NCBI GenBank assembly: GCA_044234345.1
Contig: JBIIIW010000002.1
Span: forward strand, 1-53,251
DNA: 53,251 bases
Source: Minisyncoccia bacterium
GTDB lineage: Bacteria > Patescibacteriota > Minisyncoccia > Phycocordibacterales > PALSA-1337
Reading direction: 5' to 3'
Shown here: piece by piece, positions 1-53,251 of the stretch
How positions within the stretch are numbered: the first letter of the stretch is position 1
How the letters are laid out: each line of letters begins with the position of its first letter
The notes under the pieces: model-generated
The model's database searches: none
Seen by the model: the letters and a program-made list of their open reading frames with translations, nothing else
What the model was told of the DNA's origin: nothing
Made by a program: the position numbers and the translations under genes

Positions 1-753
1 GTATCAAGTGATGACGGACTATATAGATCATTAAACAATGAGATAGTGTGGAATAGTATTACGACTAAAGATTTAAGTAATATAGAAGCGGGGGGTAGTG
101 GAAGAGTAAGTTTTTCAATAACACCTAGAGACATGAGTAGCTCACAGAAAGCAATTACAAATCCAGATCTAAAGTTTGATGTAAGTATTAGTGGAAAGAG
201 AAATTCAGAATCTAATGTGCCAGAGAAGATTGTCTCAACAGCAAGAAGGAATGTAAAAGTATCATCAGATATTGCATTTGGAGGACAGGTATTACGTTCA
301 TCAGGTCCATTTACAAATACAGGGCCTGTTCCACCAAAAGCTGATCAGTTAACTACATACACAGTTGTTTGGACAATTGATAATACAGTAAACAGTGCAA
401 ATAGTATTGAAGTAAAATCAAGTCTACCACCATATGTAAAGTGGATGGACAAGATAAGTCCAAACGATGAGGATATATCATATGATTCTGTAAGAGGAGA
501 GATCATATGGAATGCAGGAAGTATCGGAACTAACACCGCAGGAACAAACAAGAGGAAGCAGGTATCATTCCAAGTAGGTCTAAATCCAAGTGTTACGCAG
601 ATTGGCTCAAGTCCAATACTCGTAGAGCAGTCATACCTAACAGCAATCGATGACTTTACAGGTGAGTCATTAAAGAGTAATCTTGGTACATTGAATACAA
701 GATTTAGTACAGATTCGAGTTTTAAGGACGGAGATGATAGGGTAATACAATAA
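1..753 (+). CDS. C-terminal part of a larger secreted/surface protein; the 5' end lies upstream of the window
   Basis: Frame 1 is open from nt 1 to TAA at 751-753. The track ORF 46..753 only marks the first in-frame Met. No family recognised. glyQS starts 5 nt downstream. Confidence 0.6.
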   Translation, partial: VSSDDGLYRSLNNEIVWNSITTKDLSNIEAGGSGRVSFSITPRDMSSSQKAITNPDLKFDVSISGKRNSESNVPEKIVSTARRNVKVSSDIAFGGQVLRSSGPFTNTGPVPPKADQLTTYTVVWTIDNTVNSANSIEVKSSLPPYVKWMDKISPNDEDISYDSVRGEIIWNAGSIGTNTAGTNKRKQVSFQVGLNPSVTQIGSSPILVEQSYLTAIDDFTGESLKSNLGTLNTRFSTDSSFKDGDDRVIQ

Positions 754-758
754 CAATT

Positions 759-2081
759 ATGGCAAAAGAAGAGACAAAAATGGAGAAAATAATATCACTA
801 TGCAAGAGACGTGGATTTATATTCCAAGGATCTGAAGTATATGGTGGTTTAGCTGGTACATGGGACTTTGCTCATTTTGGACTAGAACTTAAGAACAATA
901 TTAAAGCTTTGTGGTGGAAGAGATTCGTGAAGGATAGATCAGATATCTATGGAGTAGATGCAGCTATTCTAATGAATCAGAATGTATGGAAGGCTAGTGG
1001 TCACGTAGGAGGATTCTCTGATCCTTTGGTTGAGTGTAAGAAGTGTAAGCATAGATTCCGTGCAGACCAATTAGAAGATCCTAAGAAGTGTCCTGATTGC
1101 GAAGGCCAACTAGGAGAAGCAAGACAATTCAATATGATGTTTAAGACAAGTGTAGGACCACTTGAGAATGATGATTCAATATCATATCTAAGACCTGAGA
1201 CAGCACAGGGTATGTTTGTTAACTTTAAGAACGTATTAGACAGCATTCACCCAACACTTCCTTTCGGTCTAGCTCAGATAGGTAAGGCATTTAGAAATGA
1301 AATTGCTCCAAGAGACTTCATATTCCGTTCAAGAGAATTTGAGCAGATGGAAATTGAGTATTTTGTTAAGCCTACAGAGTGGAAACAAACATTTGAAGAT
1401 TTCGTAAAAGAGATTCATAGCTTTACTAATGATATCGGTTTGGACAAGAGTCATGTACATGAGCTTGAGATACCAGACGGAGACCGCGCCCACTATTCAA
1501 AGCGTACAATAGACTTCGAATTTGATTTTCCTTTCGGTAAGAAGGAGCTATACGGACTTGCATACAGAACAGATTTCGATCTTAAGGCACATGCTGAAGC
1601 AAGTAAGGTAGATTTGTCATACTATGATGAGGAGACAAAAGAGAGATATATACCACACTGTATAGAGCCATCATTTGGAGTAGAGAGAACAGTACTTGCT
1701 GTGCTATCAGATGCATACACTGAAGATGTTATCGATGGTGAGACAAGAGTATATCTAAAGTTTTCCCCAAAGGTTGCACCTGTTAAGGTTGCAGTATTTC
1801 CTCTACTTAAGAACAAACCAGCTCTAGTTGAAAAGGCAAAGGAGGTATATCAATTACTAAAGAAAGATATTTCAGGAGTGGTATTTGATGATAACGGAAA
1901 CATAGGAAAGAGATACAGAAGACAAGATGAAATTGGTACACCATATTGTGTTACTGTAGACTTCGATACAATCGAGAAGGGAGAGGGAGTTACTGTTAGA
2001 AACAGAGATACTGGAAAACAAGATAGGATAAAGATTGAGGAGTTAGTAGAATATTTCAATCAACGTATACTGCGTGGTTAG
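759..2081 (+). CDS. glyQS: Glycine--tRNA ligase (class II, homodimeric GlyQS type)
   Basis: 440 aa. N-terminus KIISLCKRRGFIFQGSEVYGGLAGTWDF, plus RPETAQGMFVNF and GVERTVLAV, are typical GlyQS motifs. Confidence 0.95.
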   Translation: MAKEETKMEKIISLCKRRGFIFQGSEVYGGLAGTWDFAHFGLELKNNIKALWWKRFVKDRSDIYGVDAAILMNQNVWKASGHVGGFSDPLVECKKCKHRFRADQLEDPKKCPDCEGQLGEARQFNMMFKTSVGPLENDDSISYLRPETAQGMFVNFKNVLDSIHPTLPFGLAQIGKAFRNEIAPRDFIFRSREFEQMEIEYFVKPTEWKQTFEDFVKEIHSFTNDIGLDKSHVHELEIPDGDRAHYSKRTIDFEFDFPFGKKELYGLAYRTDFDLKAHAEASKVDLSYYDEETKERYIPHCIEPSFGVERTVLAVLSDAYTEDVIDGETRVYLKFSPKVAPVKVAVFPLLKNKPALVEKAKEVYQLLKKDISGVVFDDNGNIGKRYRRQDEIGTPYCVTVDFDTIEKGEGVTVRNRDTGKQDRIKIEELVEYFNQRILRG

Positions 2082-2193
2082 TATCTTACCTGTGACAACA
2101 TAAAGCAGCCTCTTTGGTCTATATTTAATTATATTTACTAATAGTGATTGACTAACAATCCCAGTCGGTGGCTTTTTCTTTTACCCCCAATTC

Positions 2194-2202
2194 TGCTAGA
2201 AT
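2194..2202 (+). promoter_or_regulatory. Extended -10 promoter element TGCTAGAAT
   Basis: TGn+TAGAAT ends 6 nt before the ATG at 2209. No SD-like purine tract lies between them. Confidence 0.5.
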
Positions 2203-2208
2203 CAAGCT

Positions 2209-3480
2209 ATGAAATTCAACCAAACAAGACTAGATAACGGACTTAGGATAGTTACTGTACCAATGGAGGATAATCCTGCAGTTACTGTACTTGTAATGGT
2301 TGAGACTGGCTCAAAGTACGAATCAAAGAATACTAATGGGCTATCACACTTCTTGGAGCACATGATGTTTAAAGGTACTACAAAAAGACCTACTGCTATG
2401 GATATAACCAAAGAACTGGATTCATTAGGAGCACATTACAATGCATTTACAGGACAAGAATATACTGGATATTATGCAAAGGTTAGTAAAGAAAAGATTG
2501 ATAGTGCTCTAGATATTGTGTCAGACATATATCTAGATCCATTACTAAACGAGAAGGAAATAGAGAAAGAGAAAGGAGTAATTATCGAAGAAATACGAAT
2601 GTATCAAGATCTACCACACAGACATATTCATGATGTGTTTCTAAGTCTTGTATATGGAGATCAACCAGCTGGATGGAATGTTGCAGGAACAGAGGATACA
2701 GTAAAGAGTTTTAAGAGAGAAGATTTTAAGAAGTATCTCGAAGAGCACTACGTAGCTGAAGCTACTACTGTAGTTGTTTCTGGATCATTCAATGAACAAG
2801 AAGTGATTGAGAAGATAAAGGGGAAGTTTAGTAATATCTCAACTTCAAAGAACCAACCAAAACTTAAGGTAATAGAGGAGCAGAGTAGTCCTCGTATTGT
2901 TTTGAAGTTTAAAGAAACAGATCAGGCTCATATAGTACTTGGTGTAAGATCATATGATGCAAGAAGTACTAACGACTCTACAATATCAGTACTAGCTACT
3001 CTTCTTGGTGGTGGTATGAGTTCTCGCTTGTTCCAGAAACTTAGAGAAGAAATGGGAGTTGGATACTATGTAAGAGCAAATCAAGACTCATATACAGATC
3101 ACGGTATACTAGCTATATCTACTGGAATAGATACAAAAAGAATTGATGAAGTGATATCTACTTTGATATCAGAATGCAAGAAAATAGTTAATGAAGACAT
3201 TACAGAGGAAGAGTTGAACAGAGTTAAGGACTATATGTCAGGATCATTCATCCTAGGACTTGAAACGTCTGATTCAAGAGCTGAATATTGCGCTATAAAC
3301 CAAATACTGAAGGGCAGTATAGATACACCACAGACAGAGATTGATAAGATAAGGAAGGTTACTGTGGAGGATATAAAGAAAGTGGCTCGTGATATCTTTG
3401 TTGATGAAAAGCTAAATATGGCTATAATTGGTCCATACAAGGATGAAGCTCGATTTGCTAAGCTATTAACTTTTAAATAA
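2209..3480 (+). CDS. M16 (pitrilysin) family zinc peptidase
   Basis: 423 aa with the inverted zinc motif HFLEHMMFKGT (HxxEH) near the N-terminus. Confidence 0.9.
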   Translation: MKFNQTRLDNGLRIVTVPMEDNPAVTVLVMVETGSKYESKNTNGLSHFLEHMMFKGTTKRPTAMDITKELDSLGAHYNAFTGQEYTGYYAKVSKEKIDSALDIVSDIYLDPLLNEKEIEKEKGVIIEEIRMYQDLPHRHIHDVFLSLVYGDQPAGWNVAGTEDTVKSFKREDFKKYLEEHYVAEATTVVVSGSFNEQEVIEKIKGKFSNISTSKNQPKLKVIEEQSSPRIVLKFKETDQAHIVLGVRSYDARSTNDSTISVLATLLGGGMSSRLFQKLREEMGVGYYVRANQDSYTDHGILAISTGIDTKRIDEVISTLISECKKIVNEDITEEELNRVKDYMSGSFILGLETSDSRAEYCAINQILKGSIDTPQTEIDKIRKVTVEDIKKVARDIFVDEKLNMAIIGPYKDEARFAKLLTFK

Positions 3481-4919
3481 TGAAAAGATATTACATAACA
3501 ACAACACTTCCTTACCTAAACGCTGAGCTTCATCTCGGTCACGCTATCGAATTCATTCGTGCTGATGTTATAGCTCGCACAAAGAAACTACAAGGTTATG
3601 ATGTATTCTTCAATACTGGTACAGATGAACATGGAATTAAGATATACAGAAATGCTCAAGCAGTAGGACAAGCACCTCAAGACTATGTTGATGGATTAGC
3701 TGTTAAGTTTGTTGAACTCTTACCTCTATTAGGTCTTTCAAAAGATATTAATGTAATACGTACTACAGACGAGCGTCATAAAAAAGCTGCACAAGAGTTT
3801 TGGAAGTTGTGTAAGGATAACGGATATATCTACAAGAAGAATTACAAGATAAAGTATTGTGTTGGATGTGAGCTCGAGAAAACTGAAAGTGAACTAGTAG
3901 AGGGTAAGTGTTCAATACACCCACTTATGATAATCGAGGAGATTGAAGAAGAAAACTATTTCTTCAAGTTCAGTGAATTACAAAAACCACTTTTGAAGTT
4001 GTACGAGAACAATCCTAAGTTAGTAGTTCCTGACTTTAGATTCAATGAGATCAAAGCATTTGTAGAAAGGGGATTACAAGACTTCAGTATATCTAGACTG
4101 AAGAGTAAGATGCCATGGGGAGTAGAAGTACCTGATGATAGTGAACATGTAATGTATGTATGGTTTGATGCTCTAGTTAGCTATATATCTACACTAGGAT
4201 GGCCAGAGAACAAACAATCATTTGAGGATTGGTGGGTTAAGTCTGAAAATGTAGTTCAATATTGTGGTAAGGATAACCTTAGACAACAGAGTGCAATGTG
4301 GCAGGCAATGTTAATTGCTGCAGGATTACCAAACTCAAGACAAATAGTCATTGATGGTTTTGTTACTGGAGAGGGAGGAGTGAAGATGAGTAAGTCACTT
4401 GGAAACGTTGTAAGTCCACTAGAGGTGATAAAGGAATATGGTACTGATGCACTAAGATACTTCCTTCTGAGAGAAGTGTCTCCTTTTGAAGACAGTCCAT
4501 TTACAATTGAGAGATTCAAGGAAGCATACAATGCTCATCTAGCTAACGGACTTGGAAATCTAGTTAGTAGAGTAATGAAGATGGCTGAGAGTAATGGAGT
4601 AACTCTAGATGAAAAAGCAGCACCAGCGTTAGATACTAATAAGTATATAGAGCTATATAATAACTTTGAGATAAATAGAGTATGTGATGACATCTGGAGT
4701 CATATACAGGATGTAGATAAGTTCATACAGGAATATCAGCCGTTTAAGACTGTAAAGACTGATGTAGAGAAAGGTAAGCAACAGATCTCATTCTGCCTAG
4801 CTTCGATATGGTACATAGCACAAGCACTAGAGCCAATACTTCCAGAGTCATCAATCATAATACAACAGGGAATTAAGTCAGGTAAGATGCCAGAGAAACC
4901 GCTATTTATGAGAAAGTAG
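3480..4919 (+). CDS. metG: Methionine--tRNA ligase (short form)
   Basis: 479 aa. Has the HLGH-type HIGH motif (LHLGHAIEF), KMSKS (KMSKSLGN) and a Cys knuckle CVGCE...KCSIH. The start overlaps the upstream stop (TAATG). Confidence 0.95.
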   Translation: MKRYYITTTLPYLNAELHLGHAIEFIRADVIARTKKLQGYDVFFNTGTDEHGIKIYRNAQAVGQAPQDYVDGLAVKFVELLPLLGLSKDINVIRTTDERHKKAAQEFWKLCKDNGYIYKKNYKIKYCVGCELEKTESELVEGKCSIHPLMIIEEIEEENYFFKFSELQKPLLKLYENNPKLVVPDFRFNEIKAFVERGLQDFSISRLKSKMPWGVEVPDDSEHVMYVWFDALVSYISTLGWPENKQSFEDWWVKSENVVQYCGKDNLRQQSAMWQAMLIAAGLPNSRQIVIDGFVTGEGGVKMSKSLGNVVSPLEVIKEYGTDALRYFLLREVSPFEDSPFTIERFKEAYNAHLANGLGNLVSRVMKMAESNGVTLDEKAAPALDTNKYIELYNNFEINRVCDDIWSHIQDVDKFIQEYQPFKTVKTDVEKGKQQISFCLASIWYIAQALEPILPESSIIIQQGIKSGKMPEKPLFMRK

Positions 4920-4920
4920 T

Positions 4921-5691
4921 ATGAAATATATTGATATACATTGTCATCTAAACTTAGATGAATACAATCTAGATATACAAGAGACAATTAAGAGAGCTAA
5001 TGATCTAGGAGTCGGTATGATTGTTGTTGGGGTGGATATAGAGAGTTCTAAGAGGGCTATAAAGATTGCTGAGGAAAATGAGAATATATGGGCTTGCATA
5101 GGATTGCACCCAGCTGATGATCCAAAGGAGGTATTTGATTTCGATATATACAGAAAACTTGCCGAGCATCCGAAGGTGGTTGCGATAGGGGAAACTGGAT
5201 TTGATTACTACCATATGCAAACCTCAGATACTGATAGACAGAGAGAAATATTTGAAAAGCATATAACTATCGCTAATGAAGTAAACAAACCATTAATGCT
5301 ACATATTAGAAATGGAGTAAATGGTGGAGATGCATATGGAGATGCAATTGCATCATTAAAGAAGCATGCGAAAGTCCATGGAGATGTGCATTTCTTTGCA
5401 GGTTCGCTAGAACAAGCTAAAGAATTCATTAATCTAGGTTTCAAAATATCATTTACCGGAGTTATTACCTTCACTCGTGACTATGATGAGGTAATACAGA
5501 ATATTCCACTTAATATGATAATGTCAGAGACTGACTCACCATTCGTTACTCCAGTACCATACAGAGGTCAGAGAAATGAACCTGGCTACGTTATAGAGGT
5601 TGTAAACAAAATTGCAGAGATTAGAGGGGAGGATATGGGTATGGTTAGGGAACAGTTGGTTAATAATGCTAAAACATTGTTTAAAATATAG
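4921..5691 (+). CDS. tatD: TatD family metal-dependent hydrolase/DNase
   Basis: 256 aa. N-terminal IDIHCHL, then GETGFDY and the SETDSPF motif, are typical of TatD/YcfH. Confidence 0.9.
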   Translation: MKYIDIHCHLNLDEYNLDIQETIKRANDLGVGMIVVGVDIESSKRAIKIAEENENIWACIGLHPADDPKEVFDFDIYRKLAEHPKVVAIGETGFDYYHMQTSDTDRQREIFEKHITIANEVNKPLMLHIRNGVNGGDAYGDAIASLKKHAKVHGDVHFFAGSLEQAKEFINLGFKISFTGVITFTRDYDEVIQNIPLNMIMSETDSPFVTPVPYRGQRNEPGYVIEVVNKIAEIRGEDMGMVREQLVNNAKTLFKI

Positions 5692-5750
5692 ATAAAATCC
5701 GAATAAAAATTTCATTTAGATTTTATCAAAATTTTATACGGATTTTATCT
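5692..5750 (+). repeat. 59-nt palindromic AT-rich intergenic repeat, copy 1
   Basis: ATAAAATCCGAATAAAAATTTCATTTAGATTTTATCAAAATTTTATACGGATTTTATCT. It is 57/59 identical to 6282-6340. Together with G5691, GATAAAATCC (5691-5700) pairs with GGATTTTATC (5740-5749), giving a roughly 25-bp imperfect hairpin. Confidence 0.85.
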
Positions 5751-5770
5751 TCGTCTGATATTGTTTGTAA

Positions 5771-6148
5771 ATGAAGGACTTATTACACGATCACCTAATT
5801 AATAAATACTACTGTGAATACAAGAATATTGGATCAGTACCATGTCCAGCGCTTGGAGGCGAGTACGTTTACTTTTTAAAAAGAGGCTTTAGACATTTAA
5901 TTTGGAAAGGTAACAAGCTTAGAGAAAGGAAAGAACAAATAATAAGGTTTGAGTTAATAAAATACGCCCCAACTATTTTGAGATCAAGTTCATCATTTAA
6001 GGACTATAATAAAAATAATATTGCGGATAAAGAAGTCAATTTCTGGTCATTCACAGGCAAGGTAGGTAATGATACGGTAATAGTTCTTGTTAGACAGATT
6101 AGGTCAGGACCAAAACATTTTTTTAGTATCATGAAGAGGGATAGATAG
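5771..6148 (+). CDS. Hypothetical protein, 125 aa, basic, no family recognised
   Basis: The ORF is bracketed by the two 59-nt repeat copies. TGATATTGT lies 6 nt upstream of the ATG, and a GC hairpin terminator follows. Confidence 0.5.
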   Translation: MKDLLHDHLINKYYCEYKNIGSVPCPALGGEYVYFLKRGFRHLIWKGNKLRERKEQIIRFELIKYAPTILRSSSSFKDYNKNNIADKEVNFWSFTGKVGNDTVIVLVRQIRSGPKHFFSIMKRDR

Positions 6149-6151
6149 CAC

Positions 6152-6176
6152 AAAGCCCCATAAAGGGGCTTTGATA
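6152..6176 (+). terminator. Rho-independent terminator
   Basis: AAAGCCCC / GGGGCTTT stem with a 5-nt loop, directly after the stop at 6148. Confidence 0.7.
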
Positions 6177-6281
6177 TTGTTTACCATCAGCTACAATGCC
6201 GATTATATCAACTTGGAGTGCAACTCCCAATGACCGTAAACATTATTACTAATAATGATATCAATTTAGATATATAAGTCA

Positions 6282-6340
6282 ATAAAATCTAAATAAAAAT
6301 TTCATTTAGATTTTATCAAAATTTTATACGGATTTTATCT
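6282..6340 (+). repeat. 59-nt palindromic AT-rich intergenic repeat, copy 2
   Basis: Differs from copy 1 at 2 positions (CG to TA). Weaker similarity continues for about 19 nt on the 3' side (TTTGATA core). Confidence 0.85.
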
Positions 6341-6377
6341 CCCTTTGATACAGTTAGTACGCCAATCACCATGGCAT

Positions 6378-6514
6378 TTGAACTTTTGTTGGTTCTATGA
6401 TAATCTGCGTGTACGTGCAAATTATCAACTAAATATGTGAACAGTCCTGACTCGCACGGGTCACGCTTTACTTAGGGTAAATTACTGTCACTATTGCCGA
6501 AAAGGCATAAAGAA
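6378..6514 (+). promoter_or_regulatory. rpsF promoter (TTGAAC-N17-TGaTAATCT) plus a roughly 100-nt 5' leader
   Basis: -35 TTGAAC is at 6378-6383 and the extended -10 TGATAATCT at 6398-6406. The leader that follows holds GC-rich complementary segments (CTGCGTG...CGCACGG). This is unusual here because most other genes have almost no leader. Confidence 0.4.
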
Positions 6515-6982
6515 ATGAAGGACAATATGAAAGAAGAGAGAACTCAGGTGTATGAGATTGGATACTTACTAGTATCATCAATACCTGAAGAGAAGGTTGC
6601 TGATGAGGCAGCTAAGCTAAAGGCTATCCTTACAAAGAAGGGAGCTCTATTTATCGGAGAGGAGGCACCAGAACTTAGAACACTAGCTTACACTATGGTT
6701 AAGAAGATTGGTCCTGCTAACCACAGATTCGATAAGGGATATTTCGGATGGTATAAGTTTGAACTTACATCAAACGAGATAGAGAGTGTTAAGAAGTCAT
6801 TTGAAGAGAATATCAACATGCTTCGTATGTTAGTAATAAACACAATCAAGGAGAATACTTATCTTGGAAAGAAATCTTCAATTCCAACTCCAGAAGTTAC
6901 AGCTGATTCAGTTGCAGAGGTAGTTCCTGCAGTTGCTGTAGAAGAGGTAGAGAAGGCAGATGCTATGGTGAAAGAGGCGTAG
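6515..6982 (+). CDS. rpsF: 30S ribosomal protein S6
   Basis: YEIGYLL...LRTLAYTM...GYFGWYKF...MLRMLVI matches the S6 pattern. The track start at 6494 is TTG; the first ATG is 6515, with an alternative at 6527. Operon context is rpsF-ssb-rpsR. Confidence 0.85.
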   Translation: MKDNMKEERTQVYEIGYLLVSSIPEEKVADEAAKLKAILTKKGALFIGEEAPELRTLAYTMVKKIGPANHRFDKGYFGWYKFELTSNEIESVKKSFEENINMLRMLVINTIKENTYLGKKSSIPTPEVTADSVAEVVPAVAVEEVEKADAMVKEA

Positions 6983-7019
6983 TTTACAAATCTAATTATT
7001 GCGTTAATTCGCTAAAAAT

Positions 7020-7466
7020 ATGTATTTAAACAAAGCACTTATCATAGGTAATATCGTACGAGATCCAGAAATGAAAGCATTACCAGGAGGATCAAAAGTT
7101 TGTTCTTTCAGTGTTGCGACCAATAGAGTTTGGAAGGACAAGAATGGGGCAAAGCAAGAGTCAGCTGACTATCACAATATAGTGGTATTCGGAAGACAAG
7201 CTGAAACTGTTGGACAATACATGAAGAAAGGCTCTAATGTCCTAATAGACGGTAGAATACAGACAAGATCATGGGATGCTCCAGATGGACAGAAGAAGTA
7301 CAGAACCGAGATAATTGCAGAGAGAGTACAGTTTGGAAGTAGATCAGCCGGAGTATCTAGTGCACCAACTAAGGATGTACCAGATAACACACAAAAGGAT
7401 GTTCCACCAGCAGATACCATCGATTACCCAGAAGAAGAGATTAACCCAGATGATATACCTTTTTAG
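7020..7466 (+). CDS. ssb: Single-stranded DNA-binding protein
   Basis: 148 aa with an OB-fold N-terminus (LNKALIIGNIVRDPE...YHNIVVFGRQAE) and the canonical acidic tail ending DDIPF. Confidence 0.95.
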   Translation: MYLNKALIIGNIVRDPEMKALPGGSKVCSFSVATNRVWKDKNGAKQESADYHNIVVFGRQAETVGQYMKKGSNVLIDGRIQTRSWDAPDGQKKYRTEIIAERVQFGSRSAGVSSAPTKDVPDNTQKDVPPADTIDYPEEEINPDDIPF

Positions 7467-7492
7467 TCAAAATTATTAATTAAAACAAAAAT

Positions 7493-7696
7493 ATGAACAA
7501 ACAGTGTTACTTTTCAGAGAACAATATAAGACATATAGATTATAAGGATACAGAGATACTTAAGAAGTTTCTTAATCCTCATGCTCGTATGATCAGTCGT
7601 AAGAAGTCAGGAGTAAGTGCTAAGAGTCAAAGACAGCTATCAATCGCTGTTAAGAGAGCTCGATTCATGGGACTACTACCTTACGTAGCTAGATAA
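7493..7696 (+). CDS. rpsR: 30S ribosomal protein S18
   Basis: 67 aa. IDYKD...LKKFL...ISRKKSGVSAKSQRQLSIAVKRARFMGLLPY is typical S18. Confidence 0.95.
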   Translation: MNKQCYFSENNIRHIDYKDTEILKKFLNPHARMISRKKSGVSAKSQRQLSIAVKRARFMGLLPYVAR

Positions 7697-7708
7697 ATAA
7701 GACAAATA

Positions 7709-7740
7709 AAAAGAGCGTGTATTACTACACGCTCTTTTTA
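7709..7740. terminator. Bidirectional hairpin terminator between convergent rpsR and efp
   Basis: AAAAGAGCGTGT / ACACGCTCTTTT stem, flanked by A and T runs on both sides. Confidence 0.75.
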
Positions 7741-7741
7741 T

Positions 7742-8320
7742 TTATTTACCAACTCTATCCTTATACTCTCCAGTTTCAGTATTAACTCGTATAACATCAC
7801 CTTCCATCACGAATAGTGGGGCACTAATACTAACTCCTGTCTCAAGTACGATAGTCTTGTTACCTCCAGTAGCACTATCACCCTTAATGTTTGGTGGAGC
7901 CTCTGTAACCTTAAGCTCAGCTAGTATTGGAACCTTAAAACCAGTAGTTTTGTCTCCAAATTGTAGTTGAGATATTACAGCATTTAGCTTCATAAACCTG
8001 ATCTGAGTACCGATCTCATCCTCTGTAAAGCTAAATCTCTTACTAGGATCAGTAGGTAGACAGAACCAGTATTCCTTCTTTGCTGTATTAGCATAAAGGT
8101 ACTTAATCTCTCTACTCTCAATCTCAGCTTCCTCTACCTTCTCTGATACATGGAATGAATACTCAGTTACTTTTTTAGTAATTAGATTCTTCAACTTAGT
8201 AGCATTAACAGGCTTTCTCTGTTGCTTACGGAATACGTGTGAACTAACAACTTCGTACGGTTGTCCATCAAGAACAATATATTTTCGCTCTACAATTTCA
8301 TTATATTCTAACATTGACAT
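7742..8320 (-). CDS. efp: Elongation factor P with a non-canonical beta3-beta4 loop
   Basis: 192 aa. Overall EF-P pattern (YIVLDGQPYEVV...TKLKNL...). The loop reads RKQQRKP where KPGKGQA is expected. Confidence 0.85.
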   Translation of the reverse strand: MSMLEYNEIVERKYIVLDGQPYEVVSSHVFRKQQRKPVNATKLKNLITKKVTEYSFHVSEKVEEAEIESREIKYLYANTAKKEYWFCLPTDPSKRFSFTEDEIGTQIRFMKLNAVISQLQFGDKTTGFKVPILAELKVTEAPPNIKGDSATGGNKTIVLETGVSISAPLFVMEGDVIRVNTETGEYKDRVGK

Positions 8321-8340
8321 AGTGGTCTTATCTTACACAA

Positions 8341-9405
8341 TTATTTTACTTCTGCAAGCTGAGCCCTGATCTTACCAAGTATCTCAGATCTAATAGATTC
8401 ATTCTCCTTAAGGAATTGACGTGTAGCATCATATCCACGTCCTAGCTTAACTTCTCCATATGCATATGAAGTACCAGACTTAGATATGATAGCCATCTTC
8501 TCTCCAAGAGCAATGATTTCTCCTTCTTGAGATATACCTTCGTTGTACATTAGATCAAACTCTGTCTGTCTAAATGGAGCAGCAACCTTGTTCTTAACCA
8601 CCTTAACTCTAACTCTTCCTCCCATTATCTCCTCACCCTTCTTTATCTGAGCAATTCTACGGATATCTAGACGAACAGAGGTATAGAACTTAAGAGCCTT
8701 TCCTCCAGGAGTAGTCTCTGGGTTACCAAACATAACACCAATCTGCATACGTATCTGGTTAATGAATATCACCACAGTCTTTGACTTAGCAACAATACTT
8801 GTAAGCTTACGAAGTGCTTGTGACATTAGTCTAGCTTGCTTACCAACATGGTGAGCTCCCATATCACCCTCAATCTCATCCTTAGGTGTTAGAGCAGCGA
8901 CTGAGTCAACAACTATCACATCCATCTTTCCAGAGTTAACAAGACTCTCTACAATACCAAGAGCTTGTTCTCCAGATTCAGGTTGAGAGATGATGAGTTC
9001 ATCTGTCTTAACACCAAGCCTCTTAGCATACTCAGGGTCTAGTGCATGCTCAGCATCGATAAAGGCACATATACCACCTAGTTTCTGTGCTTCTGCAACG
9101 ATATGGAGTGACAGAGTAGTCTTGCCTGATGATTCAGGTCCAAATATCTCTATGATACGTCCACGAGGCATTCCACCTATTCCAAGAGCAGAATCAAGCC
9201 CTATAGAGCCTGTTGGTATGGCATTAACATTAACCTTTGGCTTGTCACCAAGCTTCATGATTGACTCATCACCAAATTTAGAACGTATAGCATCTAGAGT
9301 AGAGCCAATACTTAAAGTTGGATCAATACTTTTAACCTCTTTTTTCTCTTCAACTTCCACAACATCATCTGTTTTCTTCACCTTTTCCTTTGATTTTTTT
9401 GTCAT
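8341..9405 (-). CDS. recA: Recombinase RecA
   Basis: 354 aa. Walker [10 protein letters not shown], plus [11 protein letters not shown] and the [23 protein letters not shown] motifs. Confidence 0.97.
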
Positions 9406-9483
9406 ATACAGTATTTCTATTAATTAATATTATAATGGCTCATTAAATTAATGAGAGGGTACTGATATTATTATATCAAGTAT

Positions 9484-9846
9484 TTAAATTCCGTCTTGAT
9501 AGACAAGTTCTAATTTGTATTCAGTAGTTCTATTAAACTTATCTTTTGCAGTAATTACTGAAACATTGTAACCGGGATGTAACAGTATAGTGTTTGTAAA
9601 GTTACCTTGTTTGTCTAGAAGAATAGGTTTCTTGTTAAGCTCTATGTCTCGTATGTGTATCGCCTGGCCTTGTATGGTTACAGTCGAAGTCGATATAGTC
9701 GAACCATTCTCAGGGTACGTTATCAATATCTCTGGTCCAGCTATATAGTCTCTAAAAGAGAAGAATGAATACAATACAACCACTGTTGCAATTAATACGA
9801 ATACAGTAATCTTTACAATTCTCTTTGTCTCGTCACGATTAATCAT
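9484..9846 (-). CDS. Hypothetical membrane-anchored protein
   Basis: 120 aa with one N-terminal TM helix. The start overlaps the ftsK stop by 1 nt (TAATG), implying co-translation. Confidence 0.6.
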   Translation of the reverse strand: MINRDETKRIVKITVFVLIATVVVLYSFFSFRDYIAGPEILITYPENGSTISTSTVTIQGQAIHIRDIELNKKPILLDKQGNFTNTILLHPGYNVSVITAKDKFNRTTEYKLELVYQDGI

Positions 9847-12062
9847 TATATTTCAGGATTCGGAGTTGAAATATCACCACTAGGAGCCTCTTGGCTAGCA
9901 ACTCCATACACTTCACGAGGTTTAGATCCATTAGCAGGTCCAACAACACCCTTTGTCTCAAGTAGGTCTATTAGCTTCGCTGCTCTAGAATATCCAATAC
10001 CTAGTTTTCTCTGTAGCCATGATGTACTTGCTTTACCACTAGATATTACAATCTCACGAGCTTGTCCTAGCAATTCATCCTCATCACCAACATCCTCATT
10101 TTCTGAATCAAAACCAGCCTCAAATATTGAATCCTTACCAGCTTCTGGAGTAGCTAGGTTAATCTCACCCATAATCTCATCCTTGTATGCATTTGATAGG
10201 TAACCTACAACCTTCTTCACTTCACCTTCAGATATATATGCAGATTGTAATCTCTGAGGTTTAGACATCTCACCTCCAAGGTATAGCATGTCTCCAGCTC
10301 CTAGAAGTTTTTCAGCTCCTCCGGTATCTAGAATTGTTCTTGAATCTATCTGTGCTGACACCTGTAGAGCAACACGAGTAGGTACGTTGGCCTTGATTAG
10401 ACCTGTAATAACATTAACACTCGGTCTCTGAGTTGATAGGATCAAGTGTATACCGATAGCACGACTCATCTGTGCTAGACGGACGATAGCTGATTCTAGT
10501 TCTCTAGGATATGTCTGCATAATATCTGCAAGCTCGTCTAGAACGATAACAATATATGGCATACTCTCAGGCATTACCTCATCCTTGTTCTTCTTCTGTC
10601 TCTCTATTGCTGGTGATAGTACAGTCTTATGGTATGAGTCTATATCACGAACAGTATTCTTCTCTAGAATATCGTATCTTCGACTCATTTCTTTAGCTGC
10701 CCACTTAAGAGCAAGAATAGCTTTCTTTGCATCTGTAATAACCGGAGTTAATAGGTGAGGGATCTTGTTGTACAAGGTCAACTCAACTCTCTTAGGGTCG
10801 ATCATGATGAATTTTAGATTCTCAGGAGAGTTTCTAAATAGTAGGGAGGTGATAATTGCATGTATTGTTACTGATTTACCTGATCCTGTTGCTCCAGCAA
10901 TTAGCATGTGGGGAGCTTTAGCTAGGTTGGCAAAGAATGATTTACCTGAAATACCCTTTCCAAGTGATACGAGTAGAGGCTTCTCTGATTCCTGATATTC
11001 TTCAGATCCAAGAAGGGTAGCAAGACCAACAGTTGTCTTTGTTGTGTTAGGTATCTCAATACCCACCAGTGACTTGCCTGGAATTGGAGCTTCTATACGT
11101 ATTGGGTGTGCTGCTAGAGCTAGTGCTAGGTCATTATTTAGTCCTACAATCTTTGAAAGCTTAACTCCTTCCGCAGGCTTAAGAGAATATCTTGTAACTG
11201 ATGGTCCGATAGATATTTCATCCATCTCTACATCAATACCGAAGTTCGCTAGAGTACGCTTAATGATATTTGCATTAGCCTTGATATCTCCAGTTTCAGG
11301 CTTACCCTTATCCTTCTCAAGTAGGGTTAATGGTGGTGGAACGAATGGTACTAAGTTGTATGCAGATACCATCTTGATATCTCCTTCCTCATCCTTACTG
11401 ATCTTCTCAGACTTACCTTTGTTCTGATTCTGTTCCGCAATCTTTAGCTGCTCCTTCTGTAGCTTGTTCTCAACATCAGACACAGCCTTATCAATCTTCT
11501 GTGTTGACTCTACTTCACTCTCCTCATCCTCAGTATCAATTTCTTCCTTCTTGAACCAATTCCAGAACTTTAGATGGTTTAGAGTAAAGTGCATCTCAAA
11601 TGTTATGAGAACTGAAATTACGATACATGAGATCAGTATTGCAGCTGTAGCATATATATCTACTAATGATATGAATGGGTATGTAAGCCACTTACCGACA
11701 ATACCTCCACCTTCTTGTGCTAGTAGCAAATGCATCAAACCAAGACCTGAAAAGAAGAAGAGAAAAACGCCGAAAAACTTAGACTTTCTGAAGTCTGCCT
11801 TAACACCCTTTAAGAACGCAACTGATGTCATTATTAATGATATCGGTATTAGGAAGTATCCAAGCCCAAACCACTCCTTAAGAAACTCATATACGTATTT
11901 ACCAAACGGATCAGCTAGATTAAATGGCGCAAGAATGAAAAGAAGAGATAGTACAAAAAAGACGATAGAAAATACTGCCTGCATAGTCTCCTTCTTCACC
12001 TCCTCTGGTTCAGCATTCTTTTTCTTCTTTATCTCTTCTTTAGGTTTGTTTTTGCTTGCCAT
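9846..12062 (-). CDS. ftsK: DNA translocase FtsK/SpoIIIE
   Basis: 738 aa with N-terminal TM helices, a Walker A motif GATGSGKS, DELAD, and a C-terminal winged-helix gamma domain (SWLQRKLGIGYSRAAKLID). Confidence 0.95.
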   Translation of the reverse strand: MASKNKPKEEIKKKKNAEPEEVKKETMQAVFSIVFFVLSLLFILAPFNLADPFGKYVYEFLKEWFGLGYFLIPISLIMTSVAFLKGVKADFRKSKFFGVFLFFFSGLGLMHLLLAQEGGGIVGKWLTYPFISLVDIYATAAILISCIVISVLITFEMHFTLNHLKFWNWFKKEEIDTEDEESEVESTQKIDKAVSDVENKLQKEQLKIAEQNQNKGKSEKISKDEEGDIKMVSAYNLVPFVPPPLTLLEKDKGKPETGDIKANANIIKRTLANFGIDVEMDEISIGPSVTRYSLKPAEGVKLSKIVGLNNDLALALAAHPIRIEAPIPGKSLVGIEIPNTTKTTVGLATLLGSEEYQESEKPLLVSLGKGISGKSFFANLAKAPHMLIAGATGSGKSVTIHAIITSLLFRNSPENLKFIMIDPKRVELTLYNKIPHLLTPVITDAKKAILALKWAAKEMSRRYDILEKNTVRDIDSYHKTVLSPAIERQKKNKDEVMPESMPYIVIVLDELADIMQTYPRELESAIVRLAQMSRAIGIHLILSTQRPSVNVITGLIKANVPTRVALQVSAQIDSRTILDTGGAEKLLGAGDMLYLGGEMSKPQRLQSAYISEGEVKKVVGYLSNAYKDEIMGEINLATPEAGKDSIFEAGFDSENEDVGDEDELLGQAREIVISSGKASTSWLQRKLGIGYSRAAKLIDLLETKGVVGPANGSKPREVYGVASQEAPSGDISTPNPEI

Positions 12063-12236
12063 AAAATATATTTATATTGATTAATCATAACACACTATTG
12101 TTTTATTTTTATAGCGTGTCGTAACGGTATTTTAAGCTTTACTTTTATGTCTTGTCTTTTATATAATAGACACACGATTTTGAGTTAAAAGGACATAAAA
12201 GACATAGATAAAGGACCAATATTTTGATATAAGACA

Positions 12237-12917
12237 ATGGAAAAATTCATAATTCAAAAAGCTCAAAAAATCACGTCAGCCCTTTATTTAATAACGGATT
12301 TGATAAAGGACAGTGATTCTATAAAGTGGGAAATCAGAGAAGAGGGCATTGCCCTGGTCTCAAGTGCTTTGATGTTGAATACTAGTTATGCTGTCGAAAA
12401 GGAGCATGCTTTGAGGTTATTCTTATCCACATCCGATAAGTTATTGTCGTTTTTGAATATTTGTTTGATATCCTCTGTGATATCTAATATGAATGCAACG
12501 ATCGTAATTAATGAGATTCAATCTATTGTTGATTATATTAAGAAGGAACAAATGATGAGCGAGAAGAGTCTGCCTGGATACATATTGTCTGATGAATTCT
12601 TTGCTACTGATGATAGTAATAAGTTGGAATCAGTTAAGGTTAAAGGACAGGTTGGAACTGGCAAGATTACAGGATCTTCTGTATCTAAGAATACTAGTGT
12701 TGGGGGTGATAAGAACATACGACAAACAACTAGAAAAGATGATATCCTCAACCTCCTTAAAAAGGAGTCTAATTTGACGATAAAAGACTTCGCAAAGGTA
12801 ATTAAAGATTGTAGTGAAAAGACTATTCAAAGAGAGCTCATTTCTTTGGTTAAAGAGGGGGTAGTAAAGAGAGCCGGAGAGCGACGTTGGAGTACCTATT
12901 CCTTAGCCCAGCCATAG
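12237..12917 (+). CDS. Hypothetical protein with a C-terminal DeoR-like winged-helix DNA-binding domain
   Basis: 226 aa. The C-terminus ILNLLKKESNLTIKDFAKVIKDCSEKTIQRELISLVKEGVVKR looks like a wHTH. The N-terminal helical domain is not recognised. Confidence 0.6.
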   Translation: MEKFIIQKAQKITSALYLITDLIKDSDSIKWEIREEGIALVSSALMLNTSYAVEKEHALRLFLSTSDKLLSFLNICLISSVISNMNATIVINEIQSIVDYIKKEQMMSEKSLPGYILSDEFFATDDSNKLESVKVKGQVGTGKITGSSVSKNTSVGGDKNIRQTTRKDDILNLLKKESNLTIKDFAKVIKDCSEKTIQRELISLVKEGVVKRAGERRWSTYSLAQP

Positions 12918-12928
12918 TCCTTGTTTCA

Positions 12929-12957
12929 TTGACTTTTGACCCTATTTTGTGTAGTAT
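12929..12957 (+). promoter_or_regulatory. Sigma70-like promoter TTGACT-N17-TAGTAT
   Basis: Good -35/-10 match with a 17-nt spacer, about 336 nt upstream of the next ATG (13294). Confidence 0.45.
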
Positions 12958-13293
12958 GGTCCTGTGGTTATTACCAGTTTGATTACGGGGTTATCCACAT
13001 ATAGTTTGCAGTATTATTACGAAACAAGATATAATAGTCTGCAACGGTCTTTGACAATATTAAATACCCAAGTTTCACACAGAAATTCTATTACGGATTC
13101 GGTTAGTTAATTGCAGAAATTCAGTCTTAAATCCTTATAGCCTAATCTTCATATATATAGTCAAAAATTATATGTATGAAGAAATGGTGAAATAGTTTAT
13201 TAGTAGTTAAATTTATCAGTCGTTAGTACAAATAGTTTCTTTCTCAAAATTATTAATAACCGAGAAAAGAATTATTTAATTATAAATATTATT

Positions 13294-15195
13294 ATGTCAA
13301 AAACTTTCAAAGTAGCTATCGTTGCTTTAGCAATAGTAGCTTTCGGTGCAACAGCAAACGCAGCATTCAATACTAACCTAACAGTAGGTAGTACAGGAGC
13401 TGACGTATCTGCTCTTCAGTCATGGTTGATTAGTAAAGGTTTCGCAATTCCTTCAATTAGTTCAGGTGCAGCTTCAGCAGGATACTTTGGTGCTCAAACA
13501 AAGGCAGCTGTAGTAGCTTACCAGACAAGTGTTGGACTTCCTGCAACAGGATTCGTAGGACCACTTACAAGAGGTATTCTAAACGGAACATCAGTTCCTT
13601 CAACACCAGTAGCTGCATCATGCCCAGTTGGATACACATGTACAGCTAAGCCTGGAACAACAGCACCAGCTACTCCTTCAACAGGAGCTCTAGCAGGTAC
13701 TGATGGAACAATCTCAGCTGTTAACAAGCTTTCTCAGTTCAACAATGAGGAGGTTGGAGACGGACAGACTGAAGTTAAGGTTGTAGGATTTGAAGTTGAG
13801 GCTTCAAAGGAGGGAGACATCGCTCTAAAGTCTATCAACATTACATTTGATGGATCATCAAACACAGGATCAACAAGATTGAATCAGTATGTTGAAGAAG
13901 TTTCAGTATACCAGGGTTCAAAGAAGGTTGGTTCATCTAGTTCAGATGATTTCAACAAGGATAATAGTGGTGTTTACTCAAAGACAATCACTCTTGCTAA
14001 CGCAACAGTTAAGTCAGATGCAACAGAGAAGTTCTACATAACAGTAGATGCTGTTAGTAATCTAGATTCTGGAGATATCTCTGGAAGTAATGATGCTTGG
14101 TCAGTTGATATTAACAACATCAGATACGAAGATGGTTCAGGTGTTGTTTCAACAGATTCAGACACAGGAGATCTTGGAGGTTCTCTAGACAATGTTGCGC
14201 TTTCATTCGTAAGTTTTGCTACAACAGCAAATACTGAATTGAAGTTCTCAACAGATTCTTCATCACCAGATGCAGGAATCATTGTTATCGATGATACATC
14301 AGATACAGACAACGTTACTCTTCTAGTTGGAAAGGTAAAGGTTGAAGGTGAGTCAGATGTACTAGTAGATACATTCCCAGTTACTCTAACTACAACAGCA
14401 GACAGTATTGCTGCAGTTACAGGTTCTCTTACACTAAAGATCGACGGTGAGGAGTTCAGTGAAACTGTTAGTCTTAACTCAGTTCAGACAGGATCAGTTA
14501 CATTTGATAACCTCGATCTAAATCTAACAGCTGGAAAGACATATACATTCACAGTTCTTGCAGACATCAACGATACAAACAACTCTGGTGTTACAGCAAC
14601 AGATTTTGACGAAGGAGATACTCTAACAGCTTCATTCACAGCTTCAAACAGAAATGTCCTAGATGCTGAGAATAAGGAAGGAGATCAACTATCAGATTCA
14701 TCTGAGAAGTCAGGAACATCAGTTGGAGATGCACAGGAATTTAGAACAAACGGAATTGGTTTGGCTCTAGTTTCTACAGCAACAAGTGCAACTACAGGTA
14801 CATCAGCAAACGATGACGTAGGACTGTTCACAATCAAGTACAAGGTTACAGCTATCGGAGATACAGTTTACATCTCTTCACTTGCTACTTCAGCTGGTAT
14901 TACATACTCAGTTGATAAGGGTGGAACAGCTACAACTTCTGTTACGATTGTAGGTGCTCTTGTAAACAATACTGATACAACTCTAACATCAGTAGGAAAC
15001 TACGAGATTGAGGAAGGACAATCAGAGACATTCACACTATCTGTTTCAGTTCCAATATCTGCAGCTTCAGGTTCAGGACAGTACAGAACAGCTCTTACAG
15101 GAGTTAAGTGGGATACTACAGATGACACATCTATGGACAACACTTACTCTTCAGAGCTTGATTCATTCAAGACAGAGTACGCAGTTCTTAACTAG
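13294..15195 (+). CDS. Secreted surface protein: signal peptide, peptidoglycan-binding domain, long acidic Ser/Thr-rich region
   Basis: 633 aa. Signal peptide MSKTFKVAIVALAIVAFGATANA. PG_binding_1-like GSTGADVSALQSWLISKGF...AVVAYQTSVGLPATGFVG. The remainder is rich in S/T/D/G. Confidence 0.8.
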   Translation: MSKTFKVAIVALAIVAFGATANAAFNTNLTVGSTGADVSALQSWLISKGFAIPSISSGAASAGYFGAQTKAAVVAYQTSVGLPATGFVGPLTRGILNGTSVPSTPVAASCPVGYTCTAKPGTTAPATPSTGALAGTDGTISAVNKLSQFNNEEVGDGQTEVKVVGFEVEASKEGDIALKSINITFDGSSNTGSTRLNQYVEEVSVYQGSKKVGSSSSDDFNKDNSGVYSKTITLANATVKSDATEKFYITVDAVSNLDSGDISGSNDAWSVDINNIRYEDGSGVVSTDSDTGDLGGSLDNVALSFVSFATTANTELKFSTDSSSPDAGIIVIDDTSDTDNVTLLVGKVKVEGESDVLVDTFPVTLTTTADSIAAVTGSLTLKIDGEEFSETVSLNSVQTGSVTFDNLDLNLTAGKTYTFTVLADINDTNNSGVTATDFDEGDTLTASFTASNRNVLDAENKEGDQLSDSSEKSGTSVGDAQEFRTNGIGLALVSTATSATTGTSANDDVGLFTIKYKVTAIGDTVYISSLATSAGITYSVDKGGTATTSVTIVGALVNNTDTTLTSVGNYEIEEGQSETFTLSVSVPISAASGSGQYRTALTGVKWDTTDDTSMDNTYSSELDSFKTEYAVLN

Positions 15196-15239
15196 TCTTA
15201 GGATTAGCTTAGAAAATCTTACTTAACAGTAGGATAAGC

Positions 15240-15270
15240 AAAAACCACCCAGAAATGGGTGGTTTTTGTT
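15240..15270 (+). terminator. Rho-independent terminator
   Basis: AAAAACCACCC-AGAAAT-GGGTGGTTTTTGTT. Confidence 0.85.
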
Positions 15271-15318
15271 ATATCTGAATCTCTTTATAATCCTCCCCAC
15301 ATGACATATAATTAGCAA

Positions 15319-17322
15319 ATGCTTAATCAAATAAAGAAAACATCAGTATATATAAAGAGTATAGAATACTTAATATATTTCTTCATTGCTACATTTCCAT
15401 TTATTAACTACACATATTTCTTGTATACAGGTTCATCTACAAGATCTGTAAACCTAATTATCCTCTCATCAATCTCACTTGTATTGTTGATTGCATACTT
15501 TTTCAACAAGAGAAATAGCATACCAGTACCCAAGTCATATGCCTTGATATCCCTCATTGCTTACCTAGTATTAATGATTGTGTCAGCTACTTTAGGTGAA
15601 AGTTTCTCAAACTCATTCTGGTCAATGGCAACAAGAACATCTGGGATATGGTATTTACTTAATCTAGGTGTATATATTTATACACTCTGGATACTTTTGG
15701 TTGATAGGGCTAAACAAGACAGACTAATACTAACAATATTAATATCAACAGCAATATACTCTCTGCTATCATTCCTAAGTCCTGAGGGTATTGGTTGGTT
15801 GTTTAAGGGATACGAGTCAGACGGATTTACATTCGGTAATTCATCGTTTGCTGGTATGTATATACTCGGAGCATTCCTGTTATCTGCATACTATCTTCTA
15901 AAATCAGAAAGTAAAAAGTGGTGGATGTATGTACTACCGATTGTTATTGTCATTAACCCAAACATAATTAATAGCTCAATATTTTTAGGTGATTTCTCAA
16001 ATGGTGTAATCGGAGAAGCTAGGGCATCATCATATCTAACACTAGCTTCTATATTCTCAGTTATCTCCCTATACTACATTTCAAAGATTAAGGTGATAGG
16101 AGTAAAAAAGAAAATAGTATATACGTTATCTATATTAGGAATCGTGTTACTTGGTCTGTTCTCAATCTCATTGCTGTCACCAGATGGATACTTTAGAAAT
16201 CTGTATCTAAGCAAGGCAACAGGAGCTAGGCCGTTGGTATGGGAGGTTTCAGAAAAAGTTATATCAGAGAACCCATACTTAGGATGGGGATCAGATAACT
16301 TCGAAAGAGTGTTTGAATTAAAGTATGATAACAGGTTACTCCAGGATAGTTATGGAGCAGAAGCATGGTTTGATAGGGCACATAACGTACTAATCGATCA
16401 GCTAGTAGATAACGGTTTTGTCGGCCTAATACTGTATATTGCAGTGTATTTGGCGATAATATTTTCAATGTTGAAGGTATATCTTGGAACAAAAAATAAT
16501 GAAGATAGAATCCTTTCTTCAATATTAATTACATACTTTGCGGTCCATTTCGTAGAACTTCAAACTGCATTTGATACGACAGTATCTTATATAATGCTTG
16601 CATTAATGTTCTCGCTATCAGTATCGCTATACTCCAGATTTAAGTCGGAAGAATTTAACAAGAGCGATGTAATTGAACTAGGTGGAGTATATAAGTATAT
16701 ATCTCTATGTATAGCCTCAGTCGCAGTTATATCTTCAGTGATATTCGGTCTAATCCCTCTCATACGTTCAGAATACTCAAATGGAGTTGTAAGGACAGTA
16801 GGAACATCAGAAGGAAGAATGGAGGCATATAAAACTCTAGTATCATCACCTGTAGATCTACACTCATTCCTATGGAGAATGACAACAGATCTAAAGAAAG
16901 GTATTGGAAGTAACCCAAGCATACTAAATGACAAGCAAAGATTTACCATGCTCGGTAAGGAGATTCAGCAACTTACAGAGTACTACAGACAGTATGTTGT
17001 AAAGAATCCTAATCACTTTAGAGCAAAGTTAAATCTTGCTGATATGTTAATATATCAGAGGTTGTTTGGTATCGATCGATTAAGTGAAGCTCAGTCGGTT
17101 TTGGATGATGCAATTAAGTTGGTACCACAAGCACCACAGTCATATTGGATGAAGTCTGTTGCATACCTATACACAAAGAGGTTTGATCAAGCTCGAGAGT
17201 ATGCTGATATGGCGTTAAAATTGAATCCTAATATAGATATAAGTAAGGATTTAGTTAAATATATTGATAAGTCAATTAAGGATTTCCCAGTAATAGACCT
17301 ATATAACTTTAGACAAATTTAA
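15319..17322 (+). CDS. O-antigen ligase/Wzy_C family polytopic membrane protein with a C-terminal TPR domain
   Basis: 667 aa with many TM helices. WGSDNFERVF...RAHNVLIDQLVDNGFVGLILY resembles the Wzy_C signature. The C-terminal roughly 150 aa are TPR-like. Confidence 0.75.
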   Translation: MLNQIKKTSVYIKSIEYLIYFFIATFPFINYTYFLYTGSSTRSVNLIILSSISLVLLIAYFFNKRNSIPVPKSYALISLIAYLVLMIVSATLGESFSNSFWSMATRTSGIWYLLNLGVYIYTLWILLVDRAKQDRLILTILISTAIYSLLSFLSPEGIGWLFKGYESDGFTFGNSSFAGMYILGAFLLSAYYLLKSESKKWWMYVLPIVIVINPNIINSSIFLGDFSNGVIGEARASSYLTLASIFSVISLYYISKIKVIGVKKKIVYTLSILGIVLLGLFSISLLSPDGYFRNLYLSKATGARPLVWEVSEKVISENPYLGWGSDNFERVFELKYDNRLLQDSYGAEAWFDRAHNVLIDQLVDNGFVGLILYIAVYLAIIFSMLKVYLGTKNNEDRILSSILITYFAVHFVELQTAFDTTVSYIMLALMFSLSVSLYSRFKSEEFNKSDVIELGGVYKYISLCIASVAVISSVIFGLIPLIRSEYSNGVVRTVGTSEGRMEAYKTLVSSPVDLHSFLWRMTTDLKKGIGSNPSILNDKQRFTMLGKEIQQLTEYYRQYVVKNPNHFRAKLNLADMLIYQRLFGIDRLSEAQSVLDDAIKLVPQAPQSYWMKSVAYLYTKRFDQAREYADMALKLNPNIDISKDLVKYIDKSIKDFPVIDLYNFRQI

Positions 17323-17325
17323 AAT

Positions 17326-17862
17326 ATGAAAAATATAAAATCAATAACAATCATAACGATCACAGTTGTAGTTTTAATAGTTCTGTCAGTATTTAATACA
17401 CAAAGAACACATACGGATATCATATCTAAGTACTCGATTCAACTTCCTTGGGGTTGGGATGTAATTAGAGATGTTCATGCTACTACAACATCAGATATAT
17501 TGTTTGGAGATGGAGAAAGCACAATAGCTGTTAAGAGATTTGATAGGACTGAACCAGTTGAGAATGCAATTAACTTTATGGGAAAAGATGAGTTTATGGT
17601 ATTCCTTTCAGATCAGCTAAAGCTTGATATCGAAGGATATAACATAATCTCAACATCAACAGTGAAGATAGGGGACAAGGAGTTCTATGCTCTAGATTCT
17701 AAGTATGTTGGAAGAACAACACAAAAGGATGTTACATCTAAAGCATACATAATACTTACAGACTCAAGTTACTATATCCTGGGTGTAGATGTATATTCAG
17801 AATCTTGGGACAAGAAGAAGGATGCTATAATTAAATCAATTAATACATTCAAACTAATCTAA
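17326..17862 (+). CDS. Hypothetical membrane-anchored/exported protein
   Basis: 178 aa with an N-terminal TM helix. Starts 4 nt after the upstream stop. Confidence 0.6.
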   Translation: MKNIKSITIITITVVVLIVLSVFNTQRTHTDIISKYSIQLPWGWDVIRDVHATTTSDILFGDGESTIAVKRFDRTEPVENAINFMGKDEFMVFLSDQLKLDIEGYNIISTSTVKIGDKEFYALDSKYVGRTTQKDVTSKAYIILTDSSYYILGVDVYSESWDKKKDAIIKSINTFKLI

Positions 17863-17863
17863 T

Positions 17864-18010
17864 ATGCGTAACCCATTTGATCAAAATTTCTTTAAGTTCC
17901 TACTAGGCTTCACCCTAATACTTGCAGCTAGTTTTGCCCTACTTTTCTTTGTAGGACAGTATAGTTCAGTATTAGATTCACAAAAGGCATTAATTATTGA
18001 AGGAAAATAA
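17864..18010 (+). CDS. Small hypothetical membrane protein, 48 aa (below the track cutoff)
   Basis: Translated by hand as MRNPFDQNFFKFLLGFTLILAASFALLFFVGQYSSVLDSQKALIIEGK. The ATG lies 1 nt after the upstream stop, and a terminator follows. Confidence 0.4.
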   Translation: MRNPFDQNFFKFLLGFTLILAASFALLFFVGQYSSVLDSQKALIIEGK

Positions 18011-18039
18011 AAAGAGAGGTCTAAATTAAGTCCAAGTAG

Positions 18040-18066
18040 AGCCACCATACAAAAGGTGGTTTTACT
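18040..18066 (+). terminator. Rho-independent terminator
   Basis: AGCCACC-ATACAAAA-GGTGGTT followed by a T-rich tail. Confidence 0.6.
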
Positions 18067-18090
18067 TTATATTTTTTAATTGTGTAATGC

Positions 18091-18135
18091 TCGATTTTAT
18101 CCGGATTTTATCAAAATTTTATACGGATTTCATCT
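18091..18135 (+). repeat. Partial copy 3 of the palindromic repeat family
   Basis: 18104-18135 matches 5719-5750 at 31/32 positions. Upstream, GATTTTATCCGGATTTTATC supplies two more 9-mer units. Confidence 0.8.
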
Positions 18136-18177
18136 CGCTTTTGTATGATGTCTATATTATTAATAACTTACAAAAAT

Positions 18178-20841
18178 ATGATTAAAAAATATATATTAAT
18201 TACGATACTACTGTTAATACCATCAACATTAAAAGCAGAGACGCATGTGTACTCAAGTGATGTAAAAGAAGATTGGGTGTGGAATAGCGAAGGTAGTCCA
18301 TATATCCTAAATGAGCCAATATATGTACCAAGCGGATACAGTCTCAAGATATTAGAAGGAGTGAGTATAGTATCAACAACAACCGAAGAAGATCCATACT
18401 CACTTACCATCGAAGGAGACTTTGAAGCTATTGGGACAAAAGATAGTCCTATAAAGTTTACAAATTTGTATTCAATATACTTAGTAAACAATAGCTCATA
18501 TATATCAAATGCAATATTTGAAGGTACTGGTATAGATTTCCATAATAGCACCAGCAGTGTGGAGATGGTGGAGATTAACAATGCATTCAATGCCATTACC
18601 GCAAGAGCAAGTAATATAGCTATAGCATCAACTACCTTGTTCCATAATACCTACGCTATATCATCATATATCTTTAATCCGATGCATATGATGTATAAGG
18701 ACTTGGATGTTGGTGGCCTGGGGAATGCCCTAGATACTACATATGGAATATCAGATGAGAATCAAAACATAATTAGTATACATAACTCTAGAATACTCGA
18801 GAGTATAAATACTGGAATATTGAATCAAACATTAAATGTAATTGATGCAAGGAACAACTGGTGGGGAAGTAAGGACGGACCTAATCAAAATGAGACAGTA
18901 GGTTTAGTCGATACCGAACCATGGAAGATAAATGATCCTGCAATAGATATTGTATGTTGCTCAAGTATTGTATTCATCCCAGGATTAGAGGCCAGTAGGT
19001 TGTATAGGGATGAAAAGGGGATACTTGGAACAAGTACCAATACACTATGGGAACCGAACATAAGTAAGGATATAGAAAAGCTATATATGAACAGTGAAGG
19101 AGTAAGTATTGATAAAACAATATACACAAAGGATATTATAGAAACCATCCCATTCGTTAAGAAGATATATAGTTCATTTGTAGACAAGATGAATGGTTTG
19201 GTTAACGATGGATATATAACACGTTGGATATCCATACCATATGACTGGAGAATGGATGTAAGAGATGTAGCTACAGACGAAGTGGTTAATAGGATAATTG
19301 ATCTAGCGTCAGACTCAAAGACAGGTAAGGTAAGCATAGTAGCGCATAGCAATGGCGGATTACTTACCAAAGTAATCGCAAACAAACTAGAGAAGATGAA
19401 TAGATCCGATGTACTAGATCAAATAATATTTGTCGCTGTACCTGAACTTGGAACACCACAAGCATTAATGAGTATGCTACATGGGTACAATCAATCAATA
19501 GCATTAGGAGCTATTATGGATCAAAACGGAGCAAGAAAACTATCTCAGAATATGCCAGGGGTCTATGGTCTCCTACCAAACGAGAGATACTTCAACCTTA
19601 ACCCAATTAAGATAATCAATGATACATTCAAGACCAATACCAGTATCTCAACACTTAGTGGAATGAAGGACTTCCTCTTGAACAACAGTTTTTCAAAATT
19701 ATTATCAAACAATATTAATGTCCCACTGACATTAAACTCAAAACTTCTTAGCAGAACAAATAATCTACACTCAGATATAGATAATTGGAAACCAGCAAGT
19801 ACCACTAAGACCACATCAATATTTGGTTGGGGTCTGCCAACTGGAAGTGGCATAACTTACGAGAAAGAACAGCATTGCACAAAGTCATGTGGTGTATCGT
19901 TTGTTCCTATACTAGATATATCTGGTGATGGTACGGTACTTACCAATAGTAATTCACTTAACTTAAGTTCAAGTAAATTCTTTAATATTAAGGATGTAAA
20001 GAGGGATAGGAGAGGGAATGTAAATCATGCAAATATTCTTGAGTCACAAGATCTCATATCAAAGATAGCTGATACACTAACTAATAGTAGTGGTGATAAA
20101 CCATACGATAAATACTTTTCGGATACAGAACCAGTTGATGATGATAAGTACCTAACAATTAAAATATATTCACCAGTAGATATAGATGTATATGATGCAG
20201 AAGGCAATCATACAGGACTCATCGAGAACTCACCTTACGGTCTTTCAGAGAGTGATATACCCGGTAGTTTCTACGGTGACTTTGGAAACATGAAGATGAT
20301 AATGGTTCCATATGATACTAATAGTAATATCATTCTAAATGGTAATGATACTGGTACTTTCGTTATCAAATCAGAAGTAACTCAAAACGGTAATGTACTT
20401 GCTTCGACCACGTTCTCAGAGCTACCAGTTATACCTAGTACCAATATAGAATTCGTATTGGGTAGTATTGATTCATTTGCATCTTCCACTTCTCTAAACA
20501 TTGATTCTGATGGAGATGGAACAGTTGATGTTATTGGACGTACTGATACATATCTAAAATCTACTTCAACAGAATTAATTAAAGATATATCAGGATATAT
20601 AGAATCAATACGTAAGATGATCATATCTCTTAAACTCAAGAAATCTGAAGAAAAGAGATATCTTGATAGATTAGACAACATTACTAGATTGATGGAGAAG
20701 AGAGGTATCAAAAAGACAGAAAAGGCTATTAAAAAGCTGATTAACAAGAGGCTTAAGGATAGTAGAATGGGGGATATACAGACCAAACGAGCCATTAAGG
20801 CTATAGATGGACTAATAGGGCATGTAGAGGATCTAAATTGA
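18178..20841 (+). CDS. Large secreted protein: beta-helix-like N-terminal region, alpha/beta-hydrolase (LCAT/PGAP1-like lipase), basic helical C-terminus
   Basis: The start is chosen at MIKKYILITILLLIPSTLKA, a textbook signal peptide; the longest ORF starts at 18145. The nucleophile-elbow motif is VSIVAHSNGG (GxSxG type). Confidence 0.75.
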   Translation: MIKKYILITILLLIPSTLKAETHVYSSDVKEDWVWNSEGSPYILNEPIYVPSGYSLKILEGVSIVSTTTEEDPYSLTIEGDFEAIGTKDSPIKFTNLYSIYLVNNSSYISNAIFEGTGIDFHNSTSSVEMVEINNAFNAITARASNIAIASTTLFHNTYAISSYIFNPMHMMYKDLDVGGLGNALDTTYGISDENQNIISIHNSRILESINTGILNQTLNVIDARNNWWGSKDGPNQNETVGLVDTEPWKINDPAIDIVCCSSIVFIPGLEASRLYRDEKGILGTSTNTLWEPNISKDIEKLYMNSEGVSIDKTIYTKDIIETIPFVKKIYSSFVDKMNGLVNDGYITRWISIPYDWRMDVRDVATDEVVNRIIDLASDSKTGKVSIVAHSNGGLLTKVIANKLEKMNRSDVLDQIIFVAVPELGTPQALMSMLHGYNQSIALGAIMDQNGARKLSQNMPGVYGLLPNERYFNLNPIKIINDTFKTNTSISTLSGMKDFLLNNSFSKLLSNNINVPLTLNSKLLSRTNNLHSDIDNWKPASTTKTTSIFGWGLPTGSGITYEKEQHCTKSCGVSFVPILDISGDGTVLTNSNSLNLSSSKFFNIKDVKRDRRGNVNHANILESQDLISKIADTLTNSSGDKPYDKYFSDTEPVDDDKYLTIKIYSPVDIDVYDAEGNHTGLIENSPYGLSESDIPGSFYGDFGNMKMIMVPYDTNSNIILNGNDTGTFVIKSEVTQNGNVLASTTFSELPVIPSTNIEFVLGSIDSFASSTSLNIDSDGDGTVDVIGRTDTYLKSTSTELIKDISGYIESIRKMIISLKLKKSEEKRYLDRLDNITRLMEKRGIKKTEKAIKKLINKRLKDSRMGDIQTKRAIKAIDGLIGHVEDLN

Positions 20842-20963
20842 CTATAACCCTATATTCTGTTAGATTGATTGCAATAAGGTCAGAGACAGAAGGCAAACAC
20901 TTAAGACCTTCCGAGATACTCTAATACCTTAAAAGGTCGTATTATCAAAATTAGTACATTTAT

Positions 20964-21455
20964 ATGGCAAGAACAAAAGTAGAGAAGAAAGAGATACTTG
21001 AAAAACTTGAAGGTATAGTTAAGGATGCACAGTCAATGGTCTTTGTTAACTTTCACGGATTGAATGTAGCTGATACTACACAAGTACGAAGAAAGCTTAA
21101 GGACGAAAAGGTAGGATTCTTTGTTTCAAAGAAATCACTTACTAAAAAAGTTCTTGATGGAAAGAAGTTCACAGGAACACTTCCAGAACTAGTAGGAGAG
21201 GTTGGACTTGCATACGGAGTAGATCTTATAGCACCTGCACGTGAGGTATATGAGTTCCAAAAGAAATACAAGGGTAACATCTCAATTCTAGGAGGAGTAT
21301 TCGAAGGTAAGTTTATGTCAAAGGAAGAAATGATGGCAATAGCTCTCATCCCTTCACAAAAAACTCTTCAAGCAATGTTCGTTAATGTTATCAACTCACC
21401 TATACAAGGGTTTGTTATGGCACTCGATCAAATCGCAAAGAAAAAGACAGTTTAG
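20964..21455 (+). CDS. rplJ: 50S ribosomal protein L10
   Basis: 163 aa with a typical L10 N-terminus, immediately upstream of rplL. Confidence 0.92.
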   Translation: MARTKVEKKEILEKLEGIVKDAQSMVFVNFHGLNVADTTQVRRKLKDEKVGFFVSKKSLTKKVLDGKKFTGTLPELVGEVGLAYGVDLIAPAREVYEFQKKYKGNISILGGVFEGKFMSKEEMMAIALIPSQKTLQAMFVNVINSPIQGFVMALDQIAKKKTV

Positions 21456-21486
21456 TTATATTATTATTTAAATTAAAATTATTACA

Positions 21487-21867
21487 ATGGAAGAATTACA
21501 AATCCCAGCAAAGTTTAAGTCAGTTGTTGAGACAATCGAAACAATGTCAGTTTTGGATCTTAACGAATTAGTAAAGCTTCTTGAGAAGAAGTTCGGAGTA
21601 TCAGCAGCAGCGGTAGCTACAGCAGCTCCAGTTGCAGCTGCAGCAGCAGACGAAAAGTCTACAGTTGCTCTACACCTAGCTTCAGCAGGTGAACAGAAGA
21701 TCGCAGTTATCAAGGTAGTTAAGGAAGCTCTAGCTCTAGGTCTAAAGGAAGCTAAGGACATGGTAGACGGAGCTCCAATCCTAGTTAAGGATGGAATGAA
21801 GAAGGAGGACGCAGATGCTCTAAAGAAGAAGATCGAAGAGGCTGGAGGAAAGGTAGAATATAAATAA
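21487..21867 (+). CDS. rplL: 50S ribosomal protein L7/L12
   Basis: 126 aa with an Ala-rich hinge and the C-terminal [26 protein letters not shown]...EEAGGKVE. Confidence 0.97.
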
Positions 21868-21878
21868 ATAGGTAATAC

Positions 21879-21918
21879 AAAAAACCACCCGATATCCTTG
21901 ATATTGGGTGGTTTTTTG
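21879..21918 (+). terminator. Rho-independent terminator
   Basis: AAAAAACCACCC...GGGTGGTTTTTTG, a long stem with a T run. Confidence 0.9.
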
Positions 21919-21933
21919 CTATTATGTATAACT

Positions 21934-22569
21934 ATGGAAATACTAGCAAAACTCTTCGGAAGTGAGACAAAGGTGAAATTTATGAGACTATTTCTGTTTG
22001 GTAATGATATGGCATATTCAGCCTCTGAGATAATGGAGAAGAGTAGAGCTAATAAGAAGGATACTAAGAAGGAGCTAGCAGGTCTAATGGCTGCGGGGAT
22101 AATAAAGAAGAAGATTATAACTAGAGATGTACACCAGAAGAAGGGTAAGAAGATTGTTCTAAAGAAGGTACAAGAAACTGGTTATGCATTAGATCAGAAG
22201 TTCCCTTATCTTCAGGCTCTAAAGAACCTATTAATCATGGTTAGTCTGCATGCTAATGATAGCTTAGTAAAGAAGTTTGCTAGTGTTGGAAGAATCAAAC
22301 TATTTATAGCATCAGGGGTATTTATACAAGAGTGGGATACTAGAGTAGATCTGCTAATAGTGGGGGACGATCTTAATCTAAGTAAACTGGACACAGTGAT
22401 GAAGACAATAGAGGCTGAGGTTGGAAAGGAGATAGTATACTCTGCATTTGAGACTAGTGATTTTGAATATAGATATGGAATGCACGATAGATTGATACGA
22501 GACATACTTGACCTACCTCATACAGCTCTTGTGGATAAGCTAGGGATTGAGGAAAATAAAATGCTATAA
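21934..22569 (+). CDS. Hypothetical protein with an N-terminal winged-helix-like domain
   Basis: The track ORF starts at 21898, inside the terminator. The ATG at 21934 lies 8 nt after the extended -10 TGCTATTAT (21917-21925). Confidence 0.6.
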   Translation: MEILAKLFGSETKVKFMRLFLFGNDMAYSASEIMEKSRANKKDTKKELAGLMAAGIIKKKIITRDVHQKKGKKIVLKKVQETGYALDQKFPYLQALKNLLIMVSLHANDSLVKKFASVGRIKLFIASGVFIQEWDTRVDLLIVGDDLNLSKLDTVMKTIEAEVGKEIVYSAFETSDFEYRYGMHDRLIRDILDLPHTALVDKLGIEENKML

Positions 22570-22610
22570 TATAAGGTATTAGTAATAATTAATAGCTTAT
22601 AATATATTAT

Positions 22611-23303
22611 ATGAATTTTGTAGAAAACTGGAGTGGAGTATTCACTCAATCATTGCAAGGTATTTGGTTCGGAGTAGTTAGTTTTGTTCCTAACTTAATA
22701 ATTGCAGTAATAATATTCGCAATTGGTTGGATACTTGCTTCTCTTATCGAAAAGCTAGTAGAAGGTATCTTCAAGTCATTTAAGGTAGACAGTCTTCTAA
22801 AGACAGCTGGTCTTGAGGATGTAGTTGAGAGATCAGGACACAAGCTTAATTCAGGACGTTTCATCGGTGCACTTATCAAGTGGTTTGTAATCGTAGTATT
22901 CTTGATTGCATCATTTGATATCCTAGGTCTAACAGAAGTTAACCTATTCTTGAAGGATGTAGTTCTATCATACCTTCCACAAGTTATTATCTCAGTTCTA
23001 GTACTTATGGTTTCAGTTGTTATCGCTGATACTGTACAGAAACTGGTTGTTGCATCAGCAAGAGCTGCTCATGTTAAATCAGCTTCACTACTAGGAGCAA
23101 TTGCAAAGTGGTCTATCTGGATCTTTGCTCTACTTACAGCACTATTCCACCTAGGTATCGCTCCAGCACTTATCCAGACATTGTTCATGGGTATCGTAGT
23201 TGCAGCAGCACTAGCTACAGGACTTTCATTTGGTCTTGGAGGAAAGGAAGTTGCAGGAAGAATGCTTGAGAAATTGATACACACAGTATCTGATAAGGAG
23301 TAA
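22611..23303 (+). CDS. Conserved-TM-helix repeat membrane protein, mechanosensitive-channel-related
   Basis: 230 aa with repeated amphipathic/TM units (VPNLIIAVIIFAIGWILASLIEKLV...). TATAAT lies 7 nt before the ATG. Confidence 0.6.
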   Translation: MNFVENWSGVFTQSLQGIWFGVVSFVPNLIIAVIIFAIGWILASLIEKLVEGIFKSFKVDSLLKTAGLEDVVERSGHKLNSGRFIGALIKWFVIVVFLIASFDILGLTEVNLFLKDVVLSYLPQVIISVLVLMVSVVIADTVQKLVVASARAAHVKSASLLGAIAKWSIWIFALLTALFHLGIAPALIQTLFMGIVVAAALATGLSFGLGGKEVAGRMLEKLIHTVSDKE

Positions 23304-23321
23304 TACTTTATACAGATTTTT

Positions 23322-23355
23322 AAAGAAAAACACATCGAAAGATGTGTTTTTCTTT
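23322..23355 (+). terminator. Rho-independent terminator
   Basis: AAAGAAAAACACATC-GAAA-GATGTGTTTTTCTTT, a perfect 15-bp stem. Confidence 0.9.
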
Positions 23356-23363
23356 ATCACCTA

Positions 23364-23392
23364 TTGACTTCTTTTACGCCTTCGTATACACT
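23364..23392 (+). promoter_or_regulatory. 23S-5S promoter TTGACT-N17-TACACT
   Basis: It has the same -35 hexamer as the 16S promoter. A boxA-like TGCTTTTTAAGTA lies further downstream in the leader. Confidence 0.5.
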
Positions 23393-24200
23393 ATCCCTTA
23401 CACAGAAATATGTTAAGAAATCACATTAAACGGCCATAACTCACATTGCTTTTTAAGTAGTGTAAGCACTGGCCGCGAAAGCGGTTTTTTGTAACAACAG
23501 AACGACTGACACATTGAAAATTGAATACTCAAACAGTCTCAACAATCAGGAGGCTGTTTGGGAAAAAGGTAATACTGCGAAATGTATATATTAAAAAAGG
23601 GTTTTTTCGAATATATACACGTAACAGTATGTTGTAGTTGTAGACAAATAATTGTGGTTTTTAGATTTCCTAATGGGAAATTTAAGAGTATATGGTGGAT
23701 GCCTAGGCTTATAAGAAGCGATGAAGGACGTGGCTTGGCGACGATATGTTTCGGGGAGGTGCCTAGCAACCTTTGATCCGAAAATTTCCGAATGAGGAAA
23801 CTCTCTGACTTCGAGTCAGAATTAACATGCTTGACATGTTAATGCACACCCAGGGAAGTAAAACATTTCAGTACCTGGAGGAATAGAAACTAAATAAGAA
23901 TTTCGTAAGTAGCGGCGAGCGAAAGCGGAAGAGCCCAAACTCAACCTTTATCGTATTATGGGACGTAAGTCTTGTAATGCGATAAAGGTTGGGGGTAGTA
24001 AGGCAGAGACGTTCCATTTATGGAAGAGAAGTTACAAAATTTTTTGATAGAAGAATAGACTGGAAAGTCTAGCCCCAGAAGGTGATAGCCCTGTAGTCGA
24101 AATCAAAAAGTCTTCTTTGTTTCTGTTCTTGAGTACCTCGAGACACGAATAGCTCGGGGGAATCTGCCGGAACTAACCGGTAAGGCTAAATATTCTATAA

Positions 24201-24240
<40 letters not shown>

Positions 24241-24813
24241 CAGCCCGGTGAGGGCGATGAAATAGACCTGAAACCATATATTTACAAGGAGTAGAAGAGG
24301 TAGCAATACCTCGACTGCGTGCCTATTGAAGAATGAGCCAACGAGTTGAAGCATGCTGCAGGCTAAGCGCGAGAGCGTGGAGCCACAGGGAAACCGAGTG
24401 TGAATAGCGCGTTCGTAGTATGCATCAGACCCGAAGCCAGATGAGCTTGCCTTGAGCAGGTTGAAGTGATTCGAAAGAATTATGGAGGACCGAACGCTAA
24501 AGTTGTGCAATTCTTTGCGATGACTTGAGGTAAGGAGTGATAAGCTAATCGAATCTGGTAATAGCTGGTTCTCTCCGAAATAGCTTTTGGGCTAGCGTTG
24601 AATGTACCCCTCTGGGGTAGAGCACTGGAAGGTCTTGACAGGTCGCAAGATCACAAGACCTATCAAACTCCGAATACAGAGGATTAATTATTCAGCAGTT
24701 AGACGGTGGGGGCTAAGCTCCATGCGTCAAAAAGGAAACAGCCTAGATCTCCATTTAAGGTCCCTAAATCTATGTTAAGTACACTTAAGGTGGTTGAATT
24801 TCTCAAACAATGA

Positions 24814-24845
<32 letters not shown>

Positions 24846-25661
24846 GAAAGCGTAACAGCTCACTCATCGAGAGATTCTGCGCCGCAGATAATCGGGGTTA
24901 AACATAGTACCGAAACTGAGGATTGTATTTTATTTCGATAATTTACAGTGGTAGGAGAGTATTCCAATCTGCGTTGAAGGCAAAGGCGTGAGCCATGCTG
25001 GAGCGTTTGGAAGTAAGAATGTTGGCACAAGTAACCACAATGCGGGTGAGAATCCCGCACGCCGAAAGAACAAGGTTTCCTTGGCTATGAAAATCAGCCA
25101 AGGGTTAGTCGGGCCTAAGGGGATGGTGAAAACCGCACCCGATGGACACATGGTTAATATTCCATGACTTTTATATAGAGTGACGGAGGGACGAAGGGTA
25201 GTATATGACGCTCGTTATTGGATTTGAGTGCATGCTGTAGGGGATTCACCTAGGAAAATCCGGGTGGTGTCTTTAATGACAATTCCGAGCAGAGTGCAAA
25301 CGTGAGGGTTCGCCCTTGCGGATGTTATAAAGCACGCTTCCGAGAAAATCTTCTAAACTTATCTATATAGGAACCGTACCGCAAACCGACACAGGTGTTC
25401 AGGTCGAGTAGACCAAGGCGAACGAGTGAGAGGTCTCCAAGGAACTCGGCAAAAAATCAGCCGTAACTTCGGAATAAGGCTTGCCCTTTGTTAACTCAAG
25501 GGGCCGCAGCTAAAGTATCTCTGGCAACTGTTTATCAAAAACACAGCTCCCTGCGAACTCGTAAGAGGATGTATAGGGGGTGACACTTGACCAATGCCAG
25601 AAGGTCAAATATCGACGTTGTGAGAGTCGCAAGATTTTCATGGTGATTGATATAAGCCCTG

Positions 25662-25696
<35 letters not shown>

Positions 25697-25914
25697 TCTC
25701 GATTCATCTTTGATGAGTCGAGAAGGACTAGGACTGTTATATAGCAAAAGTGGACGTCAAGATAAACTAGATTAAAACATTACATAAACAAGCTACCTAC
25801 AATTAAGTAATTAATTGTTGAGTCCATGTGGGTAAATAGAGACCAACCCCACGCATCCGATCTCCGTAAGGTGAGGATGAAGATAGAGTCCTACTGTGCT
25901 TAAAGGAATAGTAG
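25697..25914 (+). other. 218-nt intervening sequence in 23S, after the U equivalent to E. coli U1931
   Basis: The exon junction restores CCTAAGGT|AGCGAAATTCC. The insert starts after U and ends in G, has long-range pairing (TAGGACT 25732-25738 with AGTCCTA 25889-25895), and contains no ORF. Confidence 0.8.
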
Positions 25915-26577
25915 AGCGAAATTCCTTGTCGGGTAAGTTCCGACGCGCACGAATAGTGTAATGTCTGGAGAACTGTCTCGGAGACTTGCTCGGTGAAAAT
26001 ACAATATCGGTGAAGATGCCGATTACCCACAGTTAGACGAAAAGACCCTAGAAGCTTTACTGCAACTTGATTTTGATTATATGTTTTTTATGCGTAGCGT
26101 AGATGGGAGGAATTGATGCGTTGTTTTCGGGTGACGTTGATCCGCAAGTGAAATACCATTCTTAAAAAATATATACTCTAACCTCGACGGCAAAAACGAC
26201 GAGAGACAGAATCTGGCGGGCAGTTTTAGTGGGGCGCTATCCTCCTAAAAAGTAACGGAGGAGTTTATTAAGGTCAGCTAGGCGCGAATGGAAACCGTGC
26301 CGATAGTGTATAGGCATAAGCTGGCTTGACTGTAAGACGTACTTGTCGAACAGATGCGAAAGCAGAACTAAGTGAACCGACCTTACGCATTAGACGCGGG
26401 GGAAGATTATCGGATAAAAGCTACTCTAGGGATAACAGGCTGGTTGCGCCTAAGCGTTCATAGCGACGGCGCAGTTCGGCACCTCGATGTCGGCTCAACT
26501 TATCCTGGAGGTGGAGAAGCTTCCAAGGGTTTGGCTGTTCGCCAATTAAAAAGTTACGCGAGCTGGGTTCAGACCGT

Positions 26578-26888
26578 TCAGAAGTTGAACGTGTCATAAA
26601 ATATTATGATTTCGACTGTTGAACAGTCTGAATCACTTCGAGTTTTTCGTTTAAGAAAAGTATAAAGTAACATTTATACAAAATAAAAGTATAGGAAGTA
26701 GATCAATCAAACACGGCGGTCCTCTACAGTAATGTAGATGTGATCAAGTTAACTAGTATCGGTGGAATCCATGAAAAAGGGATAATACCGAGGGAAATCG
26801 AAAGATACCCGTAGAGACTAAACGTTAACACTCCACAATGTGTGGAATAAGCTATAGTCCATTGCAATAAGTAATTATTGATAACATG
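26578..26888 (+). other. 311-nt intervening sequence in 23S, after the U equivalent to E. coli U2593
   Basis: The exon junction restores GGGTTCAGACCGT|CGTGAGACAGGT. The insert ends in G and contains several hairpins, including a GTAA tetraloop. There is no ORF. Confidence 0.8.
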
Positions 26889-27280
26889 CGTGAGACAGGT
26901 TGGTCTCCTATCTACTGTGGGCGTTGATTCTTGAGGGGATTTGTTTTTAGTACGAGAGGACCGAAATGAACGAACCTCTGGTGTGACTGCTGTTCTGCCA
27001 AGAGCATCGCAGTGTAGCTATGTTCGGAATGGATAACTTCTGAAAGCATCTAAGAAGGAAGCCAACCCCAAGATTAGGAATCGTTTGAGACCCGTAAGAG
27101 ATGATTACGTTGATAGGCTTTAGGTGTACGCACAGCAATGTGTTGAGCCGAGAAGTACTAATCCGTCGATCCTATTAGGAAATTTAAGAACCACAATTAC
27201 TTGTCTATAACAAATACAACAATATTATCTGAAAATTTTGCAAAAGCAGAAGTTTTTGCATACACAATTGAATTTTTTGT

Positions 27281-27389
27281 TCTGGTGATTTGGCGCTGTG
27301 GAAACACCCGTTCCCATTCCGAACACGGAAGTGAAACGCAGTTGCGGCGATGATACTCATATGAAGGGGAAAGTAGCTAGTCGCCAGTA
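27281..27389 (+). rRNA. rrf: 5S rRNA
   Basis: CCGAACACGGAAGTGAAACGC...GCGGCGATGATA core. The terminal helix pairs CTGGTGA with TCGCCAG. Confidence 0.9.
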
Positions 27390-27414
27390 CAAAGTATTCA
27401 ATTAAAATGATTAA

Positions 27415-27440
27415 AACAGATACATTTATCTGGTTTTTTG
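27415..27440 (+). terminator. Terminator of the 23S-5S unit
   Basis: CAGATA-CATT-TATCTG hairpin followed by GTTTTTTG. Confidence 0.55.
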
Positions 27441-27453
27441 CTATAATACACTT

Positions 27454-28245
27454 ATGGCATCATGGTCAGCTAAAAGAAAATTGAGTTATGCATCAATAGT
27501 TTTTGGTGTAATTTTAATATTTATAATCATCCCCTCCTTCTATTTCTTCTACAAGGCACCTACATGTTTCGATAATATTATGAATGGAGACGAGACTGGA
27601 ACTGATTGTGGTGGATCCTGTGCAAGATTGTGTCAGAGTGCATTCCTCCCACCAAGAATTGAGTGGGGAGGAGCAAAGATTGAGAAGCTTGCAGATGGAC
27701 TATATAACGCAGCATCATATATTGTTAACCCAAATATAAACGGAGGAGCAGTAGATGTGCCGTATAAGATATCGCTATACGACTCAGAGGGAATATTAAT
27801 AACAGAAAAGAATGGAACAGTTAACCTGTATCCAGGTAGAAACTCATTAGCATTCCAGACAGCAATAAAGACATATAAAAGAATACCTACCAAAGCAACA
27901 TTTGAATTTCTGAAATCACCAGTATGGTTTAAATCAACTGACAGACTTGGTGGAATATTTGTGGTAGACAAGAAGTACAATGAAGATCAAAATGGATCAT
28001 CACTAGAAGTGACACTGGAGAACAAAAATCTAACTACATACAATAATATAAATGTGTCCGTTGTTCTCTCTGATATAGATGGTAATGTAATTGGTTTTTC
28101 TCAAACAAGAGTGGACTCAGTAGGAGTAAAGGGAGTAAATGAAAACTATAGGGAAGTAGCTCCATTTACATGGCCGATAAGTAGAGATGGTAAAGTTACC
28201 TCAATAGAAGTAATGCCTCTCATTAGACCTGTACTCGTTCAATAG
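27454..28245 (+). CDS. Hypothetical membrane-anchored protein with a Cys-rich motif
   Basis: 263 aa with an N-terminal TM helix, then CFDNIMNGDETGTDCGGSCARLC. The extended -10 TGCTATAAT ends 6 nt before the ATG. Confidence 0.65.
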   Translation: MASWSAKRKLSYASIVFGVILIFIIIPSFYFFYKAPTCFDNIMNGDETGTDCGGSCARLCQSAFLPPRIEWGGAKIEKLADGLYNAASYIVNPNINGGAVDVPYKISLYDSEGILITEKNGTVNLYPGRNSLAFQTAIKTYKRIPTKATFEFLKSPVWFKSTDRLGGIFVVDKKYNEDQNGSSLEVTLENKNLTTYNNINVSVVLSDIDGNVIGFSQTRVDSVGVKGVNENYREVAPFTWPISRDGKVTSIEVMPLIRPVLVQ

Positions 28246-28246
28246 C

Positions 28247-29407
28247 ATGAATACAATACTGTCATTCTTTAAAGTTGATCAAAGTGTTAATAGGGGAGAA
28301 AAAAGAGGAATCGATTGGATACTCATTCTCTCAGTTTTACCTTTGCTAGGGGCTGGTCTGGTGACAATGAGTGCCTTCACCGGAGACAGTACATATTTCT
28401 ACAAACAACTTACATGGATCATAATATCCCTATCCATCTTTACAATACTAAGTTTCGTAGACTTTAGATTCCTCCGAAAAACATGGGTGTCAGTAACCCT
28501 CTTCTTATCCTCCTGTGCCGTACTCACATTACTTTTCGCTGTCGCTGAAGTTACTAAGGGTGCAGCATCTTGGTTTAAATTCGGTCTGCTATCATTCCAG
28601 CCATCAGATCCGATAAAGTTGGTGCTCATAATAATACTTGCAAAATATTTCTCTCGCAGACATATAGAAATAGCTAATATACGTCATATATTAATATCAG
28701 GAATGTATGCATTTACAATATTTGCACTAGTCTTGATACAACCAGACTTCGGTTCAGCAGTGATCATATTCTTCATATGGTTTGGCATGGTACTAGTATC
28801 AGGGCTATCAAAAAAACACCTACTAGCCCTAATTCTTTCTGGAATACTAGTATTCATCGGTCTATGGAACTTTGGTTTCAAGGAATATCAGAAGAATAGA
28901 ATACTTAACTTCGTAAACCCATTAGCAGATATACATGGAACTGGATACAATGCATATCAATCAGCAATTGCTGTAGGTTCAGGACAAATATTAGGTAAAG
29001 GAGTAGGGTATGGTACACAATCAAGACTGAAATTTCTACCAGAGTTTCAGACAGACTTCATATTCTCAGCATTCGCAGAAGAATGGGGATTTATGGGTGT
29101 AATACTCCTATTCACCTTCTTCGCTATCGCTATATGGAGAATTGTGCTTGCTAGTATGTATGGAGAAACAAATTTCGAAATATTGTTCGGCTCTGGAGTA
29201 GCAATACTAATCATCACCCATTTCTTTGTAAATATCGGTATGAATATACAATTACTACCAGTTACAGGTACAACATTACCATTCCTAAGTTATGGAGGAA
29301 CACATCTACTAACAGAGTTTACAGGACTAGGAATACTTATGGGTATGAGAAGATACAGTAGAACAGCACACAAAGACGAAATGAGTAATGAATTTATAGG
29401 GCACTAG
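28247..29407 (+). CDS. rodA: SEDS family peptidoglycan glycosyltransferase (RodA/FtsW)
   Basis: 386 aa. GTQSRLKFLPEFQTDFIFSAFAEEWGFMG closely resembles the RodA signature. Assignment as RodA rather than FtsW is tentative. Confidence 0.85.
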   Translation: MNTILSFFKVDQSVNRGEKRGIDWILILSVLPLLGAGLVTMSAFTGDSTYFYKQLTWIIISLSIFTILSFVDFRFLRKTWVSVTLFLSSCAVLTLLFAVAEVTKGAASWFKFGLLSFQPSDPIKLVLIIILAKYFSRRHIEIANIRHILISGMYAFTIFALVLIQPDFGSAVIIFFIWFGMVLVSGLSKKHLLALILSGILVFIGLWNFGFKEYQKNRILNFVNPLADIHGTGYNAYQSAIAVGSGQILGKGVGYGTQSRLKFLPEFQTDFIFSAFAEEWGFMGVILLFTFFAIAIWRIVLASMYGETNFEILFGSGVAILIITHFFVNIGMNIQLLPVTGTTLPFLSYGGTHLLTEFTGLGILMGMRRYSRTAHKDEMSNEFIGH

Positions 29408-30575
29408 TATATACATCTAGTGTATCCTTTATCATCTTTTCAATTGAAAAATCAGTAAGTGATTTTCTATGTAATTCATCCCCATGCTCCTTCCTTACCT
29501 TCTTATGAGTTAGATAGAAATCAATAGCATTACGTATCTCACTTGGCTTCTTAGCTTGTATTAATATACCAGACTTCATATCATCAATTATCTCAGGAAT
29601 ACCACCAACAGCAGTAGCTATAACTGGAAGACTAGCTACACCAGCTTCAAGTAGGACATATCCAAAACTTTCAGAAATAGAGGGAAGAAGAAATATATCA
29701 ATACTCTTTAGATACAAATACACATCTTTAATATTACCAAGCATAATTACGCTATTACCCACACCCAATTCCTTAATTAATTTCTCCAAACTATCCTTCT
29801 CCTCTCCACCTCCAATTATCAAATACAATATGTTCATCTTGGATTCAATAACTTTAGGAGACTTAATCAATTCAGCAATACCTCTAATTGCATATTCATG
29901 ACCTTTAACGTGATGAAGTTCTCCAACAGATCCAATGACAATTGTCTTCTTAGGATCAAGAGTCTCAAGTCTCTCTTTAAGTAGGGGACTAACTTTCTTA
30001 AGTTCCTGCTCAGCATTAACCTTAGAGAAAATAGGTTCAATCTTAACAGCATTGTGTACAACAGTAATCTTGTTACCAATAGTGGGCCAAATATCAATCT
30101 GATCCTTCAGACTCTTAGAAACAACAATAGTTCTGTGTGTAAGTAGGATTGTAACAATGTGGATGAGCTTGATAACTAGCTTTGATACAAGACTACGATC
30201 CTCGTTAAAAGCCCAGCCATGAGAGGTAAATATGATTCTGGGAACTCTAGCCAGCCTACCAGCAAGAGCGCCAAGGCCACCAATTTTAGAGCTATTAATG
30301 TGTAATATATCCGGTCTATCCTTCCTTAATATGCCAACTAGCTTAAAAAACGCCTTAATATCACCAATTAGACTAATATCTCTTCCGATAGGGAGAGAAC
30401 CATTTGCATCAATACCTCTATCATTCAAACGAGTAATTAATTCACCATTACCACCAGCCATAACTGAAACATCATACTCTTCTTTAGAAAGACCTGTCGC
30501 AATATCAAAAACATAGCGTTGAGCACCGCCCCAGTTAGATTTAGTTATTAAAATCAGTACTTTCTTTTTCTGCAT
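29394..30575 (-). CDS. Glycosyltransferase family 4 (GT-B fold)
   Basis: The GT4 pattern includes the C-terminal SISESFGYVLLEAGVASLPVIATAVGGIPEII (EX7E-like). The first ATG is at 30575; the track start at 30596 is TTG. The 3' end overlaps rodA by 14 nt, convergently. Confidence 0.85.
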   Translation of the reverse strand: MQKKKVLILITKSNWGGAQRYVFDIATGLSKEEYDVSVMAGGNGELITRLNDRGIDANGSLPIGRDISLIGDIKAFFKLVGILRKDRPDILHINSSKIGGLGALAGRLARVPRIIFTSHGWAFNEDRSLVSKLVIKLIHIVTILLTHRTIVVSKSLKDQIDIWPTIGNKITVVHNAVKIEPIFSKVNAEQELKKVSPLLKERLETLDPKKTIVIGSVGELHHVKGHEYAIRGIAELIKSPKVIESKMNILYLIIGGGEEKDSLEKLIKELGVGNSVIMLGNIKDVYLYLKSIDIFLLPSISESFGYVLLEAGVASLPVIATAVGGIPEIIDDMKSGILIQAKKPSEIRNAIDFYLTHKKVRKEHGDELHRKSLTDFSIEKMIKDTLDVYTSAL

Positions 30576-30622
30576 CTTTGTGTTATAATGTTGCAATTAA
30601 ATAGTTATAACCGAATTATACA

Positions 30623-31951
30623 ATGACTGTAGTTAACAAGAAAGAGCCGGTAATATTAGGTCTTGTAGATGTGTTACTCCTAGCACTCTCTCTAATCGGT
30701 ACTTTGATACTGAGATATCAATCAATGCCTTCAAAAGAAATGATATTGTCTCATTTGTATCCATTTACTATCATATTTGCATACTCAATAGTTTCATTCT
30801 ACATCACAGGACTATATGGAAGAGCGATAAGTAGTGCAAGACATACATTGCCAGTGAAGATTATAAAGTCACAGATAGCCAATGCGCTTATAGCGGTTGC
30901 AATATTCTACTTCGTTCCAAACTTCACTGTATCTCCAAAGATAACGCTATTGCTATACATCATACTTTCATCCGTATTCATCCTCTTTGTAAGAATGAAT
31001 ACATACTCAATATTGAACTTGAGAAAGAAGCAACCAAGTTTGGTTATAGGGGACAGTGTAGAGGTAGATGAGATTATAGCTGAGATGAACAGAAACCCGC
31101 ATTCGCTATTGTTCTGCAAGAATAAGTTCAATCCAGATAATTCTGAAGATAGTATAAAGGAAGTATTGTCTGATAAGGTATATTTTAGATATGTAATTGC
31201 TGATGTAGATGACTCAAGAGTTGAGAAGTTCCTACCTGAGATATACAAGAACCTCTTCCCAAACTCATCGATAATAAACCTTCATGATCTATATGAAGAT
31301 GTATTCGATCGTATACCACTGTCTAGAATAAACTACACATGGATAATGACACACATAAGTTCAATATCACCAAAAGTTTACGATATGGTTAAGAGACTAG
31401 TAGATATCTTGCTTGCAGGTATCGTATTGATCTTTGCCATAATCCTATATCCATTTGTAGCAATAGCAATCAAGATAGAAGATGGTGGAAGCATATTGAT
31501 AAAGCAAAAAAGAATTGGAGTAAATGGAAAGATATTTAATATATACAAGTTTAGAAGTATGACTAGAAGCGATGGAGGTCAGTGGTTACCAGAAAGTGAA
31601 AACAAAGTTACTAAAGTTGGTATGTTTATCAGAAAGACAAGAATAGATGAATTACCACAAGCACTTTCAGTTATACTTGGAGACATGTCACTCATAGGTC
31701 CTAGAGCAGATATCATAGACCTTGGAGAGAGACTACAAAAAGAAATACCATACTATTCAATACGTACAGCAATAAAGCCAGGTCTGTCAGGTTGGGCACA
31801 AGTTAATCAAGAGAAACCACCACAATCAGTAGAGGAGACAAAGATACGTTTGTCTTACGATTTGTATTACATTAAATATAGATCACTAAGTCTTGATTTA
31901 CTTATTACTCTTCGAACAATCAAAACATTATTGTCTAGAGAAGGGATGTAG
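30623..31951 (+). CDS. Polyprenyl-phosphate sugar phosphotransferase (WbaP/WcaJ-like initiating enzyme)
   Basis: 442 aa with N-terminal TM helices. The C-terminal Bac_transf-type motifs are KFRSM...DELPQ...GDMSLIGPR...PGLSGWAQV. Confidence 0.9.
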   Translation: MTVVNKKEPVILGLVDVLLLALSLIGTLILRYQSMPSKEMILSHLYPFTIIFAYSIVSFYITGLYGRAISSARHTLPVKIIKSQIANALIAVAIFYFVPNFTVSPKITLLLYIILSSVFILFVRMNTYSILNLRKKQPSLVIGDSVEVDEIIAEMNRNPHSLLFCKNKFNPDNSEDSIKEVLSDKVYFRYVIADVDDSRVEKFLPEIYKNLFPNSSIINLHDLYEDVFDRIPLSRINYTWIMTHISSISPKVYDMVKRLVDILLAGIVLIFAIILYPFVAIAIKIEDGGSILIKQKRIGVNGKIFNIYKFRSMTRSDGGQWLPESENKVTKVGMFIRKTRIDELPQALSVILGDMSLIGPRADIIDLGERLQKEIPYYSIRTAIKPGLSGWAQVNQEKPPQSVEETKIRLSYDLYYIKYRSLSLDLLITLRTIKTLLSREGM

Positions 31952-31967
31952 GCTATAATTTTACTCC

Positions 31968-33029
31968 ATGAATACTATTTTTATAACTGGAGGAGCGGGA
32001 TATGTTGGAGCAATGCTACTAGACCTATTTTCTAGAAGACCTGACGTAAAGCAAATTATAGCAATTGATAAGGAGCCATTTCCTGAATTCCTTAAGACAA
32101 GTGGAGCAGATGTAAGTAAGATTAAGTTCATCGTTACAAACACTGCAGACTATAACTGGCAGAATGAAGTAAAGTCATATGCTCCTAATATAGTTATACA
32201 TACAGCATGGCAGATACGCGAGATGTATGGAAACAAGAAGCTACAGTGGAGATGGAATGTCGAAGGATCTGATAACATATTTGATTTTGCATTCAGTACA
32301 CCTTCAGTTAAAAAATTAATACACTTCTCAACCGTAGCCTCATACGGTGCATTTAGTAGTAACACAATAGAGCACCTATTCACCGAAGAAGAACCATTCA
32401 GAAAATCTCCATACCTATACGCTGAAGAGAAGAGAATAACAGAAGAGCATTTGATAGAGAAATACAAGAAGGCAAAGAAGGATGGATCTAATATACAACT
32501 TGCGATAATACGACCCGCAGCAATTACCGGACCTCGTGGAAGATATATGAGGATTAGATTTGGTCTACAATCAGCCTTGTCAGGAAAGCTTAAGGGATCA
32601 GTTATCTACAAATTAGTAAGTCTAATGGTATCTTTTGTACCCATAACAAAGAAGTGGTGCAGACAGTTCATACATGAAGACGACATAGTAGGAGTAGTTG
32701 AAACACTAGCATTCAATCAACTTAAAAATGATTTTGATATTTTCAATGCATGCCCACCAGGACCAGTAGTAACTGGAAAAGATATGGCAGAAGCAGTTAA
32801 CAAAAAATCAGTTATGGTAAACCCATACCTAATTAGAGTTGTATTCTTCTTCATGTGGAATCTAACACTTGGAAGAATACCTACATCAAAAGGAGGATGG
32901 AAGTCATACTCATATCCTATCGCTGTGGATGGTACTAAGATGACAAAGATGTATGGATATGGTTATAAGTGGCAATCTAAGCAAGCTTTTGTAACTAAAG
33001 AGGGGACATATTCAAAATATGTTGTATAG
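31968..33029 (+). CDS. NAD-dependent epimerase/dehydratase family protein
   Basis: 353 aa with the Rossmann motif ITGGAGYVG and an SDR-extended YxxxK-like region (YLYAEEK). Confidence 0.85.
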   Translation: MNTIFITGGAGYVGAMLLDLFSRRPDVKQIIAIDKEPFPEFLKTSGADVSKIKFIVTNTADYNWQNEVKSYAPNIVIHTAWQIREMYGNKKLQWRWNVEGSDNIFDFAFSTPSVKKLIHFSTVASYGAFSSNTIEHLFTEEEPFRKSPYLYAEEKRITEEHLIEKYKKAKKDGSNIQLAIIRPAAITGPRGRYMRIRFGLQSALSGKLKGSVIYKLVSLMVSFVPITKKWCRQFIHEDDIVGVVETLAFNQLKNDFDIFNACPPGPVVTGKDMAEAVNKKSVMVNPYLIRVVFFFMWNLTLGRIPTSKGGWKSYSYPIAVDGTKMTKMYGYGYKWQSKQAFVTKEGTYSKYVV

Positions 33030-33105
33030 GGTGATTCCGGGCTGTTGAACCGCTACAAGCCCTTTATAAAGAGCTAAAAACGTGGTAAATTTATAAAAAA
33101 TTACT

Positions 33106-33267
33106 ATGAAATTACTCTTAACCACAAACGGACTCTCAAATCAAAGTATTGCTAAACCTTTATTTGATTTGGCAGTTCTCATTTTGGGTGTACCTGACTC
33201 AGAAGGAAAGGTAATTCTTATTACTCCCGATAAGGCTGATCCTGTCATTGGCGGCAAGCTATTTTAA
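33106..33267 (+). pseudogene. Truncated 5' fragment of a peptidase S51 / type-1 glutamine-amidotransferase-like gene
   Basis: Hand translation MKLLLTTNGLSNQSIAKPLFDL...KVILITPDKA matches the typical N-terminus of roughly 200-aa S51 proteins. It stops after 53 codons, where the Mrr-like gene begins. Confidence 0.5.
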
Positions 33268-33271
33268 ATTT

Positions 33272-34381
33272 ATGCTACAAATACTGATCTTAATTGTTAT
33301 AGGAATAATATGGGGATTTGTAAAAATTTCTGAAAGTGTTTCGACTGGTTCCAGAGCAATACAGGATAGTAAAAAGTTTGATGAAGAAAGGTTAAAGAAG
33401 TTTGGTGACAGAAAAGTAGATAGCACACAAAGTCTTTTTGAGAGGAATAATGACATTATCGAAAAACACAAAAAGGATATATCAACATCCTCTAGTCGTT
33501 ATCGTTACTACTACATTGACAATATGACTCGAGATTGTATTAACGAAATTTGTTTGGCGGAAGGTCAGAGTAAAATTCGCCCAAACTATACCTACCTCTC
33601 TACTTGGAAAATGAATGCTCCAAAGGAATGGAAAGATTTGTCTCTACAAATCGAGCGGCTTTTTACTAGCAGACAGAACGAGATGAAAGAGATCGAGGAG
33701 AGGCAAACAGAAATAATGCAAAAGGAAGCAGCCCAAAGTCTTTCTAGTAAGTATGCTGATCTAATTAGCCAATTTAATGAAATCACTTACAGAAAAGTCA
33801 CCACCATTGATGCGTACGGCGAAGAGAATTGGGATGCTCTTAATAAAGAAGCCGCTTTGTTGGTTGAGAAAATTGGTAGAAGAGAAGGTAATGACGATGA
33901 CGATATGAAGCGCTGGAGGAAGTCATCTTGGTCTATGCCAGAAGAATATAAAATGCTAACTGAAAACCTCACAACAAGGTTTAAGGCTTATTACGACACT
34001 AGGAAAAGTAAGCCGATCGAAAGTGGAAACGTAACAGGAATGTCAGGAGTTGAGTTTGAGAATCACCTGGCTCAACTTTTGAAATTAAACGGCTTTGATA
34101 GTGTAGCAGGAACTCCAGCTACAGGAGATCAAGGGGCTGATCTGATAGCGAAAAGAAATGGTAAGACCATTATCATACAAGCAAAGCGATACGGAGGAAC
34201 TGTTGGAAATAAGGCAGTACAGGAAGTTATTGCAGCAATAAAATTTTACAATGGAGATGAGGGATGGGTTATTACAAATTCTAGCTTTACAAAGTCTGCT
34301 CGTGAGCTAGCAAGTAAAAGCGGTATCAAACTTATTGATGGTACGGACATGCAGCAGTTTAGTAATGTGGTCAATAGATAA
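33272..34381 (+). CDS. Membrane-anchored Mrr-like (PD-(D/E)xK) restriction endonuclease domain protein
   Basis: N-terminal TM helix, a charged coiled-coil region, then the C-terminal GVEFENHLAQLL...GDQGADLIA...IIIQAKRY...VITNSSFTKSA, which is the Mrr_cat pattern. The first ATG is at 33272; the track start at 33248 is TTG. Confidence 0.8.
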   Translation: MLQILILIVIGIIWGFVKISESVSTGSRAIQDSKKFDEERLKKFGDRKVDSTQSLFERNNDIIEKHKKDISTSSSRYRYYYIDNMTRDCINEICLAEGQSKIRPNYTYLSTWKMNAPKEWKDLSLQIERLFTSRQNEMKEIEERQTEIMQKEAAQSLSSKYADLISQFNEITYRKVTTIDAYGEENWDALNKEAALLVEKIGRREGNDDDDMKRWRKSSWSMPEEYKMLTENLTTRFKAYYDTRKSKPIESGNVTGMSGVEFENHLAQLLKLNGFDSVAGTPATGDQGADLIAKRNGKTIIIQAKRYGGTVGNKAVQEVIAAIKFYNGDEGWVITNSSFTKSARELASKSGIKLIDGTDMQQFSNVVNR

Positions 34382-34385
34382 TTAT

Positions 34386-34718
34386 ATGAATCCTATCGCA
34401 ACTAAAAACGTAAAAATTGTTGTCTTTGTACCAGAGACCTTTGCTGATGTGGTTCGTGAAGCTATAGGTAAAGCCGGTGCTGGTATAATCGGTAATTACA
34501 GCTTTTGCTCATACTCCTCAAAAGGAATAGGAAGATTTAAACCTGAACAAGGCGCAGATCCTCATATTGGTGAAGTTGGCAAATTTGAAGAAGTTGCCGA
34601 AGAAAGAATCGAAACTATATGCCCTCGAGAAAAACTTCAAGAAGTAATTACTGCGATCAAGAAAGTTCATCCATATGATGAAGTAGCTTTGGATGTTTAT
34701 CCTTTGGAAAATATATGA
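34386..34718 (+). CDS. Small Nif3/YqfO-insert-like (PII-like fold) protein
   Basis: 110 aa. VKIVVFVPETFADVVREAIGKAGAG...PHIGEVG...EERIE...HPYDEVALDVYPLEN resembles stand-alone NIF3-related proteins. The ATG at 34386 lies 4 nt after the upstream stop. Confidence 0.6.
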   Translation: MNPIATKNVKIVVFVPETFADVVREAIGKAGAGIIGNYSFCSYSSKGIGRFKPEQGADPHIGEVGKFEEVAEERIETICPREKLQEVITAIKKVHPYDEVALDVYPLENI

Positions 34719-35149
34719 AGAAAGAAGTTCCTGCTGCACAAGCCTTAATACATACGATCCAACGAGCAGTTGAGGCGATTGACTGGCTAAAAGAAACCCA
34801 AGACGAGTGGGATGCGAAACGTGCAGCCGGTAAAGATGGTTCTGACACCCAGAAGCGCTGTCGTATTCTGGCTGACGTAATTTCTGTCTATGTTGCAACT
34901 CTTATCGATGGGAGTGGTCGAGGTCACTCTCTACTAAAGTCATACGCTCCTCATAATTTTATAAAGGAGTTCGTAAAACTACCGATAGTTCAAAAGTGCA
35001 AGTTGAATAGACACAATCGTAGTGCGCATGAATCTCGATCATATGGATTTTTTGTGCAGCCAAAAGACATCTTAGAGTCACCGCTGAAGGCTTGGCTTAA
35101 GGAAGTTAAGTATTTTCTAGTATCAGTACCTGAACAAAAAGATAAATGA
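34715..35149 (+). CDS. Hypothetical alpha-helical protein, candidate HEPN-domain RNase
   Basis: 144 aa. The start overlaps the upstream stop (ATGA). It has an Rx5H motif, RHNRSAH, in the C-terminal half, but no family was firmly recognised. Confidence 0.45.
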   Translation: MKKEVPAAQALIHTIQRAVEAIDWLKETQDEWDAKRAAGKDGSDTQKRCRILADVISVYVATLIDGSGRGHSLLKSYAPHNFIKEFVKLPIVQKCKLNRHNRSAHESRSYGFFVQPKDILESPLKAWLKEVKYFLVSVPEQKDK

Positions 35150-35231
35150 GTAAATTTAGAATCTACGCAAAAATAATAGGTCCAACCTTGCCTGGAAAAG
35201 TAGTAAAGAGTAACAAAAATATATAACTCAA

Positions 35232-36194
35232 ATGATAAAACTCACACTTGATACAAATTGCATAATTAACCTATTGGACTATAAATCGGAGTCGGCAATT
35301 TCTGTTGATGAGTTAACAGAAGTAATACGATATGGACTTGATGGAGATGTAAATATCGCAATTACTACAAGAGTGGAAAGTGATGTCAGTAAAGATAAGG
35401 ACCAGGAGAGAAAAAATGAAATAGTTAGACGCATATCAATGTTTCCTGTGATCGGAACGGTAGCTCGTTGGGATACCACTAAGTGGGATAGTGTAGATAT
35501 TTGGGGAGGGGAAGAACATCAAGCACTGGAAAATGAGCTTAAAAACATTATTTTTCCTGGTTTGAAAGAAGATGATCCGCATTACACCAACAAAATAAAC
35601 GATATAGACCATCTCATAGGTCACAAAATAAATAAGCGAGATATTTTTGTTACAGATGATAAGCAAATTCTCAAGAAAGCGGAGACTTTGAAATCTAGCT
35701 TAGGTATAGAAGTAATGGACCCTAAGAAGGTTTTAGAGTATTTAAATCTCCAAGCAAATAAAATCGTTCTTGCTCAAGAATTTTATGATAAATTTTTAGA
35801 GTATAAAGATATAGTAATAGCATCAATATCGAGTACTCAAATCGATGAACAAGTACTATCCAGATATGAAGAATTACGTAAATGGTTTATCCGTAAATAC
35901 CCTGCATTACAGGATGGGCTACTCAATTTCAAGTTTCAGATGGCGTCTGTGCCAACTGGTGCTAAAAGAGTCTATGGGCAAGATGATCTCATATCTCTTC
36001 AAATGTTTAACGATCGGTTAAATGGGATCTTAAAAGAGAGAAATCCTTTACTCATTCCAAAAATCGCTTCGACCCATCGTCATGATTATGCCTCATATAG
36101 GTCTGAGAGACAGGAAGCTGAAATCACAATATCTTTTTTAAATAGTATAGAAGATAGTTTGTTAGCCTATATTGGAAAACTTGAGAGTAGATAA
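35232..36194 (+). CDS. PIN-domain nuclease fused to an unknown C-terminal helical domain
   Basis: 320 aa. The N-terminus LTLDTNCIINLL and the later DIDHLIGH...RDIFVTDDKQILKKA fit the acidic residues of a PIN fold. The C-terminal roughly 150 aa are unrecognised. Confidence 0.6.
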   Translation: MIKLTLDTNCIINLLDYKSESAISVDELTEVIRYGLDGDVNIAITTRVESDVSKDKDQERKNEIVRRISMFPVIGTVARWDTTKWDSVDIWGGEEHQALENELKNIIFPGLKEDDPHYTNKINDIDHLIGHKINKRDIFVTDDKQILKKAETLKSSLGIEVMDPKKVLEYLNLQANKIVLAQEFYDKFLEYKDIVIASISSTQIDEQVLSRYEELRKWFIRKYPALQDGLLNFKFQMASVPTGAKRVYGQDDLISLQMFNDRLNGILKERNPLLIPKIASTHRHDYASYRSERQEAEITISFLNSIEDSLLAYIGKLESR

Positions 36195-36421
36195 TAGCGT
36201 AAAGACTGCTTTTTTCACCCTAACGCTGGGCCAGATTAGGCCAAAAAGAGCCGAATTATGCTAAAATTGCTATAACTTTGCATGTCAGGAATGTAGATCG
36301 TCGCATTATTCTTTTTTTCAAAAATAGTTCTAACTTCCTCTACGACCTAACGGGGTTATTTTTATACGCCCCAAAGCATATTTGTAGTTATATAATAATA
36401 TGTTGTATAGCTGATTTTACA

Positions 36422-36449
36422 TTGCAAAAACACTGTAAATCTCTATAAT
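36422..36449 (+). promoter_or_regulatory. secDF promoter TTGCAA-N16-TATAAT
   Basis: A consensus -10 ends 9 nt before the secD ATG, implying a 1-3 nt leader. Confidence 0.6.
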
Positions 36450-36458
36450 AGTCATATT

Positions 36459-37808
36459 ATGCTTAAAACAAGAATTATTGCTGTATTCATACTTATTATC
36501 ACATTCAGTATTGGATGGTTTACATATTACAAAGGAGAGTTTAAGTTAGGCCTTGATCTAAACGGTGGAACACACCTAGTTTACAAAGCTGATGTAAGTA
36601 AGATATCTGGCTCTGAAGTTAGAGTATCAATGGAAGCACTAAGAGATGTTATCGAGAGAAGGGTTAACGTTTTTGGAGTTGGTGAACCTATAGTTCAGGT
36701 TGAGCAAAGTGGAATCTTGGGTTCAGAAGAAGCTCAGCAAAAACTAATAGTTGAACTACCAGGAGTTACTGATATTGATCAAGCTGTAAAGATGATTGGT
36801 CAAACTCCAGTTCTAGAATTTAGAACAGTAGACAAGAAGGATGCAGAAGCATTGGGAGCTAATACTGATCTAACTGATGAAGAGAAGTCTATTGAACTTG
36901 CTAAGCTATTCAAGCCTACCGCTATCACAGGAAGACTTCTAGAGAAAGCAGTACTTGAGTTCAACTCAACAACAGGAGAACCTTCAGTATCTCTAAACTT
37001 CAATGCAGAAGGTAAGACATTGTTTGCTAAGGTAACAAAGGAGAATGTTGGAAACATCGTAGGAATATTCCTAGATGGCAGTCCAATATCTCTACCAACT
37101 GTTAGAGAAGAGATACGAGATGGAAAGGCAGTTATATCTGGAGCATTTAGTCTAGAAGAGGCAAAGCTTCTTGTTAGAAATCTAAATTACGGAGCACTAC
37201 CGGTTCCAATTGAACTTATCTCAACACAAACAGTAGGTGCATCTCTTGGACAGTCAGCACTTAACGGAGGTATCAGAGCTGGAGTAATTGCGCTCCTTGT
37301 TATAGCTATATTCCTAGTTATCTGGTACAGACTACCAGGATTCATTGCTGTTATATCTCTAGCTGTATATACAATAATTAACTTAGCACTATTTGAACTA
37401 ATCCCTGTAACTCTTACAGCAGCTGGTATCGCTGGATTTATACTCTCAATAGGTATGGCAGTAGATGCTAACATCCTAATATTCGAGAGAATGAAGGAAG
37501 AATTGAGAGCAGGTAAGAGTATAAGTGATGCAATGCATGAAGGTTTTGCAAGAGCATGGCTATCAATACGTGATTCAAACACATCAAGTATTATCACAGG
37601 CCTAATCCTTTACTACTTCGGAAGTACTTCGGTTATAAAGGGATTTGCATTGGTATTCTTGATCGGTGTTGTTGTAAGTATGTTCACAGCAGTTACAGCT
37701 TCACGTATATTCCTATACGCTGTATCTCCAAAGAGAACAAACAGATTCTCAATGTTTTTGATAAGTAACGGTTTTACTAAGACAATTATTAATCCTAACC
37801 TTAAATAA
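36459..37808 (+). CDS. secD: Protein translocase subunit SecD
   Basis: 449 aa. LGLDLNGGTHLVYKAD, a periplasmic domain, then six C-terminal TM helices with GMAVDANILIFERMKEE. Confidence 0.93.
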   Translation: MLKTRIIAVFILIITFSIGWFTYYKGEFKLGLDLNGGTHLVYKADVSKISGSEVRVSMEALRDVIERRVNVFGVGEPIVQVEQSGILGSEEAQQKLIVELPGVTDIDQAVKMIGQTPVLEFRTVDKKDAEALGANTDLTDEEKSIELAKLFKPTAITGRLLEKAVLEFNSTTGEPSVSLNFNAEGKTLFAKVTKENVGNIVGIFLDGSPISLPTVREEIRDGKAVISGAFSLEEAKLLVRNLNYGALPVPIELISTQTVGASLGQSALNGGIRAGVIALLVIAIFLVIWYRLPGFIAVISLAVYTIINLALFELIPVTLTAAGIAGFILSIGMAVDANILIFERMKEELRAGKSISDAMHEGFARAWLSIRDSNTSSIITGLILYYFGSTSVIKGFALVFLIGVVVSMFTAVTASRIFLYAVSPKRTNRFSMFLISNGFTKTIINPNLK

Positions 37809-37812
37809 ATAT

Positions 37813-38712
37813 ATGTTCGTAGTTAAATACAGAAAACTTTTTTACGTACTATCAAGTCTTATCATACTTGCATCAGTATTCGCTTTCGCTAAGTGGGGAC
37901 TAAAGCCAGGAATTGATTTTAAGGGTGGATCAATAGTTGAGATTGAGTATACAGACACTAGACCAGAGCAAGCAGAATTGATTAAAGCTATAGACCCTCT
38001 TGAGTTAAATGCGTCAGTACGCGCAACAGGAGACAAGGGATTTATCATTAGAATGAAGGATTTAAGTAGAGAGGAAAAGATATTGCTGGATCAGACTCTA
38101 TTGAAATCTGGTAAGTTTACTGAGAAGAGATTTGATTCAGTAGGTCCTCTACTAGGAACTGAAGCTCTAAGAAAGTCATTAGTATCTATAGCTCTTGTTA
38201 TCATCGCTATAGTGCTATTCATTGCCTTTGCCTTCAGAAAGGTTAGTGAGCCTATATCTTCATGGAAATACGGCATAATCGCAATTATCGCCCTAGTACA
38301 CGATGTTATAGTGCCAACAGGAGTGTTTGCGGTACTAGGACATTTCAAGGGATATGAAGTAGATACACTGTTTGTAACTGCACTTCTAGTGGTTCTTGGA
38401 TTCTCAGTTCACGATACAATCGTGGTATTCGACAGAGTTCGTGAAAACCTAAATCATGCAAAGGCTAACAAGCCATTTGATGAGATAGTAGGGGAGAGTA
38501 TAAGTCAGACATTTACTAGATCAATAAATACTTCCTTTACAACTCTTCTTGCTCTACTGGTTCTATACTTTGTTGGAGGAGAGACTACTCAGCACTTCTC
38601 ACTAGCATTGATTATAGGTATCATCGCTGGAACATACTCATCAGTATTCCTAGGATCACCATTACTTGTAACAGTTTGGAAGTGGCAGCAGAAAAAGCTA
38701 GGGAAGAAGTAG
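37813..38712 (+). CDS. secF: Protein translocase subunit SecF
   Basis: 299 aa. GIDFKGGS, and a C-terminal TM bundle with HDTIVVFDRVREN. Confidence 0.93.
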   Translation: MFVVKYRKLFYVLSSLIILASVFAFAKWGLKPGIDFKGGSIVEIEYTDTRPEQAELIKAIDPLELNASVRATGDKGFIIRMKDLSREEKILLDQTLLKSGKFTEKRFDSVGPLLGTEALRKSLVSIALVIIAIVLFIAFAFRKVSEPISSWKYGIIAIIALVHDVIVPTGVFAVLGHFKGYEVDTLFVTALLVVLGFSVHDTIVVFDRVRENLNHAKANKPFDEIVGESISQTFTRSINTSFTTLLALLVLYFVGGETTQHFSLALIIGIIAGTYSSVFLGSPLLVTVWKWQQKKLGKK

Positions 38713-38736
38713 GGTATAAATTTAGTTAATTTATAA

Positions 38737-38768
38737 AGAAAAATACAGGCCGAAAAGCCTGTTTTTCT
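38737..38768 (+). terminator. Rho-independent terminator
   Basis: AAAAATACAGGC-CGAAAA-GCCTGTTTTTC. Confidence 0.8.
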
Positions 38769-38843
38769 TATGTCGTTTTTAGAGCCATTTTTCCTCATAA
38801 ATTGACCATTTTTACATATTGTATACAAATACTTGATATTTAC

Positions 38844-38871
38844 TTGACTTTAAATCTACTTCGAGTAGAAT
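38844..38871 (+). promoter_or_regulatory. 16S promoter TTGACT-N16-TAGAAT
   Basis: Strong -35/-10 match, about 240 nt upstream of the 16S 5' end. Confidence 0.55.
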
Positions 38872-39081
38872 ACTCTCTACGCCTTAAGTAAGGCTATTTA
38901 AAAGAGTTTTTCGACAATTTATTAAGTTATGCATTAGAAACGTATTAAAAACACGTGCAAGTCTAATGTCTATATACAACAATGATTTCCTTCAGTTATA
39001 TTCACAACTGATAAGGGCGAAGATCAAACTCAATGCAGCTAAAAATAAGTTCAATATAGTAAATGTAAATTTAAAAGATTT

Positions 39082-39106
39082 CTGTTCTCTATTTTGTTCC
39101 GTTCAT
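39082..39106 (+). other. 5' arm of the 16S precursor processing stem
   Basis: CTGTTCTCTATTTTGTTCCGTTCAT pairs with 40771-40795 over 25 positions, with one mismatch and one G-U. Confidence 0.75.
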
Positions 39107-39107
39107 T

Positions 39108-40607
39108 TTAGTTAAGAGTTTGATCCTAGCTCAGGATGAACGCTGGCGGCGTGGATAAGGCATGCAAGTCAAACGGTGTAGCAATACACAGTGGCAGACG
39201 AGGTAGTAATAAGTAGGTATCAACCTTGAAGTCAGGGATACCTCATCGAAAGATGAGTTAATACTTGATAGTCTCTTCGGAGTAAAGATTTATCGCTTCA
39301 AGATGAGCCTGCTCGGTATCAGCTAGTTGGTGAGGTAAAAGCTCACCAAGGCTATGACGCCTAGGGGACCTGAGAGGGTGACCCCCACCGATGGAACTGA
39401 GACACGGTCCATACACCTACGGGTGGCCGCAGTCGAGAATCTTCCGCAATGGACGAAAGTCTGACGGAGCGACGCCGCGTGAACGATGAAGTCCTTCGGG
39501 ATGTAAAGTTCTTTTGCCAGGGAGAAAGTTTATTGATAGTACTTGGCGAATAAGAGGTTGCTAAACTCGTGCCAGCAGCAGCGGTAATACGAGTGCCTCA
39601 AGCGTTATCCGGAATCATTGGGCGTAAAGGTTGTGTAGGTGGTTATATTAGTCTTTTGTTAAATTCTTCGGCTTAACCGGGGACATGCAAAGGAAACGGT
39701 ATGACTAGAGGATGCGAGGGGTCTGCGGAACTCATAGTGTAGCGGTAAAATGCGTTGATATTATGGGGAACACCAAAAGCGAAGGCAGCAGACTGGAGCA
39801 CTCCTGACACTGAAACAAGAAAGCGTGGGTCGCGAATGGGATTAGATACCCCAGTAGTCCACGCCCTAAACGATCTTCTCTAGTTTTTCGGAGTATCGAC
39901 CCTCTGAGAGACGTAGCTAACGCGTTAAGAGAAGCGCCTGGGTAGTACGACCGCAAGGTTAAAACTCAAAGGAATAGACGGGGACTTGCACAAGCAGTGG
40001 ATCATGTGGTTTAATTCGATGATAAACGAAGAACCTTACCAGGGTTTAATCTAGCTGAAGACAAGAAGAAACTTTTGTCGTCGCAAGACAGTTAGTCAGG
40101 TGATGCATGGCCGTCGTCAGTTCGTGGCTTGAGTTGTTCCCTTCAGTGGGGTAACGAACGCAACCCTCGTTGTCTGTTATATTTGTCAGGCGAGACTGCC
40201 CACGACAAAGCGCATACATCGGTTCAATCCGATTGTGCTCTGTGTCGTGGGAGGAAGGTGAGGATGACGCCAGGTCAGCATGTCCCTTATACCCTGGGCT
40301 ACACACGTGATACAATGGATGGTACAACAGGACGCAAAACCGAAAGGTGGAGCAAATCCCTATAAAACCATTCTCAGTCCGGATTGAGGTCTGCAACTCG
40401 ACCTCATGAAGCTGGAATTGCTAGTAATCGCAGGTCAGCTATACTGCGGTGAATACGTTCTCAAGTCTTGTACTCACCGCCCGTCAACTCAAGGGAGTTG
40501 GGAATACCCGAAGTCTGCGCTAGTCGCGGCCTAAGGTAAGCTCAATGACAGGGAGTAAGTCGTAACAAGGCACGGGTAGCGGAAGCTGCTCGTGGATTAT
40601 TTCAATT
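39108..40607 (+). rRNA. rrs: 16S rRNA
   Basis: AGAGTTTGATCCTAGCTCAG at the 5' end, GTGCCAGCAGCAGCGGTAATAC, GGATTAGATACCC, and AAGTCGTAACAAGG with helix 45 at the 3' end. The tail reads GGATTATTTCAATT instead of GGATCACCTCCTTA. Confidence 0.95.
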
Positions 40608-40770
40608 TGAATCTCGATTTTAATCTTTTTAGATTACTATCTGACCGAGTCGATTGTTTACTATAATTTATTATAGGAAAACCAAAAGCATTGCTCTACA
40701 CTTTTATGTGAGCACTCAGTCCGCGAGAGAAAGGACATAGGTCGGTACCCTCTATAGAGGTACTGACCGG

Positions 40771-40795
40771 ATGAACGGAACAAAATAAAGGACAG
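40771..40795 (+). other. 3' arm of the 16S precursor processing stem
   Basis: ATGAACGGAACAAAATAAAGGACAG is complementary to 39082-39106. It lies about 165 nt beyond the 16S 3' end. Confidence 0.75.
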
Positions 40796-40919
40796 TTTGT
40801 TTCAGTAAACATAGAACACCCATAAAGGGTGATTTTGTGTTTGTATTGACAAATAATGTGTTAAGTTATACTTTTAATGTAGTCGCCTTCGTAAAACCCT
40901 TGATGGTTCATTCTTCGGA

Positions 40920-41162
40920 ATGTTGGAGGTAAGAGCTCTCTGTCGTGTTATGAAAACAAGAGCCGATACAGACGAGATAGACAGAATGTTTGATTGTCTT
41001 GCTCCCACACAAAGCGAAATAAGGGAGCGAAGAATCGAACAAGCCTTGGATCGTGCGTGGGACTTTATACGCCACAGTCCAAAGTATATCGCTGCAGTAA
41101 TGTTGGTTCTTGCTGCACTCTACATCCTAGCCGCTATGGCGGGTGTCCTGAACGACGGTTAG
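40920..41162 (+). CDS. Hypothetical tail-anchored small protein, 80 aa, with atypical composition
   Basis: The ORF lies between 16S and tRNA-Ile. It is visibly richer in G+C and CpG codons than its neighbours. TTGACA lies at 40846-40851 upstream and a GC hairpin terminator downstream. Whether it is coding is uncertain. Confidence 0.35.
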   Translation: MLEVRALCRVMKTRADTDEIDRMFDCLAPTQSEIRERRIEQALDRAWDFIRHSPKYIAAVMLVLAALYILAAMAGVLNDG

Positions 41163-41176
41163 TCGTTTAGGGAATT

Positions 41177-41212
41177 AGCCCCCGGATTCGATTCGGGGGC
41201 TTTATCTTTTCT
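41177..41212 (+). terminator. Rho-independent terminator
   Basis: AGCCCCC / GGGGGCT stem with an 11-nt loop and a T-rich tail. Confidence 0.7.
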
Positions 41213-41244
41213 TCATTTCCTGATATATTACTTTTTACACACAT

Positions 41245-41317
41245 GCGCGTGTAGCTCAGTTGGTAGAGCATTCGACTGATACTCGGGGGGTCCCAGGTTC
41301 GAATCCTGGCACGCGCA
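41245..41317 (+). tRNA. tRNA-Ile (anticodon GAU)
   Basis: Hand-folded cloverleaf: acceptor GCGCGTG/CACGCGC, D arm GCTC-AGTTGGTA-GAGC, anticodon loop CTGATAC, T arm CCAGG-TTCGAAT-CCTGG, discriminator A. CCA is not encoded. Confidence 0.9.
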
Positions 41318-41350
41318 CAGAATATTTCATATATGCTACAATTAGCATAT

Positions 41351-42298
41351 ATGAAAACAACACCAAAAGATTTCTTTTTGCACTTAGGAGCAACAGTAAC
41401 TTTGTATACCGTAGTAGGAGCATTGATAAGCCTATCATTCAGTATCATAAACTATTACTTCCCAGACGCTCTGGCTGGATCATTCTATGCTAATTCAGTA
41501 GCATGGCCAATATCACTTCTAGTAGTTTTGGTACCCACACTTTACGTAATTGAATGGTATATCGAAAAGGACATTAAGAAGAACCAAGAGAAGAAGGAGT
41601 TATGGGTAAGACGATGGAGAATATTCGTTACAATGTTTCTAACTGTCGCTTTGATAGTCGGAGATTTGATAACACTAATCAACACATACTTAAACGGAGA
41701 GATTAGTGCAAGATTTGTATACAAGGTATTAGTAATCCTAGTAATTTCAGCATCAGTACTTATGTACTACTTCTTCAGTCTAAACGAAGATATGAAGTGG
41801 TCTAAGTGCTCAAAGAAGACTATACCTTGGTTTGGAATATTAATATCACTAATTGCAATCATAACTGGTTTTGTAATCGTAGGTTCACCAACTAAGCAGA
41901 GAAATATACGATTTGATAACCAAAGAATTGGAGATCTACAGAATATACAATGGCAGGTTGTAGGATACTGGCAGCAGAAGAACAAGTTACCAGGAAATCT
42001 AGATGCACTAATAGATCCAATATCAGGAACAAGTATTCCAAACGATCCAGAGACAAAACTACCATATAAATATACAGTAACTAACAATACTTCATTTAAG
42101 ATTTGTGCAACATTTGCTCTACCAGTACAGAATACAGATGGAAGAGGGGAATACTATGGAAGTAGTAGATATGATATTGCTATGTCATACCCATCATTTG
42201 GTGTAGATGAAAACTGGAAGCATGAAGCAGGAGAGACATGTTTTGATAGGAAGATTGATCCAGAGAAATATCCTCAGATTAAAAGTTACAGAGAATAG
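41351..42298 (+). CDS. Polytopic membrane protein (DUF5671-like N-terminus) with an extracytoplasmic C-terminal domain
   Basis: The start is chosen at MKTTPKDFFLHLGATV, 8 nt after the extended -10 TGCTACAAT (41334-41342). The track start at 41333 is less likely. Confidence 0.65.
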   Translation: MKTTPKDFFLHLGATVTLYTVVGALISLSFSIINYYFPDALAGSFYANSVAWPISLLVVLVPTLYVIEWYIEKDIKKNQEKKELWVRRWRIFVTMFLTVALIVGDLITLINTYLNGEISARFVYKVLVILVISASVLMYYFFSLNEDMKWSKCSKKTIPWFGILISLIAIITGFVIVGSPTKQRNIRFDNQRIGDLQNIQWQVVGYWQQKNKLPGNLDALIDPISGTSIPNDPETKLPYKYTVTNNTSFKICATFALPVQNTDGRGEYYGSSRYDIAMSYPSFGVDENWKHEAGETCFDRKIDPEKYPQIKSYRE

Positions 42299-42343
42299 GT
42301 TCTAAATACGGCACAGGTAGTAGAAGATTCATATAGTGTATTT

Positions 42344-42372
42344 TTGCAATATGCCCTAAGTTAGGGTAATAT
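42344..42372 (+). promoter_or_regulatory. pyk promoter TTGCAA-N17-TAATAT
   Basis: The -10 ends 8 nt before the ATG at 42381. Confidence 0.55.
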
Positions 42373-42380
42373 TGTTAACT

Positions 42381-43751
42381 ATGAATAAATTTAAAAAAGC
42401 AAAGATATTAGCAAAGATTGCTGATAATCGTTCTGAACCAAGTTATCTAAAGTCATTATTCGATGCTGGAGCTGATATTGCTTGGCTAAATACTGCCCAC
42501 CAAGATGAGCCTGCTACTCTTGATGTAATGAACAAGATTAAGGCAATTACTACAGATATCCCTATAATGATCGATACAAAGGGCCCTGAGGTGCGTATAA
42601 AGGACATTACAACCCCTTTTGAGGTTAAGGCTGGAGATTCACTCATCTTCACAGGAGACCTGTCATATACAGGCCCTAACGTCGTTCACGTAACATACCC
42701 TAATTTCCATAATGAGGTGCCAGTTGGAGAGGTAGTGCTATACGATGATGCTTCAATCGAAACTATCGTTGAAGAGAAGCTAGAGAAGGGTATTAGATGT
42801 GTTGTGAAGAACGGTGGACTAATCAAGAACAAGAAGAGTCTAAACATTCCTAATGTACACATTAAGCTTCCAGCATTGTCAGACAAGGACAAGAGTTTCA
42901 TCCACTTCTGTGCAAAGAATGATGTAGACTACATCATCCACTCTTTCGTTAGAACAAAGGAAGATATATTTGAGATAAAGGAAATTACAAAGCAGTATCC
43001 AGCATACACAGGAAAGATACTAGCAAAGATTGAGAACAGAGAAGGATTCGATCATATCGAAGAGATACTAGAGAACTGTGAAGGACTTATGGTTGCTCGT
43101 GGAGATCTAGGTGCAGAGGTTCCTCTAGAAGAACTTCCATACATGCAGAAGAAAATGGTAGAGGCATCTCTACGTCATGGAAAGTACTGTATCGTTGCGA
43201 CACAGGTACTAGAGAGTATGATAAAGAACCCAAGACCAACTCGTGCAGAAGTAACAGATATTGCTAATGCAGTACTAGATGGAACAGATGCAATCTCAAT
43301 GTCAGGAGAAACAGCATACGGAGACTACCCACTAGAAGCTACAAAACTTATGGGTCGTGTAATGGCATATACAGAGAATATGAGAGATAGTCTAATACAC
43401 TTCACTCAACTACCAACAAGTACATCAAAAGAATTTACTGATGCAAAGAAAATTGTAGATATGGCTACAAAGGAAAATGCAAAATCAATATTTATATCTA
43501 CATCTGATATAGCTATCGTCCGTGCAATGGCAGCATACAGACCAACTGCTACAGTATTTGCAGGATGTATAAATGAGAAGGATCAGAGAGAATTGAGACT
43601 AGCATATGCAGTTTTGAGCTTTACAGTTAAGACTACAGATATAAAGGAGCTAGCTCAAAATGCTAAAGATGTGCTTAAGGGAGACGATAAAGTTGTCGTT
43701 GTAGATGCTTCAGGAGCAGTTTCAGTGAAGAAATATGCTGAAATAGCATAG
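42381..43751 (+). CDS. pyk: Pyruvate kinase
   Basis: KILAKIENREG, MVARGDLGAEVP and SGETAYGDYP motifs. The first ATG is at 42381; the track start at 42372 is TTG. Confidence 0.93.
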   Translation: MNKFKKAKILAKIADNRSEPSYLKSLFDAGADIAWLNTAHQDEPATLDVMNKIKAITTDIPIMIDTKGPEVRIKDITTPFEVKAGDSLIFTGDLSYTGPNVVHVTYPNFHNEVPVGEVVLYDDASIETIVEEKLEKGIRCVVKNGGLIKNKKSLNIPNVHIKLPALSDKDKSFIHFCAKNDVDYIIHSFVRTKEDIFEIKEITKQYPAYTGKILAKIENREGFDHIEEILENCEGLMVARGDLGAEVPLEELPYMQKKMVEASLRHGKYCIVATQVLESMIKNPRPTRAEVTDIANAVLDGTDAISMSGETAYGDYPLEATKLMGRVMAYTENMRDSLIHFTQLPTSTSKEFTDAKKIVDMATKENAKSIFISTSDIAIVRAMAAYRPTATVFAGCINEKDQRELRLAYAVLSFTVKTTDIKELAQNAKDVLKGDDKVVVVDASGAVSVKKYAEIA

Positions 43752-43764
43752 TTATCCCCACGAA

Positions 43765-43782
43765 ATAAAATCCGGATAAAAT
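43765..43782 (+). repeat. Partial copy 4 of the palindromic repeat family
   Basis: ATAAAATCCGGATAAAAT is the reverse complement of the 18093-18110 units and resembles the 5' end of copies 1 and 2. Confidence 0.6.
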
Positions 43783-43788
43783 TTTTGT

Positions 43789-43820
43789 AAAATATGCCCT
43801 TGTGGGCATATTTTATTTTC
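43789..43820 (+). terminator. Rho-independent terminator
   Basis: AAAATATGCCC-TTGT-GGGCATATTTT followed by ATTTTC. Confidence 0.8.
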
Positions 43821-43834
43821 TCCATAATTAATAC

Positions 43835-44581
43835 ATGGTAATAAAAAATACAAAACAATACGAAGTAGCAGATACGAACCTGTTTCTAGATAACACAAAT
43901 AGAGAGTATATATTAAAAGTACATGATCTACCAATTGATAGTAGACCAAGAGAGAAGTTGATAAAGAGAGGACCAGAGTCGCTCTCATTACAAGAGCTAT
44001 TAGCAGTAATACTAAACACAGGAACTAAAAGTGAAGGAGTGTTAGAGATGTCATCAAGGATAATTCATGAGTACGGAGAGAAAAGTATAATGTCAGAGAC
44101 AGATGTAAAAGAGCTATCACTAGAGTTAAACATACCAATTGTTAAAGCATGTCAGATAGCTGCATGTGGAGAGATTGGAAGAAGGATATATCAGAAGAAT
44201 GATTATGGATTCTCAGTTATACGAACAGCAAAAGATGCATTTGAGTATCTCAAAGAAATGCATAGTCTTCCCAAAGAGCAGTTAAGAGGTTTGTATCTCA
44301 ACAGTCATAATATGGTAATACATGATGAAGTGATATCTATAGGTACAATAAATACAAATATAGTACATCCGAGAGAAGTGTTTAGACCTGCAATAGAGCA
44401 CAATGCTGTAGCTCTGGTACTTGCCCACAATCATCCTTCTGGGATAGTAACACCAAGTACACAAGACATTGAGATAACAAATCAACTAATTAATGCAGGG
44501 AAGATACTTGGAATACATGTCCTAGATCATGTAGTCATTACTAGAAATACTTATGCAAGTATTAATGCTAAATATAACTAA
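43835..44581 (+). CDS. radC: RadC-like JAB/MPN domain protein
   Basis: 248 aa. PREKLIKRGPESLSLQELLAVIL (HhH part), then LAHNHPSG, the JAMM motif. Confidence 0.88.
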   Translation: MVIKNTKQYEVADTNLFLDNTNREYILKVHDLPIDSRPREKLIKRGPESLSLQELLAVILNTGTKSEGVLEMSSRIIHEYGEKSIMSETDVKELSLELNIPIVKACQIAACGEIGRRIYQKNDYGFSVIRTAKDAFEYLKEMHSLPKEQLRGLYLNSHNMVIHDEVISIGTINTNIVHPREVFRPAIEHNAVALVLAHNHPSGIVTPSTQDIEITNQLINAGKILGIHVLDHVVITRNTYASINAKYN

Positions 44582-44582
44582 T

Positions 44583-44897
44583 ATGAGAACATATACAATC
44601 ACATCACCATACATAGATGGAATACTGTCAGATGATCAAATATACTTTGAGGGAGTTAACAGGCCTGGAGAAATATATACAATTAGAGATTCAGGTACAG
44701 GGTACAATATAGATATTTTAGAGAAATACTTCAATGACCTATATAATCTCTTTCTAAGAAAACTCTCATCATTTGCAATGTTTGAGAATACCGACGATGA
44801 AGAGGTTGTTAAGATGCAAGCGCTATTACAAGAGCTCGTAAAGGTAAAGAAAATGATACAAAATGCATCAGTTGATACAGATGATAATTTAGTATAA
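44583..44897 (+). CDS. Hypothetical protein, 104 aa
   Basis: The ATG at 44583 lies 1 nt after the radC stop. The track start at 44553 overlaps radC. No family recognised. Confidence 0.5.
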   Translation: MRTYTITSPYIDGILSDDQIYFEGVNRPGEIYTIRDSGTGYNIDILEKYFNDLYNLFLRKLSSFAMFENTDDEEVVKMQALLQELVKVKKMIQNASVDTDDNLV

Positions 44898-44906
44898 TGT
44901 GTACTT

Positions 44907-46205
44907 GTGAACTACAAAGAATTCTTCAATAAAAAAAGTATAGCAGTGATAGGTCTAGGACCACATGGAGAGATGGTCCCTGATATCAAATTTTTGCTTA
45001 GAAACAAGGCAAATGTTGCTGTATATGATATGAGAAGCGAGAGAAGGATGAAGGACTATGTAACTAGCCTTAAGGACTACGGTCTAGATAGGTACTCTTT
45101 CGGTAAGATAAATGATGAAGAATTATCTAACTTTGATCTAATAATACTTTCTCCAGAAATATCCAAGAAATCATTCTTCCTTAAGAAAGCAATACAATCA
45201 GAAATTCAGATAGAGTTTCCTGAAACCCTATTCTTCAAACTCTCTCCACCTATAACACTTGTGGGTATACTAGGTTTGTATGGTAAGACAACTATATTCA
45301 ATATACTGCTTAATATTCTTAAGAAGTCTTTTGAGAATTACAAGAATCAAGGAATATTCGCAATTGATCCAGAATCCAACTCTGGAGCGCTATTACATCT
45401 TAAGAAAATTAAGAAGGATGATGTAGTAATTGCTCGTATTCCAGAGAGCATGATATCTCACTATCACGATATACATATCAGTCCTCATGTAGCTGTGATT
45501 ACATCTAAGATTAATTTTGATATCCTAGACTATCAAACATATAACAACTTCATAGTTGCTTCAGACAAGGTGGTGGATAGTATAAAAAAGGAGAAGGATG
45601 GAGTACTAAAAGCTAAGATACTTAGAACAAGATCAAGTACTGTACCTACTGATTGGATAGTTAACACAAAAGGTAAACATGATAGAGATAACATATCACT
45701 AATATTACAAACTAGTGAGCTATTCAAAGTCTCTCCAGAGATTGTTAGAGAAGTAGTTGAAGATATTGCATATAATAAAGGATGTTTGGAGTTCGTTAAG
45801 AAGGTATCAAATGTTGAGTTCTATAATGACTCGAATTCAATAACTCCACACTCAACAGTCTCTGCATTGGAGTCTTTTGCTAATAACAAAGACATTGTAC
45901 TCATAATCGGTGGTGCATATACAGGACATGACTATACAGAATTAGTTAAGAGTATTAAGGAGTATATGCCTAAGGTGATATTGATAGCTGGTAGTGGGAG
46001 TCTTGGTATACGTAACAATATATCAGAGATAGAGAATATATCATTTACTCAATCAATATCTCTAGAGGAAGCTGTATCTAAGTCATTAGAGATATCAAAC
46101 AAGGGAGGTGTAGTAATATTTAGTCCAGGTTTTGATGCTGTTGGGGTGCATATATCTAGAAAAGAAAGGGGAGAAAGATTCGTAAAGATAGTAAAATCTC
46201 TCTAA
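44907..46205 (+). CDS. murD: Divergent MurD-like Mur ligase (UDP-MurNAc-L-Ala--D-Glu ligase)
   Basis: GTG start. N-terminal Rossmann IAVIGLGPHG, a P-loop variant GLYGKTT, and the C-terminal FYNDSNSITP...LIIGGAYTGHDY, which parallels MurD NDSKATN...GGxDKGxD. Confidence 0.7.
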   Translation: MNYKEFFNKKSIAVIGLGPHGEMVPDIKFLLRNKANVAVYDMRSERRMKDYVTSLKDYGLDRYSFGKINDEELSNFDLIILSPEISKKSFFLKKAIQSEIQIEFPETLFFKLSPPITLVGILGLYGKTTIFNILLNILKKSFENYKNQGIFAIDPESNSGALLHLKKIKKDDVVIARIPESMISHYHDIHISPHVAVITSKINFDILDYQTYNNFIVASDKVVDSIKKEKDGVLKAKILRTRSSTVPTDWIVNTKGKHDRDNISLILQTSELFKVSPEIVREVVEDIAYNKGCLEFVKKVSNVEFYNDSNSITPHSTVSALESFANNKDIVLIIGGAYTGHDYTELVKSIKEYMPKVILIAGSGSLGIRNNISEIENISFTQSISLEEAVSKSLEISNKGGVVIFSPGFDAVGVHISRKERGERFVKIVKSL

Positions 46206-47077
46206 TCACCACATATCATACAAACAACCGATCCATTCCACTCTCTGCCTGTATATACTGCTTGCATAAGTCCAGCAACTGATAGGGCACTGTTTGTAGA
46301 TATAGCTATCTCTGTATTCTTCAATACTAATTCTTGAGCAACTGATATCTGTTCATTGCTTGCAATCCAAGCACTCCCGTTATTCCCCTTAATTAACTCA
46401 ATTAATACATTCTTCCTAATTGCAGTCTGATCTACGATAGCATCAGCAATAGATAGTTCATCAATTGGCAAATCATCAATTAACTCATTTGATATCGGAT
46501 GACATGATGATGTCTGAACAATATGTACTTCAACAGCTCTGCCTTTGTCTTTAAAGAATTGAGATAGGGCTTGAGCGGTAGTACCTGAAGATGTACCGAT
46601 AAAGACAGCATTAAGATCTGGTATCTCTAGTAATTCATCTGCTAGTGATTTGTAACCCTCCAAAGCAATGTCGTCTGTAGATTGTCGCAGTGCCTTAACA
46701 CTAGGGTCCTTTGTTATGTTAAACAAAGTCTGTATTGGTCTGTCGTGTGAAGTAATACTAATCTGATCATTCTTGAATTGCTCAAGCTTACGTAGCTTCT
46801 TTGTAGTTATGTGTTGCCCAACAAGTATATCTAGTTTGATCTTGTTGAAGTTCCCCTTGTTAAGTTTCTGTACATGAAATGCTGCTGCTAGAGCTGCATT
46901 ACCTGAAGAAGAGATTGCGAAGTGATTGATACCAGTAGATACATAGCTATCAATCATAACAGGGATAGATCTACCCTTATGAGACCCATACGGATGAAGA
47001 TCCTCTCTTTTGAGATAGAGAGACTTCATTTCTAGTGATTCTGCTAGTTTAGGATATGATTCCTGTCTTGTAATCAT
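46202..47077 (-). CDS. PLP-dependent enzyme of the tryptophan-synthase-beta (PALP) fold family
   Basis: 291 aa. LYLKREDLHPYGSHKGR carries the candidate PLP lysine, and a GTSSGTTA glycine-rich loop follows. Substrate unknown. Confidence 0.7.
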   Translation of the reverse strand: MITRQESYPKLAESLEMKSLYLKREDLHPYGSHKGRSIPVMIDSYVSTGINHFAISSSGNAALAAAFHVQKLNKGNFNKIKLDILVGQHITTKKLRKLEQFKNDQISITSHDRPIQTLFNITKDPSVKALRQSTDDIALEGYKSLADELLEIPDLNAVFIGTSSGTTAQALSQFFKDKGRAVEVHIVQTSSCHPISNELIDDLPIDELSIADAIVDQTAIRKNVLIELIKGNNGSAWIASNEQISVAQELVLKNTEIAISTNSALSVAGLMQAVYTGREWNGSVVCMICGD

Positions 47078-47135
47078 GTTGATATATTACACCATTTTAG
47101 GTAGTATTAGTAGATAACAGTTATACAGAAAATAT

Positions 47136-47300
47136 ATGAATGCAATTTGTCCAGAATGTAAAAATCAAATAGATATTACAAGATATCCATCAATTAAAGA
47201 GGGTGTAGTAATGGAGTGTAATCACTGTGGTATTACTTTAGCGGTTAAGAAGATAGAGAATGGTGTGGTGTCTAGTGAGATTGTTGATGAAGGGAAGTAA
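47136..47300 (+). CDS. LysW-like zinc-ribbon small protein, 54 aa (below the track cutoff)
   Basis: Hand translation MNAICPECKNQIDITRYPSIKEGVVMECNHCGITLAVKKIENGVVSSEIVDEGK. It has the same length and CPEC...CxxCG...LxV layout as the amino-group carrier LysW. The 3' end overlaps mpl by 29 nt, convergently. Confidence 0.5.
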   Translation: MNAICPECKNQIDITRYPSIKEGVVMECNHCGITLAVKKIENGVVSSEIVDEGK

Positions 47301-48645
47301 CTACCTCCTCAATCATCCCCCTAAACCCATGAGATCCAAGAAAGGCGATAACATCACCTTTTTTTGTGTTGTCTAACACATACTTAACAAGATCAGTATC
47401 TTCAGGAATATACATAGAACTAGTATGAGTCTTAGATATCACTGCACTTAACTCATCACCCTCCATAGGTTGTTCACTACCATCTTGAGACACCTTAAGT
47501 TTAGTTAAACGAGGAATGATAACAATATCAGCAAACTTAAATGCATTATCATACTTAACAACCGACTCCCTACTCCTACCTCCAATATTAGGCTCGAATA
47601 TACATACAATTTTGCCAGAATATATATCTCTTAGATTTCTAAGAACATTACCTGCTTTTTCTGGAGAGTGTGCAATATCATCAAAGATTACAATATCACC
47701 ATCAAGTCTTTTCTCCAGTCTTCTCTTAAGACCCTTGAATTCAGAAATGGCTTTAACAATTATATCTGTAGGTATGCCTAGTTTGTCTGCCATAGCAAAA
47801 CATCCAGTAATGTTCTCAGCTTGGAAGTCACCAATCATCTGAGAATTAATCACAATTCCATTTATCTTAAAATGCAATCCATTAGTATCCTGAACAACAT
47901 CACTGTAAACATAATCTCCGCTACTCTTACCGTACCATACAGCATTTGTAACCAATTCCTTTACCTTCATGTTATCGCTATTAGCCACAATGAATCCAGA
48001 TTGCGGAATATTCTTAATTAAACTCCTAAATGCATCGAAATAGCTTTCTTCAGTAGGGTATAGGTCGGCATGATCCCAAGATACAGCAGAGAGTAGGAGG
48101 TGAGTAGGTTTGTAGTATACAAACTTAGGCGTCTTGTCTGTTGGTGAACTCTTGTATTCATCTCCCTCAAATACACTGTACTTGCTATCAGTAAGTTTTG
48201 CAGATGCAGAATGTGATAGCGATACACCACCAAACATATATGTAGGATTAAATTGAGCTTGTTCTAGTATGTATGATAGCAGGGCAGTAGAAGAAGTCTT
48301 ACCCCATGTTCCAGTAGATACGATAGAGTACTCCTTAACAAAAAACTTACCTATAGCTTCAGCAAATGAATATATTGGTATATTGTTTTCTTTAGCAAAT
48401 ATAGTTTCAGGATTAGATGTACCAGATGCAGTACCAACAATTACAATATCAGGCCTTCCCATATTCTCAGGATGCCAACCAGCATAGAAAGAAATATTAT
48501 GCTTCTCTAGTTCAGTAGATACAGGAGGAAAAAACCCCTTATCAGATCCAGTTACCTTGTAACCTCTGTCGTGGAAGGCAATAGCTAGAGCACTAGTAGC
48601 TACTCCGCAGATGCCGACTATGTGTATGTGTTTGTTATTTTCCAT
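47272..48645 (-). CDS. mpl: Mpl-like Mur ligase (UDP-MurNAc:tripeptide ligase / MurC relative)
   Basis: 457 aa. IHIVGICGVATSALAIAFHDRGYKVTGSDKGFFPPVSTELEK parallels the E. coli Mpl N-terminus. The P-loop is GTWGKTS. Confidence 0.8.
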   Translation of the reverse strand: MENNKHIHIVGICGVATSALAIAFHDRGYKVTGSDKGFFPPVSTELEKHNISFYAGWHPENMGRPDIVIVGTASGTSNPETIFAKENNIPIYSFAEAIGKFFVKEYSIVSTGTWGKTSSTALLSYILEQAQFNPTYMFGGVSLSHSASAKLTDSKYSVFEGDEYKSSPTDKTPKFVYYKPTHLLLSAVSWDHADLYPTEESYFDAFRSLIKNIPQSGFIVANSDNMKVKELVTNAVWYGKSSGDYVYSDVVQDTNGLHFKINGIVINSQMIGDFQAENITGCFAMADKLGIPTDIIVKAISEFKGLKRRLEKRLDGDIVIFDDIAHSPEKAGNVLRNLRDIYSGKIVCIFEPNIGGRSRESVVKYDNAFKFADIVIIPRLTKLKVSQDGSEQPMEGDELSAVISKTHTSSMYIPEDTDLVKYVLDNTKKGDVIAFLGSHGFRGMIEEVVTSLHQQSH

Positions 48646-49270
48646 TTAATATATCCTTTACCTCCCCCAAATCCTTCTTCCACTCCTTACCATCAAACCA
48701 TTCAATACCACTAAACTGTAACTTGTATATATCACTAGGTCTCTGTAGGGATCCAAGATATACATATTTTAAACCATTAACCTTAGCTTGAGAAATGACC
48801 TTTGTCATCATTATAATCCCCATATCCTTTACACTCTTACCAATATCATAGAAAGGGTAGCAATAGTGGATCATGTGAGAGTTCTCATAACATATAGCGT
48901 AACCAAGTTTAGAGAACGAGAACAAGGAATTAAAGTTATGATTAGTTGTTAATAGCTCCTTAATCTTGTTTGCAGAAAAAGCACCATTAGCCTTTACATC
49001 ATAGAAGTCTTTAGCCATCTTACCAATCTCAAAGCTATAGTCTGAATATGGAATACCATACTTCTCCATGATAACCTCTTCACCCTTACGTAATATCCTT
49101 CTGTTCTCGCTACTAAGCTCAAATGCACTTAAATCAATACGAACACTTCTAGTCTGATGCATTACACCCACATCAATTCTGGTAAACACAAAACCATTGT
49201 CATACATTCGAGTAATACTTTCAGCAGACTCTAAAGTAACCTTTTCCTCTTTCCAGTGTAAATATTCCAT
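48635..49270 (-). CDS. ATE/Bpt-like aminoacyl-tRNA--protein transferase homologue (C-terminal domain only)
   Basis: 211 aa. RSVRIDLSAFELSSENRRILRK and YCYPFYD...GLKYVYLGS...IYKLQFSGIEWFDGKEW resemble the ATE_C/Bpt signatures. The gene is tightly packed between mraY and mpl. Confidence 0.6.
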   Translation of the reverse strand: MEYLHWKEEKVTLESAESITRMYDNGFVFTRIDVGVMHQTRSVRIDLSAFELSSENRRILRKGEEVIMEKYGIPYSDYSFEIGKMAKDFYDVKANGAFSANKIKELLTTNHNFNSLFSFSKLGYAICYENSHMIHYCYPFYDIGKSVKDMGIIMMTKVISQAKVNGLKYVYLGSLQRPSDIYKLQFSGIEWFDGKEWKKDLGEVKDILNGK

Positions 49271-49271
49271 A

Positions 49272-50399
49272 CTAGTGTAGAGCTAACCAGATACCAAAGA
49301 CAACAAACACAAAGTGAATTATCCAAAATCTCATGATTGTCTTCTCCTCACTCCATCCTTTAATCTCAAAATGATGATGTATGGGTGCCATCTTAAATAT
49401 TCTTCTTGAAAGAACATACTTACCAAAGACTTGAATAACAACACTAAAGGCTTCGATATAGAAAACAAAACCTAGGAAGAATATAGAACCAATTTCTCCA
49501 ATAGCTACAGTGTTAACAGCAAACAAAGCACCAAGACCTAGAGATCCAACATCACCCATCATAAAGCGTGCGGGTTTAATATTAAAATACGTATACGTAA
49601 CCAATGCTCCAACTACAGTAGCGTTTAGAATAGCTATCTCTCCAAAACCATTAATCCAACTTAGGAGAGTAAGGGCACTAAAAGAAGAGATGAGCATTCC
49701 TCCAGCCAGTCCATCCATACCATCAGCAATGTTAACAGCATTAGCTGTAAACATAACGACTAGGATAATGAAAGGAATGATGAGCCAACCAGCATATAGG
49801 TCATAACCAAAAGGGAAGTATATATAGTGCCAAGCAGTACCAAGCTTGTCATATATCCACCATGCAGTTATAGATCCAGCAGCGAATTGCAAAAGGAGCT
49901 TCTCATGAACATGTATACCTCTACTTGATCTAGATCCAATCCATACAGATGTTCTCTTGAATATTGACCATGGAAGAGTAACTATATACCAAAGTCTCAT
50001 CTTGAATTCCTTGTGAACTCTAATCAAAGTTAGTATCTGAGAAAGTTTACGAGATCTACGCTCAGCACCAAAAACGTTCAATAGGTCATCCACTGCTCCA
50101 AGTAATGCGGAGAGTAGCATCACTCCAATTGGAACCCAAGTATATCCTCTAGACCAGTTAAGGAAATATGTAATAACTGCAACAGTGATGATTACAAGAA
50201 GACCTCCCATCACAGGTGTAAAATCCTTACCTCTTTGAGAAGCGATATTCTCAAGCTCCTTCTTCTGTCCCTTGAATACCTCAAAACCGTAAAGTAGCTT
50301 GATTAGTAATGGGGACCAAATAAAGGCCATAACACAAGACAAAAGAGCGAAACCAAGGATAAATGCTAGATCAGCTGTTCCTTCTAATATACTTATCAT
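49272..50399 (-). CDS. mraY: Phospho-N-acetylmuramoyl-pentapeptide transferase
   Basis: 376 aa from the ATG at 50399 (MISILEGTADLAF...). Motifs NAVNIADGMDGLA and MGDVGSLGLGA. The upstream 92 codons of the track ORF overlap the divergent gene and look spurious. Confidence 0.9.
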   Translation of the reverse strand: MISILEGTADLAFILGFALLSCVMAFIWSPLLIKLLYGFEVFKGQKKELENIASQRGKDFTPVMGGLLVIITVAVITYFLNWSRGYTWVPIGVMLLSALLGAVDDLLNVFGAERRSRKLSQILTLIRVHKEFKMRLWYIVTLPWSIFKRTSVWIGSRSSRGIHVHEKLLLQFAAGSITAWWIYDKLGTAWHYIYFPFGYDLYAGWLIIPFIILVVMFTANAVNIADGMDGLAGGMLISSFSALTLLSWINGFGEIAILNATVVGALVTYTYFNIKPARFMMGDVGSLGLGALFAVNTVAIGEIGSIFFLGFVFYIEAFSVVIQVFGKYVLSRRIFKMAPIHHHFEIKGWSEEKTIMRFWIIHFVFVVFGIWLALH

Positions 50400-50445
50400 A
50401 CAACATAGATTAACATAAAAGTCTCTATTATGATAATCTATATAT

Positions 50446-51198
50446 ATGAACACAAAACTAATTTCTTCTGGTGCTTTGTCGGTCATAGAGCAATACAAAG
50501 ATGTGCCATATTTCAATAACAAGACAAAGGCAAGAAGAGCAGGACTAAGAGTTGAAGTAGGTAAGGGAAGTCCAAAAGAGATACATGATGAGTTGAAGGA
50601 TATAGCATTAATTAACAAGATCGATCTAAATAACTTAGATGGTGTATCAACTAAAAAGTTGTTGGTTGATAACAATATTGGGATAGACTGCTCGGGGTTT
50701 GCATACTATGTACTAAATGAGGAGAGTATAGCTAGAGGAAAAGGAACCTTAGATAAATATCTATATTTTGTTAAAGCATCTAATTTTATTACCAGACTAA
50801 TTGTAAAATTTAAGCCTCAAACAAATACAGATGTTGTTACTCTAGCCGATGATAGGAATAGTAAGTACATACTATTGAGAGATGTTGAAGTCGGTGACAT
50901 GATAACTATGGTCGGTGGACCAGAGGGTGGAGAGAGAAACCATATACTCATTATAAACCAAATCGAATATCAAAACTTCGTACCAGTGGTATTACACTAT
51001 GCTCATTCAGTTGCCTGGCCAACAGATGGAGAATACGGACACGGATTGCATAAAGGAATAATTGAGATTACTGATATTAATAAGGGGATAACTGAACAGA
51101 GATGGATCGAACTTGAGAAGACAGGAGAAGAAAACTATACCTTCATGCGAGCACTAAAGTCCAAAACAGAAGTACGTAGGTTAAGATGGTTTAGCTAA
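50446..51198 (+). CDS. NlpC/P60-like cysteine peptidase domain protein
   Basis: 250 aa. GIDCSGFAYYVL holds the catalytic Cys motif, and His candidates follow (NHILII, HYAHS). The extended -10 TGATAATCT ends 6 nt before the ATG. Confidence 0.6.
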   Translation: MNTKLISSGALSVIEQYKDVPYFNNKTKARRAGLRVEVGKGSPKEIHDELKDIALINKIDLNNLDGVSTKKLLVDNNIGIDCSGFAYYVLNEESIARGKGTLDKYLYFVKASNFITRLIVKFKPQTNTDVVTLADDRNSKYILLRDVEVGDMITMVGGPEGGERNHILIINQIEYQNFVPVVLHYAHSVAWPTDGEYGHGLHKGIIEITDINKGITEQRWIELEKTGEENYTFMRALKSKTEVRRLRWFS

Positions 51199-52391
51199 TT
51201 AAGTAATTCAATAATATCTTTTCCTCTAGAGTTAAACTTAGTATGAGTTTCCATAATACCAAGTTTAGACTGAATACGACAAAGATCCTTATTAGGTTTA
51301 GTATTAGAGTATTTAATAACATTATATCCAGCACTAACTAATTTAGACGCATCAACTTCCTTAACATTTGTAGTAACTCTCTGTAATATTTGTGCACCGT
51401 CATTTATAGGTATTAGAGAAGAAGAAATAGGTACTCCTGTAAGTACAGATAGATGAGCATCAAAGCAAGATATACCCGGTACACCATGCATGTTAACCAT
51501 ATTCTGTAACTGTGACTCATATGTAGTGGATGCAGGCTGACGAGCATTAATCTCAATTAAGTGAAGATTGTTCCTCTCCTCGTCGTATATAACATCAATA
51601 CCAAATAGTCCTCTCCAATTAGATTTCTGCATCTTAATTGCCACTTTCTGTGCAATAGCATTAAACTCTTCTATCTGTCCTTCACTCAATATAGTGTGAG
51701 GAACACTCCAGTCATTACCAATTGTACTAAAAGCATTTTCAGTAAACGGAAGAATACCAGTAATCTGATAGCTAATATTTCCAAGAAGAATTACTGTATC
51801 TGTAACTACAATATTAACTGTAAACATTGGTCCTTTGATAAAGTCAGTTATACGCGCATCTCTGTGAGGGAACTTAGACTTAATCTCATCCAATTGCTTT
51901 TCATTAGCAACTAATATTGTTCCATCCCCAGTATGCCCATGTGACCACTGAAGGATAAAGGGTTTCTTCTCCCAAACAATATCCTTAACAGTAACTACTT
52001 TATGTGGAGGAAGTAGAGATGATAATTCAGATAGCCACTCTACTTGAGTAATCTTGTTCTCAATCTTTTCAGAAAGTTCTGCACTAGGATTAAGTAACTT
52101 CCAATTCTTCTCCTTACATAGAGATTCAATATTTGTAGTATTTTTAAAAACCAATACTTGAGCATTAAAGTTTGTGATAATTTCTTGAACTTCAGGTCTC
52201 AATAGCAGTTCATAAGTATCAAGTATTTCTTCAGAGTCAACTAGTAGTACATGCATTGGATACAGCTTCTTAATCTCCTCTGCGTACGGAGTACTGTTAG
52301 TTATGATGTGATAGTTATCACCAGGAACTCTACCAAGACCACGCTCAACGTCTCTAGTAACATATACAATATTTGTTTGATTACTTGCCAT
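51195..52391 (-). CDS. ATP-grasp family ligase
   Basis: 398 aa. The C-terminal GLFGIDVIYDEERNNLHLIEINARQPAS is the ATP-grasp Mg/ATP motif. Substrate unknown. Confidence 0.7.
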   Translation of the reverse strand: MASNQTNIVYVTRDVERGLGRVPGDNYHIITNSTPYAEEIKKLYPMHVLLVDSEEILDTYELLLRPEVQEIITNFNAQVLVFKNTTNIESLCKEKNWKLLNPSAELSEKIENKITQVEWLSELSSLLPPHKVVTVKDIVWEKKPFILQWSHGHTGDGTILVANEKQLDEIKSKFPHRDARITDFIKGPMFTVNIVVTDTVILLGNISYQITGILPFTENAFSTIGNDWSVPHTILSEGQIEEFNAIAQKVAIKMQKSNWRGLFGIDVIYDEERNNLHLIEINARQPASTTYESQLQNMVNMHGVPGISCFDAHLSVLTGVPISSSLIPINDGAQILQRVTTNVKEVDASKLVSAGYNVIKYSNTKPNKDLCRIQSKLGIMETHTKFNSRGKDIIELLN

Positions 52392-52418
52392 ATAGATAGT
52401 GTAGTATATTATATCTTT

Positions 52419-53090
52419 ATGTCTACTTTTTACGTAATAGCTACACCAATAGGGAATCTTGAGGATATAACCTTAAGAGCTATTCGTATTCTCAAAGAAG
52501 TCGATATAGTCCTATGTGAAGATACAAGAGTTACCAAGAGACTATTCGAAAAACATGGAATATCTACACCAATGCTAAGCTATCACGCACAAAGTGGTGA
52601 TACTAAAGTTGAGTTAATACTAGAAAAGATTGAGGAAGGTAAGACTATCGCTCTTGTAACTGATGCAGGTACACCAGGAATATCAGATCCAGGATCATTG
52701 CTTGTTTCAAAGATTAAAGAGAGCTATCCAGATATTAAGATAGTATCAATACCAGGTGCTTCAGCGCTAACCGCAGCGCTATCAATATCTGGCGTGCCAA
52801 CACATGAGTTCATCTTCCTCGGATTTATGCCGCATAAGAAGGGAAGAGAAACTACTTTCAAGGAAATAGCGGAAAGTGATAGAACAATAGTTTTCTATGA
52901 ATCGACGCATAGAATTCTAAAAACTTTAGAATCACTTACAAAGATTGATAAGAAGGTAACAATAGTTAGAGAGATTACTAAGATCTATGAAGAAGTATTG
53001 CAGGGTAGTGCAGAAAATATACTTAAAATATTAACTGAAACACCAGAAAAACAAAAAGGAGAGTTTGTAGTTATTGTATCCTCACAGTAA
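52419..53090 (+). CDS. rsmI: 16S rRNA (cytidine1402-2'-O)-methyltransferase
   Basis: FYVIATPIGNLEDITLRAIRILKEVDIVLCEDTR and TDAGTPGISDPG motifs. The ATG is at 52419; the track start at 52251 overlaps the divergent gene. Confidence 0.9.
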   Translation: MSTFYVIATPIGNLEDITLRAIRILKEVDIVLCEDTRVTKRLFEKHGISTPMLSYHAQSGDTKVELILEKIEEGKTIALVTDAGTPGISDPGSLLVSKIKESYPDIKIVSIPGASALTAALSISGVPTHEFIFLGFMPHKKGRETTFKEIAESDRTIVFYESTHRILKTLESLTKIDKKVTIVREITKIYEEVLQGSAENILKILTETPEKQKGEFVVIVSSQ

Positions 53091-53133
53091 AGCAGGTATA
53101 ATAAATAAAATTAATAAAATTTAATCTAAAATT

Positions 53134-53251
53134 ATGTCAAAAAGACAATGGCTTACAGTATTGGGTGTATGGGTTGCACTATTTCTCTTCCTCGGATTTC
53201 CATCCGCATGGCATAAGATAATCGCAATTGTCTCAGGAATAGCAATCATTG
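53134..53251 (+). CDS. Start of a small membrane protein, truncated by the window end
   Basis: The ATG at 53134 opens a frame (MSKRQWLTVLGVWVALFLFLGF...) that runs to the window edge. Confidence 0.35.
   Translation, partial: MSKRQWLTVLGVWVALFLFLGFPSAWHKIIAIVSGIAII

Follow-up and report, generated by a model that had tools for sequence, protein, structure and literature searches.

It was found that -10-like boxes stand at a nearly fixed distance, most often 6 nt, before the start codons of many genes in a 53,251-nt stretch of DNA (hereafter the window), which is part of the tiny genome of a Parcubacteria/Paceibacteria (CPR) bacterium. Judging from the sequence, it is likely that these are sigma-70-type boxes placed so as to give leaderless mRNAs, which would be translated without a Shine-Dalgarno (SD) sequence. 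I infer the start position of transcription and the translation mechanism from features that can be observed directly, namely the motif, its position, anatomy and conservation, the absence of SD and anti-SD signals, and the classes of gaps between genes. The boxes would be the -10 elements of ordinary sigma-70-type promoters with the consensus TGnTATAAT, often of the extended -10 kind and with a weak TTG -35 element at 17 nt. RNA polymerase would start about 7 nt after the box. Since the modal spacer is exactly 6 nt, the canonical transcription start would fall on the A of the ATG, while with spacers of 7-9 nt the transcript would begin 1-3 nt before the start codon. The 5′-terminal AUG (sometimes GUG) of such a leaderless mRNA may be recognised directly by the ribosome-bound initiator tRNA. 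Starts that overlap the upstream stop codon or follow it within 5 nt would presumably be reached by termination-reinitiation, and a substantial minority of mRNAs would be leadered and use an SD-independent route, probably through A-rich, G-poor, unstructured leaders.

The preliminary description of this DNA had suggested plotting the distance of -10-like motifs from gene starts against shuffled controls, and the peak stands in the window as well as in 50 loci of related Parcubacteria when the proximal 60 nt are compared with their dinucleotide shuffles. Among the first-in-unit genes of the window (n = 28), TANNNT occurs at spacer 6 seven times against 1.5 ± 1.2 in the shuffles, TATAAT at spacer 5-9 four times against 0.5, and TGnTANNNT 5-9 nt before the start four times against an expected 0.3. 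In the related loci the starts were chosen blind to the motif, as the first ATG of a long ORF (n = 282); there TANNNT forms a sharp peak at spacer 6 (55 against 10.8 ± 3.4, z = 13), and both TATAAT at spacer 5-9 (32 against 2.8, z = 18) and TGnTANNNT (39 against 3.2) are in excess. Both strands of the window hold 54 copies of TATAAT, six of which lie 6-9 nt before a gene start, where about 0.1 would be expected genome-wide; these six are half of the 12 copies found 0-40 nt upstream of gene starts. A ZOOPS EM run on 384 genes placed the motif at spacer 6 in 48%, at 7 in 14% and at 8 in 16%; only this run was used, as the window-only and internal-gene sets degenerated to lambda = 1 with weak matrices. 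A two-hexamer promoter scan of the window gave no excess in count (162 sites versus about 193 in shuffles). The signal is the position, not the number, of the sites.

All ten pairs of box and ATG listed in the preliminary description are present in the window with matching coordinates and sequences. The features below lie on the plus strand unless marked as minus. At the secD promoter, the anchor of this analysis (36422-36461), TTGCAA (36422-36427) is followed after 16 nt by TATAAT (36444-36449) and after a further 9 nt by ATG 36459; the same hexamer pair was also picked up by the two-hexamer scan. The module ATTGCAAAAA..AAATCTCTATAATAG..ATG is kept in five of six orthologues (79-84% amino acid identity) that have a different gene upstream. 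A pyrimidine-A step is conserved at the 7th nucleotide after the box, which predicts a 5′UTR of 3 nt. Spacers of 8-9 nt, that of secD included, predict leaders of 1-3 nt and not a strict 5′-AUG. A protein identical to the SecD of the window is present in the homologue database. The pyruvate kinase promoter (42344-42383; TTGCAA, 17 nt, TAATAT, 8 nt, ATG 42381) keeps its -35, its -10 and both spacings in L001, L002, L003, L005 and L007, with a diverged spacer sequence; in the more distant L011, L015 and L029 the box lies about 24 nt upstream.

The gene of a 263-aa protein after the 5S rRNA (27439-27456; TGCTATAAT, 6 nt, ATG 27454) has a spacer of 6 nt in six loci, down to 29% amino acid identity, and of 5 nt in a seventh, L053. 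The DUF5671 gene (41334-41353; TGCTACAAT, 8 nt, ATG 41351, 16 nt after tRNA-Ile) has orthologues with TGGTATAAT, 6-9 nt and ATG. For the Wzy_C/TPR protein (15307-15321; TATAAT, 6 nt, ATG 15319), the orthologue in L035 shows a terminator followed directly by TATAAT, 6 nt and ATG. The box of the gene at ATG 21934 (21917-21936; TGCTATTAT, 8 nt) starts within the T-tract of the rplL terminator (21878-21918); its spacing is kept in L037 and L048 (7-8 nt) and is 21-32 nt in L034, L036, L043 and L045. Conservation of the NlpC/P60-like site (50431-50448; TGATAATCT, 6 nt, ATG 50446) is limited to the close relatives L003 and L004, and the M16 peptidase gene (2194-2211; TGCTAGAAT, 6 nt, ATG 2209) has no orthologue among the fetched loci. 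In the hypothetical gene of 125 aa (5756-5773; TGATATTGT, 6 nt, ATG 5771), the box sits within a 78-nt repeated element, the second copy of which (6282-6359) carries TGATACAGT with no ATG at the equivalent spacing. The MscS-like gene (22562-22613) has two candidate boxes: TGCTATAAT at 22562-22570, 40 nt before ATG 22611, is conserved in the orthologues, while the listed TATAAT (22598-22603, spacer 7) is not. The listed box is probably secondary to the conserved upstream promoter, and a leader of about 34 nt is probable for the mRNA.

Further boxes of the same geometry were found beyond these ten. In the gene of a PLP-dependent enzyme (46202-47077, minus strand), GTGTAATAT at 47092-47084 precedes ATG 47077 by 6 nt (47075-47092), and TA(A/G)TAT, 6 nt and ATG recur in 10 loci out of 14, with amino acid identities as low as 46%. 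A MurD-like gene (44893-44909; TATAAT, 8 nt, GTG 44907) has a conserved GTG start, and eight loci have a box at 6-8 nt together with GTG. RadC (43823-43837; CATAAT, 6 nt, ATG 43835) has orthologues with GGTATAAT or TGCTACAAT, 6 nt and ATG. The box of an epimerase gene (31954-31970; TATAAT, 8 nt, ATG 31968) begins 2 nt past the stop codon of the upstream gene and is conserved in L051, L053 and L054. For a GT4 glycosyltransferase (30573-30590, minus strand), either CATTAT (30590-30585, spacer 9) or TATAAC (30587-30582, spacer 6) may serve ATG 30575; its relatives show TATTAT, 9 nt and ATG, or TGGTACTCT, 6 nt and ATG. Box and spacing are conserved among diverged flanks for secD, pyruvate kinase, the PLP-dependent enzyme, the MurD-like gene, RadC, DUF5671, 27454, 31968 and GT4.

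The anatomy of the boxes agrees with that of promoters. The EM consensus is TGnTATAAT, with weights of 0.94 for the first T, 0.95 for the A and 0.98 for the final T. Where TANNNT lies 5-9 nt ahead of a start, the TGn positions have T and G at 48% each (the background of G is 19%), and the TT positions of the -35 element, 23 and 22 nt upstream of the hexamer start, reach 53% T. The -35 signal is weak genome-wide, while TTGCAA at 16 or 17 nt is conserved for secD and pyruvate kinase. The promoter of the 16S rRNA (38844-38871; TTGACT, 16 nt, TAGAAT), which lies about 240 nt upstream of the gene, served as a consensus reference on an untranslated gene; it and the 23S rRNA promoter (23364-23392; TTGACT, 17 nt, TACACT) share the consensus and hexamers of the start-proximal boxes. 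Position -1 holds a pyrimidine in 74-89% of cases and G in 0-7%, and +1 is A. Terminators directly adjoin several boxes (21878-21918, and upstream of 27454, 2209 and 15319). Inside genes, -10-like words are depleted, TATAAT to 0.55 times the codon-shuffled expectation. With the conserved T, A and final T, and with the extended -10 and -35 features, the boxes have what is expected of sigma-70-type -10 elements.

The preliminary description had also stated that the anti-SD is missing, and this was confirmed. In the covariance-model alignment of Rfam, the 3′ tail of the 16S rRNA (40594-40607) reads GGAUUAUUUCAAUU where the model has GGAUcACCUCCUUu, and CCUCC is absent. All 14 relatives whose 16S end was compared likewise have the tail GGA(U/A)UA(U/A)UUCAA without CCUCC. 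The tail varies by lineage, as GGAUUAUUUC, GGAUUAAUUC and GGAAUAUUUC. Since the tail reads GGAUUAUUUCAA and not CCUCC, SD pairing is impossible. SD-like words are flat upstream of the starts in the 50 loci related to the window, and no excess of pairing with either the canonical or the altered 16S tail was found upstream of starts. The loss itself has been published: Tsurumaki et al. 2022 (PMC9297842) reported it for a subgroup of Parcubacteria, and the SD-scarce organisms without CCUCC include Campbellbacteria and Wolfebacteria (PMC10783764). According to the published work, about half of the Parcubacteria have no anti-SD, and its consequence was left open. In the view of Tsurumaki et al., an SD helix is unlikely to be formed, and what the conserved helix h26 does is not known; they also noted that the ribosomal protein losses of CPR resemble those of mitoribosomes, and the word "leaderless" is absent from their paper (PMC9297842).

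How many genes use the box depends on the gene class. In the window, 15 of 30 genes fit the geometry; on public gene calls the raw share is 57% of the non-coupled genes, and across the clade the excess over chance amounts to 35-44% of first genes. Thus, roughly 35-57% of non-coupled genes, or about half of the independently transcribed genes, fit, and the preliminary wording that transcripts are "mostly" leaderless and that this is the "default" was too strong. The gaps between same-strand genes (pooled) peak at -4 (13), -1 (10), +1 (16) and +3/+4 (15). TANNNT precedes 9% of the genes at gaps of 0-5 nt and 27% of the overlapping starts in the pooled set, and 41-57% of the other genes. In six further loci with public gene calls, 39 of 68 non-coupled genes but 2 of 16 tightly coupled ones carry TANNNT at spacer 5-9. 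The claim that coupled genes, which overlap the upstream stop or follow it within 5 nt, have no box of their own holds and fits translational coupling. Operon-internal genes had been said to use TAATG or ATGA overlaps; this is so in 3 of about 11 tight junctions of the window, and the rest have gaps of 1-5 nt. The three are the TAATG between the M16 peptidase and MetRS genes (3478-3482), the ATGA at 34715-34718 and the TAATG at 9848-9844 on the minus strand, so the stop/start overlap or proximity within a few nucleotides known from termination-reinitiation is present at 3480, 9846 (minus strand) and 34715. Genes at gaps of 6-24 nt usually carry a box, in some cases built on the upstream stop codon, which I interpret as the genes' own promoters.

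Leaderless initiation plus re-initiation is not the whole picture, as a third class consists of leadered mRNAs without SD. Examples are rplJ, the genes at 13294, 30623 and 22611, and the unit 9846-12062 on the minus strand. The structured leader of rplJ (20880-20963) is conserved and contains the helix GACCTT...AAGGTC; all of its pairs are invariant in the alignment, so the helix draws no support from covariation, and an Rfam search for the L10 leader before rplJ gave no match. Leadered translation clearly works in this clade, too. The upstream regions of leadered and internal genes are A-rich and G-poor, and intergenic regions are very short. The distance between box and ATG differs among relatives (33 versus 7 nt for 30623). 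As it also varies for 21934 and pyruvate kinase, leaderless status seems to be evolutionarily labile.

Could the boxes be chance words? TANNNT-like words are common in DNA of 37% GC, and ten of them near ATGs might always be findable: the window holds 2,960 copies of TANNNT, the generic scan found no overall excess of sites, and TANNNT at spacer 5-9 turns up in about 18-24% of upstream regions after shuffling. However, the z-scores against dinucleotide shuffles range from 5 to 23, and boxes are kept in orthologues. The share at spacer 6 is 1.6% for the first ATGs of 1,682 spurious ORFs and 17.4% at real starts; deep in-frame start codons used as decoys give 6.5% versus 39%. The identical pipeline applied to the AT-rich B. 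anthracis pXO1 (GC 33%) gave an SD peak and no -10 peak. The enrichment therefore survives the AT-rich background, and a chance origin is refuted for practical purposes. The start codons of the pooled set were assigned by rule. An artefact of taking the first ATG after a stop was considered as well, in which an in-frame TAA or TAG would imitate TANNNT at spacers 6 and 9; it was rejected because no peak is seen at the spurious ORFs and because narrowing the motif to TA[CT]NNT does not remove the peak. A different proposal is that TATAAT acts in the mRNA as a new AU-rich ribosome-binding site, 5′-AUUAU-3′ of the 16S tail pairing with AUAAU of UAUAAU. The complementarity is visible by inspection, a spacing of 5-9 nt would suit an SD as well, and the tail is conserved clade-wide. 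Against this, in every gene class the duplex energy between the tail and positions -22 to -1 is no better than in the shuffled or distal controls, and the conserved positions are the T, A and final T of TANNNT and not a contiguous AUAAU. The TG of the extended -10 and the TT of the -35 at 17 nt are not complementary to the tail, the rRNA genes are driven by the same consensus, and tightly coupled internal genes, where a ribosome-binding site would be most needed, almost always lack the motif. This proposal was rejected as very improbable on the duplex energies and the promoter-specific TG and -35. With TG, -35, phylogenetic footprints and the rRNA consensus in agreement, the boxes behave as sigma-70-type -10 elements, as first described, and neither as AT-rich noise nor as a ribosome-binding site.

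The boxes may also be real promoters whose dominant transcripts are not leaderless. Transcription may start further upstream, by read-through or from second promoters, or its start position may vary; in that case the tight spacing would reflect genome compaction only, and translation would follow the SD-independent leadered route as for rplJ. The existence of leadered genes without SD, the conserved upstream promoter of 22611 besides its proximal box, the labile distance among orthologues and the shortness of intergenic regions all speak for this. However, compaction predicts a broad range of short distances and not an exact peak at 6 nt with a pyrimidine at -1, and spacer 6 is kept down to 29-46% protein identity. 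Strong terminators right before several boxes leave no room for another promoter. This alternative is considered rather unlikely, although clearly less so than the two before it, and placement of the boxes for leaderless mRNAs is preferred.

A literature search on leaderless and SD usage in CPR, Patescibacteria and Parcubacteria found no work linking anti-SD loss to leaderless initiation, which does not prove that none is published. The mode has apparently not yet been described for CPR/Parcubacteria. The architecture as such is known from Actinobacteria and Deinococcus; here it is found in a new lineage and without SD as a back-up. It stands at about even chances that a class-level lineage, the anti-SD-less Parcubacteria/Paceibacteria, has dropped SD pairing and uses three SD-free routes, of which promoter-positioned leaderless mRNAs would be the principal one. 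If true, this would explain how translation begins in these Parcubacteria, a question that published work leaves open; promoter-positioned leaderless mRNAs, stop-start coupling and SD-free leaders are offered as a testable answer. Compaction would have moved promoters into the stop codon or terminator T-tract that precedes them, and the lineage would be the natural equivalent, among bacteria, of mitochondria and leaderless archaea; it would also offer a natural model of 70S/initiator-tRNA-driven initiation by ribosomes that have no anti-SD. This case would add a lineage with reduced ribosomes to those with prominent leaderless initiation, and is relevant to whether the mode is ancestral or arose through reduction. 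In CPR metagenome-assembled genomes, start-codon prediction should then rest on a -10/spacer model and not on an RBS model, and expression cassettes for the few culturable CPR would need TGnTATAAT-N6-ATG instead of an SD.

Leaderless genes have as their recognised signature a Pribnow box located 6-8 nt from the start (group C of GeneMarkS-2, PMC6028130). The genome resembles this group in the -10 motif before first-gene starts, with its peak at spacer 6, and in the specificity of the motif for unit-first genes, which marks a promoter and not a non-SD ribosome-binding site. It differs in that the remaining genes do not use an SD-type RBS, the use of which is a modelling assumption of group C and not a strict definition. 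Mycobacterium, Streptomyces, Corynebacterium and Deinococcus likewise have TANNNT 6-8 nt before first-in-operon starts (PMC6028130); in leaderless-rich bacteria a quarter to half or more of the units are affected, and both AUG and GUG serve as 5′-terminal starts, as would be the case here. In contrast, the anti-SD is retained in those bacteria, whose leadered and internal genes rely on SD sites, while here both CCUCC and the SD signal are absent. The present genome is AT-rich with a frequent TGn extended -10, and, unlike theirs, its boxes merge with the stop codons and terminator T-tracts upstream; their leaderless mRNAs are supported by dRNA-seq, whereas those proposed here are predicted from sequence. 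The anti-SD-less Parcubacteria (PMC9297842, PMC10783764) belong to the same broad lineage and show the same phenomenon at the 16S 3′ end; neither paper gives an initiation mechanism or the geometry of -10 and start codon described here. Bacteroidota/Flavobacteriia (Baez et al. 2019, PMC6847099) likewise do not use SD and have A-rich, G-poor upstream regions, but their mRNAs are leadered, with Kozak-like A positions and no -10 box localised at the start codon. Leaderless mRNAs make up the main class in leaderless archaea (haloarchaea, Sulfolobus, Nanoarchaeota; group D of GeneMarkS-2) and in mammalian mitochondria. In the archaea the promoters consist of TATA/BRE boxes located at about -26, and mitochondrial leaderless mRNAs come from the processing of polycistrons and not from promoter placement, both unlike the case here; the likeness lies in the absence of the anti-SD from some leaderless archaeal lineages and from mitochondrial 12S rRNA, together with reduced ribosomes.

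The window (53 kb, GC ~37%) carries about 45 protein genes, housekeeping for the most part: aminoacyl-tRNA synthetases, S6, SSB, EF-P, RecA, FtsK, L10, L7/L12, FtsW, SecDF, pyruvate kinase, and Mur ligases. A preliminary description had listed ten -10 boxes lying 6-9 nt before start codons. The coordinates of all ten motif/ATG pairs proved correct, but the list is an under-count. Inspection of the 70-nt region preceding each ORF revealed further boxes: TATAAT 8 nt before ATG 31968 and before GTG 44907, CATAAT 6 nt before ATG 43835, and, on the minus strand, TAATAT and TATAAC 6 nt before ATG 47077 and ATG 30575, respectively. TATAAT occurs 54 times on both strands of the window, and for six of these the distance to a following gene start is 6-9 nt, versus about 0.1 expected.

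For comparison, 32 related loci were collected by a genome-collection scan with pyruvate kinase as the query. All are Patescibacteria/Parcubacteria MAGs, labelled Paceibacterota, Taylorbacteria, Nomurabacteria or, for TPA assemblies, "Saccharibacteria". A metagenome scan with L10 gave 15 further loci, and SecD homologues gave six more with public gene calls. The enrichment of -10-like words near starts beyond the AT-rich background was borne out in both the window and the related loci. With dinucleotide-preserving shuffles of the 60 nt nearest the start as background, the first-in-unit genes of the window have seven TANNNT at spacer 6 (1.5 ± 1.2 shuffled), four TATAAT at spacer 5-9 (0.5 shuffled), and four TGnTANNNT at spacer 5-9 (0.3 shuffled). 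In 282 first-in-unit genes of the related loci, whose starts were assigned blind to the motif, the counts are 55 versus 10.8 ± 3.4 (z 13), 32 versus 2.8 (z 18), and 39 versus 3.2 (z 20), respectively. SD-like words are flat across the upstream regions of these 282 genes.

Could the peak be an artefact? First ATGs of 1,682 spurious-ORF decoys show no peak, with spacer 6 in 1.6% versus 17.4% at real starts. In-frame start codons deep within genes have the motif in 6.5% of cases, versus 39% at called starts. When 50 kb of B. anthracis pXO1 (33% GC) was passed through the identical pipeline, the SD peak was recovered and the -10 peak was absent. These three controls exclude an artefact. With the public gene calls of the six loci, TANNNT at spacer 5-9 precedes 39 of 68 non-coupled genes versus 2 of 16 tightly coupled genes. 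Across the sampled clade, 41% of non-coupled genes have the signature versus 19% at the positional control (15/30 versus 5/30 in the window).

The other candidate role for the box is that of a replacement SD. The preliminary description had reported a missing anti-SD, and covariance-model alignment confirmed this: the window 16S 3′ end reads GGAUUAUUUCAAUU versus GGAUcACCUCCUUu in the model, and 14 relatives have the tail GGA(U/A)UA(U/A)UUCAA. Since AUAAU can pair with the tail AUUAU, the replacement role was tested. Predicted duplex energies between the tail and positions -22 to -1 match those of shuffled and distal controls whichever gene class is considered, and the TG and -35 features have no complementarity to the 16S tail. 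The replacement role fails on both points. An SD-like GGGGGAGG lies at 48660-48675 (minus strand), within the upstream gene and about 14 nt from the start of the Mur ligase (ATG 48645); it is presumably coincidental coding sequence, because the 16S lacks an anti-SD. Orthologues of this Mur ligase in four related loci (L004, L006, L016, and L026) have TATAAT/TATACT, 6 nt, and ATG instead.

The box itself looks like a sigma-70-type promoter element. When sites were aligned on the hexamer, the consensus is TATAAT, T and G reach 48% each at the extended -10 positions (G background 19%), and T reaches 53% at both TT positions of a would-be -35 hexamer at 17-nt spacing. ZOOPS EM on 384 first genes converged on TGnTATAAT (T/A/T columns 0.94, 0.95, and 0.98), with spacers of 6 (48%), 7 (14%), 8 (16%), and 9-10 nt (17%). 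The same hexamers precede the untranslated rRNA genes at ordinary distances (TTGACT-16-TAGAAT for 16S and TTGACT-17-TACACT for 23S). Several boxes start within the T-tract of an upstream intrinsic terminator, such as that at 21878-21918 followed by TGCTATTAT. Within genes of the window and all related loci, TATAAT occurs at 0.55x (sense) and 0.65x (antisense), and TGnTANNNT at 0.72x and 0.78x, of the levels in codon-shuffled genes; a generic promoter scan gave 162 sites, fewer than in shuffles (~193). This depletion is consistent with selection against spurious promoters, although it is partly confounded by general TA-dinucleotide avoidance.

The geometry is conserved in orthologues. The secD promoter (36422-36461, ATG 36459) consists of ATTGCAAAAA, 7-8 variable nt, AAATCTCTATAATAG, 6 nt, and ATG in five relatives with 79-84% protein identity, regardless of whether the upstream neighbour is a sugar transferase, an epimerase or, as in the window, a 3.4-kb island. 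This segment (33248-36194, ~3.4 kb) has four ORFs, including an Mrr-type restriction endonuclease (33272-34381), between the epimerase gene and secD. In two relatives (L053 and L054), only 77-85 nt separate these genes. Thus, it is an inserted island with the secD promoter module intact downstream. Pyruvate kinase retains TTGCAA-N17-TAnnAT-8-ATG in five relatives while the 17-nt spacer sequence has diverged. The gene at 47077 (minus strand) retains TA(A/G)TAT-6-ATG in 10 of 14 loci with identity down to 46%, and that at 27454 retains spacer 6 in six loci with identity down to 29% (5 nt in L053). In eight loci, the MurD-like gene keeps its GTG start, preceded by a box at 6-8 nt. The RadC, DUF5671, epimerase, and GT4 genes have similarly conserved footprints. 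An inverted repeat with 14-bp arms, TTTCATATATGCTA.CAAT.TAGCATATATGAAA (41325-41356), covers the -10 box and ATG of the DUF5671 gene, and a palindrome with 7-bp arms and a 3-nt loop (42352-42368), retained in the related locus L001, occupies the -35/-10 spacer of pyruvate kinase. Each is a candidate operator that would overlap a leaderless promoter.

Sigma-70 transcription starts about 7 nt past the last base of the -10 hexamer, preferably at a purine after a pyrimidine. With a 6-nt spacer, +1 therefore coincides with the A of the ATG. At box-associated starts, the nucleotide preceding the ATG is a pyrimidine in 74-89% and G in 0-7%. With spacers of 7-9 nt, the start site could be unchanged or leave a leader of 1-3 nt; for secD, a conserved pyrimidine-A at the seventh nucleotide predicts a 3-nt leader. 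Leaderless mRNAs from the box-bearing genes are the best reading of this computational evidence. Estimates of the leaderless fraction are a 35-44% excess over decoys in the clade, lambda = 0.33 for high-quality boxes, 57% raw with public gene calls, and about half in the window. The earlier suggestion that mRNAs are mostly leaderless overreaches, and orthologues revealed genuinely leadered units.

One of the listed boxes belongs to these: the TATAAT before 22611 (22598-22603) is missing in orthologues, and the conserved promoter is at 22562-22570, 40 nt upstream. Orthologue comparison also showed that rplL follows a 31-nt AT-rich gap after rplJ with no conserved box, and that the gene at 13294 has ~60 nt of conserved upstream sequence. 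The 30623 promoter TGTTATAAT is 33 nt upstream in the window versus 7 nt in three relatives, and the gene at 9846-12062 (minus strand) has a conserved box at 21 nt. rplJ is leadered, with a conserved upstream element (20880-20963; also in loci L034-L042) of AAGACCTTCCGAGG, a variable hairpin, CTCTAcgCCCTTA, and AAAGGTCGT, closed by a GACCTT/AAGGTC helix. The element has no Rfam match and may be a divergent L10 leader. No rplK-rplA precedes rplJ in the window; uL1 is reported to be largely missing from anti-SD-less Parcubacteria. The RecA ORF (8341-9405, minus strand) has about 30 additional lysine- and glutamate-rich residues ahead of the RecA domain, profile position 3 aligning at residue 33, and 23 nt separate the first ATG from the closest TATAAT upstream. 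The extension may be genuine, in which case the leader would be short, or the start may have been assigned wrongly.

Operon-internal genes had been assigned TAATG/ATGA overlaps. This applies to only three of ~11 tight junctions in the window; in the rest, 1-5 nt separate stop and start. The distribution of same-strand gaps has peaks at -4 (13), -1 (10), +1 (16), +3/+4 (15), and +10 (12). TANNNT precedes only 9% of genes 0-5 nt past the upstream stop, under background, and 54-59% of those 6-24 nt past it. Thus, a gene is either tightly coupled or has its own promoter. In 9 of 22 boxes of the 6-24-nt class, the upstream stop codon itself is the TA of the hexamer. In the over-represented gap-10 class (12 cases), the -10 hexamer opens with the TAA stop codon of the upstream gene (TAAnnT, 7 nt, ATG); 31951-31970 is the window example.

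A 78-nt element is directly repeated (90% identity) at 5692-5769 and 6282-6359, on either side of a hypothetical gene (5771-6148); a third, diverged copy lies at 18077-18154, before 18145, and an inverted one at about 43770-43800. It contains a 26-nt inverted repeat (5690-5715/5725-5750) and a -10 box at its end. The first copy supplies the box-to-ATG geometry of 5771, while the second (TGATACAGT), ~150 nt before rpsF, has no ATG at that spacing. In relatives, motifs like GGATAAAATTTT precede the orthologues of RadC and 18145. The element may represent a promoter/operator module that was duplicated, or a trace left by insertion of a gene cassette.

The rRNA genes are unlinked: the 23S-5S unit (23669-27389) comes first, and the separate 16S gene (39108-40607), followed by tRNA-Ile, lies 12 kb away. 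The 23S gene (23669-27181) has 3,513 nt versus 2,925 model positions, indicating roughly 590 nt of inserted sequence, and a minus-strand ORF (24103-24510) lies within the gene. Several relatives (L005, L010, and L013) have 16S insertions of ~1 kb. Inverted repeats flanking 23S (23630-23678/27170-27218; 49 nt, 84%) and 16S (39082-39106/40771-40795; 25 nt, 92%) are presumably processing stems.

Anti-SD loss in about half of Parcubacteria has been published (PMC9297842), and related CPR groups have been described as "SD-scarce lacking CCUCC" (PMC10783764). Neither study offers a mechanism, and my literature search found no paper tying anti-SD loss to leaderless mRNAs. In the leaders found here, A is abundant and G scarce, with T at -1, which recalls how Bacteroidota initiate translation independently of SD (PMC6847099). 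Leaderless architecture itself is well known in other phyla, and in Actinobacteria and Deinococcus the box geometry is the accepted feature by which leaderless genes are recognised computationally (GeneMarkS-2 group C, PMC6028130). Unlike in the known leaderless phyla, there is no SD back-up here, and promoters are fused to stop codons and terminators.

Follow-up and report, generated by a model that had tools for sequence, protein, structure and literature searches.

Loss of the anti-Shine-Dalgarno sequence from the 16S rRNA of a Parcubacteria lineage and the probable use of leaderless mRNAs

The window analysed here, a stretch of 53,251 nt, carries a full-length 16S rRNA gene that is preceded by a candidate promoter, enclosed by the two arms of a pre-16S processing stem and followed by a tRNA-Ile gene (Table 1). 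The 16S rRNA gene contains a 40-nt insertion, and the genes for 23S rRNA (3513 nt, with insertions) and 5S rRNA are located at 23669-27389, i.e., upstream of the 16S rRNA gene and unlinked to it. The insertion in the 16S rRNA, the unlinked 23S/5S genes and a DUF5671 protein encoded nearby are typical of CPR. Judging by the source-given names of its best protein matches, the window comes from an uncultured bacterium of the Parcubacteria (Paceibacteria, CPR). Among the matches listed, those to RecA (8341-9405, minus strand; 120 listed) have 81-97% identity (85-89% for the named ones) and those to SecF 70-98% (71-74% for the named ones); the names are Candidatus Paceibacterota, Patescibacteria group and Candidatus Taylorbacteria.

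Pairing between the Shine-Dalgarno (SD) sequence of the mRNA and the anti-SD of the 16S rRNA is the textbook mode of start selection in bacteria, and few rRNA elements are as conserved as the anti-SD. A reading made from the sequence alone (the sequence-only reading) had described a 16S tail without CCUCC behind an intact helix 45, and the alignment to the covariance model RF00177 agrees. The strands of helix 45 (40571-40580 and 40585-40594) close a GGAA loop. In a focused Rfam search of the 3' end, model positions 1521-1533 (GAUcACCUCCUUu) align to the tail without gaps and with top posterior probability; CCUCC is therefore replaced by UUUCA, which occupies at 40600-40604 the slot normally held by CCUCC (E. 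coli 1535-1539). The motif had also been reported missing from the whole stretch between the 16S body and a processing-stem arm starting at 40771. Indeed, scanning the window revealed no CCTCC on the plus strand from 29813 to 46657 and consequently none in front of that arm. The arm itself is real, being 92% complementary over 25 nt to its partner upstream of the gene, and its position shows that transcription passes through the tail. The 16S rRNA encoded in the window truly lacks an anti-SD.

Table 1. Positions of the rRNA, promoter-like and coupled-start features in the window
Feature	Position	Strand	Remark
TAATG stop/start overlap, peptidase M16 gene/metG	3478-3482	+	coupled-start example
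TATAAT (TGC before it), 6 nt from ATG at 27454	27442-27447	+	L124 ortholog: tgcTATAAT + 6 nt + ATG
TATAAT, 8 nt from ATG at 31968	31954-31959	+	within 16-nt intergenic gap
TATAAT, 9 nt from secD ATG at 36459	36444-36449	+	box and spacing kept in L124 and L129
Candidate 16S promoter, TTGACT-16-TAGAAT	38844-38871	+	10/12 matches; consensus match only
Pre-16S processing stem, 5' arm	39082-39106	+	25 nt, 92% complementary to 40771-40795
16S rRNA gene, full length	39108-40607	+	RF00177 (SSU_rRNA_bacteria), model 1-1533, 1361.9 bits
Helix 45, intact, CACGGGUAGC-GGAA-GCUGCUCGUG	40571-40594	+	Rfam alignment
16S 3' tail, GAUUAUUUCAAUU	40595-40607	+	alignment to model consensus GAUcACCUCCUUu
Mini-hairpin UUCA (40601-40604), loop AUU, UGAA (40608-40611)	40601-40611	+	tail pairs with spacer
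Pre-16S processing stem, 3' arm	40771-40795	+	pairs with 39082-39106
tRNA-Ile(GAT), 3' of 16S	41245-41318	+	
TATAAT, 8 nt from murD GTG at 44907	44893-44898	+	kept in L124 and L126

The unusual tail is not confined to the window. Homologs of RecA and SecF led us to NCBI MAGs that share the gene order of this region. In three independent ones (GCA_031384385.1, GCA_044228445.1 and GCA_964459225.1; loci L124, L126 and L129), a 16S rRNA gene is found at the syntenic site after secF. All three possess the entire helix 45, and their tails share GAUUAUUUCAA(A/U)UUGA, with GAUUAUUUCAAAUUGAAUCU in two of them and GAUUAUUUCAAUUUGAUCAU in the third. As the same tail is present at the syntenic 16S rRNA gene of three MAGs, the variant is a heritable feature of a clade. 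Furthermore, a metagenome scan with the helix 45 core yielded at least 120 loci; 117 fetched loci and the window provided classifiable 16S ends. Among the loci listed, the canonical GAUCACCUCCUUUCUAGGGAG is present in 80 of these 118 ends and CCUCC is lacking in 38 (including the window and L001), six of the latter being put aside because they are probably outliers or differ little from the canonical form. The helix 45 5' strand of the window, CACGGGUAGC, is carried by 20 metagenome 16S rRNA genes among the loci listed, all 20 without CCUCC; in all, apart from the three MAGs, the motif is missing from about 30 metagenome 16S rRNA genes among the loci listed whose helix 45 is identical or similar. 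The tails of loci with CACGGGUAGC include GAUUAUUUCAAAUUGAA, GAAUAAUUCAAUUUGAA, GAAUAUUUCAAGGUGAAA, GAUCAUUUUUUUUAAAAA and GAUCAUUUAUUU; GAUCAAUUAAA belongs to loci in which helix 45 is a close variant, and L001, where helix 45 has a 1-nt bulge, ends in GAUCAAUUAAACU, likewise without CCUCC. The CCUCC-less loci are those closest to the 16S rRNA of the window, with identities of mostly 74-87% for those that offered several hundred comparable bases.

In relatives with a canonical tail, the CUCC at positions 1536-1539 pairs with a GGAG that follows in the spacer after a few bases (CCUCCUUUCUAGGGAG), and the mini-hairpin of the window (Table 1) is positionally equivalent to this CUCC/GGAG hairpin of canonical precursors. 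A hairpin anchored at tail positions 7-10 can be formed by 70 of 76 unique canonical tails (shuffle expectation 16.8) and by 28 of 38 unique anti-SD-less tails (expectation 14.3; no more than 22 in any of 200 shuffles); note that these helices are tiny and weak and that the choice of register was partly guided by the sequences themselves. Canonical tails have a C-G pair at both 1536 and 1539; among the anti-SD-less tails, the former is U-A in 23, and the latter is A-U in 13 and U-A in 4. Other variants are UCCA/UGGA (L068), UUCC/GGAA (L082, L072) and UCCU/AGGA (L062). The tail-spacer hairpin thus appears to be preserved through compensatory changes, which we regard as a lead and not as a proof. 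Its survival after the loss of the anti-SD suggests that pairing of the tail with the spacer in the precursor has an SD-independent role, and points to a function in e.g. rRNA maturation.

Upstream of the genes, no trace of SD usage was detected. SD-like 4-mers (GGAG, GAGG or AGGA starting at -16 to -7) precede 8 of 131 genes of the anti-SD-less clade, taken as crude longest-ORF calls from 32 sequences (31 fetched loci and the window), compared with 11 of 131 at the control position. In 80 loci possessing the anti-SD, a set in which several phyla are mixed and genes were also called as longest ORFs, the corresponding numbers are 36 and 11 of 173 genes (8/131 vs 36/173, Fisher p = 2.5e-4). Among 87 database-called genes of five syntenic relatives, whose starts may be shaped by the start model of the gene finder, such 4-mers are found before 2 genes and at the control position of 6. 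The absence of GGAGG-like tracts, noted in the sequence-only reading for the starts inspected there, therefore extends to both gene sets, the counts lying at or below the controls.

Pairing energies gave the same picture. For the 41 genes of the window, the duplex of the canonical core with positions -22 to -3 is weaker than in the control (-0.90 vs -2.37 kcal/mol), and the native tail shows no excess either (-1.98 upstream vs -2.06 in the control; -2.14 +/- 0.36 kcal/mol for permuted tails). The anti-SD-plus loci, serving as a positive control, displayed the expected excess (-3.11 vs -2.40 kcal/mol; permutation p = 0.02). In an unbiased search for enriched k-mers, A/T-rich words were the only ones recovered (ATAA, AATA, AATCA, AAATAA, TATAA, ATAAT), and neither SD-like nor tail-complementary motifs are enriched in the 41 window genes, the 131 clade genes or the 87 database-called genes. 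Hence, 4-mer counts, duplex energies and k-mers concur in supporting the suggestion that the usual SD/anti-SD pairing is inoperative, and these genes use neither a canonical SD nor an alternative one.

A different signal is found at the same place. A TATAAT-like hexamer (at most one mismatch) starts at -15 to -11 in 42 of 131 clade genes, with 7 and 12 at two control positions, and in 19 of 173 genes of the anti-SD-plus loci (p = 1e-5 vs the clade). The database-called genes behave similarly (28 of 87; controls 6 and 12). If all ATG triplets of the window are considered, the hexamer precedes 5.5% of them, vs 32% of genes. The spacer between hexamer and start has its mode at 7 nt in our own calls and at 6 nt in the database calls, and a -10 box and the transcription start are usually ~6-7 nt apart. 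Many boxes possess an upstream extended TG (often TGnTATAAT), and the orthologs of the gene at 27454, secD and murD retain both the box and its distance from the start while the spacer sequence is variable. ATG is the start codon in 82 of the 87 database-called genes. In this AT-rich genome (37% GC), the geometry of the promoter boxes makes leaderless transcription probable for about one third of the genes. When 20 kb were scanned for generic two-hexamer promoters, no enrichment was seen (59 sites vs 71 +/- 10 in shuffles), so that the case for leaderless mRNAs is built on positional enrichment and not on overall counts.

Furthermore, a start codon lies at most 10 nt from the end of the preceding gene in 9 of 41 window genes and 14 of 87 genes of the relatives, several of these starts overlapping the stop codon (e.g., metG; Table 1); other starts close behind an upstream stop are those at 4921, 17326, 28247 and 37813. 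The 41 genes of the window are thereby divided into 15 with a box, 9 of the coupled type and 17 with neither, i.e., ~40% of the genes have neither box nor coupling. Some of the latter are probably mis-called starts (several are TTG in the window), and others, where the upstream sequence is A-rich, would need a third mechanism.

This lineage has lost the anti-SD, and we consider it likely that it dropped SD pairing and that its starts are selected via leaderless mRNAs, reinitiation and A/U-rich upstream regions. In about one third of the genes, a -10 box, often TGnTATAAT, would drive synthesis of a leaderless mRNA; with 6-8 nt between the end of the box and the ATG, transcription would be expected to start on the start codon or right beside it. 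Another ~15-20% of the genes, with starts at most 10 nt from the end of the preceding gene, may be translated through termination-reinitiation, and the remaining ones could depend on A/U-rich upstream regions without a motif complementary to the tail, i.e., on SD-independent, leadered initiation. With SD pairing no longer needed, the tail could have drifted to an A/U-rich sequence while retaining its pairing with the adjoining downstream spacer; the order of these evolutionary events is what we infer. Era, which binds GAUCACCUCC, has been lost in most CPR (PMC10582724), and a second constraint on the tail would thereby have been removed. A stricter version of this scenario is conceivable, and we propose it tentatively: SD was abandoned entirely, start sites are mostly selected during transcription, with the -10 box 6-8 nt before the ATG as the substitute for a ribosome binding site and reinitiation serving downstream genes, and all that is left of the former anti-SD nucleotides is the 5' arm of a pre-rRNA hairpin, compensated by C-G to U-A at 1536 and C-G to A-U at 1539. 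If this is true, the hairpin has a maturation role independent of SD pairing.

Alternatively, initiation may be SD-independent and mostly leadered, as in Bacteroidetes, with ribosomes binding to unstructured, A-rich 5' UTRs and with boxes that are a by-product of the AT-rich upstream sequence. This agrees with the genes that have neither box nor coupling, many of them A-rich upstream (aaaaatATG before rpsF, ssb and rpsR), and with the generic promoter scan. However, the hexamer is sharply position-specific, and its spacer mode of 6-7 nt leaves a very short leader at most; moreover, the boxes often carry the extended TG and are conserved in orthologs with varying spacers. Bacteroidetes also retain the anti-SD that the window's clade has lost, according to Baez et al. 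2019 (PMC6847099). We regard mostly leadered initiation as unlikely.

Another possibility is that the U-rich tail and the GC-rich helix 45 constitute an intrinsic terminator, which ends the 16S transcript now that the 23S rRNA gene no longer follows. Helix 45 with GAUUAUUUCA was indeed flagged as terminator-like, helix 45 is followed by GAUCAUUUUUUUU in some relatives (L012, L055, L102), and no 23S rRNA gene is present downstream of the 16S rRNA gene in the window. Nevertheless, the subgroup to which the window belongs has a short U-run with interruptions. In addition, the processing stem requires sequence 164-188 nt past the tail and tRNA-Ile follows, so some transcripts must read through. 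With the processing stem downstream of the tail, a terminator is disfavoured for the window and appears improbable to us.

Still less probable is a co-evolved alternative anti-SD, in which GAAAUA-like motifs upstream of the starts would form duplexes with the tail core UAUUUC. Such motifs, (A/T)GAAATA, do occur 4-8 nt before the ATG of a few window genes (9484-9846 on the minus strand, recA, 44553), and AAATA-type words are enriched upstream. Yet 69% of the permuted tails pair equally well or better than the native one, and the enriched words, all of them devoid of G, overlap with the -10 box. The tails of relatives are diverse (UAUUUC, CAUUUUUUUU, CAAUUAAA) with an unchanged upstream signal. 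Amin et al. 2018 found that organisms without an anti-SD are generally also without SD and have no compensating variant SD, with no matching one in 128 anti-SD-less taxa (PMC6107228). As duplex energies and k-mers reveal no upstream motif complementary to the tail, we reject this explanation.

Finally, it is scarcely credible that the tail is an artefact or belongs to a dead copy: although rRNA genes are sites where metagenome assemblies can break or mis-join, and a second 16S rRNA gene with a canonical tail could lie beyond the 53 kb in view, the gene matches the model over its full length with helix 45 intact and a 25-bp processing stem around it, the genes of the window's clade have no SD signal, published surveys of Parcubacteria report the same loss, and a mis-assembled tail, the sequence-only reading's own proviso, or a chimeric one is ruled out by the identical tail and gene order in three MAGs and by related tails on dozens of metagenome contigs, among them the ~30 metagenome 16S rRNA genes mentioned above.

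Loss of the anti-SD has been described for Parcubacteria before. Tsurumaki et al. 2022 detected the motif in only 48% of Parcubacteria, its absence overlapping the uL1-lacking group (PMC9297842), and a 2024 survey in PLoS One lists Campbellbacteria and Wolfebacteria as SD-scarce and without CCUCC (PMC10783764); SD-scarce bacteria lacking the anti-SD form class iv of that survey. As the loss is already published, the window adds another member to this group and is not a discovery in itself; it shares with these bacteria the CPR affiliation, the intact helix 45, the CCUCC-less tail and the absence of an SD signal. The two papers report the loss (that of 2024 also the scarcity of SD) but offer no mechanism by which these bacteria might replace SD pairing, and our literature search found no paper tying Parcubacteria or Patescibacteria to leaderless initiation. 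The position-specific -10 boxes and the persisting tail-spacer hairpin go beyond these two papers. We see the architecture of putative leaderless mRNAs and coupled starts, as well as the apparently compensated tail hairpin, as modest, testable additions.

Leaderless-mRNA-rich bacteria make up 'group C' of GeneMarkS-2. Actinobacteria and Deinococcus-Thermus keep the canonical anti-SD and use SD for their leadered genes, whereas the anti-SD is gone in the window's clade. These groups are rich in leaderless mRNAs (Zheng et al. 2011, PMC3160421). Their genes, like those of the clade described here, mostly start with ATG, and the clade shows the leaderless-type trait of a -10 motif centred ~10 nt before the starts in 32% of genes. 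Bacteroidetes/Flavobacteriia resemble the window in their largely SD-independent initiation and A-rich upstream regions, but most Bacteroidetes possess the anti-SD, as described by Baez et al. 2019 (PMC6847099), and -10 boxes abutting start codons are not reported for them, unlike for the window's clade. A variant anti-SD is known from some Flavobacteriia (PMC6107228, PMC10783764). Loss of both CCUCC and SD motifs, as found here, also characterizes Carsonella, Hodgkinia, some Mycoplasma and the mammalian mitochondrial 12S rRNA. Mammalian mitochondrial mRNAs are largely leaderless. Endosymbionts and organelles are, however, unrelated and have undergone extreme genome reduction, whereas the clade described here is broad, diverse and environmental, with 16S identities down to ~74%. 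An entire environmental clade without anti-SD is an experiment of nature on how bacteria translate in the absence of SD. In practice, starts in such MAGs will be mis-called by models that rely on SD.

The rplJ-rplL genes of the window (20964-21867) are preceded by an LCAT-like gene and not by rplK-rplA, and the same arrangement is found in L122 and L123; rplA could be located elsewhere in the genome, and the arrangement fits the uL1-lacking group.

In the 16S rRNA precursors, tail positions 1536-1539 (E. coli numbering), where the anti-SD usually stands, are paired with the immediately adjoining 3' spacer, as seen in the window and at the 16S 3' ends of the comparison loci L002-L121 and of the syntenic relatives L124, L126 and L129. 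The pairing is CUCC/GGAG in canonical precursors, whereas the anti-SD-less ones have UUCA/UGAA, UUCC/GGAA, UCCA/UGGA or UCCU/AGGA; the base changes between the two classes are compensatory. Judged from these sequences, the pairing suggests a conserved pre-rRNA hairpin that would be independent of SD.

In the window, helix 45 and the U-rich tail behind it are scored as a site resembling an intrinsic terminator, and in some relatives (L012, L055, L102) helix 45 is followed by GAUCAUUUUUUUU. Furthermore, the 16S 3' trailer carries a short motif, GUCGA(U/C), which recurs in many relatives (L017, L087, L102, L108, L076, L100, L079, L057, L068), lies 25-50 nt past the 16S in several loci without the anti-SD, and may be a processing signal.

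A leader segment is 87% complementary to the mature 16S 5' end (GAGUUUGAUCCUAGC), which looks like leader/5'-end pairing in the precursor. The 16S also contains a 40-nt insertion at model position ~1160 that folds into its own hairpin (arms of 16 nt, 88% complementary).

Window features discussed in the text
Feature	Position	Size
rplJ-rplL	20964-21867	
23S-5S	23669-27389	
23S rRNA gene	23669-27181	3513 nt
16S leader segment / mature 5' end	39017-39031 / 39116-39130	15 nt
16S-tRNA-Ile	39108-41318	
16S insertion	40199-40251	40 nt
Terminator-like site	40571-40604	
Tail-spacer pairing	40601-40611	
GUCGA(U/C) copy	40649-40653	
ORF between 16S and tRNA-Ile	40920-41162	80 aa
GC-rich hairpin + T-run	41177-41201	
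Gene with upstream GGGGGAGG	47272-48645 (-)	
Region holding GGGGGAGG	48646-48675	

Only one window gene, on the minus strand, has an upstream GGGGGAGG tract. This tract, at about -20..-13, falls within the coding sequence of the upstream gene that overlaps this one; most likely it occurs there by chance.

The gene preceding rplJ-rplL, where rplK-rplA would be expected, encodes an LCAT-like esterase of ~900 aa, and this arrangement is kept in two relatives, whose rplJ-rplL lies at 103-1005 (L122) and 1-911 (L123). The absence of a preceding rplK-rplA fits the uL1-lacking Parcubacteria group without being proof of it.

The ORF between 16S and tRNA-Ile had no Pfam match, is a gene call on the JGI contig as well, and seems to exceed the flanking sequence in G+C. 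On its 3' side comes a strong GC-rich hairpin that carries a T-run.

The rRNA genes stand in two separate groups and in a changed order: 16S-tRNA-Ile lies 11.7 kb downstream of 23S-5S on the same strand, separated from it by ~11 protein genes (including ftsW, glycosyltransferases and secDF), and the 16S follows secF in L124, L126 and L129 as well. The 23S rRNA gene is ~590 nt above the 2925-position model, and insertions are seen in the model alignment, e.g., near 23949-24030.
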